Virus record (IMG/VR): IMGVR_UViG_3300045988_054519
Span: 1 to 58,288 of that record
Length of the DNA: 58,288 nucleotides
Origin: a virus
Reading direction: 5' to 3' (one strand)
Shown here: one piece after another, positions 1 to 58,288 of the stretch
How positions within the stretch are numbered: the stretch's first letter is position 1
Layout of the letters: the number at the start of each line of letters is the position of its first letter
The notes under the pieces: generated by a model
What the model saw: the letters and a program-made list of their open reading frames with translations, nothing else
Databases searched by the model: none
Told to the model about the DNA's origin: nothing
Made by a program: the position numbers and the translations under genes

Positions 1-199
1 CGCCTTTATATCCGGTGGCTGACGATGCGCCGTAATCTCCGGTGGCTGACGATGCGCCGTAAGAACCGGTGGCTGACGATGCGCCGTAATATCCGGTGGC
101 TGACGATGCGCCGTAATATCCGGTGGCTGACGATGCGCCGTAATCTCCGGTGGCTGACGATGCGCCGTAATCTCCGGTGGCTGACGATGCGCCGTAATC
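1..199. repeat. 27-bp tandem repeat (about 7 units), coding on the minus strand for 9-aa units G[D/Y/S]YGASSAT
   Basis: Unit ccggtggctgacgatgcgcc plus a variable 7-9 nt (gtaatctcc / gtaagaacc / gtaatatcc / tttatatcc). Period is 27 nt. Confidence 0.95.
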
Positions 200-535
200 A
201 TCATCTTTACTTGCTTCCTTTTTAACTCTGCTCATTGTGTACTCGATAGCTGCTTTAACAATTCCGGCTATGCTTATCTTTGCGCCAATCTTGATTTTGG
301 TTGACGCAATCTTTGTACCGTCATCTTTGCGGTCAATGTCTCCGTCCTGTTCTACCTCATGATATACACTGTCATTTGGTGCGTAATGTGAAAAACAATC
401 TAACGGATATTCGCACGCATGAAATCCGGTTTCGCAACACTCTGCCCTTTCTGTCTCGTATTCCTTGCCCTCTTCATACTGAAATCCTTTGCAAGTCATA
501 TCTTTGTGAAATCCCTTGTAACTCTTAATTGCCAT
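1..535 (-). CDS. DUF7666-like tandem-repeat protein, N-terminal part. The ORF runs off nt 1 and continues in frame at 58288..57770.
   Basis: ATG at 535-533 follows AAAGGAGAAG. My translation is MAIKSYKGFHKDMTCKGFQYEEGKEYETERAECCETGFHACEYPLDCF...KEASKDDDYGASSATGDYGASSAT. No stop before nt 1, so it is missing from the ORF track. Confidence 0.7.
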   Translation of the reverse strand, partial: MAIKSYKGFHKDMTCKGFQYEEGKEYETERAECCETGFHACEYPLDCFSHYAPNDSVYHEVEQDGDIDRKDDGTKIASTKIKIGAKISIAGIVKAAIEYTMSRVKKEASKDDDYGASSATGDYGASSATGDYGASSATGYYGASSATGYYGASSATGSYGASSATGDYGASSATGYKG

Positions 536-1160
536 TGTCTTCTCCTTTCTCTGTCGAAAAATATAAATCCTCGCTTTGCATATACGGTGTTCCGAATGTG
601 TGGTAGTGAAGTGTCCGGAAATAATACATATCATCCGGGTATTCATTATCCGCAAGTGCATTTTTTACCGCTGCCGTAACACTCTCCGTCCAACCGTAGT
701 TTTCAAAGTTATTCCATTTGGTAACTGCAAACTGTTCATCCTGGTAAACGACCTCACGAACCGTACTTGGGAATATGTCGCTGTTGATACGGTTAAGTAT
801 CGTCAACGCAACCATTGTCTGCGTTTCCACCGTCTGATTTCCGGCTTCACAAAACACCGTGGTACATAATAGGCGGTATTCCTCATCATTAAGGCTTATA
901 TCCGCCCAACTACATTTATGCGGTTCTGCGGTCGTAGGCTCAACAGACTTCACTTTCTCACTATCCGTCTGCCGTACAATGCTGACCGTTTCAATTATCG
1001 TTTCTGTTTCCGGTTCAGACTCTTCCGTGGTTGTTCGGTTATGGTTTATCGTGGCGACAATTACTAGCATCAACATCAATGCTATAAACACTATTGCGCC
1101 GGTGTATGTCGCCCACGGTATGGAATGGATGAACCGTTTAAATTTATTCCTCTTTACCAT
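525..1160 (-). CDS. Membrane-anchored SleB-like cell-wall hydrolase
   Basis: Motif block CTTVFCEAGNQ...ALTILNRINSDIFPSTVREVVYQDEQFAV is typical of the SleB/Hydrolase_2 family. N-terminal TM helix GAIVFIALMLMLVIV. ATG 1160 follows AGGTGG. Confidence 0.75.
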   Translation of the reverse strand: MVKRNKFKRFIHSIPWATYTGAIVFIALMLMLVIVATINHNRTTTEESEPETETIIETVSIVRQTDSEKVKSVEPTTAEPHKCSWADISLNDEEYRLLCTTVFCEAGNQTVETQTMVALTILNRINSDIFPSTVREVVYQDEQFAVTKWNNFENYGWTESVTAAVKNALADNEYPDDMYYFRTLHYHTFGTPYMQSEDLYFSTEKGEDNGN

Positions 1161-1920
1161 TGTCGCCACCTAAAAACTTGTTCACGAAATACAACTGTCC
1201 TTTCCCCGTTACCTTGGGAGTGATGGTTATCCTCACACTTCCGTCCGGGTTCTGTATGCTTCTTTCCTTGACTTCAAATAAACCCTGCTGTACGTATCTC
1301 TGAATTGGCATATTATAGGAAGAACCGCTTTTCATAAGGTAGCCATTATCTCTAAGCCACGCGAATAACCGTTTCTGACCTATCTGTACACCGTTCTGAC
1401 ATATTATCTTTGCCAAATCTCCGACAAGGATTGATGTATTACTTGTCGCTACGGCATCGGCGAAAATAGTTTTCGGTCTGTCATATTCGATTTTGGCTTT
1501 CTGATGTTCGATTATGCGGTCTCTTTCCGCAATCTTGTTATTTGCCACCATAAGAGCCTTAGCAAGTAACTCATCATCCGTCATTGTTTCTTGTCCGGCT
1601 ATGTAACCGCCGTTCTTTCTGATTGACGGAAGAACCTCTGATGTAACCCAATCTGTAAACCTCTCTGCGCTATCTTTACGGCTCTGAAAAATTGTCTTGT
1701 AAAGGTTGGCTTCATTGATAAATATCATCTTCTGTGTTCCACCTTTTGTAGGGGTTTCCATAGTGCGGATACCCTTTGCTGACAACCTCTGCCTTACATT
1801 TCCTACGTTCGCTATCTCCAATGCTTTACATACATCTGCTAAACAAAACATAGGTTCGTTATCCTTGGTTACTGTTCGGATTTCTCCGAACTCTTCATTA
1901 TTGAATATTTGTAAATCCAT
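1144..1920 (-). CDS. Phage antirepressor (Bro-N plus KilAC/ANT-like domains)
   Basis: N-terminal FNNEEFGEIRTV..PMFCLADVCKALE (Bro-N-like) and C-terminal TSILVGDLAKI..GQKRLFAWLRDNGYL (ANT/KilAC-like). Lies directly downstream of the cro-like gene. Confidence 0.8.
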   Translation of the reverse strand: MDLQIFNNEEFGEIRTVTKDNEPMFCLADVCKALEIANVGNVRQRLSAKGIRTMETPTKGGTQKMIFINEANLYKTIFQSRKDSAERFTDWVTSEVLPSIRKNGGYIAGQETMTDDELLAKALMVANNKIAERDRIIEHQKAKIEYDRPKTIFADAVATSNTSILVGDLAKIICQNGVQIGQKRLFAWLRDNGYLMKSGSSYNMPIQRYVQQGLFEVKERSIQNPDGSVRITITPKVTGKGQLYFVNKFLGGDNGKEE

Positions 1921-1938
1921 ATACTTCTCCTTTCCTTA

Positions 1939-1955
1939 GTAACTTATAAAGTTAC
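1939..1955. promoter_or_regulatory. Operator-like 17-bp perfect palindrome GTAACTTATAAAGTTAC between cro-like and antirepressor genes
   Basis: Same half-sites (GTAACTT/AAGTTAC) as the palindromes in the CI/Cro intergenic region. Overlaps the cro-like stop codon. Confidence 0.6.
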
Positions 1956-2153
1956 CTGTTTTGCAAAAAAAATATCCATAGGATTGTGAATTTCCAAACC
2001 GTCAATCATCGCCTGGATTTCATCGCTGCCAAACACACCTTTCTGCATATGCGAATAGAATGTTTTGGTAGTTATTCCTATCATTTTAGCGACATCCGCT
2101 TGTGTTTTACCGCGTTCGGCGATAACTCCGCGAAGCTTGTTTGTGTCTATCAT
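1944..2153 (-). CDS. Cro-like XRE-family HTH regulator
   Basis: HTH block GKTQADVAKMIGITTKTFYSHMQKG. ATG 2153 follows AAAGGAG. Divergent from the CI-like gene. Confidence 0.8.
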   Translation of the reverse strand: MIDTNKLRGVIAERGKTQADVAKMIGITTKTFYSHMQKGVFGSDEIQAMIDGLEIHNPMDIFFAKQVTL

Positions 2154-2175
2154 ATTTTCATCTCCTTTCGTCATT

Positions 2176-2272
2176 GTAACTTATCAAGTTACTTTCATTA
2201 TATCCTTTTTTTGTAACTTGTCAAGTTATTTTTTACTTGACTTGTAACTTTTTAGTGATATAATGAAGTTAC
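2176..2272. promoter_or_regulatory. Divergent lysis/lysogeny control region with repeated operators
   Basis: GTAACTTATCAAGTTAC (2176-2192), GTAACTTGTCAAGTTAT (2213-2229), and half-sites GTAACTT (2244-2250) and AAGTTAC (2266-2272) flanking TATAAT (2259-2264). Confidence 0.7.
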
Positions 2273-2292
2273 CAATAGGAAAGGAGGAACAT

Positions 2293-2649
2293 ATGATGTC
2301 AATTGGAGACAGAATTAAAAAACGCCGTGAACTCTTGAATATGCCACAAGTTGAACTTGCCGGTAAAATTCAAGTATCAAAACAGACATTATATAAGTAT
2401 GAGAACAATATCATAACGAACATTCCGAGTGATAAGCTTGAAAGCATCGCAAAGGTTCTTGATATTTCGCCATCATATTTAATGGGTTGGGATGATAATC
2501 TTACGGATGATACTGCAGATCTAATTCCTGATTTGCTGTCCGATGCAGAACTGTTAGAAAATGTTAAGCGATTAAAAGTCCTTAACGCGGAACACCGGAG
2601 AACTATATTCGACAATATAACCTATTGGTACGAGAAAGAGGGGCACTAG
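2293..2649 (+). CDS. CI-like XRE-family repressor
   Basis: IGDRIKKRRELLNMPQVELAGKIQVSKQTLYKYENN HTH. ATG 2293 follows AAGGAGG. The ORF-track start at 2263 overlaps the -10 box. Confidence 0.8.
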   Translation: MMSIGDRIKKRRELLNMPQVELAGKIQVSKQTLYKYENNIITNIPSDKLESIAKVLDISPSYLMGWDDNLTDDTADLIPDLLSDAELLENVKRLKVLNAEHRRTIFDNITYWYEKEGH

Positions 2650-3019
2650 ATGCCCCACTTTTTTTTGAATGATAATATCATTCGATATAAAAATTCGAGA
2701 AATCTGCCATTTTGGCACTCATTGACCTCATCTATTATTTTTTGTTTACATTCCATACAACAACCCTCCCGAATACCACACGATTATAGTAGCGATATGC
2801 CTATATTAGAACATTTGTTCTTGCTTGTCAACCCACATTGACAAAATATCCCACATAAAGTATCATTAAGTTCTAGTGACGGTGCCGCGCTACCAAACAC
2901 CGCCACATCGGAACTTGAATATCCTCTTTCCGAGGACATTTACAATCATATCACACATTTTGTCGGGCATACGCGGTAATCTATCGCAATTCTCGACACG
3001 ATTTTACAAGGAGAGACAT

Positions 3020-3724
3020 ATGGATAATAATAATCAATTTTATCAGCAACCACCACAATGGCAACAACCGTTCCCACCGCAACCACAACCGCGACCATAC
3101 AAGCTAAAAGGCACCGCAGCGCTCGTTTTAGGTATCATAGGTATAGTAACATCATTTATATTTGTCGGCGGTATTCTAGGCATTATAGCGATTGTGCTAG
3201 GTGCAACCGGTTCAAGCGCGAACAAAAGATACGGTTATAAGGGTGGAACCGCCACAGCCGGTCTTGTCCTTGGCTCTATTGCAACTGCATTAATGGCAAT
3301 CACAATAATAATTGCTGTATCAGGTAGCAATACTTCATCTTCAAAAACCGATTTGTCTAAAGATGATTTTGCCGCTACCTGCTCTGAACTCAACTATAAA
3401 GATGTTAAGCGCAATCCCGATAAGTATAAAGGACAGAATTTTTACATTGATGTGCAAATATTTGACGTATCAACCTCTTTCGGTACTACCACATACAAAG
3501 TGTTCACTAAAGACCCGGAATACGATATTTACGATGGCGATATGTTCTTTGTAACGGATAAGAGAGATACATCTGCTAAAGACTACGAAAAGCTGTTAGA
3601 AGAAGATATAATAAGAATATACGGAACTTTCAATGGACTTGTAGATACCACAAATTTCATTGACGGTTCAAGCGGTCAAGAGATAAACCTTGATATGTTC
3701 TATGCAGATATTTTATCGAAATAA
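3020..3724 (+). CDS. Lysogen-expressed membrane protein (Pro/Gln-rich N-terminus, DUF4190-like TM block, beta-rich C-terminal domain); candidate superinfection-exclusion moron
   Basis: ATG 3020 follows AAGGAGAG. TM segments GTAALVLGIIGIVTSFIFVGGILGIIAIVLGA and AGLVLGSIATALMAITIIIAV. Co-oriented with the CI-like gene. Confidence 0.6.
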   Translation: MDNNNQFYQQPPQWQQPFPPQPQPRPYKLKGTAALVLGIIGIVTSFIFVGGILGIIAIVLGATGSSANKRYGYKGGTATAGLVLGSIATALMAITIIIAVSGSNTSSSKTDLSKDDFAATCSELNYKDVKRNPDKYKGQNFYIDVQIFDVSTSFGTTTYKVFTKDPEYDIYDGDMFFVTDKRDTSAKDYEKLLEEDIIRIYGTFNGLVDTTNFIDGSSGQEINLDMFYADILSK

Positions 3725-3728
3725 AAAT

Positions 3729-3764
3729 AAGGCGTGCAGTACATAAGTACCACACGCCTTTTTA
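3729..3764. terminator. Bidirectional rho-independent terminator between convergent genes
   Basis: Stem AAGGCGTG (3729-3736) / CACGCCTT (3753-3760), with T-runs on both strands. Confidence 0.7.
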
Positions 3765-3770
3765 ATGCCC

Positions 3771-4754
3771 TTAATCAAGCTGTTTGCCGTTTTTATCGTA
3801 GATATGGTAGCCGCTTGACTTGTATCTTTTCCAAGTCTTGTACGCGCTACTCCAAGTGCAATAAGAACCGATTGCGTTCTTCTCGTCTCTGTAAGACTTC
3901 CTTACACGGTAAAATCCGTTACCGCTAGTATAATTCGGGTAGCTTGTCAGTGTCAGTGTTTTCTTTTCAACCGTCCTTGCATTCCTGCCCTCTTTACGTC
4001 CGTAGTTGCAATAATGCTCATAGTATAACGGAAGATTATCGCCAAACGCATCTCTTAAGTCGGCATAATTCTCTTTGTAGGCAATCACGTTAAATTCCGC
4101 GCTTGCCTGCCTTGCTTCTTTCATGCCGTACTGTTTAAAGTGCGCCCAAGCCTTGTCATAATCACTGCCGAAAGTCGCTTTAAGGTCAGCATATTTGTTA
4201 AGATAGTATTTCGGGTTGAATACCGGTGAATAATCAAGTCCGTTAAGCTTGTATTCTGCCGTATTAATGCCGGTAATGTCGGCATCAATGTACGGTGTAG
4301 GGTCAAGCCATTTATACTTGCTTTCATCGTGTAAACCGTTTGTCGGGATGCCGTTCGGGTACTCTCTGACCTCAAAGTGAAGATGCGCTCCGTAACTTCC
4401 GCCGGTATTTCCCGTAAAGCCGATGCGCTGTCCTTTCTTGACAAATTCGCCCTCATTTACATATACCTTTTCAAGGTGCGCGTACAAGGTGCATATTTTG
4501 TCATTATGCTTAATCATTACATAATTGCCATATCCCATTCCCTCTTTGTCCGGCACACCGTTTGTACCGGAGAGATAAGCTATAACCTTGATAACCGTAC
4601 CGTCTGAATGTGCGGTAACGAAATCAAGCTGTGATTTGTATTTTACAAGGTCTATGCCTTGCGCCCACGCATTGCCATTCTTTTTGTTATCGCAATGTGT
4701 CTTGTATGTGCAGGTAATCTGATTTACTGCATCTTCTAATACTCTACTACTCAT
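3771..4754 (-). CDS. M23-peptidase endolysin with internal repeats and a C-terminal SH3-like wall-binding region
   Basis: GYGNYVMIKHNDKICTLYAHL...GFTGNTGGSYGAHLHFEV (M23 motifs). Two copies of a Y..Y.DL...FG......HY...G..E(A/G)R repeat. Last gene of the late operon. Confidence 0.8.
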   Translation of the reverse strand: MSSRVLEDAVNQITCTYKTHCDNKKNGNAWAQGIDLVKYKSQLDFVTAHSDGTVIKVIAYLSGTNGVPDKEGMGYGNYVMIKHNDKICTLYAHLEKVYVNEGEFVKKGQRIGFTGNTGGSYGAHLHFEVREYPNGIPTNGLHDESKYKWLDPTPYIDADITGINTAEYKLNGLDYSPVFNPKYYLNKYADLKATFGSDYDKAWAHFKQYGMKEARQASAEFNVIAYKENYADLRDAFGDNLPLYYEHYCNYGRKEGRNARTVEKKTLTLTSYPNYTSGNGFYRVRKSYRDEKNAIGSYCTWSSAYKTWKRYKSSGYHIYDKNGKQLD

Positions 4755-4767
4755 AATTTTTTACCTC

Positions 4768-7700
4768 CTAAGACAATTTAAGTGTGCCGGTTAATACCAC
4801 GCCACAAGCGTCATTGTTGATTACATTCGTTGAGTTCGGCATTACTAATTGCACATTCACGCCTGATTCTCCGCTTAACGATATTGATTGAGATGTTGGT
4901 CTGACATTCGTCTCAGCCGTGGAGCCATAGCAATATTTTCCGCCTTGTCTGACCTTAATGCCCTCGCTTGATGTAAACGACAATGTAGCCTTACTTGCGC
5001 CAATAATAAGCCTTGTCGGGAGAAAAAAAGCTACCGTCTGACCGCCACCGGTTATATATCCGCCGGTAGAAAATACGATAGGTATGCTATCGCCTTTTGT
5101 CAGATATGCTTTTTCGGTTGTTTCAAAGTAAACACGTCCACCGCCGAATACTGCTCCGCCAGCTGTCAGCTTAGATGTTTCCACACTGCCGTCCCAACCA
5201 AGCCTATATACATAGTCATAGTCCGTACCCTCTTTGCCGATATACGAACATATTCCGGTCGGCTGTGCGCCAGAACTCATTCCAAACTTATAGCCACGGC
5301 TGTCTGCCTTTGTTCTTAAATAATCAGCACCGATTGTAAATCCGCCGATTGTTCCACTTGTTGAGTAAAGGTTACCTCCTTTATCGACACGGAACGGACA
5401 ATCTCCGTAATTAGTATGGTCTTTACCGCCGGCCGCAAATACCCATTTTGTGTTTACAGTCGGTCTTTGCATGACTGCTGTTCCGGTTTCAGCATCGCCG
5501 GCATAAATCTTGTTTGTTGTTATGCTCCACGAACCGATTTTAGCCGTGATTGCGCTTAAATCATCAACGCTTATTTTGTCTGCCGTGATTGTTCCGGTCG
5601 TAATTTTTCCACCGTCAATCGTTGTGGTATTCGCGGAATAGATATTCTCAACTGATATATCATCCGGATTAGGTGACCAATCTGACGGAACATTACCGAA
5701 TGACATTTTGAATTTACGGACGCTAAGAGTATGACCAGCGTTATGTTTTGTTACATATACGCCCATTCCATAACGGTACTCATTATATGTTCCCAACGAA
5801 CCGCTGTTAAATGTAGCCGGAATGGTCACTATATAGGACAATCTACACCATTTATCGTTTTGACGTGTTCCTGATAGCACTTTAAGATACCTACTTGATG
5901 AGCCATCAATATAACATTCAGTATACACTGAACTCTGCCAAGTTTTAAATCCATCATTCGAGCCGTATACTTTTAAAGCTAATGTGTAATTTAGTGGGGA
6001 GGTCTCAAGGTCATCTGCTTTGGCATCAAGGGCAAGAACAAGAGTATTCCCTGCCTGTGGATTATCTTTGGCATCAATCGTTGTGATTGTTTGTAACTCA
6101 ATCCAGCTTCCATTACCAGTTCGACTTGCGACTGTAAATCCATCATCATCTGTGGACATTGCCCAGTCACCATTTGAAGTAGATATTTTGCCAAAATCCT
6201 TTGTTGCGAGAAGTAAATTCCGGTCACCTACGGATAGATTATCTACGGTGTTTTTTATGCCTACAACCACACTGTTTGTGCTGATAGCATTAATAAATGC
6301 TTCTTGTGAAGTAATCGTTGAGATTACCGCATTATCAGCAAATATATTCGCGACATCAAGTTCATTTGCGGTTATGCTGTTTGCGACTATCTTATCCGCA
6401 TTAATCGTGCGGTCAGTGAGTACATATCCGTCTAAGCTGTCAACCGTAGTGCTTGTAAGTTCGCCGAGATTATTAAGTGCATAAAGCAATCCTTTTTCCG
6501 AACCTTTGAGAAGTATTCTATCCGCAACAAGCGTTCCTGCGGTTATCTTGTTTGCGTTTACCTCTACGCTGTCGAGAAAGCCGGTTATATGCCCCTCAAC
6601 TACGGTTGCACGGTCAATCAAGCCGACATTTGCAAACAATGTAGCCACGTTTGCGGTGTTGATATTTGTCAATTCGATATTCGCATACTTAATATCCGCT
6701 TGTTCTGCTGTCATATAGCCTAATTTAGCGGTTGCGGCGGCTAGGTTATCCGTAGTTATCGCTTTTGCGCTTAACGTGTCAAATTTGCCCGACAATGCGT
6801 TAAGATTAGCAATCGTAGCATACTTGATGTCTGCCTGCTCCGCGGATATTTTTGTCGCAATAACCTGATTAGCTGTTATGAGTTCAGCTGTCAGCCTTTG
6901 CATTTGAGATGTTATCGGGCCGGTAGGATTGATCGAATTATTTGTGTCAGACTGTCCGCAACTCTCAATCGAACATTTAAGACCGCCGTCACAATCATAA
7001 ACAATACTTGTAATCGGGGCGGAATACTCTACGCCGTCAAATGTTACTTTGACAATATCCCCGACTTCAAGTCGCCAATCGCCGAGACATTCAACCGTAA
7101 GCGGTCTATAAGTAAAACCGCCTATCTTCTTGTATACGGCATCAAGAACCGCCTGCGTCATAAACGGATTAGATATGTTGATTGCCATAGTACCGCTACC
7201 GCTTGTAAGGGTTTTGCTGTCGTTATCCGTAGCAACCTCACACACTATCTTCTCGACCTTAAAAGCCTTGCTTGTTGTGAACTTTAAGCCGTTCTCATAG
7301 TATTTTGTCGGACGTATAGTGTAATCAGCGTCTTTGTACCACCGAAATTCAAGCTGTCCTTGTGAATTAATGACAGCATTTTTACCCTGCCTTGCCGACA
7401 GATAACCTAACATTTCGCGCCTTGTATATCCTTTTGGGGCGGTCGCAATGGATATTGTCTTATCGTCCATTGTGCTTTCAACAAACGTGATACCGGCTTG
7501 TGTGCATATCTCCTTGACGATATTAATATCTTTGTTCGGATATTTCAGTTTTGACACATACGTCATTTCCATCGCGCTGTACATACGGTCATATCCGGTG
7601 TAAGATGTTTTCCCCTCTTCCGCCGTGGCAGATGTTATCTTAAATATTCCGATTTGGATATATTCTATGTTGCCATCTGACACCTCTAATCCTTCGAATA

Positions 7701-7929
7701 AGGTCATTTCTCTATTTTCAAGGTCAATTGCATCTTCGTAAATAGAAAAAGTAATGCTTGACGATTGCGCGTTACCTATCGTTAAGTCACTACTTCCATT
7801 CTCCGATGCCGTTACCTTTAAGTCGGTAAGCGGTACTGTATATTCTGTTTCGCCTACGGTAAATTTGCCATAGTATCGTGCATAGTCGGTTGTTGCCTCC
7901 GCTATGAAATCCGTGCTTGCAGCTCTCAT
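4768..7929 (-). CDS. Tail tip / receptor-binding protein (Tal-like N-terminus plus fibre-like repeats)
   Basis: 1053 aa, downstream of the tape measure and small distal tail genes. Repeated segments AEQADIKYATIANL / AEQADIKYANIELT. C-terminal beta-rich region. Confidence 0.7.
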   Translation of the reverse strand: MRAASTDFIAEATTDYARYYGKFTVGETEYTVPLTDLKVTASENGSSDLTIGNAQSSSITFSIYEDAIDLENREMTLFEGLEVSDGNIEYIQIGIFKITSATAEEGKTSYTGYDRMYSAMEMTYVSKLKYPNKDINIVKEICTQAGITFVESTMDDKTISIATAPKGYTRREMLGYLSARQGKNAVINSQGQLEFRWYKDADYTIRPTKYYENGLKFTTSKAFKVEKIVCEVATDNDSKTLTSGSGTMAINISNPFMTQAVLDAVYKKIGGFTYRPLTVECLGDWRLEVGDIVKVTFDGVEYSAPITSIVYDCDGGLKCSIESCGQSDTNNSINPTGPITSQMQRLTAELITANQVIATKISAEQADIKYATIANLNALSGKFDTLSAKAITTDNLAAATAKLGYMTAEQADIKYANIELTNINTANVATLFANVGLIDRATVVEGHITGFLDSVEVNANKITAGTLVADRILLKGSEKGLLYALNNLGELTSTTVDSLDGYVLTDRTINADKIVANSITANELDVANIFADNAVISTITSQEAFINAISTNSVVVGIKNTVDNLSVGDRNLLLATKDFGKISTSNGDWAMSTDDDGFTVASRTGNGSWIELQTITTIDAKDNPQAGNTLVLALDAKADDLETSPLNYTLALKVYGSNDGFKTWQSSVYTECYIDGSSSRYLKVLSGTRQNDKWCRLSYIVTIPATFNSGSLGTYNEYRYGMGVYVTKHNAGHTLSVRKFKMSFGNVPSDWSPNPDDISVENIYSANTTTIDGGKITTGTITADKISVDDLSAITAKIGSWSITTNKIYAGDAETGTAVMQRPTVNTKWVFAAGGKDHTNYGDCPFRVDKGGNLYSTSGTIGGFTIGADYLRTKADSRGYKFGMSSGAQPTGICSYIGKEGTDYDYVYRLGWDGSVETSKLTAGGAVFGGGRVYFETTEKAYLTKGDSIPIVFSTGGYITGGGQTVAFFLPTRLIIGASKATLSFTSSEGIKVRQGGKYCYGSTAETNVRPTSQSISLSGESGVNVQLVMPNSTNVINNDACGVVLTGTLKLS

Positions 7930-7947
7930 TGAACTACCTCCCGATTA

Positions 7948-8331
7948 TTAATCAACCATAAACTCCAATGCTTCAATCTCTGATGTCGTGAGCGGTTCCA
8001 TATCGTCACACTTAACAATATCATCAAAAGTAACCGTCATAATGTCAATGTTGGCATCCACATTGAGTAATTCCGCATATTCCTTTGTAGCTTTCTCTTT
8101 GTCTGCATCACTTTCAAAGATGAACTGTCCATTTTCCGATACCGGTTCGCCGTTATCATCCTTTTTTGCGTGCGACTTCATAATCTCAATACGCTGTTCC
8201 TGGATGCCTTGCAGTTCGCTAAGAAGTGCTTTCTTATTCTTCATAAGTGCGTAATTAATTTTTGCCGGAAGTCGCTTTCCGTCAAGTATTCTAAGTCCGT
8301 TTGATACCGATACTACTTCAAATAATTTCAT
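7948..8331 (-). CDS. Hypothetical tail-module protein
   Basis: 127-aa ORF tightly packed in the tail module. No recognisable motif. Confidence 0.5.
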   Translation of the reverse strand: MKLFEVVSVSNGLRILDGKRLPAKINYALMKNKKALLSELQGIQEQRIEIMKSHAKKDDNGEPVSENGQFIFESDADKEKATKEYAELLNVDANIDIMTVTFDDIVKCDDMEPLTTSEIEALEFMVD

Positions 8332-8342
8332 TTCTTGTTCTC

Positions 8343-8708
8343 CTATTTCTCTATAATGCTGATTTTGACATCTTTGTAGATTGTCTTGCCGGGCGCATCA
8401 AGATAAAGCTGTCCAGCTAAATCTCCGGTATATGCCGTAAAACTGTCTGTTTCGCCCGAATTAAGCTGATACGATACTGTTGCATAAGGTGTTTTAATGT
8501 TATTTACGGCTGTCCGTATCGTGTTCAGTTCGGACTGCGACAACGGAATAAAAGCCACTTCAAGTTTCTTTTTTATTGCTTTTATCGTACCTACCATTGT
8601 TGCTTCTGCGTTACGCCCGGTATTTGTGCTCCACACCTTATTCCAACTCGGTGTTAATCCGGATATTTTCGGCATTTTGAGGTTGCCAATCTTAAGCCAT
8701 TCGCTCAT
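8343..8708 (-). CDS. Small distal-tail-like protein
   Basis: 121 aa in the position after the tape measure. Beta-rich. Family assignment is uncertain. Confidence 0.5.
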   Translation of the reverse strand: MSEWLKIGNLKMPKISGLTPSWNKVWSTNTGRNAEATMVGTIKAIKKKLEVAFIPLSQSELNTIRTAVNNIKTPYATVSYQLNSGETDSFTAYTGDLAGQLYLDAPGKTIYKDVKISIIEK

Positions 8709-8792
8709 TCTAATCCGCCTTTCGCTTGATTTTTGGGGTAAAAAAAGAACACCTACATTTCTGTAAGTGTTCTCTTCTTAAGTTTTTAAACC

Positions 8793-9002
8793 TTATTTCT
8801 TTTGGATTTCATCCAATTTGTGGGAAATCGACTGTAACAACTCCGTCTGCGCTTCAGACTGTTCCTTGATTGCTTTCGTGTATTCGTATACTCGTATAAA
8901 CAATACAAGTAAAATCAAGAATACCGCCAATGACACGATGTACACCCACCACGGTGTACTAGCTGCGCTCTCCGCAAAATCATATGTTACTGCTAAAATC
9001 AT
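8793..9002 (-). CDS. Small single-pass membrane protein inside the tail module
   Basis: ATG 9002 follows AAGGAGG. TM helix WWVYIVSLAVFLILLVLFI followed by a charged helix. Confidence 0.5.
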   Translation of the reverse strand: MILAVTYDFAESAASTPWWVYIVSLAVFLILLVLFIRVYEYTKAIKEQSEAQTELLQSISHKLDEIQKK

Positions 9003-9061
9003 TATAACATCCTCCTTGTTTGATTTTGACATATTATACATCAAACAGAAAGGGATGTCAA

Positions 9062-12000
9062 TTAGACCGGAAACGGACTCAATCCCGTGACCGTAGCATA
9101 TTTTTCCGCGCCTTTTTGAACCACTTTAAATGTTCCCATTTCGTTCGGCTCAAATTCCACGCCTACTTGTACGCTGCTTGATTGTAATGCGCGCGTCATT
9201 CCGTTAAATGCGGCACTTTCAATCTCGGCTGATATGTCAACACCAACACTTGATTTTATAGCCTCTGTGGTCACATTTGACGGTGTATAACTTATGTTTG
9301 CACTGTTAATCTGCGGTGTAGCCGTATATGTTGTCTGTTTCGCCCAATCGGACATTATCTTTCGGGTACTATCTATTTGGTCTTGAATACCATTATTATA
9401 TCCCTCAATGGTATAAACACCGTATTCCTCAAACACCTTTGACGGAGAATGTATTCCAAGTGTTTTCTTGAAAGCATTTTTAAAGGAATTAGCGGCAGAA
9501 ATAATCGTATTTTTTGCTCCGCTAAGCGTTTCATTGTTTTCAAGTCCTTTTTTAAGACCTGCCCATATGTTCTTACCATAAGTAACAAAGCCGTCATAAT
9601 TGAATGTTTTGCCAAAATAATTACCTATTGTAAGCATTGATGAATGTACAAGCACCGCGGTTTCTCTCAGTTTCTTACCGATATACGAATTTGCCCCAGG
9701 TAATGTATTACCCATATTAGCAAATCTCTGACGTGTAGCATTAATGTTGTTGTGCATTGTCTGCATTACGCCGACGGTTGTAGTCTTCATTCCGGATAAG
9801 CTTTTATTAATGCTTGCGGTCGCATTCGCTGTCGCGTTAGCCTGATCAGTTGCATTATTAACGTATTCATTCGTATAATAATCTTCATCTGACATAAGCT
9901 GCTTATAGGTAGTCTGTAAGTCGGTATACGCGCCGTTTATCTCTTGATAGTTCTGATTAGCTTCAAGCCAAGCCTCTTCCGCACTATCTCTTAACTTCTG
10001 TATGCGGATTGCTTCATTGTTGGCTTTTTCCCATTCCTCTTGTGAACCGCTCATAAGAAGTTCATCAGCGCGTTTTTTAGCTTCATTGTACTGTTTATTG
10101 TACTCTCTAAGTTCTGCCGCTGTATTCAGCCATTTTTTACGCTTATCCGTATACTCATCTTCCATATCGTTGAGTTTCTTTTGCGTATCATACATATCTT
10201 CATATGTTTTAGTGAGTGCTTTTTGGGCGGCTTCGGTTTTGGCTTTCTTTTTAAGCTGTGCTATATAGCTTTTAAGGTTTTTCGCTAAATCCTCGTAGCT
10301 TAAGTTTTGGTCATCAAGTATGCTTTGCAATTCCGGTGCCTGATCTACCATAGCATCGTGATACATCTGCATTTTGGCTTGCTCTTCATTTGTAAGCTGT
10401 TCTTTTCCGGCAAGTTCAAGATAGCCGTCCGCCAAAGTGTCTAGTGCTTTAAAACTGTATTCTGTCTGGCTGTACTCCTCTAATGTTGCCTTAGAGTTTG
10501 ACATTATAGTATCAACATAGCTTGTTGTATCTTCAACTAACTTCTTGACACTTTCAGATACACGGTCGGCGTGCAAATATTCAATACGTTCCGTGTATTG
10601 CTCCATACCTTTTTGAACATCGCTGTTCATCTTAAGCATTACCGCCGCAAAGGCAGCCGGAATAAGCATTAATGGGCTTTTTAAACCTTGTAAGATTGCA
10701 TCTCCTGCTACATACCCAAGGTTCTGCGCGCCGGTTGTTGTTGCCGTTGCAAGTGCCGTATTTGAAAACGCCGCTGTAATGCCTATCTTAAGGTTTTTAG
10801 CAAGTGTTGCGCCTAATCCGGTAAACTTCATTACCGCAAAAGCCGTGATAATTGCTGTTTCAAACGGTGCCGACTCAAACGCTCCGAACCAAAGTTCCGC
10901 TAACATCTTCCATATATTGAATTGAAGTTTTAATGCAGATTTTAAAATTTTAGGCCAATTAAGTCCGGCAAGGAAATCTCCGATGTTGTTACCGATTTTG
11001 TACCAATTTACTTTCTCAATCGCTTCACTAAAGAAGTCAAATATACCTCTTACAAGCTTCGATACATCTTTACCAAGTGTAAGGTAATCCCCTATTTTGA
11101 TATCTTCAATCATCTTTTCAAAAGGTGCGGTAAACTTCGATAATTTATCCGCCCACTTTTGTGAGTCATTCTGCATATTCGCAAAGGCTTTGTTCCAAAC
11201 CTTTTCGTAATCTTCCGTAGCCTTAAGGATTTCGTCTGTAAGGTCAAGCGTGTCTTTTGCGCCTGCCGTTTTGCCGTTGCTCGTATCGCTCTGTTCCGTA
11301 AGCTTATTGATTTCATCAAAACCCATAAGCTGATTTTGCCACTTTTTGGCAGCCGCGGCTGCATTATCGTAGCTGTCCGCAACATCATCCACGGCACCGC
11401 TTTCCTCTTTGTAACCGCTTTGACCGAAACTTTCAAAGTCAATCTTAATTCCCATAAGGGACGCAATGTTTACTAGCAGTCGCTTAACCGCAATCGTAGC
11501 ACCGTTGATAACCGGTAAAACCTTTTGCAACATCGGTATAAACAACTGACCTAATACCATTCCGGTCTCCTTAAAGTTCGTGCTAAGCTGACGTATCATA
11601 TTACTTGGCGAATTTATTGTATTAGCTAAATCGCCCCACGATACTTTGCTTTGGTCGAGAATTGCAAGAACTCTTAATTGCTGCTTTTCCATCTGCGACA
11701 TTTCGCTTATGGATTTTTCGATGCCTAAATTATAGGCATATGTCTGTAATGTAGCATTCGTTATATCAATGCCGTACTTGTACAATGCCCTTGATTGACC
11801 GATTAAGCCACTTTGTAAGTTCGTTGCTACCGTTGAGTAATCAACATTAAAAAGTGAACTAATATCGCCTGCAAGCATTGTCATCGACTTTGCTATCGCG
11901 GTCGTTGTCTCTCCGCTCTGCCCTAATGAGTTAGTTACCGATGCAAGCTGTGACGCATATTGCGTAACCTCTTGTATATTCAGTCCAAGGTTTTTTGCAC

Positions 12001-13189
12001 CGCTTTCCACAAGAAGTCCTGCGTCTATATCAACCTTAAGACCGGATAACTTACCTAATTTATCGTTTACGCGCTTTGCGAAACTGTTTGCGTATTCTGT
12101 GGCATTGTCATAGCCGTACTTGGCAAATTCATCGCCCCATTCCGAGCCGACCTTATTAAAAGCTACGGTATAATAGTTAAATGCCTCGATGTAATCCGTT
12201 GTGCTTTGGATTGCACTGTTTAATTTTTTTACGCCGCGGATAACCCAAAAGAAATTCGCGTACAGCTTACCAAATACCTGCGCAAGGCTCACTGTTTTGG
12301 CTTTTGTCGTTGTGGCACTCCTTGATACGTTATCAAGTCCTTTTTGTATTCGGTTTGATGCCGTTCCTGCTTTACTGCCTTGTGCCGCAAGGTTGGCAAT
12401 CGCGTTTGTCATCTGTATAAGATTATTGCTTACCTGCGGTGCCGTTGCCAAGGTTGCCATAAGGTTCTTAATCGCTTGTGCCAACTGCGGAATGTTGGTT
12501 ATCGCTCTGCCCGATGCAACACCGCCAAGTCTTGATATTGAACTTGTGAGACTGTACAGTCTATTTACGTCAAAGCTAATAGAGCCTATGTCATTCATCT
12601 GTCGGACAAAATTCTGTAACTGCGTCGATATTCCCGGTAAATTTGCCGTGGCATTGCTTGATATATTCGTACCAAGCCTTGATACTGTGTATATCAGATT
12701 CGACAGTCCGGTAACATCAAAATTAAGGCTTCCGACAGAGTTCATCCCTTGTATGAATTGCACAAGGTCATCTTTCATACGGAGCAAATTGTCTGTTCCG
12801 GCTGTAGATTTTACACCGCCAAGTTTTGATATTGCGTTTACAAGGCCGGCTATTCCGCTTGCGTCTATACTCTGTGCCGCCGCCATACCATTCGCAAGGT
12901 TCTGTAGTGCTGAGGAAATCCCATATATCGAGTTTGTATCGACAGATGAGAATTTCATAAGACTTCGTGCTAAAGAGGTTATTTCGGCTGATTTGCCACC
13001 TTTAAAGCCGGTTGCCGCATCTGATACTTGTCTGATACTTGTCGCAATGTTCATCAGCTTGTGTGTATCTACGCCAAGGCTTTGTGACATCTTAAGCATA
13101 CTGTTAGCCAAGCGGTCTATCGCATTGCTTGCCTTAGTCGCTTCGGCTTCGACTTGTATCTTCAAGCGGTCAATGTCGTTATCTGCCAT
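9062..13189 (-). CDS. Tape measure protein
   Basis: Longest ORF (1375 aa). Ala/Ser/Asn-rich helical sequence, positioned between the chaperone pair and the distal tail genes. Confidence 0.9.
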   Translation of the reverse strand: MADNDIDRLKIQVEAEATKASNAIDRLANSMLKMSQSLGVDTHKLMNIATSIRQVSDAATGFKGGKSAEITSLARSLMKFSSVDTNSIYGISSALQNLANGMAAAQSIDASGIAGLVNAISKLGGVKSTAGTDNLLRMKDDLVQFIQGMNSVGSLNFDVTGLSNLIYTVSRLGTNISSNATANLPGISTQLQNFVRQMNDIGSISFDVNRLYSLTSSISRLGGVASGRAITNIPQLAQAIKNLMATLATAPQVSNNLIQMTNAIANLAAQGSKAGTASNRIQKGLDNVSRSATTTKAKTVSLAQVFGKLYANFFWVIRGVKKLNSAIQSTTDYIEAFNYYTVAFNKVGSEWGDEFAKYGYDNATEYANSFAKRVNDKLGKLSGLKVDIDAGLLVESGAKNLGLNIQEVTQYASQLASVTNSLGQSGETTTAIAKSMTMLAGDISSLFNVDYSTVATNLQSGLIGQSRALYKYGIDITNATLQTYAYNLGIEKSISEMSQMEKQQLRVLAILDQSKVSWGDLANTINSPSNMIRQLSTNFKETGMVLGQLFIPMLQKVLPVINGATIAVKRLLVNIASLMGIKIDFESFGQSGYKEESGAVDDVADSYDNAAAAAKKWQNQLMGFDEINKLTEQSDTSNGKTAGAKDTLDLTDEILKATEDYEKVWNKAFANMQNDSQKWADKLSKFTAPFEKMIEDIKIGDYLTLGKDVSKLVRGIFDFFSEAIEKVNWYKIGNNIGDFLAGLNWPKILKSALKLQFNIWKMLAELWFGAFESAPFETAIITAFAVMKFTGLGATLAKNLKIGITAAFSNTALATATTTGAQNLGYVAGDAILQGLKSPLMLIPAAFAAVMLKMNSDVQKGMEQYTERIEYLHADRVSESVKKLVEDTTSYVDTIMSNSKATLEEYSQTEYSFKALDTLADGYLELAGKEQLTNEEQAKMQMYHDAMVDQAPELQSILDDQNLSYEDLAKNLKSYIAQLKKKAKTEAAQKALTKTYEDMYDTQKKLNDMEDEYTDKRKKWLNTAAELREYNKQYNEAKKRADELLMSGSQEEWEKANNEAIRIQKLRDSAEEAWLEANQNYQEINGAYTDLQTTYKQLMSDEDYYTNEYVNNATDQANATANATASINKSLSGMKTTTVGVMQTMHNNINATRQRFANMGNTLPGANSYIGKKLRETAVLVHSSMLTIGNYFGKTFNYDGFVTYGKNIWAGLKKGLENNETLSGAKNTIISAANSFKNAFKKTLGIHSPSKVFEEYGVYTIEGYNNGIQDQIDSTRKIMSDWAKQTTYTATPQINSANISYTPSNVTTEAIKSSVGVDISAEIESAAFNGMTRALQSSSVQVGVEFEPNEMGTFKVVQKGAEKYATVTGLSPFPV

Positions 13190-13243
13190 TTTTGCACCTA
13201 CTTTCTCTATTTAATTTATAAAAAAATAAAGGGCAGTACGCCG

Positions 13244-13618
13244 TTAAGCTGTACCGCCCTCGTCTTTCTTTGGATGGTTTAAATCCCAATTTATCTTCAT
13301 CGTGCGCATCTTAAGTACAAACGCCTTGCGCTGTCGGTCAAGTTCTTCCGGAGATAATATTTCTTCCCCATTCTCGTCAACCTCAGGCGGACCTGATTTG
13401 TCGCTGTTTGGGCGTTCCGGAAAATCGACTTTCTTTTTGCCAAGAATACCGTTATTTGAGCCAAGGGCAACCATCGGTATTCCGTACTCACGCGACATAC
13501 TCCACACAAGAGTATCAATGCGCCGCTGTTTCATTTTTTCGCCCTCAATACACAATGCAAGTTTGGTTGGGTTAAGGTGTTTAAACTCCGTTAAGGATAT
13601 TCCAAGCGAAAAAGCCAT
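13244..13618 (-). CDS. Tail assembly chaperone, T-like part (possibly made as a -1 frameshift fusion with 13639..14112)
   Basis: This frame stays open upstream of its ATG through the 3' end of the preceding ORF (my translation ..SRQDTTRPQETDFHKIIWEEYFPMAF). Canonical position before the tape measure. Confidence 0.55.
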   Translation of the reverse strand: MAFSLGISLTEFKHLNPTKLALCIEGEKMKQRRIDTLVWSMSREYGIPMVALGSNNGILGKKKVDFPERPNSDKSGPPEVDENGEEILSPEELDRQRKAFVLKMRTMKINWDLNHPKKDEGGTA

Positions 13619-13638
13619 AGGGAAGTATTCTTCCCATA

Positions 13639-14112
13639 TTATTTTGTGGAAGTCGGTTTCTTGTGGTCTTGTGGTGTCTTGACGGCTTTGATTGTTTTCT
13701 TCTCTTCCTCCGGCTCCGCTTCCTTGAGCATCGCCGTTATGCCCGCAAGGTCGAAAAAACCGTCAGTTTCCATACACTCTGTCAATTCCATAAACACATC
13801 GCGGAATGACAGCTTGTTCTCCCTCATATAGTCCTTAAGAAGTGCGTGTGCATCTTCTTCCGGCATATCGTGATGTTCAAGTAATCCGGCATAGAAAGCC
13901 GACTTAACGATGCCCGGTATATCGCCTACCATAGATGCTGTTCCGTTAATAATTCCGCTTGCTGTCGGTGTTCCGTCAACGGATATGCCCTCTTCAACCA
14001 TATATGCACCGCTCTTAACCTTGAACATTTTCTGCACGGTGTTTTTGTGTTCAGCCGCATCAAAGCCGAACTCTAATTTATATTCATTGCCTTTTACAGT
14101 AATAGTTTTCAT
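13639..14112 (-). CDS. Tail assembly chaperone, G-like
   Basis: 157-aa acidic protein between the major tail protein and the tape measure. Ends ACA AAA TAA. Confidence 0.6.
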   Translation of the reverse strand: MKTITVKGNEYKLEFGFDAAEHKNTVQKMFKVKSGAYMVEEGISVDGTPTASGIINGTASMVGDIPGIVKSAFYAGLLEHHDMPEEDAHALLKDYMRENKLSFRDVFMELTECMETDGFFDLAGITAMLKEAEPEEEKKTIKAVKTPQDHKKPTSTK

Positions 14113-14289
14113 TGTTTATACCTTTTACCTTTCCTCCCATGTCTTACACATAGGAAAGGGGCAGTCCGTAGACCGCCCTTTCTGTCAATAGTTACTCCGT
14201 ACCGTTAAGGTACTGCGTATAGTCGGCTGTTTCTGTGTCTGTGCCATTCGATACAGCCTTTTTAACCACGTTGTCAGTCGAATGGCTAA

Positions 14290-14766
14290 CTATTCCCCCG
14301 ATGTCGGGGTAACGGCTTCGTCTGTACCAATCATCTCATCCAAGATAAGATTGATTGTCATAATGTTAAGTTCATTCTGTGCCTTGCTTGTAACTGGAAG
14401 TTTAGACGGCGGTGTCGCTACGAAAAACTCCGCTTTTGTGATGCCCGGTGTTATCTCCTGGAACCACATTCTCTTGCCGCCGTCAAGCTTCTTATGAGTA
14501 GCAATCAAATCTTCCCACTCTTTAAGTGTGTCATCTGTCTTGTTGACGCCTACTGCCACCGTATCTGTTAAGGTATCTCTGCCGGCGATGTTGCGCGTCT
14601 GCAAATCCTCAAGCGCGGATGCGTCTATCGCTTCCGGTGTAACCGTAATTTCGTCAATCGAATTAATACGAGTTAAAAGCTTGAATGCTGTAGGTTTTGT
14701 GCCGGCTGTTGGTTCAACGCCGTAGGAAAATGTTACGCCAAGGTTTGATACTCCTGCTGTTGCCAT
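14290..14766 (-). CDS. Major tail (tube) protein
   Basis: 158 aa, position and composition typical of siphovirus tube proteins. A strong hairpin follows the gene. Confidence 0.7.
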   Translation of the reverse strand: MATAGVSNLGVTFSYGVEPTAGTKPTAFKLLTRINSIDEITVTPEAIDASALEDLQTRNIAGRDTLTDTVAVGVNKTDDTLKEWEDLIATHKKLDGGKRMWFQEITPGITKAEFFVATPPSKLPVTSKAQNELNIMTINLILDEMIGTDEAVTPTSGE

Positions 14767-14816
14767 TGTGTTTTACCTCCTAATTTTGTGTAAAAAAATA
14801 AGACCTTAAAGGTCTT

Positions 14817-15233
14817 TCATGTTAGTGTGTCGTTTGCGCCGATTATTCGTCTGAACCGCGCATCACTTCTGTATATTCCGCCGGACGTCTTAATTTCCGG
14901 CATCGCGATTGCTTTGAATCGCATCGTTTTAAAAATATCAGCGATAGCACTCATTACTTCTCTTGCATCGCTGCTATCCTTATTCGTACTTACCTTGACT
15001 TGCACTGTCGCTCTGACAGCATTAATTGTCTGTCCGCCAAGGTCTGCTCCCTCTTCCACGGATGACAGAGAGTGTATATATACTGTCGGGAATTGTGGGC
15101 TTGACGATGTTTCCTCTTCGTCCGTGACAAACAGTGTCGGATATTTCGCAACAAGCTGTTCTTTCGCTCTTGCTGATACAATCGAATATATTATCTTGTC
15201 AAGGTCATACGCCCACTGATTATCACTAGTCAT
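14817..15233 (-). CDS. Tail completion / tail terminator-like protein
   Basis: Gene order: connector, adaptor, gp10-like, this ORF, major tail protein. Confidence 0.5.
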   Translation of the reverse strand: MTSDNQWAYDLDKIIYSIVSARAKEQLVAKYPTLFVTDEEETSSSPQFPTVYIHSLSSVEEGADLGGQTINAVRATVQVKVSTNKDSSDAREVMSAIADIFKTMRFKAIAMPEIKTSGGIYRSDARFRRIIGANDTLT

Positions 15234-15756
15234 TGCCGAACACCTCTCTTGCTGTGCTTACAATAATCTCTCTAAGTTCGTTTGCCGTATTATACATAAA
15301 CGGTCTTGACGGCATACCCTCGGTAAAATACCAATTACCGTTATCGCCCGGATAAAACCATCCGTATCTGCCGTCCGTAAGCTGTCTGATTGTCTTACCG
15401 CTTGCGTATTGCCAAGTCACACCGTCCGGCAATTTGCCTTTGTATGGACTGCTCTGCCCAACTGTGCCGGTTCCAAACTCAACAAACATTGCATGGTCTG
15501 TTCCGGCTACTACCGCCCATACACCGCCACCGCGAACCGATGTTTCGTATTCTGAATGAATACTTTCTATCAATTCGCGTTTGAAGATTGCATCAAGGTC
15601 TGCCAATTGCACTCTCGCGATTTCTACGCCCTTTTCAGCAAGTTTTTCGACTAATAACTGACATTTATATGTCAGAGAATTAGAGTAACTTTTTAGGGCG
15701 TTTACGGCGTTCAGGATGGATTGTTGTGAAAACATATTGACTGTGATTGTCGGCAT
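15226..15756 (-). CDS. HK97 gp10-family head-tail joining protein
   Basis: MFVEFGTGTVG motif, plus position in the connector module. Confidence 0.65.
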   Translation of the reverse strand: MPTITVNMFSQQSILNAVNALKSYSNSLTYKCQLLVEKLAEKGVEIARVQLADLDAIFKRELIESIHSEYETSVRGGGVWAVVAGTDHAMFVEFGTGTVGQSSPYKGKLPDGVTWQYASGKTIRQLTDGRYGWFYPGDNGNWYFTEGMPSRPFMYNTANELREIIVSTAREVFGND

Positions 15757-15759
15757 ATT

Positions 15760-16191
15760 CTACCTCACATTCTTCTGCAGCAAGAATAAGTCCACTGTCA
15801 ATCCCTCGTCTGCTACGCCTTTGACAATGTAATCGGCCGTGGTAACGTCAACAAGGTTGTTTTTATCTCTGCCAACAGCCGATGACTTCCATATGTAGTC
15901 GCCGGTTTTAATCGGTAACGCGCCTTTATCCGTTACTATCTGAAGATAGCTTGTGCTGTCATCAATACCAAATTCCTTTATCAAGACTTCTGATAACTTG
16001 TTATTAATGCTCGCACGGAATGTAACCGGGTCAGAATACCCGATTACAGTATCTTTTATGACCGGTATCGGCTTACCGTCTGCGGTTGTGTATTTCGTGT
16101 ACACGATGTTTCCATCGCTGTCTCTTTCGTATATCTCTACTTTCTCGCCTTGTCGAGAGTATTTCATCGTTTGTTTATTGATTTCAAGCAT
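15760..16191 (-). CDS. Head-tail adaptor / head closure protein
   Basis: 143 aa. Called from synteny in the connector module. Confidence 0.5.
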   Translation of the reverse strand: MLEINKQTMKYSRQGEKVEIYERDSDGNIVYTKYTTADGKPIPVIKDTVIGYSDPVTFRASINNKLSEVLIKEFGIDDSTSYLQIVTDKGALPIKTGDYIWKSSAVGRDKNNLVDVTTADYIVKGVADEGLTVDLFLLQKNVR

Positions 16192-16462
16192 CGTCTTTCT
16201 TTGTGGCCTGCTTGTATACCTGATTTACACCGGTACTTGCTAAACCTGATACAATTCCGACCGCAATCGCATTGAGAATGTCTGTTGCCGGGAAGTCCGG
16301 TATTACATACATTCCGATTACGCCCAATATACCGCCTACAATTCCTACAATTATCGGAATTGCCTTATCAGGAATTACCTTAATGGCTTTTGCCGCAAGT
16401 CCTACAAGATACGCAATTACTACTATTGCAAGTACAGTTCCTACTTGTGTTATATCAATCAT
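16184..16462 (-). CDS. Holin (Listeria phage A118 Hol118-like architecture)
   Basis: 92 aa with three hydrophobic segments and a charged tail KQATKKDDA. The pattern IKVIPDKAIPIIVGIVGGILG...AVGIVSGLASTG resembles Hol118-type holins. Confidence 0.65.
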   Translation of the reverse strand: MIDITQVGTVLAIVVIAYLVGLAAKAIKVIPDKAIPIIVGIVGGILGVIGMYVIPDFPATDILNAIAVGIVSGLASTGVNQVYKQATKKDDA

Positions 16463-16466
16463 AGTT

Positions 16467-16790
16467 TTATGTCTCCTTCTCTCCGTTTATTCGGATTTCC
16501 AACCCGTCAAGTCTGTGATGCAAGCTTTTTACACTCTCTTCAACCTTGATAATACGGTCATTATGCGAATTGATTTCCTTCCGCATCTCCGACACTTCAT
16601 TCTTAATATCCGTAGTGTTTGTCGAGATTGCATCCAACTTCATGTTGATACGCGTATTCTCTTTTACGCGCTCTTCTATATCTTTTGTGTCGGTTCTTTT
16701 GCTGTTTCGACACGAAAAGCATATGCTTATAATGCCGAAAATAAAAGAAAGCGTCACTGCTATTATGCTTACTACTGTCGATGCAGTCAT
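16467..16790 (-). CDS. Membrane-anchored coiled-coil protein (XhlA-like lysis accessory candidate)
   Basis: ATG 16790 follows AAAGGCGG. N-terminal TM VVSIIAVTLSFIFGIISICF followed by a heptad-rich helix. Adjacent to the holin. Confidence 0.5.
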   Translation of the reverse strand: MTASTVVSIIAVTLSFIFGIISICFSCRNSKRTDTKDIEERVKENTRINMKLDAISTNTTDIKNEVSEMRKEINSHNDRIIKVEESVKSLHHRLDGLEIRINGEKET

Positions 16791-16909
16791 AACATACCGC
16801 CTTTCTTCGTAAAATGGCACACCGCCCACCACCCTTAAAGTGTGCCGCCTGCAACCTTTACGGTCACGCACAATCTTCTTTTAATGCCCTAAAGGCGTTG
16901 TTAAACAGC

Positions 16910-17275
16910 TTATAATCCTTTAACAAAAGGAATTACGTCCGACATCAGCTTGTTACGTTCAACCCATTTACGGCTTACGCCATTCTCGGAATATGTTTCC
17001 ATATATGCCTCGCCGGCTTGCGAATGGTCGTACACAACAAGGTTGACAATAACGTCCTCGTAATTCGCCATATCTGCCGCAATCTGCTCTTCTGTGTAAC
17101 TGCTAGGGTAATTACGCCTTTTTTTTATTTCATTTTCAACCTGCTTAATCAGCTGTTGGATGTACAGATTGTCTTCTTTGCTGTCGAACACAACCACATC
17201 TTCTCCGGTTTCATCTTCAATATGAAATTGTTTAAGTCGTATCTTGACTTGCTCTAATATGGTGTATTCGTCCAT
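16910..17275 (-). CDS. Head-tail connector (gp6-like / DNA-packaging QLRG-type)
   Basis: 121 aa with an LEQVKIRLKQ..ED N-terminal pattern. Lies shortly downstream of the capsid gene, after one small ORF. Confidence 0.6.
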   Translation of the reverse strand: MDEYTILEQVKIRLKQFHIEDETGEDVVVFDSKEDNLYIQQLIKQVENEIKKRRNYPSSYTEEQIAADMANYEDVIVNLVVYDHSQAGEAYMETYSENGVSRKWVERNKLMSDVIPFVKGL

Positions 17276-17284
17276 TGTTTGCTC

Positions 17285-17506
17285 CTACAATCCTAACTTC
17301 TCGATTAACAGTTTCTTAAGTTCGGCTCCCGTAAGTTCTTCCGCATTTTCTACGCCTTGTTCAACGGCAAAAGATTGTAAATCCGCTGTGGACATACGAT
17401 TTATAGCTGTTTTGCTATACTCAAAAGAGGCTCCAGTGTTATCTGGAACCTCTTCTCCTGCATTATACCATTTGCCATTAAGAACAACTATATGTGGGTA
17501 TTTCAT
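17285..17506 (-). CDS. Small hypothetical protein with a C-terminal HeH/SAP-like helix pair
   Basis: 73 aa. ADLQSFAVEQGVENAEELTGAELKKLLIEKLGL. Confidence 0.5.
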   Translation of the reverse strand: MKYPHIVVLNGKWYNAGEEVPDNTGASFEYSKTAINRMSTADLQSFAVEQGVENAEELTGAELKKLLIEKLGL

Positions 17507-17517
17507 AAACTGTCCTC

Positions 17518-18591
17518 CTACAATTCGCTATGAACCTCATAAACAAATGTGCTGTCCATATTTTCATATGACGGAAGTACAACTTCCGATGCAAACGTGG
17601 ACATCTTCATAGGCGGACCGTACTCTACCTTTGTGGCAACTGTGATACCAATGCCATATGTAGTCACGTCAACATTGGCTACCTGCCTTGCTGTTCTTTC
17701 TTCCGGTGTAGTTCCAAACCAAGTTTTTCCAAGGTCTCCCTCCGGAAGAAGAGTTACTTTATCATTTGGGTAAAAATACTGTTCATTGCCGGCATCGTCA
17801 ATGTACATCTTATCGTAAAGTACGATAGTGAGCTTTGTTCTCTTCTGCACTACTGAAATAACAGTGTCATCATCAACTTCAATTGTTGCTGTAAGGTTCT
17901 GCGCCAGGATTGAGTTTCTTATCTGTGCATTATCAAGCAAATATTGGAATGTGTTGCTGTTCATAAGCACATATCTAGCAATTTTGCCCTGCTTTTGCAG
18001 TTTTTTCCTTGCGTTATCAAGGTCTGTGAGTGGCTTCGAATTTGCTGTGTCACTCCACATGCTTGTGCCGGAAAGCTTTGCATAGTGATTAGCTGCATAC
18101 GTTCCGTCTTTGTCGTAATCATAAGCATACTGAACGCCGTCGCTCTCGATAGCAATTACCGGATGACCTGCATTAGTCGCAAGAAGTGACATTCTCATGC
18201 GCTCCGGAACTACTTCCGCACCACTTACAAGTGTATTTGTATCGTCATATACACTTGATAAGGCACTTGCAAGATAAGGGTCATCAGCGGACTGAATACG
18301 CTCAATTTCAAGCATTTCCTCTTCGCCTATGGTCATTCCCTCGCGGAAAAATGCCATCTGTGTTTTCTCTTTGCTTAATCCTTCTCTTGCTCTAAGTGTC
18401 GGGATAGAGTCAAAATTAGATGGAGCAAGTGACACCGGAAGACCCTTATGTGTCTTAATCCAACTTAAATCAAGTCCTTGTTTCTTTCTCTCCGGAAACC
18501 ACTGTAATCCAAGGTATGGTATCTGGTTACTAGCATTTTCTGTCGCTGATAAAGCAATAGATTTACTATCTAATACATCATTTATTAACAT
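17518..18591 (-). CDS. Major capsid protein (capsid protein E-like family)
   Basis: 357 aa following the decoration-like and scaffold genes. N-terminal pattern is typical of E-family capsids. Confidence 0.8.
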   Translation of the reverse strand: MLINDVLDSKSIALSATENASNQIPYLGLQWFPERKKQGLDLSWIKTHKGLPVSLAPSNFDSIPTLRAREGLSKEKTQMAFFREGMTIGEEEMLEIERIQSADDPYLASALSSVYDDTNTLVSGAEVVPERMRMSLLATNAGHPVIAIESDGVQYAYDYDKDGTYAANHYAKLSGTSMWSDTANSKPLTDLDNARKKLQKQGKIARYVLMNSNTFQYLLDNAQIRNSILAQNLTATIEVDDDTVISVVQKRTKLTIVLYDKMYIDDAGNEQYFYPNDKVTLLPEGDLGKTWFGTTPEERTARQVANVDVTTYGIGITVATKVEYGPPMKMSTFASEVVLPSYENMDSTFVYEVHSEL

Positions 18592-18606
18592 TTGTTCAAC
18601 CTCCTG

Positions 18607-18960
18607 TTATTCAAATACGATCATTGGAAGAGCTGTCTTAACTGTTGCGTCATATGTAACGCCGGAATGTGTTTCTGCCACTTTCGTGTTAAGATATGCT
18701 TTCTTAAGAAGTACGCCCTGTGGTCTATCTTCTGTCACGTCAAATCTCAAGATGCCAACTACGGTTGCCGTGTTGTCTACTTTTCCGGTTTTTCCGATTG
18801 GTGTTCCGGCCTTAACGATCTTTTTACCATCTGCGTTTTTTTCTGTTACGTCCTCGAAATCGAGTGTCAGCGGGATTGCTTCGTTAGGTTCGCGCTTTAA
18901 AATCTGAACATCGCCCGCATATGTAGTTGTCTCATACTGCATATTCATTTCTTTCGCCAT
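18607..18960 (-). CDS. Head decoration-like protein
   Basis: 117 aa between the scaffold and the capsid gene. Confidence 0.5.
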   Translation of the reverse strand: MAKEMNMQYETTTYAGDVQILKREPNEAIPLTLDFEDVTEKNADGKKIVKAGTPIGKTGKVDNTATVVGILRFDVTEDRPQGVLLKKAYLNTKVAETHSGVTYDATVKTALPMIVFE

Positions 18961-18974
18961 TTTTTTGCCTCCTG

Positions 18975-19544
18975 TTATTGGATATAATGTGATAAAACGT
19001 CATTGTCTTTAGGTACACTAGAGATAATGCTTTCAGCTATTTTTTCAGCTTCGGTCTTGTTATCCGTACCGCCTTTATTACTGCCGCCGCCCGGAATATC
19101 CTGATGTTTTGCGATTTCTTGCTCTTTCGCTTGCGCTGCGGCCGTTTCTTTTTCGGACATAATCTTGCCAAGTTCGGCTGTATCAAAGCTGCCGTCTTCT
19201 TTCACAATCAACTTCGCCTGCTCTGTTGTGATTTTAAAATCAGTCATAGCCTTTTCGCGCAAGTCTCTAATAGCATTAGACTTCTGTAAGTCTGCTATTT
19301 GCTTATTGGCCGTCTCTAAGGCTTTATTTGCTTTATCAAGTTCGGTCATATTACCGGCTTGTATTTCATCAAGCTGTTTTTGTAAGTTGTCTGCCGTGTC
19401 AGCTTTAGCTTTGTACTGGTTTGCCTTATCTTTCTCCTTTTGGGTTTCGCCGTTGACCTGATTAAGATAATTACTTATCTGCTCGTCTGTCGGTTCTGCT
19501 ACTCCGATAGTAATAAGGTTCTGTTTTGCCTGTTCTCTTGTCAT
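18975..19544 (-). CDS. Scaffolding protein
   Basis: 189 aa, highly charged coiled coil (KEKDKANQYKAKADTADNLQKQLDEIQ). Located between the portal and capsid genes. Confidence 0.75.
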   Translation of the reverse strand: MTREQAKQNLITIGVAEPTDEQISNYLNQVNGETQKEKDKANQYKAKADTADNLQKQLDEIQAGNMTELDKANKALETANKQIADLQKSNAIRDLREKAMTDFKITTEQAKLIVKEDGSFDTAELGKIMSEKETAAAQAKEQEIAKHQDIPGGGSNKGGTDNKTEAEKIAESIISSVPKDNDVLSHYIQ

Positions 19545-19649
19545 AAATTACCTCCGTGTCACTACGCTTATTAACGTGGGTTGCTCCACATGTGATTTCT
19601 GTTGTTTTACGCACAACTGCAAAATTTATAAAATAAAAACAGTTACCGA

Positions 19650-21086
19650 TTATTTCTCGGTAGCTGTTTTATTCTGCTGTTTGTTTAATTGTGTAACTAT
19701 CTCTTGTGCCTTTTTCTCTTGTTCTTCTGCGTCTTTAATAGTTTTGTAAAGGTTGTCAAGATAAGGTTTAGATAATACATATGTTTTCTCCGCATCGCCC
19801 CAAAGGCCAACTGTTTTAATTGCCACAAGCGGATGTATTCCGGCTTGTAATAGCACAACCAATGTTTGTGCTTTAGTGTACATATTGTCTTGCGGACTGT
19901 GATTTATTTGAACATCAAAATCTGTAACCGATAGTTTTAAATCGATCCCTGCAAGTCGCAAAATATTAAGAGCGACGGTGGCAAGTCTTTTCTCAGATGT
20001 TTTAACAAGCGGGTCTTTCAGTTTTGCTCTTGTCTTTGAAAAATCCCATCCATTTCTTAATTCTACTGCTCCTTGTGTATCTCCACCTGTATTTCCTTGC
20101 TTGTTTGGTATTGCTAATATCGACAATGTATTATTCCATAAATCGTCTTTAGCAACCTGACATTGGCTTTGATTAAGTTCTTGTGTCATTATGTCGACAT
20201 CGGACTTGTTATCTTTATTAATTGATTTAACAACCAATGCGTGACTTTCTTTCATCTTCTTAAAGTTTTCTTCATCAATTTCGCAATTAACGAATTTAAC
20301 CCAATATTGCACAAACTGTTCCACGCCGTCCATTCTGTTTGATTGCATATTATTAATTGCGTCAAGCATTCCCGAAACAAGCTCAATATCAGATATTCTT
20401 TCGTGATTGTTCGGGAACTCAACAATAGGAACCTCGCCGTATGTGTGTAGTTTAGTGCTAATAACCTTGCTATCGGCAACAGTAAAGGACATTGTGTCCG
20501 AGAAAGCCATTTTATACCGTTTTCCGTCTGCATCTTTAAGTTCCTGCACCGCAAGTATTGGTTCCTCGGTGCTTTCGTTATAGATAACATAGGTATTCAT
20601 AGGAGTAGGTGCTACAATTCTAATCGGTATTTTCCCTGCTTTAGGTTGAGCAGCTTTAAACGATGTTCCTGTGGCGGATTGCCATTCTCCGGCTTTTATG
20701 TCTTTTTCTTGTTTGTTAGCATCTGTCATAAAATCATTAAGAATATCAACTGCTTTATTGATATTTTCATCATTTTTGCGGCTTATAAACTGAACCGGTT
20801 CGCCGTAGGTTTGACCTACCTTAAATTGAACAATCTCATATGCGTGATTTTCTACAATTTTATTTGTTATATCCGCATTTGTCAGCTTTTGCCTGTACAG
20901 CACCGGCTGATCGCCTTTATAGTAATCCCACAGATATTTTATAATCGTTCTATTCCAATTAAAAATTCCAATAGTGCTTCCGATTACTTTAACGACATTA
21001 TCCGGTGTTATCTTGTCTATGTTAGTATATGCAATTTTTCTACCATAGCAGCCTTTAACAAGGTCTTGTAAATACATTGTGTTCAT
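19650..21086 (-). CDS. Portal protein (SPP1 gp6-like)
   Basis: 478 aa downstream of terL. Size and position are typical of portal proteins. Confidence 0.8.
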   Translation of the reverse strand: MNTMYLQDLVKGCYGRKIAYTNIDKITPDNVVKVIGSTIGIFNWNRTIIKYLWDYYKGDQPVLYRQKLTNADITNKIVENHAYEIVQFKVGQTYGEPVQFISRKNDENINKAVDILNDFMTDANKQEKDIKAGEWQSATGTSFKAAQPKAGKIPIRIVAPTPMNTYVIYNESTEEPILAVQELKDADGKRYKMAFSDTMSFTVADSKVISTKLHTYGEVPIVEFPNNHERISDIELVSGMLDAINNMQSNRMDGVEQFVQYWVKFVNCEIDEENFKKMKESHALVVKSINKDNKSDVDIMTQELNQSQCQVAKDDLWNNTLSILAIPNKQGNTGGDTQGAVELRNGWDFSKTRAKLKDPLVKTSEKRLATVALNILRLAGIDLKLSVTDFDVQINHSPQDNMYTKAQTLVVLLQAGIHPLVAIKTVGLWGDAEKTYVLSKPYLDNLYKTIKDAEEQEKKAQEIVTQLNKQQNKTATEK

Positions 21087-21095
21087 ATTTGACCT

Positions 21096-21287
21096 CTAAC
21101 AAAAAGTAACTCCCGAACTCGTTCTGCGTTCTGGGAGCGGTTTTAATAATGTCTTATCGTGTTCTATGTCATATATGACAAGTTTCTTACATTTTTTGCA
21201 CTTGGCGAATGGATTTATAGTAGATTTACCATCATATGTGGCAACTTTGCGCCCACACCGAGGGCAATATATTGTTTTACTTTCCAT
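21096..21287 (-). CDS. Small zinc-ribbon protein
   Basis: CPRCG...CKKCKK, two CxxC pairs in 63 aa. Confidence 0.55.
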   Translation of the reverse strand: MESKTIYCPRCGRKVATYDGKSTINPFAKCKKCKKLVIYDIEHDKTLLKPLPERRTSSGVTFC

Positions 21288-21425
21288 AATTTTCCTTTTT
21301 CAATTCAAAAGAGCACCGCGCAACCGCACGATGCTCAACCTGGGGATATGGGGACTTATGTGTGTTAAGGAGAAACACATATTTACCACTGTAATATTAA
21401 CACGCCGCCATTATGACATTCCATG

Positions 21426-21854
21426 TCATCTTTCAAGATATTCTCTGCCATATTGATTTTCAAATTGTTTAAGTGCCTTTCCGTGAAGTCTTATTATCTG
21501 TCTCCACGAATATTCAAGTTCCGTAGCAATCTTTTCAAATGTCTTCCGTTCAATATATCTTGCAAACAATATATTATACAGCATTTCATCTTCTATGCCG
21601 TCTATTTGACCTATAATGTGGTTTTTCTTGTCTACATAAGTATCTATCAGCTTATCAAGCTTTCGTTCCATTTCGTCGATTTTGGCGTATGCTGTGCCTA
21701 TTTTGTCGTAGTTCGGTGTCGCTTGAACTCGTTCTCCGGTTTGTATTGCTGATATACTACAAGCCAATTCCTTAAGCTGCGCGATTTCCACAAGCTTGTT
21801 GTTAATCATTCGATTAAGCCTGCCTACTTGATTGAGATAGTCTTTGGTCGTCAT
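21426..21854 (-). CDS. Sigma-70 region-4-like / DUF1492-like phage transcriptional regulator
   Basis: C-terminal LFARYIERKTFEKIATELEYSWRQIIRLHGKALKQF resembles a sigma region-4 HTH. Confidence 0.45.
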   Translation of the reverse strand: MTTKDYLNQVGRLNRMINNKLVEIAQLKELACSISAIQTGERVQATPNYDKIGTAYAKIDEMERKLDKLIDTYVDKKNHIIGQIDGIEDEMLYNILFARYIERKTFEKIATELEYSWRQIIRLHGKALKQFENQYGREYLER

Positions 21855-23600
21855 TCAATACCTCCTAAATGGGTTTAACATAGCTTCAGCTTTTGCAACA
21901 GTGCCGCCTCGCATTTCGTTTTCAAAAAGTGATATGCTGTCCGGTGCATCGTCATGTGGTACTTTTCCGCTTCGTGTCATCTTAGTAAGTTCATCCATAA
22001 ACTTATAATATTGGCTTTGTCTATCCATCTTTTTAAAATCTCTAAAATAATAATCACGAATAATATTATCTCTTGCATTTTCCATTCTTGTAATTTTATT
22101 AGTGCAGTTAAACTTAAATCTTGCACTGCATCGGCCGCCTTTTTGCTTTACAAGTTCCATAACATCGCGGCCAAAATATTCTCCGGCGCTGTTGCTTTCA
22201 AATGTAACCGTTTTAACATTGTGTTTGACAAGCATATTGGCGCATTCAGGTTTGGTAAATTGTGTTCCGGCATTATCAAATACAACATCCACAATGTACA
22301 CTTCATTTCCGTACACATACCCAATAGGCATAGCACAACTATCTTCTCCCTTGTCTGCACTATCACAAGCTGCCATAATTGCATCAGGTTCTCTATCGAC
22401 CGGAAGTTCCTCAAAGTAATTAAGCTCGCTTTGAGCGAACATACGGCCTTTGGCTTCGTAAGGCTCCTGCTGAAATTCTGCGGCCCATGTTTCCGGTGAA
22501 ACAAGTTTGCGTTCTTTTCGGTAGTAATCTGTAGTAAAAATTTTTCGCAATCCTTTTTTGTCTTTACGGCATATTTCCCAATTGCTTTCATCTGTAATTG
22601 GGTCTAACGCCGGAATTGCTACTTCTTTCCATCTCCACCCTAATTCATCGGCCTTGTTCTGTAGTGCTGTAATAGGATCATACAAGCTGTATTTTGTGCC
22701 CTGAATAATAATAGGCGTGCCCTCTAATCTACGCCCCAAAACATCGTCTGTAACTTTTTCGCACAAAAACTCTAATCTATCTCGATTCCTTGCTTCTTCG
22801 TGGTTTTTAACGCAGTCATCAATATAAACAAGCACGTTTGCTTCTGTGCATCCTACAATGGCTCCATCAATAGGTCGGCAAGTAAACGTAGGAAAAATGT
22901 TTTTGCTCTTAAGGTCAATGGAAAGGTTTTCAGCACTTTTGTAATTATCACCTATTTTTACAGCATCAGGAAAAACGCTCAAAAATCGTTTATATGTGTT
23001 TTCGTTCTCAAAGTCTTGCAGCAACCCGCCGTAAAACCTTTTAACAAGTCCTTCGCCTTTTCCTACGCCAAATATACTTCCGTCCGGGTCTCTGCCACCC
23101 ATCATTTGTGCAAGTTTTAGTCCACCAGTGGTCTTACCAGTACGTTTCGGTTGTGAAACTGATAAAAAATCCAATTTTCCATCGTAAATTTCCTGATATG
23201 CTCCTACTACCGGCTTTAAAACCTGTCTTCTCGGAAAATAGAACCTCTTCCATGGGTCTTTTTCGTCAATTTCAATGTAGTAAAAAAAGCTGTCAACTAA
23301 ATACGCCGCTTCATACATTAAGACATCGTAAAACTGATCCAATATTCTGTAGGAAGTATTATTATCTCCGGCATAAACCTCTAAATCCGCGACACGGCCT
23401 CCGGTATTTTCTTTAACAAATTGTGCAATTATTTGCTTTGTTTTTGCAGATACTTTAAGACCATACTCAACATCATTTTCTGTTCTTACAGCCACAGCCA
23501 CAGCTTGTATGTATGCGTCAATGACCTGTTCGTCTATTCCGTTTCGCTCTATGTAGTTTTCATATCCGTTTACTGTGGAAATAAGGCTCTGACTAGCCAT
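21855..23600 (-). CDS. terL: Terminase large subunit
   Basis: Walker A SQPKRTGKTTGG and a C-terminal nuclease-like region. ATG 23600 follows GGAGGTG. Confidence 0.9.
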   Translation of the reverse strand: MASQSLISTVNGYENYIERNGIDEQVIDAYIQAVAVAVRTENDVEYGLKVSAKTKQIIAQFVKENTGGRVADLEVYAGDNNTSYRILDQFYDVLMYEAAYLVDSFFYYIEIDEKDPWKRFYFPRRQVLKPVVGAYQEIYDGKLDFLSVSQPKRTGKTTGGLKLAQMMGGRDPDGSIFGVGKGEGLVKRFYGGLLQDFENENTYKRFLSVFPDAVKIGDNYKSAENLSIDLKSKNIFPTFTCRPIDGAIVGCTEANVLVYIDDCVKNHEEARNRDRLEFLCEKVTDDVLGRRLEGTPIIIQGTKYSLYDPITALQNKADELGWRWKEVAIPALDPITDESNWEICRKDKKGLRKIFTTDYYRKERKLVSPETWAAEFQQEPYEAKGRMFAQSELNYFEELPVDREPDAIMAACDSADKGEDSCAMPIGYVYGNEVYIVDVVFDNAGTQFTKPECANMLVKHNVKTVTFESNSAGEYFGRDVMELVKQKGGRCSARFKFNCTNKITRMENARDNIIRDYYFRDFKKMDRQSQYYKFMDELTKMTRSGKVPHDDAPDSISLFENEMRGGTVAKAEAMLNPFRRY

Positions 23601-23703
23601 AAAGAAAAGCACCTCCGCTTTTGCAGAGATGCTTATAGACCTCTCTGCCTATAATTTTTCTAGGGTAGCGCCGCAAACCTCTTATGCGGCGGTAATATAT
23701 TAT

Positions 23704-24087
23704 TTATTTAATATCAATATCTGGTATTAATCTTTCAGGGTAAAACACCAATTCATAATGGTACTTATCTGTCCCAACCGGTTCTGTTTGCTCCATAACA
23801 TAACACGTCCAATCGTTAAGATATATATAATCTTTACAATATGTGTTCTCACCTGTTTTGATAGTAACTACAAGCTCATTACTACTGTTGTTGCTAAGAC
23901 TCATATATCCCTCTGCCTGCAACATAATTGTATCTGTCCTTGCATTTGTAACTGTAATTTTTCGATAGAGATTGAACTCATCTCCATCTTTTGACAGATT
24001 GTGATTCACGACATCTGCGGTTCTACAGCCAACCATTCCAAGCGCAATGCAGATTGTCATTCCTAATGCTAAAAGTTTCTTTTTCAT
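23704..24087 (-). CDS. Lipoprotein
   Basis: MKKKLLALGMTICIALGMVGC signal peptide with lipobox. ATG 24087 follows GGAAAGGAAG. Confidence 0.65.
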   Translation of the reverse strand: MKKKLLALGMTICIALGMVGCRTADVVNHNLSKDGDEFNLYRKITVTNARTDTIMLQAEGYMSLSNNSSNELVVTIKTGENTYCKDYIYLNDWTCYVMEQTEPVGTDKYHYELVFYPERLIPDIDIK

Positions 24088-24122
24088 GATTTCTTCCTTT
24101 CCGCTGATAATCAGCAATTAAA

Positions 24123-24419
24123 TTATTTCTCCACAATTCCGTCAATTATTGCTCTCTCAAGGAGTTCTTCGATACTTCTCCCTCTTCCGCAAATCAGCAT
24201 TTTATTATGCAATTCAATAAACTGTTGCTTTGTCAAGGGTTTCCAATTTGGGTTATCCCTTTTGCATTTAAAAGTATTCGTGCCGAGACCACATACATAT
24301 CTTTCGTTCCCATTTGCGTCAATGTAAGGTCCGACACACAAATCGCAACTCTTTATATCCTCGCAAGGCTTTAATTCGCCACTATATCCGCAACATAGCA
24401 TTGTGTTTTGATATTCCAT
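24123..24419 (-). CDS. Cys-rich hypothetical protein
   Basis: ATG 24419 follows AGGAG. Contains 9 Cys. Shares an N.WKP.T.Q block with 24863..25036. Confidence 0.5.
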   Translation of the reverse strand: MEYQNTMLCCGYSGELKPCEDIKSCDLCVGPYIDANGNERYVCGLGTNTFKCKRDNPNWKPLTKQQFIELHNKMLICGRGRSIEELLERAIIDGIVEK

Positions 24420-24432
24420 AATTTCTCGGCTC

Positions 24433-24684
24433 CTACATTTTCGGAAAATAATAATTATGCCACCCTTTTTCAATCTTCCTTTTATGGCACCATTCTAAAT
24501 AACATTGTTTTTTGTCTTTACACGACATATTCTTGCTAAACTCGTCCCAGGCAATCTGATTTTGTTTCAGTCTTTTATTTGTAATAGCACTGTCAACAAT
24601 GTAGTACACGGTCAGAATTAATATCAAAAAGATTGTTGTCACGGCTGCTGTCACAATGAGTATCCACATGATTTCATCTCTCAC
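24433..24684 (-). CDS. Small TM protein, paralog of 25047..25289
   Basis: N-terminal TM helix, then KRLKQNQIAWDEFS...GWHNYYFPKM, versus QRLKINQKAWDECS...GWHNYYFPRF in the paralog. Confidence 0.6.
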   Translation of the reverse strand: MRDEIMWILIVTAAVTTIFLILILTVYYIVDSAITNKRLKQNQIAWDEFSKNMSCKDKKQCYLEWCHKRKIEKGWHNYYFPKM

Positions 24685-24859
24685 TTTTCTTATTCTCTAA
24701 AATATTTCTTATTTTTCTACACTTGATTGCATTAACATCCTTGCATAAGACTGTTGGGATTGAAAAACCCGGCGGATTGCAAACTTTTTGCTTTTCTCCG
24801 CTTACCAATATGTCTTCTCTGTAGCAAGCGCATTTTTTACACGGTTTGAATATGCTCAT
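24674..24859 (-). CDS. Cys-rich hypothetical protein
   Basis: 61 aa. CKKCAC..C..C..C. Confidence 0.45.
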   Translation of the reverse strand: MSIFKPCKKCACYREDILVSGEKQKVCNPPGFSIPTVLCKDVNAIKCRKIRNILENKKSER

Positions 24860-24862
24860 TTT

Positions 24863-25036
24863 TTACTCCTTAAAGTAATTTTCCAACGGCTCTTGTTTGT
24901 ATGTTGGTTTCCATTCCGGTTCATAACAATTTGTGCTATGAACATATTTCGCAATACCCAAAAGCCGCACAATAAAGTGTTTAGGGCATTTTCTTCTTTT
25001 AACACAAGTAGTACATAACCAAGGTTTACTCATCAT
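24863..25036 (-). CDS. Cys-rich hypothetical protein
   Basis: ATG 25036 follows AGGAG. MMSKPWLCTTCVKRRKCPKH. Confidence 0.45.
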   Translation of the reverse strand: MMSKPWLCTTCVKRRKCPKHFIVRLLGIAKYVHSTNCYEPEWKPTYKQEPLENYFKE

Positions 25037-25046
25037 TACTCGCTCC

Positions 25047-25289
25047 TTAAAATCTTGGAAAATAATAATTATGCCATCCGTTTTTCGCCTTTTGTTCTGT
25101 ACACCAAGACAAATACACATCATGCTTTCTATCAAAATCCATATTTGCACTGCATTCGTCCCAGGCCTTTTGATTTATTTTGAGCCTTTGTCTTGTTATG
25201 ATATAGTCAATTAGAAAATATACCCCCAAGAACAAAAATACGATTCCTGCCATCGCAAACATTGCTATTGCTATTATTTTCATTTTCAA
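25047..25289 (-). CDS. Small TM protein, paralog of 24433..24684
   Basis: Architecture and the C-terminal GWHNYYFP motif are shared with the paralog. Confidence 0.6.
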   Translation of the reverse strand: MKMKIIAIAMFAMAGIVFLFLGVYFLIDYIITRQRLKINQKAWDECSANMDFDRKHDVYLSWCTEQKAKNGWHNYYFPRF

Positions 25290-25294
25290 CGCTC

Positions 25295-25513
25295 CTATTC
25301 CGTCAACAACTTATGCAGTTCCAATGCTTCATCATCTTTAATAAGTTTTCTGATATAGGCTTTTCCGCTATGGTTCTCAAATACCATTGCTATTGGTCGG
25401 TCTCCTGTTTCCAAACCTAAATCAAACGCAACTGCAATTACTTCTTCACCTGTTTTTTCAACTCTAGCTTTTGGAATTATCATATTTTCAGGCATTTTAA
25501 ATATTTTACTCAT
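25295..25513 (-). CDS. Hypothetical protein
   Basis: 72-aa ORF whose start overlaps the upstream stop. Confidence 0.5.
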   Translation of the reverse strand: MSKIFKMPENMIIPKARVEKTGEEVIAVAFDLGLETGDRPIAMVFENHSGKAYIRKLIKDDEALELHKLLTE

Positions 25514-25712
25514 TCCTCATAAACCTCCTTGTTTCTTCAATTATTTTAGACTCCATAGTGCGAGTCATTTCACTGCGGCTTTGTGGCAGTCTGCCAAACT
25601 TTTCCAAAGCATATTTTTCTACCGCTTCTTTTGAAATATCTATGCCGAAATTTACCATTGCTTCTTTAGATGGCGGTTGATAATCATATAAAGGATTGTC
25701 AATGTTATTCAT
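25506..25712 (-). CDS. Hypothetical protein (C-terminus RFMRNE)
   Basis: 68 aa. Shares the 18-nt 3' junction with 25705..25947. Confidence 0.5.
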   Translation of the reverse strand: MNNIDNPLYDYQPPSKEAMVNFGIDISKEAVEKYALEKFGRLPQSRSEMTRTMESKIIEETRRFMRNE

Positions 25713-25947
25713 TCCTCATAAACCTCTCAAACATCTCTGGCATCTCTGAAAGTAAGTCAAATAGTTCGTCGGGTGTATTGATATTTCTCGAACCGGTATG
25801 TAACACTTCTAGATTGCCTTTATATATGACCATTGATGATTTGCCATACAAACAGCCATAATATTCGTTATCGTGTTCAACCATTATTTGATTATTGCAA
25901 ATCTCGTATTTCACGCCCTTGTCGGTTATGTAACATCCGTTTTTCAT
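25705..25947 (-). CDS. Hypothetical protein (C-terminus RFMRNE)
   Basis: 80 aa. Shares the 18-nt 3' junction with 25506..25712. Confidence 0.5.
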   Translation of the reverse strand: MKNGCYITDKGVKYEICNNQIMVEHDNEYYGCLYGKSSMVIYKGNLEVLHTGSRNINTPDELFDLLSEMPEMFERFMRNE

Positions 25948-25959
25948 TCTTACACCGCC

Positions 25960-26220
25960 TTAATATCCGCCGTCAAATTCTAACAGCCATTCTTTCAACT
26001 TCACATGCGCCCTAGCAAAGCAAAGTTCCATATCGCCATCGCTTTCATCGACAATTACTACATCTTCGCCGTCATGCCTAGCTTCAGGATAATCATCAGC
26101 GCAACCTTTTTTATAAATCAAAATATTCCAATCACATATCTTGCTGTAAGTGATTTCAAGGTGCATAGGGAAGTCTTTTGCTTTATCGTCAAAGAATTTT
26201 AAAAAGTCGTTCATTCTCAC
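25960..26220 (-). CDS. Hypothetical acidic protein
   Basis: 86-aa ORF in the tightly packed array. Confidence 0.5.
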   Translation of the reverse strand: MRMNDFLKFFDDKAKDFPMHLEITYSKICDWNILIYKKGCADDYPEARHDGEDVVIVDESDGDMELCFARAHVKLKEWLLEFDGGY

Positions 26221-26229
26221 ACCAACTCT

Positions 26230-26439
26230 CTATATTTCTGATATATCCTTTATTTCTCCATTTGAAAGTCTTACCTTAACTTCGTCTGCTAGTAATGTTA
26301 TTTTAATTTCTTTTGCCGCGTCTTTTTGGTAAATATTGGATATGCCATCAATACTTATTACTCCTTTTAAAAATTCGCCATCAAGAAATAATCTAACAAT
26401 TCCGCTTGAATGGTCAAGTAACGCCACTTTAGCCATCAT
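26230..26439 (-). CDS. Hypothetical protein
   Basis: ATG 26439 follows GGTGG and overlaps the upstream stop. Confidence 0.45.
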   Translation of the reverse strand: MMAKVALLDHSSGIVRLFLDGEFLKGVISIDGISNIYQKDAAKEIKITLLADEVKVRLSNGEIKDISEI

Positions 26440-26699
26440 TCCACCAACTTCCTGCCACAAATAGGGCAATAATGGATTTTTATATATCCTCTTGCATATT
26501 CCCAACTTGAATTATCAAAATACAGTCGGTTTTCTTTATCTTCGTCAATCACTAATATTATTCCATTGACTTCGTTGAGTTCATAATCTTTTGAGCAAAA
26601 AATACTTTTTGTTCTTTCTGTATGTTTTTTCCCTTTTTCATACCCATCTACAATTTTAAAGTTTGTTTCTTCGCAAAATTTACACATATTACACCCCAT
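26436..26699 (-). CDS. Zinc-ribbon-like hypothetical protein
   Basis: CNMCKFC near the N-terminus and CPICG near the C-terminus. Confidence 0.5.
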   Translation of the reverse strand: MGCNMCKFCEETNFKIVDGYEKGKKHTERTKSIFCSKDYELNEVNGIILVIDEDKENRLYFDNSSWEYARGYIKIHYCPICGRKLVE

Positions 26700-27159
26700 A
26701 TTTCTTGAAATAGTCCGCTATATTTTTAGGTATCTCAACACCTCGTTCTTTTGCTTTTTTTACATTTTCTATTTCCGCATCTGCAGGCATATTAGCAAGT
26801 CGAAACCATTGGTCTATATCAATTTGCATATGCTCTAATTTATTATTAAGGCCCGTAGAGTCATAAGCCCTTTTAATACATTTATCTTGCGGATAAACAA
26901 TATGTTTTTTCACATCTCCACAGGTTGTACAATCTAACCCAGAACTATATTTTGCACATTTTTCTTTGTATTCGCATATATCGCATTCAGTGTCTCTCTC
27001 TTTATATTTTCGCGGCTTGTATTTCTTAAAATCCTTGCATTCACAATCAAACGATGTGTCGTTTCCTTTTTGACAACTGTAAACCGGATATTCTTCTCCT
27101 ATTTCTTCGTCAAAAATAAAATCTTCATCACAATATTTGCAAATTGAGCAATCTTTCAT
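26689..27159 (-). CDS. Cys-rich hypothetical protein
   Basis: ATG 27159 follows GAGGTG. About 16 Cys, including CSICKYC, CECKDF, CDICEYKEKC and CTTCG. Confidence 0.55.
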   Translation of the reverse strand: MKDCSICKYCDEDFIFDEEIGEEYPVYSCQKGNDTSFDCECKDFKKYKPRKYKERDTECDICEYKEKCAKYSSGLDCTTCGDVKKHIVYPQDKCIKRAYDSTGLNNKLEHMQIDIDQWFRLANMPADAEIENVKKAKERGVEIPKNIADYFKKYGV

Positions 27160-27167
27160 ATCGCACC

Positions 27168-27404
27168 TCAAATCCTTGTAAAAACGTCTAAATCATAATT
27201 ATCTCGGATATAATCAACAACATCAGACAGCTTTTCTTTCACATACTCGTCATTCACAATATCAGGATGACAATAAAATGTGCAGCTGTCCTTTTTGCCC
27301 TCCGCTTTATATTTCCGGTAATCAAATGTCATTGTAAAAAGCGGTATTCGGGTTAAATTCTTTGTCTTCCTGCGAATATACCAATTTGCCAATCTTTTGA
27401 ACAT
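27168..27404 (-). CDS. Hypothetical protein
   Basis: ATG 27404 follows AAAGGAGG. First ORF after the RNA locus. Confidence 0.55.
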   Translation of the reverse strand: MFKRLANWYIRRKTKNLTRIPLFTMTFDYRKYKAEGKKDSCTFYCHPDIVNDEYVKEKLSDVVDYIRDNYDLDVFTRI

Positions 27405-27420
27405 ATAACTGCCTCCTTTA

Positions 27421-27455
27421 GCGCAGTGGGTATTCTCCCGACTGAACTACTGTCC
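27421..27455 (-). pseudogene. tRNA 5'-half fragment (acceptor strand, D-arm and start of the anticodon stem only)
   Basis: Minus strand reads GGACAGT A GTTC AGTCGGGA GAAT A CCCAC.., then runs straight into the RBS of ORF 27404. No matching 3' half was found. Confidence 0.5.
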
Positions 27456-27584
27456 GTTGTACAGTTTCTTGCGTGACCAATTCCAACTCTTTTCATATTC
27501 GAGTTAAAACTAGCCACACAAGCATTTTAATTATTCAGCAGGGACTACTGTAACGCCTGCTTATTCGGGAGCTACCCGACCGCT

Positions 27585-27695
27585 TGATGTGGTGAGGATT
27601 TGAACCTCCACATGACACTTAAGACGAGTGATCTAAGTTGCAGATTTCAACTCATAAATCTACTGCAATACTGGCTACCCATTTCAGCACACATC
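27585..27695 (-). ncRNA. 111-nt tRNA-like element with a long variable arm and an over-long anticodon arm
   Basis: Acceptor GATGTG/CACATC (6 bp), T-loop GAGG-TTCAAAT-CCTC, D-loop with GG, variable-arm hairpin CTTAGA..TCTTAAG, and a 10-12-bp arm TTGC..AGATTT / AAATCT..GCAA with 8-nt loop ATGAGTTG. Confidence 0.45.
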
Positions 27696-27769
27696 AACTC
27701 ACACATAGATGGTTTTGGGATAATACAGACAACCAACAACTATATTCCCATTTCGTTTATATGTGAAAG

Positions 27770-27852
27770 CGCAGATGCAAGGAGTCGAACCTTGACGGCA
27801 TTTCTGCCGGATAGCTTAGCAAGCTACTGTGATACCATTACACCACATCTGC
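27770..27852 (-). tRNA. tRNA-Ser(GCU): tRNA-Ser (anticodon GCU), type II
   Basis: Hand fold: GCAGATG/CATCTGC acceptor, 3-bp D stem, GTAGC-TTGCTAA-GCTAT anticodon arm, variable arm CGGCA-GAAA-TGCCG, CAAGG-TTCGACT-CCTTG T arm. No encoded CCA. Confidence 0.85.
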
Positions 27853-28859
27853 ACATTTTGGAACGGCAAGTCCCTACTACTACAATACCTATCTTGCCAT
27901 TCCAAAAAGTAAAACATAATTAAGATTTCTCTTTATTCACCATACATACAGCCATATTCTGCCACTGTGACGACAAGTCCGAGCCTTTGGGAGCGACCCT
28001 AAGGCTTCTTGCCGCTTTCAAGCACACGCGGGATTGATACCCACAAATTTCACGGTTCTTTCGGAATATTATCGTGTTCGCCATTCGATAATTGTTAGAA
28101 TGAAATCGTGCCATACCGCTACTTTAACGAGTTACTTGTGTTATATTCGGATTTCTCCGGTTTCAAGGCACACTGCTTAATTTGAGATTTTCCGTGATTT
28201 GTCCGTGGTCTCTCATTCCACGAACTTCAACGGATTATTCCTACACCGTAGGCGTCTATTATTCACAGCCACAAGTCCTCTGCCCTTGGCTTCTCTATGA
28301 TGATACACCACGCAAGCATTGTTGACGGTTTCCGTCTCCCTGCCGTACCTCACAGTACAGCAAAAGATATTAGCATATCCGGTATCCCGATTATGCCTAT
28401 CTCGTTTTCTCGCGTGTCTCGGCAAGGCTGAAAAACCTCTCTCCACCGAGATAATCATGTTTTAAACAAAACGGCCGGAGTCGGACCGGCATCAAGGTCA
28501 GAAAGGATGAAAAAACCTTTGCTTCGCCAATTAAGCTACGTTTTGCGCCGGTATGCAAACAACCGCACGTCTGCATACCACATACTTTTAAGAGGAGTTA
28601 TAACATGTCATCCGCCTATCACGGAACGTGGGAAACAAATAAAACCACGGGTTGATTTCCACAATGCCGTTTGTGTGCAGTGGGATACGCACACAAGCAG
28701 ACATCTTAATGTTCTGTCCGAACAAACCCCGCCGAACCGTCTCTCACGGTTCTTAACAGAATAGTCCTAGCGGAGAAAGGGGGTTCATGATAAATATGGA
28801 ATACAGATATATCATGTGGGGAAGAGCCATTCAGCCGTCCATCTGAACCTCTTCCCGAA
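27853..28859 (-). ncRNA. Candidate large structured ncRNA (GOLLD/ROOL-like class or novel), about 1 kb between two tRNAs
   Basis: No credible ORF on the transcribed strand. Many perfect 7-11-bp helices (see finding). Contains an embedded tRNA-like element and looks more G+C-rich than its flanks. Confidence 0.45.
28466..28545 (-). ncRNA. Embedded tRNA-like element with an aberrant anticodon region
   Basis: CAAAACG/CGTTTTG acceptor, GCTT-AATTGGCG-AAGC D arm, GCCGG-TCCGACT-CCGGC T arm. The anticodon stem is either AAGGT/ACCTT enclosing a 16-nt loop, or AAAGG/CCTTT with 9-nt loop TTTTTTCAT. Confidence 0.45.
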
Positions 28860-28930
28860 CGGGAGCAATGGGAATTGAACCCATATCCCGGCAGTCAAAG
28901 TGCCGTGTCTTGCCATTAAACGATGCCCCT
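28860..28930 (-). tRNA. tRNA-Gln(UUG): tRNA-Gln (anticodon UUG)
   Basis: Hand fold: AGGGGCA/TGCTCCC acceptor (A1:C72 mismatch, G4:U69), GTTT/AGAC D stem, CGGCA-CTTTGAC-TGCCG, ATGGG-TTCAATT-CCCAT. No encoded CCA. Confidence 0.8.
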
Positions 28931-28936
28931 TTATGC

Positions 28937-29188
28937 TTAACGCATATTCGTAAGTTCTTTAGCCGCCGCAAGCATAATCTTTTCGTATTTCCTGCGGCTG
29001 ACATTAGCTTTAACAACCTTATCAAGAATGTTACAAGCTCTAACATCATCTGCGTGCTGTTCTGCCAGGTAATCAAATATCTGCAATACCTCACGTTTAC
29101 TTGCCGGCAAAGTGGTGTCTTTATCAAGAATATCCTTAACGCGGTCTCTATAAGATTTTTGCATTTCTGCCAAACTGCTATACAACAT
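28937..29188 (-). CDS. Hypothetical helical protein
   Basis: ATG 29188 follows AAAGGAG. 83 aa, and the stop abuts tRNA-Gln. Confidence 0.6.
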   Translation of the reverse strand: MLYSSLAEMQKSYRDRVKDILDKDTTLPASKREVLQIFDYLAEQHADDVRACNILDKVVKANVSRRKYEKIMLAAAKELTNMR

Positions 29189-29494
29189 TGAGTTACTCCT
29201 TTTTGTTTTTTGGAATATTTTGGGATAGGACTACCGGAAAGCCTTTTTATTTTTGCGGTAGTACGGGAGACTTAGTAGAGCCTTTTGGTGGATCTATCTA
29301 ACCCCCTCCCCCATAGCGGCTAAATTGTGTACCATTTCCAAACAATTAATACAATTCAACGCATTTATGGTTAAGTATGTCGCAAAATATTTATTTTGTG
29401 TCGTTATTAAGGTTTATCGTGTTCGGAAAGCCTTATTTTAAAGGGTTTTTTAAAGGTCTGAATTGTGTCTAAATTGTGTATGGTTTACAACTGC

Positions 29495-30184
29495 CTATTG
29501 TGTCTCATTGTCGGACAATTCCAGGCGTCCGGAGGCGGTCAACTGTGGCAGCTGTGCAGCGGTCAGGCTGTCGCGTCGTGGTCCTTCCTTGATTGCCGGC
29601 GCGGTCTCGGTGTAGCCGTAGTTCGCCTTCAAAGCAAAAATGCAACCGATACGGTTTACTTCCTGCGCTCCACGAATCAAGTTATTCTCACATTCTCCAA
29701 GCCACCTTTTAACCGCGTTTGCGTGAGAAGTACTTAGTTTCTGCTCTATCTCAGCCTCTGGATAATTTAATCTATAACTTTCTATATCTTTTATTATATT
29801 ATTATTACTATCATAATATATATAATTTCTTCTTACTTCATTTTTCCATTTATCAATAGTATCTTTATTTAAACCTATTAATAAACTAAACTCTATAACT
29901 GTTGGGTATTTATTATACTTGTAACATAATCCGGTATACATATCCCATATATTATTTAATAAATCAATGTCGTCATAGTTTGGTTTATTATATTTAAACC
30001 ATTTAACATTGATATATTTTATCATACCGCTAAATAGTGTAGTATTATCTGTTATAGCTGCCGGGTCTGGGAGGTTGTCCACGTATTCATCCGCAAGGCG
30101 GCACATATTACTTACGTAATATTCTGTCCCGTTCTCGGCTTTCTCTGTGTTCCTGCTCGGAATGTAAGTTGTTTTTTTCGGCAT
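29495..30184 (-). CDS. terS: Terminase small subunit
   Basis: 229 aa. C-terminal IGCIFALKANYGYTE block is typical of TerS. ATG follows GGAAGGAGG. First gene after the late promoter region. Confidence 0.7.
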   Translation of the reverse strand: MPKKTTYIPSRNTEKAENGTEYYVSNMCRLADEYVDNLPDPAAITDNTTLFSGMIKYINVKWFKYNKPNYDDIDLLNNIWDMYTGLCYKYNKYPTVIEFSLLIGLNKDTIDKWKNEVRRNYIYYDSNNNIIKDIESYRLNYPEAEIEQKLSTSHANAVKRWLGECENNLIRGAQEVNRIGCIFALKANYGYTETAPAIKEGPRRDSLTAAQLPQLTASGRLELSDNETQ

Positions 30185-30346
30185 CTGTTGGGCCTCCTTC
30201 CTGGAAATAAAAAAAACAAACGAAAAGAAAATACATCAGGCGATTTGTTCTGCTCTGTGTATTTTTTAAAATCGTTTGTTTGTCGTGTGCCGGATTGTTC
30301 CAGCTATCGTATGTGCAATAGCAATATATTGTTGTTGATGACATCA

Positions 30347-30375
30347 ACTATATCACATAGATTTTATTTTATCAA
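30347..30375 (-). promoter_or_regulatory. Sigma-70-type promoter upstream of terS
   Basis: Minus strand TTGATA (30375-30370), 17 nt, TATAGT (30352-30347). About 160-nt leader to terS. Confidence 0.5.
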
Positions 30376-30513
30376 GTAAATAAAAAAAATAATATCGGAA
30401 ATAATTTTGATTTTCACTTGACAAAAAAGAGAAAATGGTGTATTTACGCGCGCACGCGCCCGCTCTCTCATATATTAATACGACTGTTAAGGAGTATTAA
30501 TATATATTTTAAT

Positions 30514-30625
30514 AATCTAAATCTAATCTAAATCTAAATCTAAGTCTCAGGTTACAATTTGTTACAATTCCGTAACATTTTGTATACAAGTTGTATACAA
30601 GTTGTATACAGATTGTAATCAGAAC
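30514..30625. repeat. Repeat hub: AATCTA-type tandem repeats, GTTACAAT iterons and three 11-bp-phased palindromes TTGTATACAA
   Basis: aatctaaatctaatctaaatctaaatcta (30514-30543); gttacaatttgttacaattccgtaaca (30551-30577); ttgtatacaa at 30580, 30591 and 30602. Confidence 0.9.
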
Positions 30626-30667
30626 CGCGCAGCCCCTTATTTTACGGCATTTTTGCGCAATAAAAAA

Positions 30668-30690
30668 GAACGCCCGGAGGCGTTCAATCT
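30668..30690 (-). terminator. Rho-independent terminator after ORF 30698..30886
   Basis: Minus strand GAACGCC-tccg-GGCGTTC followed by TTTTTTATT. Confidence 0.75.
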
Positions 30691-30697
30691 TATTTAT

Positions 30698-30886
30698 CTA
30701 TCCGTTTTTTTTACACATAAGGCACACGCTCGGCGTGTCCGGTGTTACGTCCGTTTTCATACAATCAACGGCATAATGTCCGGGGAACTCGTGCATACAT
30801 GAATTACATTCTCTGGTACCCATGTAACATTCCTCGCGGGTTACTTCTGTAACCTGTTTGTATTTTCTCATGTCCTCTTTGTTCAT
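30698..30886 (-). CDS. Small Cys-rich protein
   Basis: ATG follows GGAGGAGG. 62 aa. CYMGTRECNSCMH..C..CLMC. Confidence 0.6.
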   Translation of the reverse strand: MNKEDMRKYKQVTEVTREECYMGTRECNSCMHEFPGHYAVDCMKTDVTPDTPSVCLMCKKNG

Positions 30887-30995
30887 TTATTCCGCCTCCT
30901 CTCCGACCTTAACAAAAGCTACTAATCCGCTGTAATAATTCATGATTATTTACCATTTGCGTTACTGTAACGCCCTTTCTTTATTTGATATATTC

Positions 30996-31024
30996 ATCAT
31001 AGCGCGCTTGCGCTATGCTGTCAA
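30996..31024 (-). promoter_or_regulatory. Near-consensus promoter with a palindromic operator in the spacer
   Basis: Minus strand TTGACA-gcATAGCGCaagcGCGCTAT-GAT (17-nt spacer; the -10 hexamer TATGAT overlaps the right half-site). Confidence 0.65.
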
Positions 31025-31041
31025 TACCTTATTTTAAATTT

Positions 31042-31269
31042 TTAAAAATATTTGATTTTTTCGGCATCCGTCGGGATGACTTCCAAGATGTCGCCCGGCT
31101 GGCATCTTAATAATAGACAAATCCGGTTGATTATCTCAGGCGTTACCATTTCGCCGGATCTGATTAGTGCCGCCGTCCTGCTTGACAATGTTTTGTTCTT
31201 CAATAATTGCGATTGAGAATATCCGCGCGCCTTGAGTGCTGCGAATATATCTATCTTATATTTCATCAT
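31042..31269 (-). CDS. Small XRE/Cro-type HTH regulator (Aca-like candidate)
   Basis: MKYKIDIFAALKARGYSQSQLLKNKTLSSRTAALIRSGE HTH. ATG 31269 follows GGAGGT. Confidence 0.7.
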   Translation of the reverse strand: MMKYKIDIFAALKARGYSQSQLLKNKTLSSRTAALIRSGEMVTPEIINRICLLLRCQPGDILEVIPTDAEKIKYF

Positions 31270-31326
31270 ATTATTATGTACCTCCATTCTGGAGCGGATC
31301 GGCTCCGGTTGAAAATCTTTAAATCT

Positions 31327-31355
31327 ACTATATAGATTATAGCGCGAAATGTCAA
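31327..31355 (-). promoter_or_regulatory. Promoter of the HTH gene
   Basis: Minus strand TTGACA-tttcGCGCTATAATcta-TATAGT (17-nt spacer). Contains the GCGCTAT half-site. Confidence 0.6.
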
Positions 31356-31388
31356 GATAAATTTTTCAAAAAATATTTGCAAAAGCTA

Positions 31389-31417
31389 TTGACATTATAG
31401 CTTTTGTGCGCTATAAT
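31389..31417 (+). promoter_or_regulatory. Consensus sigma-70 promoter driving the plus-strand island
   Basis: TTGACA-ttATAGCttttgtGCGC-TATAAT (17-nt spacer). The right half-site GCGCTAT overlaps the -10, the same architecture as 30996-31024. Confidence 0.7.
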
Positions 31418-31468
31418 CAAGCTATCAAATAAGAAAGGGCAGCCGCAAAGCTGCAAAGGTAAAATAAA

Positions 31469-31645
31469 ATGGTTGATTTAATTAGTTTTGAGGAAATTGC
31501 CAAAAAACATACTGCCGGCGAATATATAGCCGTCGGCGATGATGGCCGAGAATATCCGGCCTCATATGTTCCAGATTATACGCCGGACGGTGTGATGTTC
31601 TTCTGTATACCGGCATCTGTAAGTATCAAAGGCTTTAATGAATGA
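31469..31645 (+). CDS. Small hypothetical protein (58 aa, below the ORF-track cutoff)
   Basis: My translation: MVDLISFEEIAKKHTAGEYIAVGDDGREYPASYVPDYTPDGVMFFCIPASVSIKGFNE. First ORF after promoter 31389. Confidence 0.45.
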   Translation: MVDLISFEEIAKKHTAGEYIAVGDDGREYPASYVPDYTPDGVMFFCIPASVSIKGFNE

Positions 31646-31827
31646 TGGGTATAATGTTGTATTCGATGATTCAAGTATCAGCGCCGCCGAGAACGAAAGA
31701 AAACGGCGAAAAGTCGAAAAATTCGCATAATTAAGGCAAGCCGGGGCGGCCATAACGGGGTTCAACTCCCCGGATTGCTTTTAACCCCGTTATGGGGTAT
31801 TATAAAACAAAAAGGAGGTCAACAGAT

Positions 31828-32112
31828 ATGACAAAAGTTGACATTGAAGAATTAAAGGAATTGAACTATGAGCAGGGTGCGGAACTCTTAACCGCTGCCG
31901 GATATGCCGAAAGTGACGGAGCCACGGCTGACGCATCAGACATAGCGGATTTCGTCCGGGATAATTATTGGAAACTCTACGATGAGGGCGGCGAAACAAT
32001 CGATACCGTTTCATGGGCGGAATGTTTTAATATTTTGAAACACAACGCCGGCGACCTTGACGACGAGGAGATTATCCGCGCCGGTTGGGAACGTATGGAG
32101 TATGTAGAGTAG
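31828..32112 (+). CDS. Small acidic protein, paralog A (anti-defence candidate)
   Basis: ATG 31828 lies 9 nt after AGGAGG. ELKELNYEQGAELLTAAGY...SWAECFNILK...GWERMEY aligns with paralog B. About 24 D/E against 7 K/R. Confidence 0.65.
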   Translation: MTKVDIEELKELNYEQGAELLTAAGYAESDGATADASDIADFVRDNYWKLYDEGGETIDTVSWAECFNILKHNAGDLDDEEIIRAGWERMEYVE

Positions 32113-32204
32113 CCGCCGCAGAGGATGCGCACCGGTTCAATTCCGGGGCGCGGTGTTACCGCTCCAAGGTGGGCGGATAAATTAAATTTAGGAGGTAACG
32201 AAAA

Positions 32205-32449
32205 ATGGAGTTGCAATGGTATCACGGCCGCGAGGTCACGGAGCAGGAACGAAAAGCAATTACGGAGGCACTCGGAGATTCAATGATGAAGACATTCAAC
32301 GATGGATAGACGATAGCATCATTACGTTGAACGGATGCCGAAACGGTCGGGATTGCGTGTGGATAATTACTGACAATTACGAGTGCGCCGTGTACGTCGA
32401 CAGCTTAAAAGAAATGGCAAACGCGGAAATAGAAAAACAACTGCTATAA
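32205..32449 (+). pseudogene. Split ORF: RBS-led frame A (32205..32309) stops, and the -1 frame (track ORF 32216..32449) carries the plausible C-terminus
   Basis: Frame A after AGGAGG reads MELQWYHGREVTEQERKAITEALGDSMMKTFNDG*. The -1 frame reads ...NDEDIQRWIDDSIITLNGCRNGRDCVWIITDNYECAVYVDSLKEMANAEIEKQLL. Confidence 0.45.
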
Positions 32450-32454
32450 CAACA

Positions 32455-32477
32455 GGGCGGTACATACCGCCCTTATT
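32455..32477 (+). terminator. Terminator-like hairpin
   Basis: GGGCGGTA-ca-TACCGCCC followed by TTATT. Confidence 0.55.
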
Positions 32478-32492
32478 CCGCGCGCCGTGGTG

Positions 32493-32521
32493 TTGACATA
32501 TCCGGCACGCCGGGGTATTAT
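32493..32521 (+). promoter_or_regulatory. Promoter of paralog B
   Basis: TTGACA, 17 nt, TATTAT. Confidence 0.6.
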
Positions 32522-32591
32522 GATTTTATAATTATATTTTTACACACTTTGAATAAGAGTGTAAAACCGTGCAAAAAGGAGGTTGGCAGAT

Positions 32592-32882
32592 GTGATAATG
32601 GACATTGATTTTTTAAAAAAATTAAACTATGAAGAGGGTGCGGAACTCTTGGCACTGGTTGGATATGTGAAGAATTGCGGTGTTACGGCAGTTACCGCCT
32701 GGGCGTCGGAATACGCACAAGACGAATGTTGGATTCTTTACGATGCGAACGGAACAGAATCAGATATAATATCATGGATTGAATATTTCAACTTCTTAAA
32801 GAAACCCCCGCGGAGTGATGCCGATATTGCCATTGCGAGATGGGAGCGCGTGAATTGGCGAATTGCACGCAGGGAGCAATAG
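32592..32882 (+). CDS. Small protein, paralog B of 31828..32112
   Basis: FLKKLNYEEGAELLALVGY...SWIEYFNFLK...ARWERVNW. GTG 32592 lies 9 nt after AGGAGG (ATG 32598 is the alternative start). Confidence 0.6.
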   Translation: MIMDIDFLKKLNYEEGAELLALVGYVKNCGVTAVTAWASEYAQDECWILYDANGTESDIISWIEYFNFLKKPPRSDADIAIARWERVNWRIARREQ

Positions 32883-33113
32883 CAGCGTATCTGTTTTTTT
32901 ATTGGTCGGCAGTAGGACTGGTGTACCCAAAATCTGAAATTGTTCAGAACCGTCAAAAAAATTTTCGGAAATTTCACACAAAAATGGAAAAATGTTGAAA
33001 ACGGTTTTTCTAATTTAAAAAGTGCTACCCAGGGGGGTATTTTGAAAAAGGCATTATAATTTTGCAGAAAAACAAATTCTAAAAAACTTAAAATTGCATT
33101 TTTATAATAAAAT

Positions 33114-33908
33114 TCAAGTACCCAATGGGGTATTTTTGCGGTTGACTTGTTTTTTGCTTTGAACTGTTTTTATATCTTCCAACGCTTCTTCTATGCTCAT
33201 GCCCTTTTTTATAACTCTAAGGTACAATCTACTATATGTAGTTCCGTTAGATTTTGCTATATCTTTTAAATTAAACTCTTTGCCGTTGATTATAAAATTT
33301 TTAGATATTCTTCTATTCATAACCTGTTCTTTAGATGTCGCCCACCTGCAGTTATCAGGGGAATATCCATCATTGTTATTTATACGGTCAATAGAAAGAC
33401 CATTTCTATATCCATTATCAATAGACCATTTGTAAAAGTAAAAAAAACCGTCTTTTCCGCTCCATTCATCGCATACTCTTATTCCTCTTCCACCATACTT
33501 TTCATATCTAGTGTTTGATTCTAGTTCGCACCTTGAATGCATTCCAATAAAAATTTTATATATACTTAAATTTGAATATTTTTTAGGAACTCCACAAAGT
33601 TCTTTCATATTTTTTCTGTGCAAGCGCACTTTTTTTGTATGTTGTGACTTAATACTTGACGAGGTATATTTGTTGCCAAAATAGCAATTATCAGGGCAAT
33701 AATTTTTTGATCCATCTTTTCTATTCAATCGTAGATTTTTATTCCAACCGTTTTCTTTACACCATTTTCTAAATTTTTCTCTGTCTTTCCATTCATCGCA
33801 GACCTCAATTCCTTTAGCACCGTAATCCTTATAAGCTATGGATTTCTCATTATAACATCTTTTCATCATTTCATAATGCAAACCACCAATGGTATCTAAA
33901 TTTGCCAT
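33114..33908 (-). CDS. Homing-endonuclease-like protein (duplicated HNH/AP2-like DNA-binding module plus C-terminal HTH)
   Basis: Two copies of Y..YG(A/G)(K/R)GI.VCDEW......F..W...NG(W/Y)...L(S)(I/L).R...(D)G.Y.P.NC. Second copy ends RWATSKEQ. The segment is very AT-rich. Confidence 0.55.
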   Translation of the reverse strand: MANLDTIGGLHYEMMKRCYNEKSIAYKDYGAKGIEVCDEWKDREKFRKWCKENGWNKNLRLNRKDGSKNYCPDNCYFGNKYTSSSIKSQHTKKVRLHRKNMKELCGVPKKYSNLSIYKIFIGMHSRCELESNTRYEKYGGRGIRVCDEWSGKDGFFYFYKWSIDNGYRNGLSIDRINNNDGYSPDNCRWATSKEQVMNRRISKNFIINGKEFNLKDIAKSNGTTYSRLYLRVIKKGMSIEEALEDIKTVQSKKQVNRKNTPLGT

Positions 33909-33943
33909 TATAAGCACCTACCTTTCTAATATCTATTATAACA

Positions 33944-33986
33944 TACTTTATAAAGTATTGCAACATACTTTAAAAAGTAGTATAAT
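33944..33986 (+). promoter_or_regulatory. Promoter with two tandem palindromic operators
   Basis: TACTTTATAAAGTA (33944-57, perfect palindrome), TTGCAA (33958-63), TACTTTAAAAAGTA (33966-79, inside the spacer), TATAAT (33981-86). Confidence 0.65.
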
Positions 33987-34006
33987 TCACAAAAAAGGAG
34001 AACGTC

Positions 34007-34222
34007 ATGTCAAAGTCGAAAACATCAGCAGAAGTTAAAAATAGATGGAATGAAAAAAACTATGACCGAATAACTGTTATGGCACCAAAGGGCAAAAAAG
34101 ATGAGTGGCTTGCTTTAGCGAAAAAGAAAGGTTTTAAGGGTCTGAATGGATTTATTATTGATTGTATAAATAATTGCACAGAAAACCAGTGCAACGCGAA
34201 AAAAGTTTCAAAAAAAATTTAA
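34007..34222 (+). CDS. Arc/RHH-like small DNA-binding protein (antitoxin-like)
   Basis: SAEVKNRWNEKNYDRITVMAPKGKKDEWLALAKKKGFKGLNGFIIDCI matches the common ribbon-helix-helix pattern K..Y..I....PKG.K......A...G.S.N.FI. Confidence 0.55.
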   Translation: MSKSKTSAEVKNRWNEKNYDRITVMAPKGKKDEWLALAKKKGFKGLNGFIIDCINNCTENQCNAKKVSKKI

Positions 34223-34240
34223 ATTTTACGGAGGATATAT

Positions 34241-34507
34241 ATGCCATTAATAAATCATCAAGGGGAGAGAATTTCATACGAATGTGAAGATTTAATCAAG
34301 GAATTAGAGAATGATATTGCTGAATTTGGTGGCGATATGATAGTAGATGTCGTTACTATGAGGGCGAAAGGTGTAACACTCTACATTGATTACAATTTTG
34401 CCGAAGAGGGGAAACCGCCATTTGAATTGAGAGAATATGAGAGCCACAAATTGATGAAAGCATCTATGCTGTTGGCTTTACTGAAAATGGAAAATTCTAT
34501 ATGTTAA
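34241..34507 (+). CDS. Hypothetical protein, downstream partner of the RHH gene
   Basis: 88 aa. ATG lies 7 nt after GGAGGA. Confidence 0.5.
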   Translation: MPLINHQGERISYECEDLIKELENDIAEFGGDMIVDVVTMRAKGVTLYIDYNFAEEGKPPFELREYESHKLMKASMLLALLKMENSIC

Positions 34508-34541
34508 AAGGGATATGACTTTTGCCATATCCCTTATTTTC

Positions 34542-35246
34542 TTACTCTATAAATACTATCGGTGCATCGCCGTCAAATAATTTGCTGTCTATCTTCTGCC
34601 CTTTGTCCGCCCAAAGGCACCGCACCTTTTCAAAACGTCTATGCTTTCTTACAATAGTGTATCGGTTATTCAATGAATAAACCGTGCCGAGACAGTTGCG
34701 GCCGAATTTGTCTACCGGTATATATGCCGGTTCTGATAATTCTCCGGTTCGCGATTCGTCATACTCCGTTAAGTCGATTATCTCAACACTTTGTATGTCA
34801 CATAAATCGCCATATTCGCCCAATGACGGATAAATCGGTGGATTGGTTAATGCTTTGCATATCGTATTCAAATCCTCATCATCAGCCTTGATGTAAATTG
34901 TCAGATTAAGGTCGGTAAGCATCGCATGATTTTTTATAGCTCCTACCCAACCGGCATGTGAGCCATTTTCGTCATCTGTAATAATATCCCATCGCTTTTT
35001 TGCATCCGCATTTACCGTTTTAAAATGATAACCGCCTTGCCATTCACGTCTGACCTCGGTATTCATAATTCCCTTGCCGGAAATAAAGAAGTCTAAAGGA
35101 TGATAGGATGTCCACTGGCATAAATTGTGTATCAGGCCACATACTGTACTGAATGGCGGTAAGGGGTAGCAATCTGCTCCGCACGGTGCCATATGGTCTC
35201 TAAAATGTGCCATTTGCTGGAATGTCTTTAATTTTACCACTTTCAT
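34542..35246 (-). CDS. cas5: Cas5-like (type I-B/Cas5t-like RAMP) protein, solitary
   Basis: N-terminal KLKTFQQMAHFRDH......YPLPPFSTVCGLIHNL (the Cas5 A.FR...Y..PP.ST..G pattern), mid-block LTIYIKADDEDLNTICKALTNPPIYPSLGEYGDLCDI, about 234 aa. No other cas gene or CRISPR array in the window. Confidence 0.6.
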   Translation of the reverse strand: MKVVKLKTFQQMAHFRDHMAPCGADCYPLPPFSTVCGLIHNLCQWTSYHPLDFFISGKGIMNTEVRREWQGGYHFKTVNADAKKRWDIITDDENGSHAGWVGAIKNHAMLTDLNLTIYIKADDEDLNTICKALTNPPIYPSLGEYGDLCDIQSVEIIDLTEYDESRTGELSEPAYIPVDKFGRNCLGTVYSLNNRYTIVRKHRRFEKVRCLWADKGQKIDSKLFDGDAPIVFIE

Positions 35247-35272
35247 ATATATTCGTACCTCCGAAAAGTAAT

Positions 35273-35299
35273 AAAAGTCATAGATAGCCTATGACTTTT
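35273..35299 (-). promoter_or_regulatory. Perfect 11-bp hairpin plus T-tract in the cas5-like 5' leader (attenuator-like)
   Basis: AAAAGTCATAG-gctat-CTATGACTTTT followed by ATTACTTTTC, then GGAGG and the ATG. Confidence 0.5.
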
Positions 35300-35375
35300 C
35301 CATAATGTGTCTATTTATTATATGATTTAAGTAAATCTTTACATTCCAAAATGGATACTATTAATATTTGCTATT

Positions 35376-35404
35376 ATAATACAGTGCAATCTGCTATTTG
35401 TCAA
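35376..35404 (-). promoter_or_regulatory. Near-consensus promoter dedicated to the cas5-like gene
   Basis: Minus strand TTGACA (35404-35399), 17 nt, TATTAT (35381-35376). Confidence 0.65.
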
Positions 35405-35406
35405 CA

Positions 35407-35544
35407 CTATTTTTTATCCGCCGTAGATATAATGAGTGCCTTTGCTCCGTATTCAGATTTCCCGATTTCTTCACGAATTTTGTTTTCAGTGATTTCTGGA
35501 TTAGTTTTCTGCACCCTTTCATAAAGTGCCTTAAGGTCAATCAT
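35407..35544 (-). CDS. Small hypothetical protein (45 aa), translationally coupled to the metallopeptidase
   Basis: ATGA overlap with the stop of 35541..35864. My translation: MIDLKALYERVQKTNPEITENKIREEIGKSEYGAKALIISTADKK. Confidence 0.45.
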   Translation of the reverse strand: MIDLKALYERVQKTNPEITENKIREEIGKSEYGAKALIISTADKK

Positions 35545-35864
35545 AATGCCCTCCTTAGTACATTTCTTATAATTTCATCAGCCATATATACAATCTGTCT
35601 GCCGTACAGTGACATAAAGTCGGCGACTATTTCCTCGGTCTTGATGTCAAGAAAATATCCGTACTCAAAGGCATATGCGTGTGTGAGTTCGTGACATAAA
35701 ACTTTATCAAACATACGGTCAGACAGTCCTTGCTTAATGTATATTGTCTTAACATTGTTGTCCGTCACACCCAAAGTGTATACACCGTCACTGCGGATTA
35801 ATAATTTATTATGCCCGTCTACGGCTTGTATTCGCCATAATGAGCCGTTTATCTCAATTAACAT
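35541..35864 (-). CDS. Zn-metallopeptidase-like protein (ImmA/IrrE or SprT-like HExxH)
   Basis: VLCHELTHAYAFEYG motif in 107 aa. Confidence 0.55.
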   Translation of the reverse strand: MLIEINGSLWRIQAVDGHNKLLIRSDGVYTLGVTDNNVKTIYIKQGLSDRMFDKVLCHELTHAYAFEYGYFLDIKTEEIVADFMSLYGRQIVYMADEIIRNVLRRAL

Positions 35865-35931
35865 AGATTTCCTCCAACATCATACAAACCGCCGTGATAA
35901 CGTCAATATGCGCGTTACCACGGCATTGTAG

Positions 35932-36522
35932 TTACATCTTTGTGACTAATGTTGACAGTTTAGATTTTGCCAAGGCTTTCTCTTCTGCTGTCATACCGTC
36001 AATCATGTCTGTAATGTCTCCGGCAAGTTCCTTGATGTACTCATCAAGTGCTTTCATCTTGTGCTCTTTATCTTCCTTTGTGTTCTCGCGGTGCATATCC
36101 CTAGTTTCGGTGTAATGTCTCTTCGCCGTGTCGTAGCGGCTTTCGGTTCTTCCGCTATCCATTGTTGCCGGCTCTGTAAAGTACATTCTGCCATAGGATT
36201 TATCCATATCGCGGTACATCTCCGGTGTCATATGCCAATAAGGCGGTTCTTCATAGCCGTGTCTGCCGACATATGTTCCTTTGCCCTTTGGTGCAAATCT
36301 TCCGGTTGTTTTATAGCGGTAATCGTCATAGAAATGTCTGCCGCTATCTTCTTCCATTTCCTCTGTAAGGACACGGTAATACATAGCTTCGGCAAGGTCT
36401 TTGAGCATATCTGTAACTTTACCCATTTCGTCCGCGTCAATGTGCTCTGTTCCCTTGTCAAGTTCAGCTTTGGCGCACTCTGAAAGTTTTTCTATCATAT
36501 CGTGCATTCTTGATACGTCCAT
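35932..36522 (-). CDS. Hypothetical charged protein (Tyr/Arg/Met-rich centre)
   Basis: 196-aa ORF. ATG follows GGAGGTAG. Confidence 0.5.
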   Translation of the reverse strand: MDVSRMHDMIEKLSECAKAELDKGTEHIDADEMGKVTDMLKDLAEAMYYRVLTEEMEEDSGRHFYDDYRYKTTGRFAPKGKGTYVGRHGYEEPPYWHMTPEMYRDMDKSYGRMYFTEPATMDSGRTESRYDTAKRHYTETRDMHRENTKEDKEHKMKALDEYIKELAGDITDMIDGMTAEEKALAKSKLSTLVTKM

Positions 36523-36533
36523 ACTGCTACCTC

Positions 36534-36959
36534 CTAACCTACGCGATTAACCGTGATGTTGGCATTTGCCACACTGATCGCCTGCGTTGAAGTGTTCTTA
36601 ACAGACACTTGCTCACAACATCCGCAAGGGAGCCATACATCCGTTGCCATAGCGACATTGTTGAACTCTTCTACTGCCGCCGGAGTAGAAATCGCAAGTG
36701 TTGATAAGTCCGGTTCTCCGTTTATTGCAATCGCAAGAGAGATTGCTCCGGCTGTTCCGCCGGTAGGCACCGCGATGTTACCGGAAAACTCTACTCTGTA
36801 CTTTGCGCGACAGCTGTTAGTCGCACCTTTAACCTGTATCTGACCGCTACCGGCTCTATGCATAATACAACCTTTGTTGCAGCTAGATGTTGTGTCTGTG
36901 AATAACACATTACTGTTTGCCGCTACAGTCTGTGCGGCAACTGTTGAAAATTCTGCCAT
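36534..36959 (-). CDS. BclA C-terminal / C1q-TNF-like jelly-roll protein
   Basis: Pattern AQTVAANSNVLF...YRVEFSGNIAVPTGGTAGAISLAIAINGEP...ISVANANITVNRV resembles the exosporium BclA/BclB C-terminal domain. ATG 36959 follows GAGAGGAAAG. Confidence 0.5.
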   Translation of the reverse strand: MAEFSTVAAQTVAANSNVLFTDTTSSCNKGCIMHRAGSGQIQVKGATNSCRAKYRVEFSGNIAVPTGGTAGAISLAIAINGEPDLSTLAISTPAAVEEFNNVAMATDVWLPCGCCEQVSVKNTSTQAISVANANITVNRVG

Positions 36960-37032
36960 TTTTCTTTCCTCTCTTTCATAAAATAAAAAAACCACCAACT
37001 GAATATTAGTTGATGGTTTAAAAATCCATTAT

Positions 37033-37347
37033 TTACTTTTTGTAGTCTGTCGCACACATTCCTATGCATTGCGGAGTTCCATATTTTTCAATATAATCTT
37101 CATCTCCGTATCGTTTAACACAAACATACATTGTATCGTGCCAATTTGTTCTCGCATCTTCTATTTTTGAAGTATGGTCAATTACAATGTCTGATATTTC
37201 AAATGGTGCATTTGCCGCTCCTATCTCTTGGCAAAAGTCTTTGTGAATTTGGTATATGTATTTTTTCATATCATCAAAGTTTTCAAATTCCCTTGCTGTT
37301 TTTAGGGATTCAGCTAATCCACCTCTATGTTGTCTGAAAATAATCAT
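37033..37347 (-). CDS. Hypothetical protein
   Basis: 104 aa with its own promoter-like TTGATG-17-TACAAT and a terminator on each side. Confidence 0.5.
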   Translation of the reverse strand: MIIFRQHRGGLAESLKTAREFENFDDMKKYIYQIHKDFCQEIGAANAPFEISDIVIDHTSKIEDARTNWHDTMYVCVKRYGDEDYIEKYGTPQCIGMCATDYKK

Positions 37348-37563
37348 TCTGGCACTCCTTTCTTTTTCGGAAATTGTACCACAAATTTAAAAATCCATCA
37401 ACTTAATATTCTGTTTTCAATGTGCAAAAGGGCAAACCATACAGTCTGCCCTTTATCTTCCCGACATTTGTGTCGGTAACATCAAGTAATACTGCTTAGC
37501 AGACATAATCGAGTTAAACTCAATTAAGATACTCAATTATTCATTTTTGCGTAGCTGCTACTT

Positions 37564-38331
37564 TTAGCAGCCACATCCGGTATTGCATCCACATCCGTAA
37601 GCATAAGCGTTAGGATTAGGAACAACATATGCCGGAACAGCCTGAGGATTAACTGCGTTGATAATCTGGCTTGCCTGTGCGTTCATAGCTGTAGTCAGAA
37701 GTGCGTTCTGTCTATCCTGCGATGCGGCAAGCCTTAAGCTGTTGTTTTCTGCCTGCAATGTGGCTATCTTGTCCTGGCATAAGTAGTCAAGGATTGCCCT
37801 TGTGCCTGCGTTCTGCGTGTCGATAATGTCCCTTGTGTTGCTGTTCATTGTGTTCTGCAATGCGCAAGTGTTGGTTGCCATATTGTAGTTGACATTCTGA
37901 ATGGCCTCACGGGTTTCACAGCAGCAATTTGCAAGCTGTGACTGTAAAGCATTGGTATTCTGCATATTAGCGACCGTATCGGCGTTAATAGCCTGCTGAA
38001 TACCGTATCCGGTCTGCATAATGTTTGTGTTTATGCCGTTAAAACCGGTCAGCATACTGTTGTTTGCAGCATAAAAGCCGTCACATAAGCCGTTAGTTAT
38101 GCCGTCAAGTTTGCTGATAACCGCGGAATTGTCAAAACCGCGCTGAATTTCTGCTCCTAATCCGTTGCCGCCATTGCCACCGAAACCGCCGAAGCCATTG
38201 CCCCAACCGCCAAAGATAGCAAATATTACGACTATGAACCAGAGCCATCCGCCGTCAGTCCATCCGCCGTTGCCGTTGTTACCGTCAATATTGGCGACCA
38301 AAGGTACGGATGCACAATTTGAATTAAACAT
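37564..38331 (-). CDS. Gly/Asn-rich membrane protein with a Cys-rich C-terminus (spore-surface-like composition)
   Basis: GGWLWFIVVIFAIFGGWGNGFGGFGGNGGNG TM/Gly block, N/Q/T-rich helical middle, C-terminus YAYGCGCNTGCGC. Confidence 0.55.
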   Translation of the reverse strand: MFNSNCASVPLVANIDGNNGNGGWTDGGWLWFIVVIFAIFGGWGNGFGGFGGNGGNGLGAEIQRGFDNSAVISKLDGITNGLCDGFYAANNSMLTGFNGINTNIMQTGYGIQQAINADTVANMQNTNALQSQLANCCCETREAIQNVNYNMATNTCALQNTMNSNTRDIIDTQNAGTRAILDYLCQDKIATLQAENNSLRLAASQDRQNALLTTAMNAQASQIINAVNPQAVPAYVVPNPNAYAYGCGCNTGCGC

Positions 38332-38392
38332 AATTTTTACCTCCGAAAAAATTTATATACTTAACCTTGCAAGAATTAGTATCAAAATGATG

Positions 38393-38626
38393 TCACTGAT
38401 TGCCAAATTTACCCTTTACCTGATTAAATACCTCGTCCGCGTTCAGGCCTTTTTCTTTGCATAAGTTCCGCGCCATTTGTTCTACGCCTTTCATATTTCC
38501 GCTTTGTACCATCCCTAAAGCATTCTTCATGATAGGATTACTCATCATCTGATTATTCCCCATCATCTGCTGTATGAACTGTTTCGGGCCAGCTTTCATC
38601 ATCTGAAAAATGTTAATTGGGTTCAT
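38393..38626 (-). CDS. Small Met/Asn/Gln-rich protein
   Basis: 77 aa. Start overlaps the upstream stop. Confidence 0.5.
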   Translation of the reverse strand: MNPINIFQMMKAGPKQFIQQMMGNNQMMSNPIMKNALGMVQSGNMKGVEQMARNLCKEKGLNADEVFNQVKGKFGNQ

Positions 38627-39144
38627 TCTTCCTCACCGCCTTTGCTTTGAGTTCTTGAATTTTTCCTTTGAGCTGCTAAAGATTTATCAAACCTATCTTC
38701 TAATTGCCCGATTTTCTCCGAGAGTTCATTAAACTTATTCAGAAATAGGTCTGTGCTTTCGTCTGATAGGGTAAATTTAAGTTTTTCCGTGTTTGCCGTA
38801 GAATTTACCGTGTCAATACTTTTTGTGTCTATATGGGGCGTATACACGATTGTCTTAATCGTTCCGTCTGCATTCCATCCTTTGACGTAAATTTCCGATA
38901 AATCCTGCTTTGGGAAAAATGCCATTGAACCGTCCATAGGCACCTCATTGGCATTAATGTTGTCAAGGCTCTGTACAACCCTGCCGTTAATACCTATTGT
39001 CTGCGGTGCTACCGACATCTGCGCCGGCACCATCTGTTCCGGCTGTGCCTGATACCTTTGCATATTCGACATAGATGCGTATTGATATGGGTTATACTGC
39101 GGTACATAGCTGTTAATCTGCTGCTGATAAGGATTGTTTATCAT
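38623..39144 (-). CDS. Gln/Tyr/Pro-rich protein with a C-terminal coiled coil
   Basis: ATG 39144 follows GAGGAGG. MINNPYQQQINSYVPQYNPYQY. Confidence 0.55.
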   Translation of the reverse strand: MINNPYQQQINSYVPQYNPYQYASMSNMQRYQAQPEQMVPAQMSVAPQTIGINGRVVQSLDNINANEVPMDGSMAFFPKQDLSEIYVKGWNADGTIKTIVYTPHIDTKSIDTVNSTANTEKLKFTLSDESTDLFLNKFNELSEKIGQLEDRFDKSLAAQRKNSRTQSKGGEEE

Positions 39145-39265
39145 CTTCTGCCTCCTCACTTAAAACCTCTTCTATCGCGTGAATTACGGATGACTGTGTT
39201 TGCAAGTCCAACCGTTGCAATTCTTTCCGTGCGAAAATCTTCTCTAAAATTTCATCTGAAAACAT
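39113..39265 (-). CDS. Small acidic hypothetical protein (50 aa)
   Basis: ATG 39265 follows GGAGGACGG. My translation: MFSDEILEKIFARKELQRLDLQTQSSVIHAIEEVLSEEAEDDKQSLSAAD. Confidence 0.4.
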   Translation of the reverse strand: MFSDEILEKIFARKELQRLDLQTQSSVIHAIEEVLSEEAEDDKQSLSAAD

Positions 39266-39439
39266 AGATTGCCGTCCTCCTTATGCTTAAATTTTGGCAT
39301 AAAAAAAGCCGCTTAACGCGACACATAAGCGACACAAAAGCGACATCAAGTTCAGATATTCAATTTTCGAGTGTTAAAAAATGCGATAAATACGGCGTTT
39401 GCACTAACTGTATGCCATTGGCACAGCGTATAGTTACTG

Positions 39440-40807
39440 CTAAAAATTCTTCAACTGAATTTCGATGTTGTCATTGACAATAACAATTTTAGATATTATA
39501 GTTTTAAGTATCTTATTTTTGGTTTGCTTGTCGATTTTGTCCCAAACGTCGGCAAGCTTTTTTATATTGTCATAGACAAATTCTTTCTTCTGCGTGTTCT
39601 TTGCCGCCTTGCTTTCCTCTTCAATCGCGGCGGTAATACGTTTTACTTCCTCTTCCGCCTGCTTAATCAACTCAATTACAGTGTCATTGCCCTCGGCATA
39701 AAGGATATACAGTCGTTTTAATTTGTTTTTCTCGCGGCTTAATTGTGACTGCATTATCTGTAATTTCGTTTCCTTTTCTTTTGGCTTGTATTTCGACAGA
39801 TTGACGGATATTTCAAGCATCTGTTTCTCTACCTGCTTTTCAATGTCTGACGCCCACTGTGGTTTGCTGTCGCAATCGTGGTTATAATTCGGAAGATAAT
39901 CAAGGTCTATGTTCTTTGAACAACAATATATTTTCCTTGGAGAGTCCTCTTTTTGCCCCCATTTCTGGTAGCGCATCGCACAACCACATACGCCGCAATA
40001 GCATAACCCCGTTAAAAGGTTGGTAGGGTGTGCAATCCAACTCTTGGCATCGTGCCTTGACTTTCTGATCTCCTGCGCAAGTTCGTAGCGCTCGATGTCA
40101 AATATCGGTTCGTGTTTGCCTTGATACACCTTGCCTTTGTACGGTATCATTCCGATGTTTACTACACTTGTCAAGATTTTCCGCGCTACCGGCTCACCGC
40201 TGTAATGGCAAATTCTAGCGATACGGCCGTCCGAATACCCATTGATATACAATTCAAGTGCATTCCTTGCCGTTTCGGCGCGCTCCGGAATTGGTATTAA
40301 AATACCCAATTCTTTATCATATGAATAGCAGAATGGCAAATTGCCACCGCCCATCCAAAAACCTCTCTTGACACGTTCCAACATTCCACCGCGCATACGG
40401 AGCATCATAGTATTTCTGTCATACTCTGCTACGGCAGCCATAACCTGCGTCTGAAATTTATCCTGCGGTGTTTCGTACCTAGCGAAATCGTGAACGCTTT
40501 CTACGCAAATTCCCTTTGGCGTAAAGATTTTTTCAATCATATACAGCGCATCCACGGTATCACGCGCAAGTCTGTCTAGCTTGTAGACAACAATAACGTC
40601 GATTTTAGCCATATCAGATATAAGCCTTTGAAGTTCAACACGTTTTGACATTTCCATTCCGGATAATCCGGCATCGACATAATACTCCTTGATAATCAAT
40701 TGATGTTTACGGCAATATTCGTCAATGTCACGTTTTTGGCTTTCAAGTCCGTAACCTTCCTCCGCTTGTCTTTCTGTAGAAACTCTTATATAAGCAACAC
40801 ATTCCAT
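39440..40807 (-). CDS. int: Large serine recombinase (phage integrase)
   Basis: YIRVSTERQAEEGYGLESQ catalytic-Ser resolvase domain, recombinase domain, Zn-ribbon CYCGVCGCAMRY...YCCS and C-terminal coiled coil. 455 aa. Confidence 0.9.
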   Translation of the reverse strand: MECVAYIRVSTERQAEEGYGLESQKRDIDEYCRKHQLIIKEYYVDAGLSGMEMSKRVELQRLISDMAKIDVIVVYKLDRLARDTVDALYMIEKIFTPKGICVESVHDFARYETPQDKFQTQVMAAVAEYDRNTMMLRMRGGMLERVKRGFWMGGGNLPFCYSYDKELGILIPIPERAETARNALELYINGYSDGRIARICHYSGEPVARKILTSVVNIGMIPYKGKVYQGKHEPIFDIERYELAQEIRKSRHDAKSWIAHPTNLLTGLCYCGVCGCAMRYQKWGQKEDSPRKIYCCSKNIDLDYLPNYNHDCDSKPQWASDIEKQVEKQMLEISVNLSKYKPKEKETKLQIMQSQLSREKNKLKRLYILYAEGNDTVIELIKQAEEEVKRITAAIEEESKAAKNTQKKEFVYDNIKKLADVWDKIDKQTKNKILKTIISKIVIVNDNIEIQLKNF

Positions 40808-40969
40808 AATTTATAATCTCCTTTCTGAAATAAAGAATGTGCCGCATTTATCGCATTTACGGCACATTCTACACTTAAGTTACGGTTTTGTCAACCGCCG
40901 ACAGCTTCCGCGATGATTTTCAAAATCTGTTCGGGAAGAATAACATCCGCCGGCTTGACATCTTTACCG

Positions 40970-41197
40970 TCAATAGTAATCTTTACCATTTCTTTCTACC
41001 TCTATTTTGTTAATTTTAGATTTTATGTTGTAAATCTTTCTATCAATCGTACGCCGGCAAACGTGCATCGCCATTGCTACTTCTTCAATGCTTCTGCCTT
41101 TCCCAAGTAACTTAAGAATTTCTTCTTCATCTTCTGTAAGGTTCGCGCTCTCAATAATAATGTCAAGTTCCGACTTGATAAACCTTGAGAACTTCAT
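40970..41197 (-). CDS. Sigma-70 region-4 / LuxR-type HTH protein
   Basis: LTEDEEEILKLLGKGRSIEEVAMAMHVCRRTIDRKIYNIKSKI. Confidence 0.55.
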   Translation of the reverse strand: MKFSRFIKSELDIIIESANLTEDEEEILKLLGKGRSIEEVAMAMHVCRRTIDRKIYNIKSKINKIEVERNGKDYY

Positions 41198-41205
41198 TCA
41201 ATCTC

Positions 41206-41331
41206 CTATTCTGCGCGCTTTGGCAGTTCTACCGTGTTCTCGCGCTTTTCATAATTGATGCAAGGCTCGCTGTTTTCCTTGCCCTGGCACATCAAAAAGT
41301 GCGTACACGATATACATTCACGGTCTTTCAT
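41206..41331 (-). CDS. Small Cys-containing protein (41 aa)
   Basis: ATG 41331 follows GAAGGAG. My translation: MKDRECISCTHFLMCQGKENSEPCINYEKRENTVELPKRAE. Confidence 0.4.
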   Translation of the reverse strand: MKDRECISCTHFLMCQGKENSEPCINYEKRENTVELPKRAE

Positions 41332-41332
41332 T

Positions 41333-41581
41333 CTAATCTCCTTCATACGGTTCAATTGTGCAGCTTTCTATTGCAAGCGGCATTCTCCACCTTGTTTCTT
41401 TGGTCTGTATGAATACGCCGGTAATGTATCTTCTCTGCCACTGATTGATGTAATCTTCAATGCTTTCGAGCGTGGCTAAAACCATTTCTCCGTTAAGTAC
41501 CTTTGGGCGGAGAATGTATCTTTTGCCTACCGTAAATTCAACGCCTTTGTCGTTTGTGTAAGTATCAATCCATTTCTTCAT
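41333..41581 (-). CDS. Hypothetical protein
   Basis: 82-aa packed ORF. Confidence 0.5.
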   Translation of the reverse strand: MKKWIDTYTNDKGVEFTVGKRYILRPKVLNGEMVLATLESIEDYINQWQRRYITGVFIQTKETRWRMPLAIESCTIEPYEGD

Positions 41582-41597
41582 TTATTTCACTTCCTTT

Positions 41598-41843
41598 CTA
41601 GGGCCTTACACCCTTTAAAATACATCTTCGTGTTCTATCCCATTCTGTAAACAATGGGTCGGGTGCTGTTTCGCCATTCTCGGTAGCCATTATTCCGTAC
41701 CTTTCGTGAATTAAGGTGCCGTAATGAGTACAATTGTAAAATGTGTTCATACTTATTCCTAACCGGGTAGTTATCTCTTTGGATGGAAACGCGCCGATGT
41801 AATCCGCACCATCAAATAAGTCGTACAGTCTTAACTTAGGCAT
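41598..41843 (-). CDS. Hypothetical HTH-like protein
   Basis: SKEITTRLGISMNTFYNCTHYG HTH-like segment. Confidence 0.45.
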   Translation of the reverse strand: MPKLRLYDLFDGADYIGAFPSKEITTRLGISMNTFYNCTHYGTLIHERYGIMATENGETAPDPLFTEWDRTRRCILKGVRP

Positions 41844-42697
41844 TAGTTGTCCTCCTTGGAAAGTAATTGTTTTTCAAGTTCATCAAAGTTATAGTTTCGT
41901 TGTTTAAAACCGTTAAAACGGTTATTAGTAGGTTTCGCCCTTGGCTTGGTACTTGTAGGCTTTTCGTTCAGATAGCTTTCAAATTTAACGCCAAACAATG
42001 TTTCCGGGCGTAAATACTTCTGTCGCTCCGTGTCTTTCCAATCTGATACTTTGTTATCAATAACCTTTTTGAAATCATCTACCGTATAACTTGGATTTTC
42101 GTTAAAACGTGATTTAATCAGCCTTTTGGTCGATACCGTTGACGGCAAAAACTTTGTACCGGCTCTCTCATTAAGATATGCTATAATCTCTGTGTACGGA
42201 ATGGGAGCATCCTCACTCTTAGCCGTAGGGATATTATTACTAATCTTATCTTTTCTAATCTTATCTAATCTCGGCTGCGGTTCTGTATCATTTTGTTTAC
42301 AAGTTGCATCGGGTTTGGCTACAATCTGTTTACAATCCGTTACAATGCGGTTTTTTTCGGTATATGAACCGTTTTCTTTAACCGTAAGAGTAGATAACTC
42401 CTCTGAGTATGTACTTGGATGATACCGGTCTTTCGGGATTGTGTTGTGCATCTTCCAATGCTTTATCACGATTACGTTTGAGTTATCGAATGTAAGGATG
42501 TAGCGTTTATCCTTTAACATCTGCATATCTTCTTTAGATGCCTGACACGCTCTTGCTACGGTATTAGGGTTATCTACGATACCGTCATCATCAGCTTCCA
42601 TACAGAGTTGAAAGAACAACCCTTGTGTGCTTAAAGGCATATCCCGAAACGCATCAGAACTGATTAGTTTTTTTGAAAACATTCTCTTGTCAGCCAT
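41843..42697 (-). CDS. Replisome organizer (phage_rep_org_N plus DnaD-like C-terminus)
   Basis: MFSKKLISSDAFRDMPLSTQGLFFQLCMEADDDGIV is the typical N-terminal domain. C-terminal YLNERAGTKF..S...KRLIKSRF DnaD-like block. Confidence 0.8.
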   Translation of the reverse strand: MADKRMFSKKLISSDAFRDMPLSTQGLFFQLCMEADDDGIVDNPNTVARACQASKEDMQMLKDKRYILTFDNSNVIVIKHWKMHNTIPKDRYHPSTYSEELSTLTVKENGSYTEKNRIVTDCKQIVAKPDATCKQNDTEPQPRLDKIRKDKISNNIPTAKSEDAPIPYTEIIAYLNERAGTKFLPSTVSTKRLIKSRFNENPSYTVDDFKKVIDNKVSDWKDTERQKYLRPETLFGVKFESYLNEKPTSTKPRAKPTNNRFNGFKQRNYNFDELEKQLLSKEDN

Positions 42698-42714
42698 TAA
42701 TTCAAGTCCTCCTG

Positions 42715-43371
42715 CTATTTATATAGGATGCAATTCTTGATTAAATTCTTCCTAGCATCCTTGGCTCTCTGCGAATTTGCTTTGTCGACATTCATCTGAT
42801 AATGCCGTTCACATAGTTTGTAACCGGGTTTGCGCGGTTCATCGCAAAAGAAACATAAGCCGTTCTTTTCGCGATACTCACGCTTCGATACCTCGTTGGC
42901 TTCTTTGGCAAGTTTACGCCCTCTGTTTTTCGCCCGGCATACTCCGCAAGTCGTATAACCGCCGTCTGCTTTGCGTTTCCGGCATCTTGTGCAAATCCCA
43001 TTAGCCTTATCCTCTTCGTATTTCATCTGCGCCCATATACGGTGCTGTTCGGTGTACTTAGCGCGGCTTTCTTCGCTTGCATTGCGCTTACTCATCTGGT
43101 ATGTATATTCTTTTGCCAAACATTCCGGGCACATACTTTCATCTGAACCGATGTCAACTTGTTTACACACCGGGCAGATACCGTATTTCTTGTAGTATTC
43201 TCTGTCGTACCGTTCTCTCTCGTTCTTCTTAGCCGAGCATTCGGCACATCTGTATTTCTCTGACGGTTTACCGCAATCGGCGCATTTACCGTTCAATCTG
43301 TTTGTATGTCTATAATTCTTTAATCTTATGTATGACTTGCTATCCTTTGTAGTCTGTGTGTCATCGCTCAC
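42715..43371 (-). CDS. Multi-zinc-ribbon protein
   Basis: At least four CxxC...CxxC units (CADCG..CAEC; CPVC..CPEC; CTRC..CGVC; CFFC..CERH) separated by basic helices. Confidence 0.5.
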   Translation of the reverse strand: MSDDTQTTKDSKSYIRLKNYRHTNRLNGKCADCGKPSEKYRCAECSAKKNERERYDREYYKKYGICPVCKQVDIGSDESMCPECLAKEYTYQMSKRNASEESRAKYTEQHRIWAQMKYEEDKANGICTRCRKRKADGGYTTCGVCRAKNRGRKLAKEANEVSKREYREKNGLCFFCDEPRKPGYKLCERHYQMNVDKANSQRAKDARKNLIKNCILYK

Positions 43372-43388
43372 AAGCTACATTCCTTTCA

Positions 43389-44237
43389 CTACAACTGATT
43401 GATATTCAAGTTTTTAAACATAGCGCACATAACATCTACGACAATGCTATTGCCAAACTGTTTATATAACTGCGTGTTACTGTTGACTGCTGCCATCTTG
43501 TCAATATCTTCATCAGATACACCCATAAGCCGCCCACACTCTCTCGGTGTTAGCTTTCTGATACGATATTGAGGTTTTTCAAGCAATAAATTGTCTTTCT
43601 GCACTGTTGTCAGCGTATTAGACACATCATCTTTTCTAGACTCCAGTTCCGTCATATTGTGCCTGCTCTCCTGTATCTGACCGCTTTCATATGCTTTTCG
43701 TATCTGCTTGCCGTATTCCGTGCGCTTTGGCGTCAGCACTTGGCTTTCCATAACAAGGTTGTCTTTCTGCACACTCGTTAAGCAATTACTTGTGCCTTGC
43801 ATATTCATCTCTAATCTCTGTCAGTATTCTTTCGACTTCCCACAACAGACCGCTCCTTGTGCCACTGCCCTTAGACATCCCTGCTTGTTTTCCGGCAACC
43901 GATAAATCGGTGCATGGAAACGAGTAAGTAAGTAAGTAAAGGCTATCGTATCTTTAATTCCTAAATCAACTGCGTGAACCTTAGTTATGTCCATCGTGGG
44001 AAAGTTTGTACCGTGTACCGCGTTGTAACTTGCAATGGCATATTTATCAAACTCAACAACTCTGTAATGCTCAAATTTGGCACCTATTCTCTTTAATGCC
44101 ATTGCCTGACTACCGTAACCGGCAAATAGTTCTATCAACCGGATAGGCTTTGTTATGCTAATCGGTTTTCTTGTAAAGTCAAATATAGTCATCTGATTAT
44201 CACAAGAATAATTTTCAAAACTCATTAAATCTACCAA
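43389..44237 (-). pseudogene. Decayed DNA cytosine-5 methyltransferase (two frame breaks, core motifs missing)
   Basis: Motif I ELFAGYGS is in the ORF starting at 44237. Motif IV YSFPCTDLSVAGKQAGMSKGSGTRSGLLWEVERIL is readable only after a shift at (TACT)4. ORF 43389..43808 carries TRD-like NTLTTVQKDN, RKLTPRECGRLMG and QFGNSIVV. No ENV or Q.R.R motifs found. Confidence 0.7.
43923..43938. repeat. (AGTA)4 tetranucleotide repeat at the methyltransferase frame break
   Basis: agtaagtaagtaagta. Confidence 0.9.
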
Positions 44238-44286
44238 AAGGAAACCTCGGTTTTATGTGCGCACAACCTATTCCTTTCTTTGATTT

Positions 44287-44886
44287 TTAGTTAGCTTTCT
44301 TCTCTTCTTTAACTGCTTTGCAGTAAAAAGTTTTAGGACATATACCACACATTGCGGCGGCATCATTCATTGAAATGACACCATTTCGCCAATCTTTGCG
44401 AATTTGTTCAAAATTTTCTGGCAATGGTAATGGTGGTCTGCCAAACTTTACGCCCCTTGCTTTCGCTGCTGCAATTCCCTCCGCCTGTCTTTGCTTGATA
44501 TTGATGCGTTCGTTCTCCGCAACATAACTAAGTAAAGCAAGAACAATATCGCTGATAAATGTTCCGAGCAGGTTCTTTTCTCTGCGGGTATCTAGCAGTG
44601 GCATATCTATGACAACAATATCTGCTTTCTTCTCTTTTGTAATAATCCGCCACTGCTCATTCAATTCCTCGTAATTTCTGCCTAAACGGTCAATGGACTT
44701 GATATACAATATGTCGTTTTCTTTAAGCTTGCGTAGTAACCGCTTATATTGTGTTCTCTCAAAATCCTTACCCGACTGTTTATCCATATAAATATTGTTC
44801 TTAGGCACTCTCGCCTCTGATAGTGCTATCATCTGCCTATCCTCATTTTGTTCCTTAGATGATACTCGCATATATCCATAAATCAC
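44287..44886 (-). CDS. Small serine recombinase (resolvase/invertase family)
   Basis: IYGYMRVSSKEQNEDRQ catalytic block, SIDRLGRN, C-terminal HTH. 199 aa. Confidence 0.85.
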   Translation of the reverse strand: MIYGYMRVSSKEQNEDRQMIALSEARVPKNNIYMDKQSGKDFERTQYKRLLRKLKENDILYIKSIDRLGRNYEELNEQWRIITKEKKADIVVIDMPLLDTRREKNLLGTFISDIVLALLSYVAENERINIKQRQAEGIAAAKARGVKFGRPPLPLPENFEQIRKDWRNGVISMNDAAAMCGICPKTFYCKAVKEEKKAN

Positions 44887-45071
44887 ATTTCACACCTCAC
44901 TAGTTCTTTCAAAACTTTCTTCATTGCGTCTGCCATATCGCAGATACCCTTGATATAGTTAAATGCACCTAGCATATATCCGTCTGGATTTTCTTCATCA
45001 ACAACGCTTGTTATGGCAAAGTTGATTAGCCTTAATGCATTGTTATTTATTATATTTTCGTCAATATTCAT
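44883..45071 (-). CDS. Hypothetical protein
   Basis: The internal ATG 45071 avoids the long out-of-frame overlap with 45061..45339. Confidence 0.4.
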   Translation of the reverse strand: MNIDENIINNNALRLINFAITSVVDEENPDGYMLGAFNYIKGICDMADAMKKVLKELVRCEM

Positions 45072-45339
45072 TTTTAATTTTTTTAAAGCTCTCGCAAGGA
45101 ACATCAAGCAAGCAACCGCATTTTTCATATTCTGTCACTCCCCAATATGTCTTGTATCTGTAAGAGTTTTTGCAGCTAAAACAGAAATCCTTGCCTTTAT
45201 TCAGCTTGCAGCTTGTCTTTTCATCGTCCAACTTTTCCTCAAGACTCTCGTTTGCCTTTTTGAGTTCTTCAACCTTTTTTTGAAGTTCTTTGCAATCATC
45301 TAAAATCTTATTGTATTTCTTCTTACTTAAAATTTTCAT
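45061..45339 (-). CDS. Hypothetical coiled-coil / Cys protein
   Basis: 92 aa. Confidence 0.5.
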   Translation of the reverse strand: MKILSKKKYNKILDDCKELQKKVEELKKANESLEEKLDDEKTSCKLNKGKDFCFSCKNSYRYKTYWGVTEYEKCGCLLDVPCESFKKIKNEY

Positions 45340-45568
45340 TCTTCGTCCTGCCCTTTCTTACAACAATCTCGTAATCGGTATCGGGGACTTCGACAATAAG
45401 TTCCTCGCCCGACTCTGCATGTTCATAGTACGATACGAGCCACCCAAAAACGGCGCGTAAAGCATCACTTGTGACATCTTCCTTGCCTATCAGTGTATTC
45501 GGCGTTCCCCTGCCTGATTTACCGCAATAGATGCGGTTTGTCAGCGGCGATAATACAACCTTAAACAT
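45323..45568 (-). CDS. Hypothetical protein
   Basis: 81 aa. Confidence 0.5.
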   Translation of the reverse strand: MFKVVLSPLTNRIYCGKSGRGTPNTLIGKEDVTSDALRAVFGWLVSYYEHAESGEELIVEVPDTDYEIVVRKGRTKNENFK

Positions 45569-45570
45569 AC

Positions 45571-45744
45571 TTATTCCTCGCTTTCTTCTTTAAGGTTCTG
45601 CAAGAAATCGTCAAAAGCTTTCTGAACTTCTCTAAGCTTTTTCTCGTTTCTCTTTCTCTGCACGTTACCGGAAATTGCCGATATTGTAGATATGCAGATT
45701 ATTGTTCCGCAAATTATCGCGGTTATAACAACTGCTGTATTCAT
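45571..45744 (-). CDS. Small TM protein (57 aa)
   Basis: ATGA overlap with the upstream stop. My translation: MNTAVVITAIICGTIICISTISAISGNVQRKRNEKKLREVQKAFDDFLQNLKEESEE. Confidence 0.45.
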   Translation of the reverse strand: MNTAVVITAIICGTIICISTISAISGNVQRKRNEKKLREVQKAFDDFLQNLKEESEE

Positions 45745-46340
45745 TCTGATACACCTCCTTTCAATAATTCCATAAATTTTTCATATTGTCTCTGCGACAC
45801 TTTGTTATTAGCCTTATCCTCTCTAATTTCGATTTTAAGGTGTTTTTCGGCGATAGAGGATAATTCCCTTGCAAGGTTCTTTTTGCCTTGTTCTATGCCG
45901 TCTCTGTAGCCTTTAGAGGGTTTGAACTCGTTTATCTTCTCTTTGCCCTCTCCCTGCCCTCCTGCGGTCTTGTTGTAACGGCACTGATAACCTTTTTGCG
46001 TGTACTTCAAAATCCAATACTGCTCCTTTTCATCAAGCAAGTCTGCCGGATAATGGAGAAAGTTCAATTTCCAACCATAAGGGTTATCATCACTGTAAAA
46101 TCCGCGTTTCTTAATTGAGAGGTCTATATGCTGATACCCAACAAGGTGTCCGCACATTCTCTGCATAATGTGAAGTGCCTGCCCGATATAAAAATACCGG
46201 ATGCCGTTTTCATCGGTTCGTGTTAAGAAGTAAATACCGCTGCCGTCATCAAGAAAGGGATTGACTTTCTTAAGGCGTTCACGGTTCTTGGCTTCAATCG
46301 CCTTGGCTTTCGCTATGTTCTGATAACTCAATGTTTCCAC
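45741..46340 (-). CDS. GIY-YIG nuclease-domain protein
   Basis: GIYFLTRTDENGIRYFYIGQA....R...H and ...E.YWI.KY. Confidence 0.65.
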   Translation of the reverse strand: METLSYQNIAKAKAIEAKNRERLKKVNPFLDDGSGIYFLTRTDENGIRYFYIGQALHIMQRMCGHLVGYQHIDLSIKKRGFYSDDNPYGWKLNFLHYPADLLDEKEQYWILKYTQKGYQCRYNKTAGGQGEGKEKINEFKPSKGYRDGIEQGKKNLARELSSIAEKHLKIEIREDKANNKVSQRQYEKFMELLKGGVSE

Positions 46341-46596
46341 CTGCCTTTACTATCTTGATTGCGTCCGCAAGTCCAACAATAGGAACGGTTCCAAGCTGTT
46401 CTGCCTCATCCGCATTACTGTACATTTCCAACTGTTCAACAACCTTATCCACATCATAGGCTGTTTTTGTAAGCGGTAATGCCTCGTGCCACTTACCGTC
46501 ACTGCCTGCAACTAACAAAAATTTGTCAAAGCCTATAACGCATCTATGTTCACGGATAAATTTCTCAAGGTCGTCTACGTCAATTAATCTCTTCAT
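46294..46596 (-). CDS. Hypothetical protein
   Basis: Uses internal ATG 46596 (MKRLIDVDDLEKF...). The upstream extension overlaps 46580..46930 out of frame. Confidence 0.45.
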   Translation of the reverse strand: MKRLIDVDDLEKFIREHRCVIGFDKFLLVAGSDGKWHEALPLTKTAYDVDKVVEQLEMYSNADEAEQLGTVPIVGLADAIKIVKAGGNIELSEHSESQGD

Positions 46597-46930
46597 TTTC
46601 GTCACTCCAATCAATTTTCTGACCGCAATCTGGACAGTATTTGTAGTCATCACAGCCAACCTCGTAACGCTGTTCGCAACAAGGACATACCCAAGTGTCG
46701 TACACAAGCTGTCCATTCGAGTACCCGTCTCCCTCATAATCTGGCTCTTTTGAGGTTTGTTTCTCCACAGCTTCACGACATTTCTCCGGTGTGCCAATTG
46801 CGCGGTACTGTTGTACTTCTTCAAGTGCCTGTATTGCAACATCAGTAGCATCGCGCAATACCTGAGAATGTATCTCACCGCCTATTTCTAAATCAAACTG
46901 TAGTGCTTCTATTGCTTTATTCTCTGTCAT
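46580..46930 (-). CDS. Hypothetical protein with a C-terminal zinc ribbon
   Basis: CPCCEQ...CPDCG. Confidence 0.55.
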   Translation of the reverse strand: MTENKAIEALQFDLEIGGEIHSQVLRDATDVAIQALEEVQQYRAIGTPEKCREAVEKQTSKEPDYEGDGYSNGQLVYDTWVCPCCEQRYEVGCDDYKYCPDCGQKIDWSDENEEIN

Positions 46931-47099
46931 CGTTACTCCTTTCCAATCTGTCGCAGCACTCTTGACATACCTTAGCTATTTTCATGGCTTCAATATGGGT
47001 AAAGGCGCAACTTTTCGCAAGCGCCGTTACCACCTCAATAATTTGCCTTCCTTCAACCGTACCTATGTTGTCGTCCAAATTAAATTCACTCTCTGTCAT
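46917..47099 (-). CDS. Hypothetical protein
   Basis: ATG 47099 follows GTGAGGGA. Confidence 0.45.
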   Translation of the reverse strand: MTESEFNLDDNIGTVEGRQIIEVVTALAKSCAFTHIEAMKIAKVCQECCDRLERSNDDRE

Positions 47100-47532
47100 A
47101 TTGTCCCTCACTTTCTAACAACTCTGGATTATCAAAAACGTTGCCGATAACTTCAAAATGTTTCACATCTTTGGAATATGATATTGATTCAAAAATAGGT
47201 CTTGCGCATTTATGCCCCTTGATAGTTTCAGCAATAACCCATGCGCAATCCATAACCTCAACAATTCCAATATATTCTTCTGAATTTGCATAGTTCTCAT
47301 AGTCAGTGAAAAATTCTTTCTTTACAATATCATTCTCCCAAATCAGCTTGCCATTCTTGTCTCGTAAACCTGTACATTGGCAGATTGTGGATGAGTTAAT
47401 CATAACCCTAAATCGTCTACTATCAGCAACGCGGTCAATCATATATCCGCCATGAGGCGTAGAAATTAAACTGCCAACAACCCATTCCTCGCTATCAGTT
47501 CTCTTTGCTTTATACAAATATCTATCTTCCAT
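47086..47532 (-). CDS. YopX-family protein
   Basis: YKAKRTDSEEWVVGSL...CTGLRDKNGKLIWENDIV...IGNVFDNPELLE. Confidence 0.7.
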   Translation of the reverse strand: MEDRYLYKAKRTDSEEWVVGSLISTPHGGYMIDRVADSRRFRVMINSSTICQCTGLRDKNGKLIWENDIVKKEFFTDYENYANSEEYIGIVEVMDCAWVIAETIKGHKCARPIFESISYSKDVKHFEVIGNVFDNPELLESEGQYDRE

Positions 47533-47773
47533 ATTCTCTCCTTAACTGCTCTGAAATATCTTTCAATTGTCTTCTTGCGTTCGCCCAGGTTGCACCCTCT
47601 GTAGGCAAACCGCTTGAAAATTCCATGTCCTTAAATCTTTCGTCTAACTCGCTTGTTAATTCATCAAGTGCCTTGTTGTAAATGGTGTTCGCATAGTTTA
47701 TAGCTTTTTCGCAACTCCCCTCAACCGCTTCGCACATATTACTCGCGTTACAATCGTCACATTTATTTATCAT
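47522..47773 (-). CDS. Hypothetical protein
   Basis: ATG 47773 follows GAGAGGTG. Confidence 0.45.
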   Translation of the reverse strand: MINKCDDCNASNMCEAVEGSCEKAINYANTIYNKALDELTSELDERFKDMEFSSGLPTEGATWANARRQLKDISEQLRREYGR

Positions 47774-47783
47774 TCCGCACCTC

Positions 47784-48026
47784 TCAATCTGCTCTCCTAT
47801 TCCATTTTGAAATAGCATATCTAGAATTATTGTTACAGTTAGAGTCTTCTACAATACCACCTCTAGCACCACAAGAACAACAAGTTACATAATCTGTTGA
47901 TGGCGAATATCCGTGCCCTCCGTTGCTGTGAAAAAGCTGCAGATTTTCGCTTCCACAAAAAGGGCAAGGTAGTAAGTCTATTTCTTCTGTAGTAATCTTT
48001 GTTTCGCTTAATTTATATTTCATCAT
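47784..48026 (-). CDS. Lar-family restriction-alleviation-like zinc-ribbon protein
   Basis: LLPCPFCGSENL...CCSCGARG...AISKWNRRA. Confidence 0.6.
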   Translation of the reverse strand: MMKYKLSETKITTEEIDLLPCPFCGSENLQLFHSNGGHGYSPSTDYVTCCSCGARGGIVEDSNCNNNSRYAISKWNRRAD

Positions 48027-48043
48027 TATTACCTCTCAATTCT

Positions 48044-48247
48044 TTATAGTTTATACCAATGTTTTGTTCCATCAGAAAACTCCACCTCAATTTTATGCGG
48101 AAGTTTAAAATGTGTATTGTATCTAGTGTCTGTGATTTTAACGCATTTGAGATGTTCTTTTTCGCATTGCAAAGCACCTTCTTTGTTGCAATAATCCGTA
48201 TGGCAAATATCACATGTATATAATTCTTTCTTAGTCATTTTCTTCAC
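48044..48247 (-). CDS. Small Cys-rich protein
   Basis: CDICHTDYC...CEKEH. Confidence 0.5.
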   Translation of the reverse strand: MKKMTKKELYTCDICHTDYCNKEGALQCEKEHLKCVKITDTRYNTHFKLPHKIEVEFSDGTKHWYKL

Positions 48248-48250
48248 CTC

Positions 48251-48481
48251 TCAATTCTTCCAACTTCTTAAATTAAGCCCACCGCACCTAATGCAGTAAA
48301 ACTTTTTATATCCTCTGGCATATTCAGACAAATAACCACAATGTCCGCAATATTCTCTTCCGTTACTAACTGATATTTTTTTAGGTTCTGACACATTTTT
48401 TCTCTCGAACAACTCTCCGTGCTTGCATTCTGTACAATAATCATAATCTTCTTTATGCTTGCAGATATTACAATCAATCAT
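48251..48481 (-). CDS. Small zinc-ribbon protein
   Basis: CNICKH..CTECKH...CGHCG..CIRCG. Confidence 0.5.
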   Translation of the reverse strand: MIDCNICKHKEDYDYCTECKHGELFERKNVSEPKKISVSNGREYCGHCGYLSEYARGYKKFYCIRCGGLNLRSWKN

Positions 48482-48941
48482 TGTTACACCTCAATTCTTT
48501 CAGTCTTTCTTCTGCTTTTTCTTTTGTGGAAAAATATTTGCAGTTTTCTTTATCAATGCTCTCAATCTCACATATTGCAAGCACCTTTATAAATCTTTTC
48601 GCAACCCGCGCATACCCAGAGTTGTTTATATCAACAATGTAATAAACATATTTATAAGGTAAAATAACAAGACTGCCCTGCTCCTCTGCTCTTGCCCATT
48701 CATCGCATTTCTTTGCAATCCACTTATTTCTGTCGAGCCACTTCCCAAATTCTTCTTTGTCGCTCAAGAGGTCGCATGCTGCATTAGGCATTTTTTCTCT
48801 GAAAATTTCTTCAAAGTCCTCGTAAGCACCTAACTTATCTAATATTCGTTCAAAGTTTATATCAGAATATTCATCCAAGCACAAATCGACTGGATTTATG
48901 CTTTCATATCCGTCAGGCGTATATACTGTTAATCTCTCCAT
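48474..48941 (-). CDS. Hypothetical protein
   Basis: 155-aa ORF. Confidence 0.5.
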   Translation of the reverse strand: MERLTVYTPDGYESINPVDLCLDEYSDINFERILDKLGAYEDFEEIFREKMPNAACDLLSDKEEFGKWLDRNKWIAKKCDEWARAEEQGSLVILPYKYVYYIVDINNSGYARVAKRFIKVLAICEIESIDKENCKYFSTKEKAEERLKELRCNND

Positions 48942-48958
48942 TACTGATCCTTTCCCTC

Positions 48959-49111
48959 TTAATTATCTTCTTCCTCTTTTTCCTTGGCTTCTGCAAGGCA
49001 ATCGGCAATAGCTTCTTTAATAATCAAAGTATTGTATCTTTCAAGGCTGATTGTTATTGTTTTATCCTCACACTCTCTTATATTTCCTAAAATATCTTTG
49101 TATTTAGCCAT
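48959..49111 (-). CDS. Small hypothetical protein (50 aa)
   Basis: ATG 49111 follows AGGAAAGGAG. My translation: MAKYKDILGNIRECEDKTITISLERYNTLIIKEAIADCLAEAKEKEEEDN. Confidence 0.4.
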   Translation of the reverse strand: MAKYKDILGNIRECEDKTITISLERYNTLIIKEAIADCLAEAKEKEEEDN

Positions 49112-49152
49112 ATAATCTCCTTTCCTGCGCGCCATTGCTGACGCGCGTTAAA

Positions 49153-49884
49153 TCAATATTTAATGTTCATATTTCCGTGTTCATTTACCCAATCAATGGC
49201 TTCTGCATATGTCACGCCATTGTTTTTCAGAAGATACAACAAATTATGGAATTTAGGGTGTGTTTCTTTCAGCCTTAAAAACCTGCTTTCTTTTTCCAAA
49301 TGACATCCGAACCCACATAATACGCAACCAGTTCTTTGGCAACCTGTGGTTTTTAGCAATGGCCTTTCATTATCAAAAATGCCATAATCAGCAAACGACA
49401 TCTGATTTTCACATTGTCCCATAGCTTCATAATCTGTGACTACTTCGCCATAAACAGAACAAATAGGCAGATTGTTTTCTTTAATGTATAAAAGTACATC
49501 CTGTTCCGTCCAAAAACTCATAGGGTTACTTGTTGGAATTTTTAAGTCAAATCCATTACAACCATTTTGTAACCATTGTGAAGTCCTTAATTTACTTTCA
49601 CTAGCCATTTGAGCGGTAATAGGTACTCTGCCTGTATCTTTGTCGTATTGGTGCATAGGCTGTTTCTTCATTACCTTACAACATTGATTAGATACTTCAA
49701 ATGGTGCATTTAGCATAAATAAGTACTTTGACCTGTCATACATACTGCCAAAATCTTCACACTTGACACCGAATAGCTGTTTTACTCTGATAGGTGCTTT
49801 CAGGATTTCACTAGGGATATTCCCCATCTTTAAATCCACAAAAGTTTTGTTTTCCTTGTCTATTCTCCTGTCTATTCCCGTCAA
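49153..49884 (-). CDS. PAPS-reductase/DndC-like protein, C-terminal fragment (out of frame with the N-terminal fragment)
   Basis: Continues the family after the repeat. This frame is open upstream through the repeat (..DRQTEIPFAYRIADLTGIDRR..). Cys cluster CQRTGCVLCGFGCH. Confidence 0.65.
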   Translation of the reverse strand: MTGIDRRIDKENKTFVDLKMGNIPSEILKAPIRVKQLFGVKCEDFGSMYDRSKYLFMLNAPFEVSNQCCKVMKKQPMHQYDKDTGRVPITAQMASESKLRTSQWLQNGCNGFDLKIPTSNPMSFWTEQDVLLYIKENNLPICSVYGEVVTDYEAMGQCENQMSFADYGIFDNERPLLKTTGCQRTGCVLCGFGCHLEKESRFLRLKETHPKFHNLLYLLKNNGVTYAEAIDWVNEHGNMNIKY

Positions 49885-49889
49885 GTCGG

Positions 49890-50348
<459 letters not shown>

Positions 50349-50357
50349 TGTCTCTCC

Positions 50358-50798
50358 TTAAAACGGTAAGCCGTCATCATCTACGTTATCCGGAATTGAC
50401 ATAAAGCCGTCTGCGTCAACATTACTCGGCTTTGGTCGTGCCGGTGCCGTGCTTACTCCGTTCTGTTCCGCCGCTGACTTGCTTTCGGCAAATTCGCAAT
50501 TCTCAACATAGATGTCAGTCGTGTAAACCTTATTGCCGTCCTTGTTGGTGTAACTTCCGGTCTGTATTCTGCCCTCAACAACAATCTTTGTTCCCTGGTG
50601 TAAATACTTCTCGGCAAACTCGCCAACCTTACCAAACGCAACACACGATATAAAATCCGCGTTTGTTTCTCCGTCTTTCTTAAAACGGCGGTCAACCGCA
50701 AGTGTGTATCTTGCAACCGCCATACTTCCATTCGCTGTCTGCGAATACCTTACGTCCGGGTCGCGTGTTAAGCGACCCATTAAAATAACTTTATTCAT
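50358..50798 (-). CDS. ssb: Single-stranded DNA-binding protein
   Basis: MNKVILMGRLTRDPDVRY OB-fold start and acidic tail DDDGLPF. Confidence 0.9.
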   Translation of the reverse strand: MNKVILMGRLTRDPDVRYSQTANGSMAVARYTLAVDRRFKKDGETNADFISCVAFGKVGEFAEKYLHQGTKIVVEGRIQTGSYTNKDGNKVYTTDIYVENCEFAESKSAAEQNGVSTAPARPKPSNVDADGFMSIPDNVDDDGLPF

Positions 50799-51060
50799 CG
50801 TCTTTCTCTCCTTTGAGTGTCTTCTTGACTATCTCGTTTGCCATTTCCATTATCGAGTTTTCTTTCTTGCCAAATGTCTCCTTAGAGCAAATTCCGGCAA
50901 CAACCACACCATGAATTATTTTTTCTGCTTTGTCTTTCGGTATTCCTTTCTCACATATCATTTCATACAAAGCTGCCACAAGGACGCCAAGCTCCGCAAA
51001 CATTTCAATGACCTTGCCGGAAATACGCACATGTTCTTTATCCGCACTAATCACAATCAA
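50791..51060 (-). CDS. Hypothetical protein
   Basis: 89 aa with a TTG start overlapping the upstream stop. Confidence 0.45.
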   Translation of the reverse strand: MIVISADKEHVRISGKVIEMFAELGVLVAALYEMICEKGIPKDKAEKIIHGVVVAGICSKETFGKKENSIMEMANEIVKKTLKGEKDDE

Positions 51061-51206
51061 ATCTCCTTTTCTTCAAAATCTTCGCAACTGTCATCATACA
51101 TAGTCGGTAATCCATAACAGTCGCTGTCTTCATTGTTGCAATAATAGTTTTCATCATCTTTTGTGTTGTGCTTGCAATTCGCACATATAACCTCGTCGTA
51201 ATCCAT
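51057..51206 (-). CDS. Small acidic Cys-containing protein (49 aa)
   Basis: My translation: MDYDEVICANCKHNTKDDENYYCNNEDSDCYGLPTMYDDSCEDFEEKEI. TAATG overlap with the upstream gene. Confidence 0.4.
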   Translation of the reverse strand: MDYDEVICANCKHNTKDDENYYCNNEDSDCYGLPTMYDDSCEDFEEKEI

Positions 51207-51424
51207 TACCACCCGTCCTCCTTGTCTCTTTTCATATCGACTGTAATAGTGTTACCGCACTTGCACTTGTACTGGTAGCTGTAATAATCAACTCCGTCAA
51301 CGTGACAAGTCATTTGTAAATTTGGGGTTCCACATCCACAAGTAATGCCCTCTTCGGTTTCGATAAGATTATCTTTGGTGTCTTCAACAGTCATATTGTC
51401 TTTTTCGATTATCAAAACGGACAT
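51206..51424 (-). CDS. Small zinc-ribbon protein
   Basis: CGCG...C...CKCG. Confidence 0.5.
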   Translation of the reverse strand: MSVLIIEKDNMTVEDTKDNLIETEEGITCGCGTPNLQMTCHVDGVDYYSYQYKCKCGNTITVDMKRDKEDGW

Positions 51425-52143
51425 TCATCCCCTTTCCTTAAAATCCATTTCCTGCCCGGTTCTGCTACATCCACATTTGCCTTGTAAGCGACTTTTTTCA
51501 TCTTCTCGATAAATAAGTCCTTGTCAGCATTTTCGCTTGATAAATGGCACATTATGACGTTCTGCAAGCGGTCTGAATAGTTAGACTTAACAAAATCGCA
51601 AGCCGTGTCAATGCTCATATGTCCTCGGAAAACGTGTCTTGTCTTTGGGTTGTCGGCATCAACTAAATCCTTGTCGTAATTCACACCTAAGAGAATATGG
51701 TTTACGTCCTTAAACCGCCACTTAATCAACTCCGTATCGGTTATGTAAAGCATTTTCCCCATTTCTGGATGGATTATCATAAATCCATAACAAGGACATT
51801 CAGTGCTGTCTGCGTTAGTGTGAGTCCACCTGCCGTCTGTCGTTGTCAGGTCAAAAGCAGCTATCTTAAATTGACCGCTGCCGAGTGCCATAGGCTTAAG
51901 GCTTATGTACGGTGCAAACACCGGTATTCGCATATCCTTAAGGTCGTTTAATGCTCTTGAATGGTCGCTGTGGGCGTGCGTTACCACACACCCTGCAACA
52001 TCTTTGATATTCCAATTCAATCCCTCTTTAATCTTCATAAGAGGTATTCCACAATCAAGGATAAGTGTTTCTCCGTCATTAGCGGTTAAGGTATAACAGT
52101 TACCGGAAGAACCGCTTGCGATACATTTAAGTTTCATACTCAC
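51412..52143 (-). CDS. Metallo-beta-lactamase-fold hydrolase (recombination exonuclease candidate)
   Basis: VVTHAHSDH motif. Sits in the RecT/SSB neighbourhood. Confidence 0.75.
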   Translation of the reverse strand: MSMKLKCIASGSSGNCYTLTANDGETLILDCGIPLMKIKEGLNWNIKDVAGCVVTHAHSDHSRALNDLKDMRIPVFAPYISLKPMALGSGQFKIAAFDLTTTDGRWTHTNADSTECPCYGFMIIHPEMGKMLYITDTELIKWRFKDVNHILLGVNYDKDLVDADNPKTRHVFRGHMSIDTACDFVKSNYSDRLQNVIMCHLSSENADKDLFIEKMKKVAYKANVDVAEPGRKWILRKGDECPF

Positions 52144-52436
52144 ACCTCGATTTCGTTATCCTGTGGAAACTGAAAGACCTTGTTCAATGCTACTTTATAG
52201 TGATGACAGTTATAATCACTATGAACTTCCGTTTTAAGCAAATACAGTTCTCTCAACATTTCCATAGCCTTAATTGCCTTTTCTTCGGTGGAATAAGTGG
52301 CTAACCTCACATCGCCGTCAAGCGGTATAACACCTGTCAGATTTCTATTTAAGAAATAGATTTCTGCCTTAAATCTGAAAATACCTACCATTTCATACGG
52401 CATATCTATCTTTCCGTCCTGCGAAACTACTCTCAT
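52140..52436 (-). CDS. Hypothetical protein
   Basis: 98 aa. Confidence 0.5.
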   Translation of the reverse strand: MRVVSQDGKIDMPYEMVGIFRFKAEIYFLNRNLTGVIPLDGDVRLATYSTEEKAIKAMEMLRELYLLKTEVHSDYNCHHYKVALNKVFQFPQDNEIEV

Positions 52437-52840
52437 TCAAAAAACTCCTTTCTAACATCAACTACCTTACACTTTAATTTGTAATCCCAATCATAAATCT
52501 GTGGTCTTTTACTCGGACAGCAGATAAACTCTCTACAGATTCTAGGCCTAACTGAATAAATCTCGCATTTTTCCTTTGGCTTATCATCATCAAGAAACGG
52601 ACAAGTCATATCCATTGTTGGTGTAGCCGTCGGATAATTATGCCTATGTTCATTGATATGATGTTTCTTGATGTACTTGCGGATTGTTGCGATTTCATCT
52701 TCTGTCATAGGAAGTAGGTCACTGCAACAATTTCCGCATTGAGTACATTCTCCGTTGCAAGTCAGGTCGTAAGTGCCGTTATTCATATCAGCCATCATCT
52801 GTTCTAAACTTGCTGATTTCATAGGCTTACTCCTGCACAA
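52433..52840 (-). CDS. YkgJ-family Cys-cluster protein
   Basis: CTQCGNCCSD ... CPFLDDD...CEIYSVRPRICREF. Confidence 0.7.
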   Translation of the reverse strand: MCRSKPMKSASLEQMMADMNNGTYDLTCNGECTQCGNCCSDLLPMTEDEIATIRKYIKKHHINEHRHNYPTATPTMDMTCPFLDDDKPKEKCEIYSVRPRICREFICCPSKRPQIYDWDYKLKCKVVDVRKEFFE

Positions 52841-53927
52841 ATGGCGTTACCGTGCTATCTTCTGTCTGCTCTTCTGTTATCTCTGTGGCGGTACCGTCAA
52901 CCATGCCCTTGCTCTCGATAAAATCAACGGAATTGGCGTTTTCTGCAATTTCATTCTGTGCAACCTGATATACTTCGTCCATTTCCATTTGTGCCTGTCT
53001 CGCCATCGGATCATAATTTTTCGGGTACTTCTTTATGGCATTATTGCACATCTTACGGATAATCATACTCTCCGGAGTATCAAGCCATGCACCACTGATA
53101 AATGGTCTTGCAATCTCACATTTGAGCATTTCATCAACAGTCTTGCAAACTCTTAAGGCTTCCAAAACTTCCTCTTTCTTTTCCTTTATTTTGGCTTTCT
53201 CTTCTGGTGTGGCATCATAACGTGTTCTTGCAACTTCCTTGTTGTACTGCTTTTTAATTCCGGTGATTACTCCGAATGTTTCATTCAACATGTTCTGCTT
53301 AACATGCGCAAGAAGATTAATCTTAACACTGTCTCTGTCAGCGGAAAGATATGTAATCATTCCGTCTTTAAGTTTAACCGGATAAACAACTCTGACTGCC
53401 TTATCCGATAAACCTTTTTCTTCCCATTCCGGCGGTGTAATTTCAAGGCCTTTATGCTTCGGTGCCACATAATAATCGCCGTCCTTTATTACCCAATATG
53501 GATATACCTGCTTGACGTCTTTACCGTAATTCACAAGAAGAGAGTCATATCCAGAACCCTCTATTCCCATTTCTACCTGCTGCTGCCATATGTCTTTACC
53601 GTCTGCGTCTTTGCCGACATTGACATTGCGTAATTGAAAATAACATTCTCTTGGATACGCGCTCGCGTTCAGCTTAAGGCTTGCGCATCGCTTAACAATG
53701 CCCCTTAAATTGCTTGTATCAAGATTAGCCATATTGACTTTTGGGTTTGTCTTCACAAGGTTGTAAATGCTTGTCATAGCTTCCATTGCGCACTCTTTGG
53801 CGTAATCATCCATATCCATTCCGCAAGCCTTGTAATCAGCCATAATTAAGCCTGTAATAGCATTACTCCATTCGCTTAATGATGTAGTAAATGCTTTCTT
53901 TTCTGCGACTGCTGTGTTCTCTGCCAT
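52827..53927 (-). CDS. RecT-like single-strand annealing protein (tentative)
   Basis: 366 aa, between the SMC-like ATPase/DUF gene and the MBL nuclease. CASLKLNASAYPRECYFQLRN block resembles the RecT core. Confidence 0.5.
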   Translation of the reverse strand: MAENTAVAEKKAFTTSLSEWSNAITGLIMADYKACGMDMDDYAKECAMEAMTSIYNLVKTNPKVNMANLDTSNLRGIVKRCASLKLNASAYPRECYFQLRNVNVGKDADGKDIWQQQVEMGIEGSGYDSLLVNYGKDVKQVYPYWVIKDGDYYVAPKHKGLEITPPEWEEKGLSDKAVRVVYPVKLKDGMITYLSADRDSVKINLLAHVKQNMLNETFGVITGIKKQYNKEVARTRYDATPEEKAKIKEKKEEVLEALRVCKTVDEMLKCEIARPFISGAWLDTPESMIIRKMCNNAIKKYPKNYDPMARQAQMEMDEVYQVAQNEIAENANSVDFIESKGMVDGTATEITEEQTEDSTVTPFVQE

Positions 53928-53929
53928 AA

Positions 53930-54469
53930 TTATTCCTCACTTTCTTCAAACTCTTTCAACTGTTCCGCTAACTTCTTGCACTCTTCTGCTACATATTCCT
54001 CTGTACGGATTATCAACCCATCAATGTGAAATTTATTTTCAATCTCCATTTGTATAAAAAGACTTTTTCTATAATTAGGAAATCTCTCATAAGCAAGTTC
54101 AAGTTCTCTTGCATCGTTACAATGTGCACAGTCAAAACCAAACCACCATAAATCACTTTCAATCGGATAACTTGATTTTTTACCGCCATCTGCAAAGGTA
54201 ATACCGCCGTGGCATGAAAAATATGCTTCAATTCGTATTCTTTCGTCTTTATCAAGGCAAGCTCTAAGCAAAGGAAAAATACCGCTTATTTTTCGGTCTC
54301 CGACATCTGCTTTCTTAATTTCAAGATAGTTTGAATACCCTTTACCATATAAAGGGTGGTTTTTAGGAATGCCTACATATCCGCACCTATGCCCCATCAT
54401 ATTGAATGTAACGACACATTTATATCCTGCGTGTTCAAACTCTTGTTCTACAATATATCTATCATTCAC
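53930..54469 (-). CDS. Hypothetical conserved phage protein
   Basis: HRCGYVGIP..HGGITF..WWFGFDCAHCND blocks. Confidence 0.5.
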   Translation of the reverse strand: MNDRYIVEQEFEHAGYKCVVTFNMMGHRCGYVGIPKNHPLYGKGYSNYLEIKKADVGDRKISGIFPLLRACLDKDERIRIEAYFSCHGGITFADGGKKSSYPIESDLWWFGFDCAHCNDARELELAYERFPNYRKSLFIQMEIENKFHIDGLIIRTEEYVAEECKKLAEQLKEFEESEE

Positions 54470-54474
54470 AGTGT

Positions 54475-56403
54475 TTATCCCTCCGCAATTTCTAATTTCT
54501 CACTACCGTTTACAATCAGTAATATAAGCTGTCTGCCTACTGTTTCAGCCAATTTACGGCGATTGCTTACATCAAGGCTTTCTGCGTCATCAAGCCATAT
54601 CGGGCAGATAATACCGTTGTTGCTCTGCAGTGAACGGCATATATCAATTCTTCCGAGAATGCGATTACCTTTGTTACTCATAGTCGATAATATTGACTTG
54701 CCGTCTACCATAGGCGCACACACATTCTTGTACTCTCCGCCCTTGCTAAGTTCCCAAAGTTTCCACTTAACGATGCCAAAATGACTGTCGATTTCGTCTG
54801 ACAGTTCTTCATTCTTGCACTTGTCGAGTTCCTTGATAAGCTTAAGTATCTTCTCGGCGTCAGTCTGCATCTGGTCTTTGACCTTGTACTGTCTTTCAAG
54901 TTCCGCAAGTCTTTCGGTATCGGCAGCCGTGTCAAGTTTGGCTATTTCGCTCTTAATGTCTATCAGCTGACTGTTTAGTGTGATTTCCTCTGCCTTAAGG
55001 TTCGCCCTTACATCAGACATTGAACTTGATGCCTTAAGAAGTGTTTCTTTCTTCTCAATATCTGCCTGCAATGCCTTGTATGTGTCATTATCGCTGACAT
55101 CTGCATTATCCGGTATCGCATTAAGGCTTTCCGTAAGATTTACAATTTCATCCCTAAGATTGTTAGCGGTTACCGCCATTTCTTCAATCTTTCTGCGGTA
55201 TTCCTCGATTTCAGCGGTCGTGCTCTCAATCTCGGCTTTGATTGCCATTCCGGCATCCGTTATTCTCTTTAACTCTTCTGCCTTGTGCGTGTCGAAATCG
55301 GCTCGCATTTCCTCTTTTTTGCTCTCGTCATACTCTCGCTTACAATAAGGACAAACAAGGCTGTTTTCGTCAAATTTGCGGTCGTTTGCCTGCTGCCATT
55401 CTTCCACTTTCGCGTTGCGAATACGGTTCTTGTACTCAACATTTGCTGTAAGGCTATCAATCTTTCTCTGCATTGAAATGCACTCATTCTGAATGTCAGA
55501 TAATTCCGACTTTACATCACTAATCGCCTGCTTTAACGTGTCACGTTTCGCAATAAGTCCAATATTGGCGATTCCCTCTATCTCATTCTGCTTGAATTTC
55601 AGTTCAAGAATACCGTCTGATAACGTCTGATATTCAGATGACAGCTTGTCATTTTCGGCTTTTGCGTCTGCGACAGTCTTTAATCTGTCCTCGACTTCTT
55701 TCTGTCTTGTCAACAGTTCGCCTTTATCCGTGGCGTTTTTAGTCTGAATATCTCTTTCTTTCTCCGAAATCTGCCCTTTAAGGACCGGAAGTTCCGCTTT
55801 GATGTCCGCTACAGCTTTCTTATTCAAGGCAATTACTTCATCGCGTGTGTACTTGCTGAGCAACGGAAGTAACTCCGCCAACTCTTCGTGCGCCAATGCG
55901 ATGTCGTAGTCTGTCTTGTTTTCAGCAAGTGTAAAGAGATATTCTCTCATTTCTGCCGGCTTTTTTGCTAAAAATGCGTTGACGTTACTGCACATCTTGA
56001 ATATGTTCATATCAATGTCAAAGTATTCATTGTACGCGGTAAGCGTCTTGGCAACCTCATTTATATAGTAGACATTATCATCTTTATAAGATGTGCCGTC
56101 CTTGCTGTATTTTCTCTTCTGAACCTTGCGTACAGCTACTTCCTTGCCGTCAATCTCGACTACGGCGGAAACGGAGGTATCAATGTCATCAATGCTTACT
56201 CCGTCAACCTCGCGCCTTATCGGTGGATTGTCTTTCAGTTCATAATCACAGTTAAAAAACAGCCAATTATAAGCGGTTACAACTGTTGACTTGCCGACAC
56301 CATTCATTCCGGACAGTGATGTCAATTTGCCGAATGTAAATGTTTTCTCTGCATACGCCATAAAGTTAGTTACCGTAAGGCTTTTTATAATCATTTCACG
56401 CAT
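54475..56403 (-). CDS. SMC/Rad50/SbcC-like AAA ATPase
   Basis: Walker A GMNGVGKST, about 400-aa coiled coil, C-terminal IWLDDAESLD. Confidence 0.8.
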   Translation of the reverse strand: MREMIIKSLTVTNFMAYAEKTFTFGKLTSLSGMNGVGKSTVVTAYNWLFFNCDYELKDNPPIRREVDGVSIDDIDTSVSAVVEIDGKEVAVRKVQKRKYSKDGTSYKDDNVYYINEVAKTLTAYNEYFDIDMNIFKMCSNVNAFLAKKPAEMREYLFTLAENKTDYDIALAHEELAELLPLLSKYTRDEVIALNKKAVADIKAELPVLKGQISEKERDIQTKNATDKGELLTRQKEVEDRLKTVADAKAENDKLSSEYQTLSDGILELKFKQNEIEGIANIGLIAKRDTLKQAISDVKSELSDIQNECISMQRKIDSLTANVEYKNRIRNAKVEEWQQANDRKFDENSLVCPYCKREYDESKKEEMRADFDTHKAEELKRITDAGMAIKAEIESTTAEIEEYRRKIEEMAVTANNLRDEIVNLTESLNAIPDNADVSDNDTYKALQADIEKKETLLKASSSMSDVRANLKAEEITLNSQLIDIKSEIAKLDTAADTERLAELERQYKVKDQMQTDAEKILKLIKELDKCKNEELSDEIDSHFGIVKWKLWELSKGGEYKNVCAPMVDGKSILSTMSNKGNRILGRIDICRSLQSNNGIICPIWLDDAESLDVSNRRKLAETVGRQLILLIVNGSEKLEIAEG

Positions 56404-56642
56404 TCCGCTGTCTCTCCTTTCTCTTCTGATAATTTCTGATCCATTTCGTATAAAAGTCTGTTTCCTTTCGGTCTGTCGAGAATTGCCAATAACTCCGGTA
56501 TGGTTATGTACTTATTCCTATCTATAAGAGTTATAAGCACGTCAACCCTCGCCGCGGTGTTTATGAGTTCCTCGTAGTACCATTTGTCGAGAATAACGTG
56601 ATTTTCGTCCGATACAAGGACAGTTTTGTCTGATTTTGCCAT
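56391..56642 (-). CDS. Hypothetical protein
   Basis: ATG 56642 follows AAAGGAG. Confidence 0.5.
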   Translation of the reverse strand: MAKSDKTVLVSDENHVILDKWYYEELINTAARVDVLITLIDRNKYITIPELLAILDRPKGNRLLYEMDQKLSEEKGETAECVK

Positions 56643-56655
56643 ATGTGTCTCCTTT

Positions 56656-57225
56656 CTATAACATATATATTCCCGATACCGATATTTCATATACGGTATG
56701 TTCGGTTCCGTCTTTTTCGTATACCCGGCTCTGAAATCTGCCGGTTATCCTTATTTTCTGCTCTGCTCCGCAATTCGCTATGCGGTATGCGTTTCGCCCC
56801 CAGGCGATTGCCGGAATGTAATTCACGGCGCCGTTACCATCGCGATTTACGATTGAAAAATCAATAACGGTTCTGTTTGTTAGCGGTGTACGTCTCGGCT
56901 CTTGTGGGTACTTAATCAGTCCGTCAAATTCAACGTGGTTGTAATCGCCCATATCAGGCTCTTCATAGACCTTTTGAGCAAATATATAAACTTCAAGGTG
57001 TCTGTCCTTGCTGTAGTAGGTTCTGGCCTCTCCGTCAAAATGCACTTTCTGGCCTTTGCGTATCTTCTGCGCGAATATCTCCGGAACAATGCAAGGAACT
57101 TCATCATATGCCCCACTCATTCGGGCAACCTCGATAAGCACCTTATAGAATTTTTCGCCTACCGTAGTATGTGAGTATTCCGGCTCGGCGATTACGGTTC
57201 CGCTTATCTTTGCTACATTTCCCAT
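56656..57225 (-). CDS. OB-fold SSB-like protein (two OB-like halves)
   Basis: ISGTVIAEPEYSH..GEKFYKVLIEV....VPCIV... and a second half ending KIRITGRFQSRVYEKDG. Confidence 0.5.
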   Translation of the reverse strand: MGNVAKISGTVIAEPEYSHTTVGEKFYKVLIEVARMSGAYDEVPCIVPEIFAQKIRKGQKVHFDGEARTYYSKDRHLEVYIFAQKVYEEPDMGDYNHVEFDGLIKYPQEPRRTPLTNRTVIDFSIVNRDGNGAVNYIPAIAWGRNAYRIANCGAEQKIRITGRFQSRVYEKDGTEHTVYEISVSGIYML

Positions 57226-57548
57226 TCCTTATCCTCCTTAAGTATGCTAATTGCCACATTCTGTACGAATGTCACGTTCGTAATAGGATGAAATCCTACA
57301 TACCGTTTGAATACTGCGCCCTCGTCATCAACGCATTTGAGCGCATCTCTAACGCGTTTGGCAAGGGTATCTGTCTTTATCTCTGATATTCCTGCTACTC
57401 TTTGAGCAACCTCGTTTATTCCTATCGCCCCTTTGTAGCACACGACTTCTTCTATTTCACTTGTCAATATTCTAAAACCGGGCATTTCCTCCGGTATTCC
57501 CATTTTCTTAAGTATGTTTTCTATTCGACTTCTCATTTTGACTTGCAA
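57213..57548 (-). CDS. Spo0A C-terminal-domain-like DNA-binding protein
   Basis: RIENILKKMGIPEEMPGFRILTSEIEEVV ... TDTLAKRVRDALKCV parallels Spo0A_C ([21 protein letters not shown] ... ASRVERAIRHAIEVAW). Confidence 0.55.
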   Translation of the reverse strand: MQVKMRSRIENILKKMGIPEEMPGFRILTSEIEEVVCYKGAIGINEVAQRVAGISEIKTDTLAKRVRDALKCVDDEGAVFKRYVGFHPITNVTFVQNVAISILKEDKEWEM

Positions 57549-57633
57549 TTCTCCTTTCTGTGTGATAACATAAGAAATGGGTTTTACCGACCCTTTCTTA
57601 TTTGATTTGATAAGGCTTGTGACTTAATTGTTG

Positions 57634-57765
57634 CAAGCCTTATCGTTTACTGCTTTGGTAATCATTCCGTCCTCAATTACGAAACTTAATCCGATTGCAT
57701 TATTGATAACCGTTAAGTCGCTAATTGACATTTGATTAAAGTCTGTAATAATCATTGCAGTTCTC
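57634..57765 (-). CDS. Small hypothetical protein (43 aa)
   Basis: ATG 57765 follows GAAAGGAGAA. My translation: MIITDFNQMSISDLTVINNAIGLSFVIEDGMITKAVNDKACNN. Confidence 0.4.
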
Positions 57766-57769
57766 CTTT

Positions 57770-58288
57770 CTATTCTTCTTCATTCCATTCCACAATTTCG
57801 CCATTCTTCATCGTGTACCATGTATTAGGTTTGATGTCCTTACCGTCAACCTGCACCATTTTCGCGCCTTTGAGTTCCCAATATTCTGGTTTCCAATACT
57901 GGCTGTCATCGCCTTCCCAATCCGCCAATACAAGGTGAGAACCTAAAACGCCTTTAGCTCTACCGCGATAGCCCCATGCGACAGCCACGGCATCTTTGTG
58001 ATCAGCTGACGATGCGCCTTTATATCCGGTGGCTGACGATGCGCCACAAGAACCGGTGGCTGACGATGCGCCGTAAGAACCGGTGGCTGACGATGCGCCG
58101 TAATATCCGGTGGCTGACGATGCGCCGTAATATCCGGTGGCTGACGATGCGCCTTTATATCCGGTGGCTGACGATGCGCCGTAATCTCCGGTGGCTGACG
58201 ATGCGCCGTAAGAACCGGTGGCTGACGATGCGCCGTAATATCCGGTGGCTGACGATGCGCCTTTATATCCGGTGGCTGACGATGCGCC
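57770..58288 (-). CDS. DUF7666-like tandem-repeat protein, repeat and C-terminal part (continuation of 535..1)
   Basis: The frame G(x)YGASSAT continues into ..GASSADHKDAVAVAWGYRGRAKGVLGSHLVLADWEGDDSQYWKPEYWELKGAKMVQVDGKDIKPNTWYTMKNGEIVEWNEEE*. Confidence 0.7.
   Translation of the reverse strand, partial: GASSATGYKGASSATGYYGASSATGSYGASSATGDYGASSATGYKGASSATGYYGASSATGYYGASSATGSYGASSATGSCGASSATGYKGASSADHKDAVAVAWGYRGRAKGVLGSHLVLADWEGDDSQYWKPEYWELKGAKMVQVDGKDIKPNTWYTMKNGEIVEWNEEE
58003..58288. repeat. 27-bp tandem repeat (about 10 units), the same family as 1..199
   Basis: Same unit, with variable segments tttatatcc / acaagaacc / gtaagaacc / gtaatatcc / gtaatctcc. Confidence 0.95.

Follow-up and report, generated by a model that had tools for sequence, protein, structure and literature searches.

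The window analysed here is a viral record of 58,288 nt (IMG/VR IMGVR_UViG_3300045988_054519). Its interval 27405-28936 is non-coding and reads on the minus strand, the strand of a ROOL RNA, of three tRNA-type genes and of all genes neighbouring this island (Table 1). As a first-pass annotation of the sequence had suspected, the interval is richer in G+C than its AT-rich flanks, with values of 0.41-0.49 over 27400-29000 versus 0.30-0.39 in the flanking DNA. The same annotation had called a tRNA-Gln (UUG) at 28860-28930 and a tRNA-Ser (GCU) at 27770-27852, and both were borne out by ARAGORN and Rfam; tRNA-Gln is present in nine of nine related loci. The perfect helices listed there are all present, with coordinates off by at most one base. 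These are GGGAAGAG/CTCTTCCC at 28849-56/28819-26, GGTATGCA/TGCATACC at 28550-89, GAACCGT/ACGGTTC at 28734-52, GACGG-AAA-CCGTC at 28324-36, which falls within ROOL, and the 11-bp stem 27860-70/27893-903. The hairpin directly 3' of tRNA-Gln is kept in relatives via G-U changes, and the same was seen in relative L007 for the hairpin just 5' of the tRNA-like element. The 11-bp hairpin between ROOL and tRNA-Ser is specific for this clade; tRNA-Ser directly adjoins ROOL in many relatives.

Table 1. Elements of the tRNA island in the order of minus-strand reading.
Feature	Position	Strand	Evidence
tRNA-Gln (UUG), canonical, 71 nt	28860..28930	-	ARAGORN; Rfam tRNA 54.6 bits
Hairpin directly 3' of tRNA-Gln, 8-bp stem GGGAAGAG/CUCUUCCC, no U-tract	28819..28856	-	sequence; MFE fold
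Three-way-junction RNA motif	28725..28788	-	purpose-built covariance model R1, 79.9 bits
Hairpin with conserved C-rich loop GUAUCCCACU, second module of the spacer RNA	28672..28695	-	recurrence, covarying stems
Hairpin GGUAUGCA...UGCAUACC just 5' of the tRNA-like element	28550..28589	-	sequence; MFE fold
Degenerate tRNA-like element, called Lys-UUU	28465..28546	-	ARAGORN; Rfam tRNA 44.2 bits
ROOL RNA (RF03087), full length, 573 nt	27902..28474	-	Infernal covariance-model match
11-bp, 44-nt hairpin between ROOL 3' end and tRNA-Ser	27860..27903	-	sequence; wobble changes in relatives
tRNA-Ser (GCU), class II, 84 nt	27769/70..27852	-	ARAGORN; Rfam 59.3 bits
dom1, conserved 70-nt hairpin module after tRNA-Ser	27698..27768	-	fold; homologues
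dom2, 113-nt tRNA-like element	27585..27697	-	cloverleaf-like fold
dom3, structured module, two conserved hairpins and a 22-bp hairpin with G-U pairs	27405..27584	-	fold; recurrence

The record encodes the phage proteins TerL, portal, major head and tape-measure protein, and in addition a large serine recombinase. TerL is located at 21855-23612, 4.3 kb downstream of the island, and several small ORFs intervene. The 229-aa ORF upstream of the island had no match in Pfam, PHROGs and NCBIfam, and terS was not identified, as the flanking ORFs had no match in these databases either. A position between terS and terL at the head of the late operon, as proposed before, is therefore not supported. The earlier link to tRNA genes and a Firmicute phage was right, since phage genes are present and a TerL with 80% identity is encoded in a Lachnospiraceae MAG. 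A gut Clostridia bacterium, either of the Lachnospiraceae or Eubacterium, is the probable host. When the 1.5 kb were compared with GenBank phages by blastn in distant mode, no match was obtained. Hammerhead_II is present in relatives and absent from 30200-35500 of this record. A promoter scan yielded 16 promoter-like sites versus 16 expected from shuffled sequence, and the terminator-like matches that a terminator scan placed inside the locus correspond to the T arm of the tRNA-like element.

The largest element of the island was matched by the Rfam model of ROOL (RF03087) with 366.6 bits, versus a gathering score of 99.1 (E of about 1e-84 to 3e-84). The match is untruncated, covering positions 1-574 of the 574 in the model with a mean posterior of 0.94. 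All model helices of the ornate multi-junction structure are aligned, and the approximately 26 non-canonical marks are read as roughly 13 non-canonical pairs. The closing helix P1 is formed by 28468-28453 and about 27922-27905. As the model is matched end to end, with P1 inside 27902-28474, ROOL closes on itself. Only a weak match was obtained over model positions 340-400, in keeping with the poorly conserved internal linker of ROOL, which is disordered inside the cage, and variation among relatives is concentrated in the loosely conserved part of the model (alignment columns 860-880), where both indels and substitutions occur. Variability of the ROOL linker has been published (PMC12286853). 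All nine related viral contigs share the gene order and carry ROOL at 358-373 bits; in the Lachnospiraceae MAG mentioned above its score is 341 bits. Phage structural genes are present on the record and three tRNA-type genes lie close by, within 450 nt, which is the kind of location where the RNA is found.

GOLLD (RF01998), raiA, HEARO, OLE and all other Rfam families gave no match at E<=1 in 27300-29050, GOLLD on either strand. Of the models that the first-pass annotation had named for an Infernal search (GOLLD, ROOL, raiA, HEARO and OLE) only ROOL matched, over its full length. GOLLD and ROOL had been suggested as the closest known category, and only the second of the two names stands. The further suggestion of an undescribed RNA has to be dropped, because ROOL is not a new class. 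Its family, now in Rfam, was described in 2017 (Weinberg et al., PMC5737381), and cryo-EM structures followed in 2025 (Kretsch et al., PMC12286853). In our assessment a temperate, siphovirus-like phage that infects gut Clostridia very probably has its tRNA island here, with a genuine ROOL RNA as the largest element.

Minus-strand ORFs of 64, 81, 59 and 45 aa exist in the interval, and all of them overlie the ROOL match or tRNAs. That the interval encodes small proteins (the 81-, 64- or 45-aa ORFs) and the RNA matches are incidental can practically be dismissed. ORFs of 45-81 aa are indeed there, but they overlap a 366-bit covariance-model match as well as tRNAs, are R/C/H-rich and have no RBS. 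Moreover, a 2-nt indel in L007 (columns 303-304) breaks the 45-aa ORF at 28588-28725, and the substitutions seen in relatives keep base pairs, not codons. The absence of a credible minus-strand ORF, which had been noted from the sequence before, is thereby confirmed.

The tRNA-like element 5' of ROOL has intact acceptor, D and T arms and was recognised as a cloverleaf by Rfam and ARAGORN. The anticodon stem has a U.U pair at its base, position 37 is a C and the variable loop comprises 12 nt; the T-loop reads UCCGACU, with U55 changed to C, and CCA is not encoded. Compared with a canonical elongator tRNA, it lacks a 7-nt anticodon loop on a fully paired 5-bp stem, a purine at 37, U54-U55-C56 in the T-loop and the short variable loop expected of tRNA-Lys. 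The called anticodon is UUU, CUU or UCU among relatives, the loop between the conserved anticodon-stem halves measures 9, 10 or 12 nt in near-identical relatives, and the T stem keeps its pairing via compensatory changes. An embedded tRNA-shaped element had been reported before. Such an element is present at 28465-28546, but it adjoins the 5' end of ROOL and is not nested in the RNA as in some GOLLDs.

At this locus the CCA-less element ends exactly at the start of ROOL helix P1, and tRNA-Ser starts 49 nt after ROOL. A same-strand tRNA ends 201-207 nt before the internal ROOL motif in 70 of 111 IMG/VR ROOL loci. On the 3' side, 44 of 99 loci have a tRNA whose start falls within -8..0 nt of the end of ROOL. 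The loci were gathered by a strict pattern internal to ROOL, many of them from a single metagenome (3300045988), so that these junction counts are not phylogenetically independent. As the distance to the internal motif is 205 in the window, the tRNA-like element and ROOL abut. The abutting 5' tRNAs of the 70 loci comprise 26 distinct junction sequences and at least nine tRNA identities, and none of them encodes CCA. About 30% of the ROOL loci have no abutting 5' tRNA, and tRNA-dependent maturation would therefore not be the sole route to ROOL.

Among phage tRNA-Lys genes, variants resistant to anticodon nucleases are on record, and 28465-28546 could be a working tRNA-Lys of this kind, with a variant anticodon loop that evades host anticodon nucleases and a ROOL adjacency that merely reflects tight packing of the island. 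The score of the element exceeds the Rfam tRNA threshold of 29, ARAGORN calls the UUU anticodon in seven of nine relatives, and both the T-loop (UUCAAAU) and the D arm are still canonical in some of them. However, we regard a working tRNA-Lys as unlikely, given that both the loop length and the called anticodon change among relatives, that the copy in the window combines the altered U55 with C37 and the loop-closing U.U pair, and that many other tRNA identities hold the same place beside ROOL, so that the position is conserved and not the identity. The upstream element has probably lost the normal decoding features in this clade and been kept mainly as a processing handle.

Between tRNA-Gln and the tRNA-like element lies a conserved spacer of 313 nt (fold z = -2.5) with two recurrent modules. 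The first is a three-way junction, which consists, from 5' to 3', of a pyrimidine tail CCCCCUUUC, helix H1, a small hairpin UAG..CUG, the linker UUAA, hairpin H2, a single G and H1'. H2 is identical to the helix GAACCGT/ACGGTTC, and the tail reads CCUCCUUUC in most relatives. The motif pattern occurs in at least 117 IMG/VR contigs, always on the tRNA strand and 51-91 nt past tRNA-Gln or tRNA-Ile. It covaries, G-U cells number 73 versus three A-C cells, and no Rfam 15 family matched it at E<=5. The second module is a hairpin with a C-rich loop. Of 126 contexts of the junction motif, 115 have a loop of the UAUCCCAC type further downstream, where chance would give about 0.016 each, and the stems of these hairpins covary. 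A plus-strand reading of the junction motif, consisting of an RBS AAAGGAGG, an ATG and a tiny ORF, was rejected: the ratio of G-U to A-C cells favours the minus strand, the start codon is missing in one common context and the peptides are not conserved.

The exposed C-rich segments of this spacer RNA, the CCUCCUUUC tail and the UAUCCCAC loop, resemble those of RsaE/RoxS-type C-rich-motif sRNAs of Firmicutes and could, speculatively, pair with G-rich Shine-Dalgarno regions. In contrast to these sRNAs, the spacer RNA is part of a tRNA island in a phage and contains a three-way junction, and it has no sequence or structure homology to them and no Rfam match. That it acts as a tRNA-flanked phage sRNA, pairing with ribosome-binding sites via the anti-Shine-Dalgarno-like tail or loop, is a rather doubtful proposal.

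On the other side of tRNA-Ser a 364-nt cassette (27405-27768) folds with z = -7.3. In three relatives (L005, L007 and L009) the whole 364 nt are absent between 7-nt repeats CTGCGCT. Homologues of its first module, dom1, follow tRNA-Ser in tRNA islands that are free of ROOL. The second, dom2, combines an acceptor-like stem of 8 bp and a D loop that contains GG with a long 'anticodon' arm, an extra arm and a T arm whose loop reads UUCAAAU; it recurs in other viral contigs, where its stems covary. ARAGORN at relaxed settings (introns, lowered thresholds, tmRNA) detected no further tRNA in dom2 and dom3. The end of dom3 is a truncated 5' tRNA half (27420-27455) whose anticodon loop reads CUGCGCU; next comes the RBS that belongs to a 78-aa ORF. 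The tRNA truncated here is intact in L019, L020, L027 and L045. The dom3 motif was found in 36 viral contigs, mostly tRNA islands without ROOL. The cassette is a separate module of the island composed of dispensable tRNA-like relics.

These distributions bear on the first interpretation of the locus as a single giant RNA. One new RNA might span all of the 1.5 kb, or the 1,007 nt from tRNA-Gln to tRNA-Ser, with ROOL as a domain and the tRNA-like element embedded as in some GOLLDs. Spacer, tRNA-like element, ROOL and 3' hairpin are equally conserved (92-99%) and always occur together in the ten contigs of this clade, and the primary transcript is probably continuous. However, ROOL accompanies the spacer motif, which sits in tRNA islands, in only 23 of 133 contexts, dom3 occurs in about 27 contigs without ROOL, and more than 100 ROOL loci have other neighbours. 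In addition, the ROOL model is matched end to end with P1 closing inside its own 573 nt, and the tRNAs between the modules are natural cleavage points. A single RNA of this size is thus very improbable. ROOL accounts for 573 nt, and the other pieces are modules which occur without ROOL in other phages.

From the arrangement of the genes, the island would be transcribed as one precursor. The ROOL 5' end would be generated by RNase Z, which would cut behind the discriminator base of the tRNA-like element upstream. A cut of RNase P at the 5' end of tRNA-Ser would yield the 3' end, leaving the 11-bp hairpin as a 3' cap. As far as sequence can tell, the abutment of tRNAs on both sides of ROOL fits the view that RNase Z and RNase P release it from a transcript with several tRNA genes. 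In the cited ROOL papers we found no statement on a maturation by tRNA-processing enzymes. Mitochondrial transcripts, MALAT1/mascRNA and bacterial tRNA-linked sRNAs are examples of tRNA-punctuated processing, and the likeness to ROOL is one of analogy: a non-tRNA RNA is flanked by tRNAs or tRNA-like structures, its two ends would be set by RNase P and RNase Z, and the tRNA-like element is apparently kept for cleavage over decoding.

We tentatively propose, at somewhat less than even chances for the whole, that ROOL genes are as a rule joined end to end to tRNA genes lacking CCA, the 5' one having decayed here to a processing handle (which would imply maturation by tRNA enzymes), that the spacer represents an RNA family, and that both are real and previously undescribed.

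ROOL is among the largest non-coding RNAs of bacteria and phages, and its protein-free cages exceed the ribosome in size. In comparison with the family, of which 1,596 sequences are published, this copy shows no family-defining difference: it measures 573 nt versus 581 on average, and shares the variable internal linker, the phage tRNA array and the Firmicute host. Specific for the clade are the degenerate tRNA-like element at the 5' junction and the 49-nt hairpin spacer before the 3' tRNA. GOLLD (RF01998) is likewise a large ornate, cage-forming phage RNA of tRNA arrays, and some GOLLDs carry a tRNA. Its sequence and structure are, however, unrelated, and the tRNA of GOLLD lies in an internal linker, whereas the tRNA-like element described here lies beyond the RNA, directly against its 5' end. 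Cage assembly and the tRNA-array context of ROOL have been reported (PMC12286853, PMC12990946, PMC5737381). Pseudoknots and conserved kissing loops between subunits, for example L18 and bridge B6, are further features of the family. By homology with the solved ROOLs, the released 573-nt RNA would fold alone, and six or eight copies would assemble into a protein-free cage that encloses the variable linker. Our best guess for the cage is a role, during infection, in holding or shielding RNA or cargo related to the ribosome.

As a locus the island adds little, namely one more ROOL, encoded by an uncultivated gut Clostridia phage. The abutting tRNA genes provide a testable handle on ROOL biogenesis, as the mature ends of ROOL, and probably also a high copy number, could come from RNase Z and RNase P. 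Furthermore, phage tRNA islands carry additional conserved structured RNAs that are absent from Rfam, which is relevant for the annotation of such islands and for the partners of ROOL.

The interval 27405-28936, described in the first-pass annotation as a candidate giant structured ncRNA, GOLLD/ROOL-like or new, was searched with Rfam cmscan and ARAGORN. Rfam identified a complete ROOL RNA (RF03087) at 366.6 bits (gathering score 99.1; E ~1e-84), and the match spans model positions 1-574 of 574 and is not truncated. GOLLD membership was rejected, as neither GOLLD nor raiA, HEARO, OLE or other large-RNA families in Rfam gave a match at E<=1. Every feature tested agrees with ROOL membership. The hairpin GACGG-AAA-CCGTC is one of the ROOL hairpins, and in the closing helix P1 positions ~28468-28453 pair with ~27922-27905; the RNA is thus closed within its own 573 nt. 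Of the categories proposed, ROOL therefore holds and GOLLD does not, and the interval holds a known RNA family within a modular tRNA island, not a single new 1.5-kb RNA.

The observation behind the proposal was confirmed and its coordinates were accurate. Both bracketing tRNAs were called where they had been placed, together with a third cloverleaf, and each listed helix was found at most one base away. The G+C content is 0.41-0.49 over 27400-29000 vs 0.30-0.39 in both flanks. The minus-strand ORFs of the interval (45-81 aa) overlie RNA genes; the one exception, 28588-28725, loses its frame through a 2-nt indel in a close relative.

Features of the tRNA island and hammerhead ribozymes of related phage contigs
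Feature	Position	Strand	Basis
tRNA-Gln (UUG)	28860-28930	-	ARAGORN + Rfam
Spacer RNA: three-way junction with CCUCCUUUC tail, plus UAUCCCAC-loop hairpin	28672-28788	-	
Three-way junction, spacer core	28725-28788	-	conserved alignment + covariance model
C-rich-loop hairpin, spacer second module	28672-28695	-	covarying stems
Third cloverleaf (Lys-UUU by ARAGORN)	28465-28546	-	Rfam tRNA, 44.2 bits
ROOL RNA (RF03087)	27902-28474	-	Rfam cmscan
tRNA-Ser (GCU)	27769/70-27852	-	ARAGORN + Rfam
Tail (dom1+dom2+dom3)	27405-27768	-	folding vs shuffles
dom2, tRNA-like element, 113 nt	27585-27697	-	recurrent, covarying stems
Type II hammerhead	L006 3639-3706		
Type II hammerhead	L008 3169-3237		
Type II hammerhead	L037 6931-7000		
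Type II hammerhead	L045 9416-9485		
Type II hammerhead	L272 1001-1068		

All long ORFs of the phage lie on the minus strand. The large terminase subunit (21855-23612), portal, major head protein and tape measure were identified together with a large serine recombinase (39440-40807, minus strand), and by this gene content the phage is temperate and siphovirus-like. The recombinase lies 16 kb from a Phage_VG64 gene (PF25682; PHROG 'recombination directionality factor') at 23704-24117 (minus strand), directly upstream of terL. The island shares its strand with terL and lies 4.3 kb upstream of it. Its placement between terS and terL is not supported, since the gene preceding terL is of this Phage_VG64 type and the ORFs adjoining the RNA locus (229, 83, 78 and 160 aa) have no match in Pfam, PHROGs or NCBIfam; no small terminase subunit was recognised. 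MAGs of Eubacterium sp., Lachnospiraceae and Acutalibacteraceae contain TerL relatives (71-84% identity), which makes a gut Clostridia bacterium the probable host. In GenBank phages no relative of the 1.5-kb stretch was detectable by blastn. Upstream of the 229-aa gene there is another stretch with few long ORFs (30200-33100), which holds the strongest promoter-like sites (12/12 and 11/12 matches, near 31330-31420) and, at 30668-30685, a clean terminator-like hairpin.

Nine IMG/VR contigs carry the gene for the 229-aa neighbour protein, with 90-100% identity over the best aligned segment. In all nine the order tRNA-Gln, ~313-nt spacer, tRNA-Lys-like element, ROOL, hairpin and tRNA-Ser is kept, with ROOL scores of 358-373 bits. 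Conservation is equally high in the spacer and in ROOL (92-99%). Variation within ROOL is concentrated where the model is loosely conserved (alignment columns 860-880), which fits the published linker, reported as variable and disordered (PMC12286853). ROOL (341 bits) also occurs in a Lachnospiraceae MAG with an 80% identical TerL, and a tRNA again ends at the ROOL 5' end. In three other related prophages the 8 kb upstream of terL contain only tRNAs, int-alpA RNA or a hammerhead, so that ROOL is optional cargo of the island. The int-alpA RNA (RF02996, 44-59 bits) directly follows tRNA genes in related ROOL-free islands (contigs L021, L023, L028, L031, L034, L041, L047 and L273). Related phages also carry type II hammerhead ribozymes (53-65 bits), located a few kb away from the island; in the window, 30200-35500 gave none at E<=1.

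The acceptor, D and T stems are good in the window copy of the tRNA-Lys-like element adjoining the ROOL 5' end, and a still usable tRNA-Lys variant is conceivable. The copy deviates from a canonical tRNA: its anticodon loop is closed by a U.U pair, position 37 is C, the variable loop has 12 nt and the T-loop reads UCCGACU (U55 to C). Among relatives otherwise 92-99% identical the loop region has 9, 10 or 12 nt and the called anticodon is UUU, CUU or UCU, while the T stem shows compensatory changes (GCCGG/CCGGC, GUUGG/CCGAC, ACCGG/CCGGU). This pattern fits selection for the acceptor/T-arm shape seen by RNase P and RNase Z, not for decoding.

The 364-nt tail behind tRNA-Ser folds far better than its shuffles (z = -7.3). 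It is absent from three relatives (L005, L007 and L009), where the junction lies exactly between 7-nt repeats CTGCGCT, one being the tRNA-Ser 3' end and the other the anticodon loop of a truncated tRNA (27420-27455). Judged from these contigs the tail is dispensable; in four other relatives the middle section is different and longer. Its first part, dom1, is a 70-nt hairpin module. Elements of the dom2 type (113-118 nt), which recur in L023, L168, L241, L218 and other contigs, combine an 8-9-bp acceptor-like stem, a 3-bp D stem with GG loop, a 6-bp 'anticodon' stem with a ~19-nt loop containing GUUGAAA, an extra arm and a T arm with loop U(U/G)CAAAU; neither ARAGORN nor Rfam calls them tRNA. 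In dom3, conserved hairpins are followed by the 5' half of a tRNA cut at the anticodon loop; in related islands this tRNA is intact. The dom3 signature was found in 36 viral contigs, the majority being ROOL-free tRNA islands with int-alpA RNA and hammerhead ribozymes as well.

The 313-nt spacer folds modestly better than shuffles (z = -2.5), and its central part was matched by nhmmer in 14 other ROOL loci, each time a short distance behind tRNA-Gln. The conserved core forms a three-way junction. It opens with the 5' tail (C)CUCCUUUC and H1 (5 bp), continues through a small U(A/U)G...C(U/A)G hairpin and a UUAA linker to H2 (5-7 bp; the GAACCGT/ACGGTTC helix of the first-pass annotation), and ends with a single G and H1'. 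A pattern scan recovered the motif in at least 117 IMG/VR contigs. Among the matches listed, it lies on the tRNA strand in all 133 distinct contexts, 51-91 nt downstream of tRNA-Gln (UUG; 84 contexts) or tRNA-Ile (UAU; 32) within phage tRNA islands, and ROOL is present in only 23 of them. In the pattern-selected alignment 97.2% of cells pair, five pairs change on both sides and the covariation score was reached in 0 of 500 shuffles; G-U cells outnumber A-C cells by 73 to 3, which fixes the strand. A covariance model search added divergent members in ROOL-free islands; H1 occurs there in six versions, all fully complementary, H2 in at least eight, and the small hairpin as UAG/CUG or UUG/CAG. 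A second module, a hairpin with loop UAUCCCAC and covarying stems, follows downstream in 115 of 126 contexts among the matches listed, where ~0.016 such loops per context are expected by chance. The spacer RNA is also present in L110, L140, L060, L031, L029 and L027. It has no Rfam 15 family at E<=5 and deserves follow-up as a possibly undescribed RNA. Its two exposed C-rich segments suggest, speculatively, pairing with Shine-Dalgarno regions.

PMC5737381, PMC12286853 and PMC12990946 say of ROOL only that it is 'often nearby to tRNAs', may be co-transcribed and lies 'within tRNA arrays'. We collected ROOL loci from IMG/VR by an internal ROOL pattern; counts are among the matches listed and uncorrected for relatedness, many contigs coming from one metagenome. 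A same-strand tRNA ends 201-207 nt before the pattern in 70 of 111 loci; the window's distance of 205 means that the genes abut. The abutting tRNAs are Trp, Tyr, Met, Gly, Asn, Lys, Phe, Glu, Arg and suppressor, and none of the 26 distinct junction sequences encodes CCA. ROOL starts with UU(U/C)AAACAUGAUUA directly after the discriminator base. At the other end a tRNA starts -8 to 0 nt from the model 3' end in 44 of 99 loci, at 9-11 nt in seven and at 44 nt in five, the window's own spacer being 49 nt. In one of the ROOL loci L144 and L062 the abutting tRNA is a putative suppressor (anticodon UUA), and in the other ARAGORN calls a four-base-anticodon tRNA (UACC). This end-to-end rule, possibly undescribed, deserves follow-up as well.

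We infer from the gene arrangement that a multi-gene tRNA precursor is cut to release ROOL. In Firmicutes RNase Z acts on CCA-less precursors; it would create the ROOL 5' end, and RNase P would create the 3' end. The solved ROOL cages are octamers for env-120 and E. faecalis and a hexamer for L. salivarius (PMC12286853, PMC12990946). By homology with these, the ROOL of this phage would be expected to fold alone and to assemble into a protein-free cage with the linker inside.

Follow-up and report, generated by a model that had tools for sequence, protein, structure and literature searches.

A predicted platform for the repressor-gated expression of accessory genes in two directions in a temperate gut phage

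What is controlled by a small helix-turn-helix (HTH) gene that sits among near-consensus promoters in a temperate phage? The question is raised by the window analyzed here, the complete 58,288 nt of the IMG/VR record IMGVR_UViG_3300045988_054519, in which a sequence-only reading had described an Acr/Aca-like regulatory hub driving small acidic proteins from the opposite strand. The phage is temperate (serine integrase, CI-like repressor) and related loci, numbered with an L below, come from human-gut metagenomes; a DNA similarity search against 50,697 phage records returned nothing relevant. The explanation that we consider probable is a repressor-gated platform expressing accessory genes in two directions, with a cargo that most likely serves counter-defence or establishment. 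The features on which this is built are collected in Table 1.

Table 1. Features of the hub and its flanks, in window coordinates.
Feature	Position	Strand	Description
Strong intrinsic terminator	30668–30685	−	GAACGCCTCCGGGCGTTC and T run; closes the P1 cassette
62-aa Cys-rich cargo gene, P1 cassette	30698–30886	−	in 11 loci; absent from L002, L011, L014
Remnant, 18 codons (MNYYSGLVAFVKVGEEAE)	30887–30943	−	from a 181-aa cargo gene, intact in L001, L003, L014, L016
P1 leader	30944–30995	−	ATCAAATAAAGAAAGGGC, hairpin GCGTTAC-AG-GTAACGC (30959–30973), AAATGGTAAA; paralogous to the P3 leader
P1	30996–31024	−	consensus sigma-70, TTGACA-17-TATGAT; 3′ of the HTH gene, leftward firing
O1, predicted operator	30999–31016		perfect 7-N4-7 palindrome ATAGCGC-GCTT-GCGCTAT; fills the P1 spacer, overlaps −10
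HTH gene, allele A	31042–31269	−	75 aa, Cro/C1-type; Pfam HTH_26 4.4e-10; predicted repressor of P1 and P3
P2	31327–31355	−	promoter of the HTH gene, TTGACA-17-TATAGT; single GCGCTAT half-site (31339–31345) in the spacer
Inverted repeat CAAAAGCTAT-N7-ATAGCTTTTG	31380–31406		straddles the P3 −35
P3	31389–31417	+	TTGACA-17-TATAAT, 12/12 consensus; start of the plus-strand island
O3, predicted operator	31397–31414		ATAGCTT-TTGT-GCGCTAT; same spacer position as O1; left arm imperfect (ATAGCTT)
P3 leader	31418–31468	+	ATCAAATAAGAAAGGGC, hairpin GCAGC-CGCAAA-GCTGC (31439–31454), AAAGGTAAAATAAA
Decayed cargo	31469–31730	+	58-aa ORF (orf58, 31469–31645) and out-of-frame tail to 31730
Paralog A	31828–32112	+	94 aa, pI 4.05, 25 acidic/7 basic residues; founding member of the family
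Frameshifted 85-aa cargo gene (MELQWYHGREV...)	32205–32449	+	intact in L008 and L016
G+C-rich hairpin AGGGCGGTACATACCGCCCT	32454–32473	+	3′ of the 85-aa gene; T tail weak on the plus strand
P4	32493–32521	+	paralog B promoter, TTGACA-17-TATTAT; spacer palindrome CCGGCACGCCGG (32502–32513)
Paralog B	32592–32882	+	96 aa from a GTG start, GGAGG 9 nt upstream; pI 4.64
Two TACCC-N4-GGGTA hairpins	33026–33132	+	T run after each; island end; probably read on the plus strand
Solitary type I-B Cas5 homolog	34542–35246	−	234 aa, transcribed towards the island (convergent); conserved among related loci with 95% identity

Only 13 promoters in the whole window score 11–12 out of 12 against the consensus, and three of them (P1, P2 and P3) lie here within 420 bp, where the sequence-only reading had placed them. 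P1 and P3 share the design TTGACA-N13-GCGC-TAT(G/A)AT with an inverted repeat in the spacer, as had been described, the left arm being imperfect in P3, and P2 carries the half-site ascribed to it. P4, claimed to precede the second paralog, is present as well, with a palindrome of its own and no operator of HTH allele A. Counting both strands, GCGCTAT/ATAGCGC occurs six times in the 58 kb, and four of these copies fall in P1, P2 and P3. The exact palindrome ATAGC-N8-GCTAT occurs twice, both times within a promoter spacer (O1 and O3); block shuffles yielded a mean of 0.068 copies, with at least two in only 1 of 500 shuffles. In a consensus promoter with 17-bp spacing, a site that occupies the spacer and overlaps the −10 element implies occlusion, and core-promoter occlusion has likewise been reported for all Aca families tested (PMC9410906). 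P1 and P3 would resemble acr-aca operons in that the predicted binding site is an inverted repeat located within the core of the cargo promoter. A further inverted repeat, at the −35 element of P3, shows a compensatory change in L013 (CATAAGCTAT..ATAGCTTATG).

The gene among these promoters, predicted earlier to encode a 75-aa HTH protein, does belong to Pfam family HTH_26, and as a small HTH protein it has the general character of the Aca component of acr-aca operons; HTH_26 is also listed for AcrIIA1 (PMC9410906). CasPR-type DNA-binding Acrs were ruled out for a 75-aa HTH protein, as they require CapR and AP2 domains. Among solved structures only 3tyr and the XRE-family protein 8q86 matched at E ≤0.1, 3tyr being the nearest (profile E 5.7e-6) and sharing a C-terminal C..GDI.E motif. 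We take 3tyr to be a VanU protein, and VanU, the vanG operon regulator (PDB 3tyr/3tys as closest structure), was also the best NCBIfam match. Its 75-position profile equals the HTH protein in length, but the match is a weak one, with E 0.0023 and 18 bits far short of the cutoff of 150, and the genetic context is unrelated.

Related gut-phage loci suggest what this protein binds. The HTH alleles diverge mainly in the helix 2–3 region; alleles A and B agree in 15 of 19 residues in the N-terminal part, 10 of 29 in the middle and 20 of 27 in the C-terminal part. Each of four alleles comes with its own palindrome, located at an identical position in P1 and P3, so that O1 is swapped in loci with other alleles: ATAGCGC-N4-GCGCTAT in allele A, ATATCT-N6-AGATAT in allele B, TCTA-N4-TAG(A/G) in allele C and CACTA-N4-TAGTG in allele D, with −35, −10 and leader unchanged throughout. 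Many loci are near-identical, and the co-variation represents about four independent allele swaps, not 20 loci. Because allele and operator co-vary in this manner, the HTH protein most likely binds and represses both P1 and P3. The comparative evidence for this is strong and backs the earlier proposal of a small HTH repressor with promoter-embedded operators. A clear operator was not found for one further allele (L026), and the presence of only a half-site in P2 of allele A makes autoregulation uncertain. An Aca-like control logic is, from these comparisons, well supported.

A joint exchange of recognition helix and operators between homologous flanks, resulting in mutually orthogonal sets, is likewise seen in the lambdoid heteroimmune regions (imm-lambda, imm434, imm21). 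Those regions govern the lysis-lysogeny decision, whereas the hub would control accessory cassettes, and it has no divergent repressor/antirepressor pair controlling lytic early operons. It is not the main immunity region of this phage, since a separate canonical CI/Cro-type switch with AAGTTAC-type repeats is located at 2197–2264; no conserved form of the CI operator AAGTTAC is present in the hub. Controller (C) proteins of restriction-modification (R-M) systems are also HTH proteins of ~75–80 aa with palindromic boxes over a promoter and a timing that follows entry into a new cell. However, their main mode of action is activation of their own operon followed by its repression; the hub protein would gate two foreign-cargo promoters, and the hub contains no R-M genes.

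Both P1 and P3 are followed by a leader with a hairpin. In the P1 leader the hairpin keeps a fixed position across loci with three unrelated stem sequences, the P3 leader is kept even in loci with another first cargo gene, and the leader of L015 is a P1/P3 hybrid. P1 is itself kept across the related loci except for L027, which has no obvious copy. Judged by sequence, P1 and P3 belong to two copies of a promoter-operator-leader cassette. An Rfam search with the P3 leader of L001 gave only a weak, unusable match to DUF2815-RNA (E 0.68), and scans of species-representative genomes for the leader pattern and for Cas5 yielded no locus.

P1 heads a short leftward cassette of its own, which is absent from the sequence-only reading; searches of Pfam, PHROGs, NCBIfam and PADLOC gave no family for its 62-aa Cys-rich protein. 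The transcripts from P1 and P3 are each short, with a terminator at the end, and the terminator of the P1 cassette precedes a repeat-rich, pac/cos-like region and a 229-aa gene. Lying between these and the early/replication genes, the hub could also be a second developmental switch, with the HTH protein as a Cro-like factor or late-gene gatekeeper and the packaging/late operon starting at P1; in Bacillota phages, late activators are often found at such a position. We regard this as improbable: the strong terminator would stop the P1 transcript after the cargo, that cargo is variable and in some phages missing or decayed, the canonical switch operates with different operators elsewhere in the genome, and the operator of the hub is present in no other promoter of the 58-kb window.

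The island that starts at P3, on the strand opposite to nearly all other genes, had been described as a set of small proteins. This held for the two paralogs and failed for orf58 and the 85-aa gene, both of which are decay products. Comparison with L008 and L016 showed that an internal deletion has fused two genes, of 101 and 84 aa, in the orf58 region; both are intact in L016. Three cargo genes have decayed in this window, and decay of cargo goes along with retention of the HTH gene. The small-gene content of the P1 and P3 cassettes differs between near-identical phages and comprises about 20 unrelated small-protein families. Nothing above threshold was found for the small proteins of the window in Pfam, PHROGs, NCBIfam and PADLOC, or for cargo of related loci (about 20 proteins in Pfam, 10 in PHROGs), and no known anti-defence family or structure was matched by P1/P3 cargo in PDB and BFVD. 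An ArdA assignment for a 91-aa protein of L011 and L014 was discounted as sub-threshold (E 0.0099, 16.9 bits vs a cutoff of 27), and a ribbon-helix-helix (RHH) guess for the 71-aa protein at 34007–34222 found no support in a PDB search, its sole match being phrog_13890, of unknown function. Rfam searches of the island with gathering and permissive thresholds yielded nothing beyond an unusable hairpin of 17 nt that resembles the tmRNA T-arm (E 0.031). Two tRNA T-arm-like intergenic hairpins (31756–31772 and about 32130–32150) have folding energies no different from shuffles and were treated as terminator- or attenuator-like.

Paralogs A and B are 43% identical (E 2e-22), in agreement with the claim of two paralogs, one of them strongly acidic. 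They belong to a family of acidic proteins of about 90 aa in about 66 clusters at 50% identity, which includes P0030, a 96-aa homolog of paralog B. Modeling points confidently to a new alpha+beta fold: Foldseek searches of PDB with two models (pLDDT 72 and 85) gave best E values of 0.29–0.6, a SnoaL-/VirB8-like fold was rejected as a loose resemblance (TM about 0.4), and the first model found only an uncharacterised homolog in BFVD. The family profile matched PDB sequences at chance level only (S100, E 0.23; phage RNA-polymerase inhibitor p7, E 0.7).

In other, unrelated mobile elements, members of this family stand behind palindrome-bearing promoters and together with HTH or RHH genes, or are fused to RHH_1 and HTH_3 domains; this recurrent association with autoregulatory DNA-binding proteins favours the platform. 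In L020–22, a promoter TTGACA-ACCACGCATGTGCGTGG-TATGAT is followed by a paralog-like gene and, 4 nt further on, an HTH gene, an acr-aca-like operon; in L017, AGGCACAAA boxes are common to two promoters, which precede a 69-aa gene and the paralog-like gene, respectively. L023 is a conjugative-element-like array in which an AcrIC5-like protein (E 6e-6) and an orphan DUF4942 methylase accompany the family. Some of these associations could be read as toxin-antitoxin or addiction modules, in which the HTH or RHH protein would be the antitoxin or regulator and the small proteins toxins or antitoxin domains. The HTH protein of L020 weakly resembles the HigA antitoxin (E 0.03), the fusions of the paralog domain to RHH_1 or HTH_3 are in antitoxin style, and the surroundings include a YafQ toxin close to the L017 copy and a DUF4258 protein in the P1 cassette of L028. 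We nevertheless consider this the least probable explanation, and very unlikely: Pfam, PHROGs, NCBIfam and PADLOC detected no toxin family in the cassettes of this window, the strongly acidic paralogs stand alone, cargo decays without loss of the HTH gene, and the confident paralog model had no RelE/ParE-like match in PDB.

The orphan cas5 that had been noticed 2 kb away proved to be a genuine homolog. It matched the PADLOC Cas5b profiles with E values of 3.5e-26 and 8.2e-24 (the latter over residues 1–215) and TIGR01895 with 3.1e-23 (under its cutoff), and exceeded the cutoff of TIGR02593; Pfam, PHROGs, NCBIfam and PADLOC scans of a subset of the window proteins revealed no further cas gene. 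The gene encodes a solitary, full-length Cas5b homolog outside a CRISPR-Cas locus, on a mobile element. In this it resembles AcrIB3, a viral Cas5 homolog of Listeria with anti-CRISPR activity against type I-B, whose homologs outside CRISPR loci are confined to Listeria according to the same study (bioRxiv 10.1101/2023.06.24.545427). The present protein differs in coming from uncultured human-gut phages, and the two are likened at the level of the Cas5 family. With a genuine Cas5b homolog adjoining and published anti-CRISPR activity for the viral Cas5 AcrIB3, a counter-defence neighbourhood is, by analogy, credible.

This neighbourhood also bears on the possibility that the cassettes hold morons for lysogenic conversion or superinfection exclusion, expressed from the prophage for the benefit of host or prophage, with the HTH protein setting a steady-state level. 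An opposite-strand island with its own promoters and terminators is typical of prophage-expressed morons, the phage is temperate, homologs occur on contigs of 356–515 kb, and cargo is gained and lost rapidly. However, small, soluble and acidic proteins make up the cargo, those tested in PADLOC (paralogs A and B, the 62-aa protein and two downstream plus-strand proteins) matched no defence system, the paralog family is found next to an orphan methylase and a gene like AcrIC5 as well as in acr-aca-like operons, and the neighbour is an AcrIB3-like Cas5 rather than a defence gene. We judge the moron explanation unlikely, if the most serious of the alternatives.

Several features link the platform that we favour to acr-aca operons (Aca1–Aca10 and, in Listeria phages, the N-terminal domain of AcrIIA1): a small HTH protein as the repressor, a strong sigma-70 promoter whose core contains an inverted repeat, cargo that is small and evolves fast, and the vicinity of a known anti-CRISPR type, viral Cas5. 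It is not a canonical acr-aca operon. There, aca closes the operon that carries the cargo. The HTH gene of the hub has a promoter to itself, P2, and is read divergently, on the other strand from the P3 island and with P1 downstream of it; its product would gate two duplicated promoter-leader cassettes facing in opposite directions. The "classic" anti-CRISPR layout suggested earlier does not apply, as the HTH gene is not at the 3′ end of a cargo operon. No cassette protein has demonstrated or homology-inferred anti-CRISPR activity, and the Cas5 homolog lies outside the cassettes. The Aca-like control in the original proposal stands; its anti-CRISPR or anti-restriction cargo, for which no family or structure matched, is no more than plausible.

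Being near consensus, P1, P2 and P3 would be read by host RNA polymerase without phage factors. Entry or induction would set off a strong burst from P1 (leftward) and P3 (rightward), producing small cargo proteins from mRNAs that have the duplicated leader in common. P2 would meanwhile supply the 75-aa HTH protein, dimers of which would occupy the 18-bp palindromes of P1 (perfect) and P3 (imperfect), block RNA polymerase, end the burst and hold both cassettes low in the lysogen. The terminators would insulate the cassettes from the packaging genes and the convergent cas5. The cargo, including the acidic paralogs, would most likely be counter-defence or establishment proteins acting alongside the AcrIB3-like viral Cas5.

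A bolder reading, possible but rather doubtful, is that the paralogs represent a new anti-defence family, widespread in mobile elements of Bacillota and perhaps directed, together with the viral Cas5, against type I-B CRISPR, and that the hub is a two-way launch pad for interchangeable anti-defence genes with orthogonal repressor/operator alleles; such alleles would keep co-resident phages from silencing each other's counter-defence. If the platform model is true, nature provides at least four mutually orthogonal repressor/operator pairs that share a 75-aa scaffold and a promoter frame, of use both as synthetic parts in Bacillota and in studies of how HTH proteins achieve specificity. The combination of consensus promoter, spacer palindrome and AAATAAGAAAGGG-hairpin leader would be a signature of counter-defence cargo in gut phages, useful because homology-based tools fail there. 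About 20 small-protein families would become candidate inhibitors, the acidic paralogs foremost, and the Cas5 homolog would carry AcrIB3-type "viral cas" anti-CRISPRs beyond Listeria.

The TTGACA-17-TATAAT-like promoters that the sequence-only reading had placed around a small helix-turn-helix (HTH) gene and before the second of two acidic paralogs were confirmed by a promoter scan: P1 (leftward), P2 (the HTH gene's own), P3 (rightward) and P4 (ahead of paralog B). Sites scoring at least 11/12 number 13 in the 58-kb window, three of them within 420 bp at this hub. P1 reads TTGACA-GC-ATAGCGC-AAGC-GCGCTAT-GAT and P3 TTGACA-TT-ATAGCTT-TTGT-GCGCTAT-AAT, which bears out the proposed common frame TTGACA-N13-GCGC-TATRAT. 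Four of the six GCGCTAT/ATAGCGC occurrences in the window lie within P1, P2 and P3, and the spacers of P1 and P3 contain the only two exact copies of the palindrome ATAGC-N8-GCTAT (block shuffles: mean 0.068; two or more in 1/500). A 10-bp inverted repeat, CAAAAGCTAT-N7-ATAGCTTTTG, straddles the P3 -35 box and shows a compensatory A/T change in one related locus (L013); this may be a further protein site or else a terminator on the minus strand before P2.

Coordinates of features at the hub and elsewhere in the window
Feature	Position	Strand	Remark
Ant anti-repressor gene	1144-1920	minus	
Divergent promoters	2197-2264		AAGTTAC/GTAACTT repeats
CI-like repressor	2263-2649	plus	
tRNA-Ser	27769-27852	minus	
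ROOL RNA, full-length	27902-28474	minus	RF03087, 366.6 bits, E 3e-84
tRNA-Lys	28465-28546	minus	
tRNA-Gln	28860-28930	minus	
Repeat-rich non-coding stretch	30200-30660	minus	upstream of 229-aa gene
Terminator of P1 transcript	30668-30685		
181-aa gene remnant, 18 codons	30887-30943		decayed cargo
P1	31024..30996	minus	11/12 match
HTH gene	31042-31269	minus	75 aa
P2	31355..31327	minus	11/12 match
Inverted repeat	31380-31406		
P3	31389-31417	plus	12/12 match
101-aa + 84-aa genes, deletion fusion	31469-31730		decayed cargo
Paralog A	31828-32112	plus	
85-aa gene, frameshifted	32205-32449		decayed cargo
P4	32493-32521	plus	11/12 match
Paralog B	32592-32882	plus	
3' remnant of ~300-nt element	~32905-33010		
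HNH endonuclease	33114-33917	minus	phrog_3377, 5.8e-66
61-71-aa basic protein	34007-34222	plus	phrog_13890
88-aa acidic protein	34241-34507	plus	
Type I-B Cas5 homolog, solitary	34542-35246	minus	own consensus promoter 35404..35376
Serine integrase	39440-40807		

The HTH assignment held as well (Pfam HTH_26, 4.4e-10); the best NCBIfam match, VanU, lies far below cutoff. Among the related loci gathered for comparison (L001-L016 and L024-L028), all share one skeleton: the 229-aa gene, a short leftward cassette, P1, HTH, P2/P3, a plus-strand island and the convergent 234-aa gene. In the alignment of HTH alleles the C-terminus CQPGDILEVIPTDEEKIKYF is invariant and the N-terminus similar, with a divergent helix 2-3 segment; alleles A and B agree at 15/19 N-terminal, 10/29 middle and 20/27 C-terminal positions. 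The palindrome is allele-specific and keeps its position in P1 and P3; the -35, the -10 and the leader are similar from allele to allele. Allele A (the window and 10 other loci) goes with ATAGCGC-N4-GCGCTAT at P1 and ATAGCTT-N4-GCGCTAT at P3; allele B (L001, L002, L004, L007, L010, L011, L012) with ATATCT-N6-AGATAT at both, a third copy lying between the -35 boxes of P2 and P3; allele C (L025) with TCTA-ATAA-TAGG and TCTA-TTTT-TAGA; and allele D (L028) with CACTA-AAAA-TAGTG and CACTA-TTTT-TAGTG, the latter with a second copy. In L027 (allele G), P3 carries ATCAC..GTGAT repeats and a clear P1 is lacking, and no clear allele-specific operator was found at the promoters of L026. Four coordinated exchanges of recognition helix and operator, each affecting both promoters, would make little sense if the HTH did not bind these sites; an HTH dimer very probably binds the palindromes and represses P1 and P3. 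A spacer-filling site overlapping the -10 of a consensus promoter with 17-bp spacing implies repression by occlusion, the mode reported for all tested Aca families (PMC9410906). Given how good the promoters are and how Aca systems behave, an early burst from P1 and P3 would be followed by shut-off.

In its way of working the hub thus described resembles an Aca-controlled acr locus, and in its manner of specificity swap the immunity regions of heteroimmune lambdoid phages. The proposed reading as an anti-CRISPR or anti-restriction locus is supported in part: allele/operator co-variation supports a small HTH with operators inside strong promoters, but two defining acr-aca features are absent. 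The hub differs from an acr-aca operon in that the HTH (aca) gene lies outside the cargo operon and the cargo contains no known Acr. Against solved structures, the HTH matched 3tyr and an XRE-family protein, with no detectable similarity to solved anti-CRISPR regulators.

By sequence, P1 and P3 are duplicated cassettes. After each -10 comes a leader, ATCAA(A/T)TAA(A)GAAAGG(G), then a 5-8-bp G+C-rich hairpin and AAAGG/ATGGTAAA some 10 nt upstream of the ATG. The hairpin is constant in position and is built from three unrelated stems (GCGTTAC/GTAACGC, of which L013 carries the compensated variant GCGCTAC/GTAGCGC; GCAGC/GCTGC; CGCCC/GGGCG), each of which folds as predicted. In L015 a P1-type start is joined to the P3 hairpin, demonstrating exchange between the copies. 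An SD-like box with a 5' hairpin is also the make-up of Bacillus STAB-SD elements, and by this analogy we infer that the leader may stabilise the mRNA or enhance expression. The P1 transcript runs into a strong terminator, beyond which a repeat-rich pac/cos-like region precedes the 229-aa gene; P1 therefore drives a short cassette and not a late operon, and it is very unlikely that the hub is a late-gene switch. The repeat-rich stretch, with (T)TGTATACAA(C) three times, TTGTAAC twice, (TTAGAT)n and the GC-rich box GCGCGTGCGCGCG, is likely a pac/cos or terminase-binding region. A ROOL RNA flanked by three tRNA genes lies just downstream of the 229-aa gene.

The window represents a temperate siphovirus-type phage with nearly all genes on the minus strand; it encodes a serine integrase, a DnaD-like loader and the Ant anti-repressor. 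Divergent consensus promoters separate a CI-like repressor from the minus-strand operon containing Ant; this is a canonical immunity switch, so the main one is not at the hub. Its close relatives were found in human-gut metagenomes, and the length of some of their contigs (175-515 kb) points to prophages; no DNA-level similarity to cultured phage records was found.

Cargo content, i.e., the small genes behind P1 and P3, varies among otherwise near-identical phages. The P3 side holds about 20 unrelated small-protein families across the related loci, and the P1 side a 181-aa + 63-aa pair, a 95-aa + 93-aa pair or a 62-64-aa Cys-rich protein alone; three cargo genes in the window are decayed. Nothing exceeded threshold in Pfam, PHROGs, NCBIfam or PADLOC for the window's small proteins, nor for about 20 (Pfam) and 10 (PHROGs) proteins from related loci. 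That the cargo comprises anti-defence or establishment proteins is a tentative reading with a nearly even chance; prophage morons or exclusion genes are an unlikely account of such cassettes, and toxin-antitoxin modules a most improbable one. The free-standing HNH endonuclease, occurs in only some loci (window, L005/6, L015), a pattern that fits insertion by homing within the accessory region. About 300 nt without a credible ORF are kept in nine related loci (L001 6648-6960), preceded by a terminator and with their own TTGACG-17-TATAAT promoter; this element had no Rfam match and is possibly a non-coding RNA. In the window its 5' part is replaced by the P4/paralog-B cassette. LPD29 (polyvalent-protein) domain proteins, found in the allele-D hub island (L028 1046-2068) and adjoining a paralog-family gene (L017 3531-4331), link the cassettes to proteins with a presumed role in mobile element-host conflict.

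The two plus-strand proteins described as acidic paralogs are indeed 43% identical (E 2e-22), with pI 4.05 and 4.64. A profile search extended the family to 66 clusters (50% identity); most members stand alone and are about 90 aa long. AlphaFold, given a deeper alignment, yielded a confident model (pLDDT 85) in which a four-stranded sheet comes after two helices. This model has no significant match in the PDB (best E 0.29), and the sole BFVD hit to the first model was a viral homolog that is itself uncharacterised. Gene context says more than structure. In an unrelated prophage (L020-22) a member lies between tail-fibre and lysis genes, its promoter TTGACA-ACCACGCATGTGCGTGG-TATGAT has a perfect palindrome as spacer, and a 139-aa HTH gene starts 4 nt after it: a textbook acr-aca-like operon. 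In L017 a member follows a 69-aa gene, the promoters of both share AGGCACAAA boxes, and the leader repeats the GAAAGG-hairpin-AAGGTAAAA form. Other members are fused to RHH_1 (P0075) or HTH_3 (P0060) domains, and one (L023) sits in a long small-gene array with an orphan DUF4942 methyltransferase and a 65-aa AcrIC5-like protein (E 6e-6, 26.7 bits vs a cutoff of 27). Guilt by association, which is no proof, would make the family a regulated inhibitor-type protein.

The suspected orphan cas5 proved to be a solitary gene whose 234-aa product matches the PADLOC Cas5b models over its full length (3.5e-26 and 8.2e-24), as well as TIGR01895 (3.1e-23) and TIGR02593 (above cutoff), and Pfam marginally (E 0.0014); in every related locus it is conserved at 95%. 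Katz et al. showed that AcrIB3, a viral full-length Cas5 homolog, inhibits type I-B immunity, and reported such viral homologs only from Listeria (bioRxiv 10.1101/2023.06.24.545427). The window gene is of a similar kind, solitary, phage-borne and homologous over its full length to type I-B Cas5; this analogy speaks for a counter-defence neighbourhood and hints that the host has type I-B CRISPR. The 88-aa acidic protein directly adjoins it, conserved in 15/15 loci that include the region, and is preceded in some by the 61-71-aa basic protein; both may work with the viral Cas5.

The value of the hub lies in what is probably a natural set of orthogonal repressor/operator pairs, in the two-way design of its duplicated cassettes, and in a protein family, sizeable and as yet uncharacterised, that repeatedly shows Aca-like associations.

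Follow-up and report, generated by a model that had tools for sequence, protein, structure and literature searches.

We propose that a temperate gut phage carries a two-part anti-CRISPR operon directed against the type I-B system of its host, and we consider this reading probable. One part is a lone cas5-like gene; the other, located in its leader, is an RNA gene with a crRNA-like layout, for which the sequence evidence is strong and from which we infer the function. Most likely, the lone Cas5 and the guide-like RNA form a pair that switches off host type I-B CRISPR defence. The window, i.e., the whole stretch of DNA analyzed (58,288 nt, IMG/VR record IMGVR_UViG_3300045988_054519), is that of a ~58-kb temperate gut phage in which the cas5-like gene is the sole cas gene. 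The locus contains the following features.

35376-35404, minus strand: sigma-70-type promoter TTGACA-17-TATTAT (-35 at 35404-35399, -10 at 35381-35376)
35337-35368, minus strand: psiR1, a repeat-like unit found with a gapped repeat profile, AATATTAATAGTATCCATTTTGGAATGTAAAG
35319-35336, minus strand: psiS, an 18-nt pseudo-spacer matching the cas6 promoter site of contig L207, ATTTACTTAAATCATATA
35298-35318, minus strand: psiR2, the first 21 nt of the repeat, to about the expected Cas6 cut site, ATAAATAGACACATTATGGAA
35263-35299, minus strand: intrinsic-terminator-like hairpin AAAAGTCATAG-GCTAT-CTATGACTTTT with a T-rich tail (stem 35299-35273, tail 35272-35263)
35258-35262, minus strand: ribosome-binding site GGAGG, identified by eye 11 nt before the ATG
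34542-35246, minus strand: cas5-like gene (234 aa), by HMM and fold a divergent homologue of type I-B Cas5 (Cas5t), in a virus/MGE-specific clade
34508-34535, minus strand: hairpin GGGATATG-N8-CATATCCC with T-rich runs on both strands, directly past the cas5-like stop codon
34007-34222, plus strand: 71-aa small protein, phrog_13890, convergent with the cas5-like gene

The 234-aa open reading frame and the Cas5 hallmark motifs reported in an initial annotation were both present, and the motifs were conserved in the family. The protein matched PADLOC Cas5b (E=3.5e-26) and the Cas5 N-terminal domain model TIGR02593 (22.7, passing the cut-off of 17.8). Its match to NCBIfam TIGR01895 cas_Cas5t (E=3.1e-23, 82.5 bits) fell below the curated whole-protein cut-off of 96.7, and Pfam Cas_Cas5d gave only 19.1, under the cut-off of 23. 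A fold search was needed because a PDB sequence search gave a weak N-terminal match only. The AF2 model (pLDDT 75.9, pTM 0.74) was compared with the PDB using Foldseek, and the top nine matches, 9/9 with E<=0.001, were type I Cascade or Cas protein entries. The best was 8fcj_A (type I-B CAST Cascade, E=3.6e-6), a chain named Cas5 in the PDB sequence search, and another leading match was 7tr6_P of a type I-A Cascade; the chain identities are our own reading. The model thus has a RAMP/Cas5 fold, although its confidence was low at residues 14-25 and 63-108, making interface predictions unsafe. Identity to 80 genomic Cas5 proteins was at most 37%. We take the gene to be a genuine, lone, phage-borne Cas5 homologue, in line with the initial annotation.

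Among the 94 ORFs of the window compared with PADLOC (E<=1e-5; 25 of 27 families listed), only the cas5-like ORF matched a Cas family. It did not lie between cas7 and cas3 as in a cas operon, and no canonical CRISPR array was found in the window. A serine-recombinase integrase is encoded at 39440-40807, 4.2 kb from the cas5-like gene, consistent with the integrase-proximal position described earlier. The hairpin past the stop codon was listed by the scan on the plus strand, its minus-strand reading with TTTT after the stem being made by eye; it is common to the convergent plus-strand genes, and we read it as bidirectional. In L101, a homologue of the phrog_13890 protein (38% identity, E=3e-12 pairwise) was encoded immediately upstream of the orphan cas5-like gene; the phrog_13890 protein may be an associated regulator, its membership in the module being tentative. 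In a relative at 79% identity, an ArdA anti-restriction gene was located 1.2 kb from the locus.

Members of the cas5-like family were present in 117 IMG/VR viral contigs and in a prophage. A first genome scan with strict family motifs gave no match. No other recognisable cas gene was present in the six genomic neighbourhoods read from the 117 viral contigs. In an NJ tree, the 12-member viral clade was monophyletic in 30/30 bootstraps, with AcrIB3 and all 83 compared Cas5 proteins (79 genomic proteins, L207, Listeria and P0015) outside it; 77/80 loci of the genomic relatives were cas6-cas8b-cas7-cas5-cas3 operons. The gene thus belongs to a virus/MGE-restricted clade, for which Lachnospiraceae bearing type I-B systems are the predicted hosts. 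It has lost the residues (SLG-R-x-E-D and I-H-I) found to be invariant among operon Cas5 proteins. The motif SLGRxED became SLGEYGD in the core viral clade, with I-H-I lost likewise; the viral residue at R144E and E146G occurred in 0/83 host Cas5; H86W replaced the host-invariant H86; and H118Y stood where 98% of hosts had H. We judged a Cas5d-like RNA-cutting role unlikely, as the conserved His118 is changed to Tyr. A dN/dS of 0.08-0.19 shows purifying selection on the gene.

The initial annotation treated the gene as a solitary moron with a plain leader, and here our results diverged from it. The near-consensus promoter it described was indeed the best sigma-70 match (11/12) in a scan of 33000-39500, and it also occurred in relatives at 56% and 79% protein identity. 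Transcription would start at about 35369-35368, i.e., at the first base of psiR1. This unit scored 23.4 bits on a gapped profile built from 14 genuine I-B repeats and was the top match of the window, the next being 13.6; under a Markov null, the maximum per 58 kb had a mean of 13.4 and an sd of 2.8, with a largest value of 22.1 in 40. The equivalent site was the top profile match in 86/90 related phage loci. A 1-nt indel hid the leader from an ungapped repeat matrix, and Rfam, at the gathering threshold and at E<=10, assigned the leader to no family, not even a CRISPR direct-repeat one. The last 8 nt of psiR1 (35344-35337), ATGTAAAG, are the 5' handle of type I-B crRNAs and are identical to the handle of the host CreR in L207. 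In psiR2, AATAG..CAT..TGG.A was invariant in six divergent leaders, and the terminator stem stands in for the 3' handle part of the repeat. The hairpin and T tract noted in the initial annotation as 11 bp had 11 pairs by fold and 12 by scan; relatives kept a hairpin and T tract at the terminator position with unrelated stem sequences. This putative terminator would end the small RNA and attenuate read-through into the cas5-like gene. Judged from its sequence, the leader is a degenerate mini-CRISPR consisting of a promoter, psiR1, an 18-nt pseudo-spacer, psiR2 and a terminator, an architecture that agrees with host CreR units. The cas gene was solitary, as had been claimed, and a canonical array was absent; yet the leader itself is a degenerate repeat/pseudo-spacer/repeat, so the initial statement that the genome has no CRISPR array was in essence incorrect.

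The pseudo-spacer was 17/18 identical to a CCT-flanked site, ATTTATTTAAATCATATT, in L207, which carries a Lachnospiraceae-type I-B operon. The site overlaps the -35 TTGACA of the L207 cas6 promoter, 64 nt upstream of cas6. The sole seed mismatch was at position 6, which is a non-pairing position in type I Cascade. L207 also has its own CreR, the pseudo-spacer of which (ATTTAATTAAATCATAT) was 16/18 identical to that of the window (ATTTACTTAAATCATAT), with positions 1-5 and 7-17 the same. The host assignment of the window phage comes from this one metagenomic contig, found among the matches listed with a pattern made from psiS. A second pattern match, L263, fits the L091 variant; it was set aside, as it is without cas6 and may be chance. 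The promoter target came from the metagenome scan; searches of 80 genomic I-B loci with the 12-nt seed gave AT-rich noise only and no promoter target. No self-target of psiS was present in the window. Of 1,852 sampled host spacers, none matched the window phage, and matches were to relatives only. At least 17 I-B loci had a host CreR unit together with a CCN-PAM target over the cas6 promoter; the CreR/target pairs had a mismatch at position 6 in eight cases and at position 12 in two. In the group at 56% identity, the first 17 nt of the pseudo-spacer were those of the Lachnospira eligens CreR, and the pseudo-spacer of L007 was close to the Butyribacter intestini CreR, with two B. intestini spacers targeting the L007 phage.

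These features resemble published Cracrs. The definition asks for at least 9 PAM-proximal nt in common with a host CreR pseudo-spacer (bioRxiv 10.1101/2024.10.29.618823), and such agreement was seen between the window and the L207 CreR and between the 56% group and the L. eligens CreR. Moreover, the leader is a psiR-psiS-psiR unit on a virus, beyond any CRISPR-Cas locus, with a PAM-flanked partial target at a cas promoter (CCT, 17/18; cas or creT promoters qualify). By sequence, the leader fits the Cracr definition because L207 has both the psiS target and its own CreR with a near-identical pseudo-spacer. In both cases, a degenerate repeat/pseudo-spacer/repeat on a virus copies a host CreR, is linked to a protein Acr, and may be extended to multi-pseudo-spacer arrays, as in L099 and L101. 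The Cracr study tested V-A, I-E and I-F systems and only listed I-B candidates; its partner Acr was AcrIF24, and "Cas5" is absent from its text (bioRxiv 10.1101/2024.10.29.618823). Synergy of Cracrs with Acrs has likewise been described. In contrast, the partner at our locus is a Cas homologue, which should occupy the very complex that the RNA needs. In host CreR, the 5'-handle portion is retained in psiR1 and the 3'-handle portion in psiR2 (bioRxiv 10.1101/2023.03.10.532045). The leader shares this architecture, the handle and, with L207, a near-identical pseudo-spacer; however, host CreR is an autoregulator encoded beside cas6 within the host operon, whereas the leader is on a phage, behind a strong promoter and fused to a terminator and the cas5-like gene.

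The protein likewise has a precedent. According to Katz et al., "Diverse viral cas genes antagonize CRISPR immunity" (bioRxiv 10.1101/2023.06.24.545427), Listeria AcrIB3 is a Cas5 homologue that co-purifies with Cascade and blocks target binding. AcrIB3 resembles the window gene in being a full-length type I-B Cas5 homologue that stands by itself on a mobile element. Its identity is about 30-38% with its cognate Cas5 and only 30% with the window protein. AcrIB3 lay outside the viral clade and keeps SLGRxED and IHI, whereas the core viral clade is without both; the available text mentions no linked crRNA-like RNA for AcrIB3, and the window gene has one. Tblastn matches in "Listeria phage LM 4-11-1 / 4-14-1" were rejected as AcrIB3, being an ordinary cas8b-cas7-cas5-cas3 operon in an unverified record. 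Compared with type I-B Cas5 (Cas5t, TIGR01895), the window protein has the same fold, length and core motifs (YPLPPxST..G..H..C, SLG...D and Y.P) but is outside an operon, below the curated cut-off and altered at host-invariant residues. The orphan viral cas table of the same preprint includes a 56%-identical relative, IMGVR_UViG_3300029054_000005 (L061), with Lachnospira as predicted host (bioRxiv 10.1101/2023.06.24.545427). The initial statement that either an anti-CRISPR or another RNA-guided role would be novel was thus overstated, AcrIB3 and Cracrs being published and L061 already catalogued. Judged by a literature search, the new element appears to be the fixed coupling between a Cas5 mimic and a CreR mimic.

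This pairing was kept at 41-100% protein identity. Lone cas5-like genes adjoined a CreR-like unit in at least six arrangements, the unit lying upstream on a shared transcript, downstream behind a promoter of its own, downstream in convergent orientation, or downstream in the form of an array with 2 or at least 4 pseudo-spacers (multi-pseudo-spacer arrays in L099 and L101). The viral pseudo-spacers were short (16-26 nt), and the handle was strictly kept in every viral unit. By this comparison, the conserved unit is the gene-RNA pair.

We suggest the following mechanism. The near-consensus promoter would give a ~100-nt RNA composed of the 8-nt 5' handle, the 18-nt pseudo-spacer, a 21-nt half repeat and the terminator hairpin. 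This RNA would be a copy of the host Cas-regulating RNA (CreR); host Cascade loaded with it would bind at the cas6 promoter, where a CCN-flanked site lies over the -35 box, so that the whole cas operon would be repressed, and the phage RNA would also compete with immune crRNAs. Such repression would correspond to the published Cracr mechanism. Terminator read-through, or a Cas6 cut at psiR2, would provide the mRNA for the Cas5 homologue. The viral Cas5, with its core kept and its invariant residues replaced (R144E, E146G, H118Y, H86W), most likely occupies the place of Cas5 within Cascade, giving complexes incapable of interference, by analogy with AcrIB3. At the same time, the phage RNA would keep the CreR feedback loop from compensating by a burst of new Cas proteins. 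The AcrIB3 precedent and the loss of invariant residues agree with the dominant-negative anti-CRISPR first suggested for this gene; however, that suggestion was incomplete, as the RNA partner had been overlooked, and the second suggestion, another RNA-guided role, came closer to the mark than expected. If the viral Cas5 abolished all DNA binding by Cascade, as AcrIB3 does, Cracr-guided repression would be disabled too. A Cracr needs a DNA-binding Cascade; therefore, a simple "poison subunit" model or a simple "Cracr" model would need modification.

One such modification is that the viral Cas5 is no poison but a dedicated partner of the viral crRNA-like RNA, which binds the 5' handle and nucleates a hybrid complex; we regard this as possible but doubtful. 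In the hybrid, to which we give an equally modest weight, the viral Cas5 would assemble with Cas7, Cas8b and Cas6 of the host on the short guide, and the complex would repress the cas6 promoter without licensing Cas3. Such a partnership would remove the conflict between an Acr that blocks DNA binding and an RNA that requires it, and it agrees with the persistence of the gene-RNA pair across its range of identities and arrangements. The handle, kept in every unit, implies the need for a Cas5-type handle binder, and the 16-26-nt pseudo-spacers imply non-standard small complexes; mutual tuning of a Cracr and an Acr via spacer length is a precedent (bioRxiv 10.1101/2024.10.29.618823). However, host CreR functions with host Cas5, so that a viral Cas5 is not obviously required; the viral handles are canonical, with no sign of altered specificity; and the replacement of R144, E146 and H118, residues invariant in functional Cas5, is more suggestive of lost function. 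Tentatively, then, the viral Cas5 clade may consist of obligate partners of viral CreR mimics, the phage giving both the guide and the handle-binding subunit. A hybrid, virus-programmed mini-Cascade with host Cas7, Cas8b and Cas6 would then silence the cas operon without recruiting Cas3.

It is improbable that the RNA is instead a Racr-like decoy for Cas6 and Cas7 with an incidental promoter match, next to an independent inhibitor of the AcrIB3 type. Solitary repeat units behind promoters are known as decoys, and the repeat-like parts by themselves could bind Cas6. RacrIC1 and AcrIC5 pair a repeat-derived RNA with a protein anti-CRISPR on one bicistronic RNA from one promoter (Camara-Wilpert et al., Nature 2023, PMC10651486), much as our locus pairs a repeat-derived small RNA with a protein gene on a single transcript. 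From the term "solitary repeat unit", we read a Racr as a repeat decoy without a guide, whereas the window RNA combines a handle and a seed with a target at a promoter. RacrIF1 RNA has no 5' handle, Cas5f and Cas8f are absent from its subcomplex, and handle changes barely affect inhibition (PMC10651486); here, the handle and the 11-17-nt seed are the best conserved parts, and in three independent phage groups the seeds follow the host CreR and the CCN-PAM sites at promoters. Least probable is a virus-borne mini-CRISPR that uses its own Cas5 against competing phages or plasmids, or a decaying remnant of a captured cas operon. Virus-borne mini-arrays in conflicts between mobile elements have been described, and the unit does have a repeat-spacer-repeat form. 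However, the pseudo-spacer is 18 nt rather than ~35 and matches a host cas promoter instead of being a full-length spacer against another mobile element, and it is conserved among phages at 0.2-0.6 synonymous substitutions per site. A remnant also accords poorly with purifying selection on the gene. We rejected an origin by truncation of an operon, a case foreseen in the initial annotation, as a fuller operon was seen in 0/6 neighbourhoods read among the 117 viral contigs.

We thus favor the two-part anti-CRISPR operon. It would join, in one transcription unit, cas genes acting as anti-CRISPRs and copied host Cas-regulating RNAs that silence cas promoters, and the recurrence of the pairing in many Lachnospiraceae gut phages and prophages suggests that its two parts depend on each other. 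It also raises the question of how a Cas5 look-alike can stand beside an RNA that depends on a working Cascade. If the obligate-partner reading is true, the phage would practise a protein-plus-RNA takeover of a CRISPR effector, not simple inhibition. An orphan cas5 beside a handle, a short spacer and a half-repeat may serve as a search rule for I-B anti-CRISPR loci in gut viromes, and matches between pseudo-spacers and promoters link phages to hosts. For the hosts, the data show CreR autoregulation to be a common trait of type I-B systems in Lachnospiraceae.

The window is a temperate phage, in which the cas5-like gene follows a leader predicted to carry a degenerate repeat (psiR1), a pseudo-spacer (psiS) and a second partial repeat (psiR2).

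Predicted features of the cas5-like locus (window positions).
39440-40807, strand not given: large serine recombinase (Pfam/ORF scan of the window)
35404-35376, minus: promoter TTGACA-17-TATTAT (sigma-70 scan of 33000-39500); the -10 box precedes psiR1
35337-35368, minus: psiR1, AATATTAATAGTATCCATTTTGGA-ATGTAAAG (repeat profile); the last 8 nt are the crRNA 5' handle
next after psiR1, minus: psiS, ATTTACTTAAATCATATA, 18 nt, read from the sequence
next after psiS, minus: psiR2, ATAAATAGACACATTATGGAA, repeat to about the Cas6 cut site
35299-35273, minus: hairpin, with T tract, after psiR2; then GGAGG and ATG
34542-35246, minus: cas5-like gene, 234 aa (ORF call)

NCBIfam TIGR01895 (type I-B Cas5, Cas5t) matched residues 1-215 of the protein with 82.5 bits (E=3.1e-23), below its curated cut-off of 96.7. 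The generic Cas5 N-terminal domain TIGR02593 scored 22.7 bits, above its cut-off of 17.8; PADLOC Cas5b models gave a best E of 3.5e-26, and Pfam Cas_Cas5d reached just 19.1 bits. An AlphaFold2 model, for which the input alignment held 11 family sequences, had a pLDDT of 75.9 and a pTM of 0.74, with low confidence at residues 14-25 and 63-108. The best nine Foldseek matches of this model (9/9 with E<=0.001) were PDB structures of type I Cascade or of Cas proteins, at TM-scores of 0.4-0.5, led by 8fcj_A (type I-B CAST Cascade, chain named Cas5, E=3.6e-6), 7tr6_P and 6c66_M. The identities of chains other than 8fcj_A are assumed, 7tr6_P being presumably type I-A. Profiles and fold comparison both upheld the Cas5 assignment of the initial annotation.

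Pfam matches among the 94 called ORFs included an SPP1-type portal, major capsid protein E, M23 peptidase, SSB, antirepressor and Lar. Among the 25 of 27 PADLOC families listed at E<=1e-5, the sole Cas families were Cas5 models, matched by 34542-35246 alone, in agreement with the proposed lone cas gene. Elsewhere in the window, a full-length ROOL RNA (RF03087, 366 bits) was located at 27902-28474, within 27769-28930 (-), a stretch with tRNA-Ser (27769-27852), tRNA-Lys (28465-28546) and tRNA-Gln (28860-28930). A 27-bp tandem array (CGCCGTAATATCCGGTGGCTGACGATG-like) occupied both window ends (1-189, 7 copies; 58015-58284, 10 copies); a circular or terminally redundant contig, in which one array crosses the junction, is the probable reading. 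A perfect (TCTG)x12 microsatellite at 49913-49961, within ORF 49890-50348 (-), may be subject to slippage or phase variation.

A word-indexed protein search retrieved 12-15 clusters at 42-96% identity, and the family was encoded by 117 IMG/VR viral contigs, those listed being mostly 26-61 kb. One member was in a prophage within a 407-kb contig; this prophage, which carries a 56% relative, starts immediately behind STAS (SpoIIAA-like), HATPase (SpoIIAB-like) and an 85-aa Sigma70_r2 fragment (contig positions 4306-5432); its integration site may therefore be a sigF-like gene for a sporulation sigma factor. In a full HMMER search, the family graded into ordinary Cas5b, its own representative scoring 471 bits, the next 240 and 225, followed by a continuous fall from 174. 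With one genome per GTDB species (80 Cas5 loci), the nearest genomic relatives were merely 27-37% identical, and 77/80 were held in cas6-cas8b-cas7-cas5-cas3 operons; P0015 (37% identity) was flanked by a Cas7 C-terminus on one side and an HD-helicase Cas3 on the other. Neighbour joining of 95 sequences, which included AcrIB3 (a Listeria Cas5-homologue anti-CRISPR) and 83 compared Cas5, grouped nine core viral sequences into a clade in 30/30 bootstraps; enlarged by the orphans P0014, P0016 and P0017, it was still recovered in 30/30, with AcrIB3 and 83/83 compared Cas5 outside. The dN/dS among the family was 0.08-0.19, indicating that the protein is under purifying selection.

Residues were compared with these 83 Cas5 (79 from genomic loci plus L207, a metagenomic contig with an I-B operon, Listeria and P0015), all operon-encoded except three orphan loci. 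The protein kept YPLPPxST..G..H..C, G57, R85, G99, P136, SLG, D147, Y175, P177, R203 and D225. The replacements R144E and E146G turned SLGRxED into SLGEYGD, with the viral residue in 0/83 host Cas5; H118 (98% H in hosts) was replaced by Y, and H86W, S54F and Y69W were further swaps at nearly host-invariant positions. In contrast, AcrIB3 retains the R, the E and both His residues. Identity was 30% to AcrIB3 and 32% to the Cas5 of the predicted host locus in L207, whose operon reads cas6-cas8b-cas7-cas5.

Real type I-B repeats, such as GATTTAATAGAAACATAGTGGAATGTAAAT, were taken from CRISPR arrays adjoining the closest genomic Cas5 genes, and a gapped profile of 14 of them was run against the window. 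The window's top match was psiR1 (23.4 bits; runner-up 13.6), and the Markov null maximum had a mean of 13.4 (sd 2.8, highest 22.1 in 40 runs). The top match fell in the same leader and strand in 86/90 related phage loci. The promoter proposed initially was the best sigma-70 match within 33000-39500, and the leader hairpin was also found. The layout indicates that the leader is a crRNA-like gene. Thus, the claim of no CRISPR array stands for canonical arrays, as neither CRISPR-array-type spaced direct repeats in the window nor CRISPR direct repeats in its Rfam scan were found, and does not extend to the leader. Compared with the 79% relative, the window differed at ~10% of positions in the RNA parts and by 0.57 per synonymous site in the gene.

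The RNA units of every other group shared the overall plan and differed in detail. In the 56% group (L093, L092), the transcript was predicted to begin almost at the handle (ATGTAAAC, ATGTAAAG, ATGTAAAA); L094 (P0016) had a complete psiR1, a 20-nt psiS and psiR2, and L007 (P0014) had its RNA unit downstream of the gene, with its own promoter and terminator. The three non-operon genomic relatives (L099 and L101, Eisenbergiella MAGs; L100, Clostridiales) were the closest to the viral clade, and in 3/3 a unit resembling CreR, the host Cas-regulating RNA, lay immediately downstream of the orphan gene, with two pseudo-spacers of 17-18 nt in L101 (~10710-10870), at least four in L099 (~2150-2350) and one on the opposite strand in L100. 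The 17-18 nt spacers of the L099 and L101 arrays were variants of TTAAT(T/C)(G/A)TT.T.TAT, which suggests multiplexing against several cas-promoter variants. Orphan gene and CreR-like unit occurred in at least six arrangements, upstream and downstream forms together; their coupling is general. With the leader reading as a CreR-like RNA and this linkage recurring across relatives, the interpretation as a solitary moron does not hold.

Directly upstream of the promoter, 35407-35864 (-) encodes an M78/ImmA-like metallopeptidase (107 aa; phrog_1233; weak Pfam DUF6782 and Peptidase_M78) and a 45-aa ORF; the triad with the cas5-like gene is retained in most relatives (seen in L001-L006, L091 and L093). 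A 71-aa protein (phrog_13890; 34007-34222, +) adjoins the module, and its homologue (38% identity, E=3e-12) lies directly upstream of the orphan gene in L101 (~9815-9990); an Aca-type role in regulating the module is possible. The conserved block upstream (36534-36998 and 37564-38331, -) encodes a 255-aa Gly/Cys-rich protein (phrog_16490) and a 154-aa protein (phrog_20016), which we take to resemble a BclA C-terminal-type domain. In the 79% relative, the cas5-like gene is followed, 1.2 kb downstream, by an ArdA anti-restriction gene (L091, 9947-10450), which fits an anti-defence neighbourhood.

Among genomic I-B loci, at least 17 had a psiR1-psiS-psiR2 unit just upstream of cas6, together with a match to the psiS seed, flanked by CCN, at the cas6 promoter or close to it. 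Seed-target mismatches fell at position 6 in eight pairs and position 12 in two, both of which stay unpaired in type I Cascade. Such a unit with a PAM-flanked promoter site is the published CreR arrangement (bioRxiv 10.1101/2023.03.10.532045). Host units with CCN-PAM targets (L103, L113, L119, L118, L135, L142, L157, L163, L165, L169, L175, L102, L104, L152, L156, L129, L132, L207) were frequent among these type I-B loci of Bacillota, often with seed position 6 mismatched. Four loci of Bacilli and 'Tenericutes' (L097, L106, L124, L167) had a short CRISPR array between cas5 and cas3, besides that after cas2. OR846720.1 and OR848150.1 (L297; 'Listeria phage LM 4-11-1 / 4-14-1', UNVERIFIED_ORG) carried, where the match fell, a complete cas8b-cas7-cas5-cas3 operon, and are probably host DNA or a phage with a full system.

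The phage leader RNA appears to copy host CreR. The first 17 nt of the 56% group psiS (AATTGATAATTAATATATC...) were those of Lachnospira eligens CreR, whose target is CCA-AATTGATAATTTATATTGACAT; L007 psiS was identical to Butyribacter intestini CreR at 20/21 positions, and its psiR2 to that of L. eligens CreR. A metagenome scan for CCN plus the window psiS seed gave at least 120 matches. Among the matches listed, the 198-kb L207 had a site, CCT-ATTTATTTAAATCATATTGACAG, 64 nt upstream of the cas6 heading its operon, overlapping TTGACA and matching psiS at 17/18 positions, with position 6 the sole difference. The L207 CreR (handle ATGTAAAG, psiS ATTTAATTAAATCATATTC), which lay outside the scan's search pattern, was ~100 nt upstream of the site on the opposite strand. 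L207 Cas proteins were most similar to those of Lachnospira, Butyribacter, Roseburia and Eubacterium. Phages of the cas5-like family were matched by array spacers of Lachnospira hominis, Roseburia and B. intestini; therefore, these I-B systems target them. The AcrIB3 study gives Lachnospira as the predicted host of L061, a 56%-identical relative (orphan-gene table, bioRxiv 10.1101/2023.06.24.545427).

According to the same study, AcrIB3 enters Cascade and stops target binding, and one of 358 catalogued orphan viral cas genes is a member of the present family (bioRxiv 10.1101/2023.06.24.545427). Cracrs, viral CreR/CreA mimics, steer Cas effectors towards the promoters of cas or creT, are also organised in arrays and act jointly with Acrs; their description names I-B candidates, and 'Cas5' is absent from its text (bioRxiv 10.1101/2024.10.29.618823). 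RacrIC1 and AcrIC5 share a single transcript (PMC10651486). No report joining viral Cas5 homologues with Cracr or CreR was found in the literature searched. Each of the two parts has known counterparts, and no description of their fixed coupling turned up in that literature; therefore, the locus is a variant on known themes.

By sequence, the locus combines a gene for a crRNA-like RNA, which has a canonical handle and a seed matching a host cas6 promoter with a CCN PAM, and a selected Cas5 homologue stripped of host-invariant residues. We infer that the leader RNA would load into host Cascade and repress cas transcription, that the protein would take the place of Cas5 and disable interference, and that the RNA would block the CreR feedback otherwise restoring Cas levels. 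However, if the mimic acted as a poison subunit and abolished DNA binding altogether, it would also knock out the action of the leader RNA. Complexes on the short guide may escape the mimic, for which AcrIF24 and I-F Cracrs provide a precedent (bioRxiv 10.1101/2024.10.29.618823); it is also conceivable, if rather unlikely, that the mimic functions within a complex that only represses. On balance, the locus is probably a Cas5-mimic and CreR-mimic anti-CRISPR module of Lachnospiraceae phages, of which the cas5-like gene would be the protein half, and its interest rests on the recurrent coupling, not on the lone Cas5.
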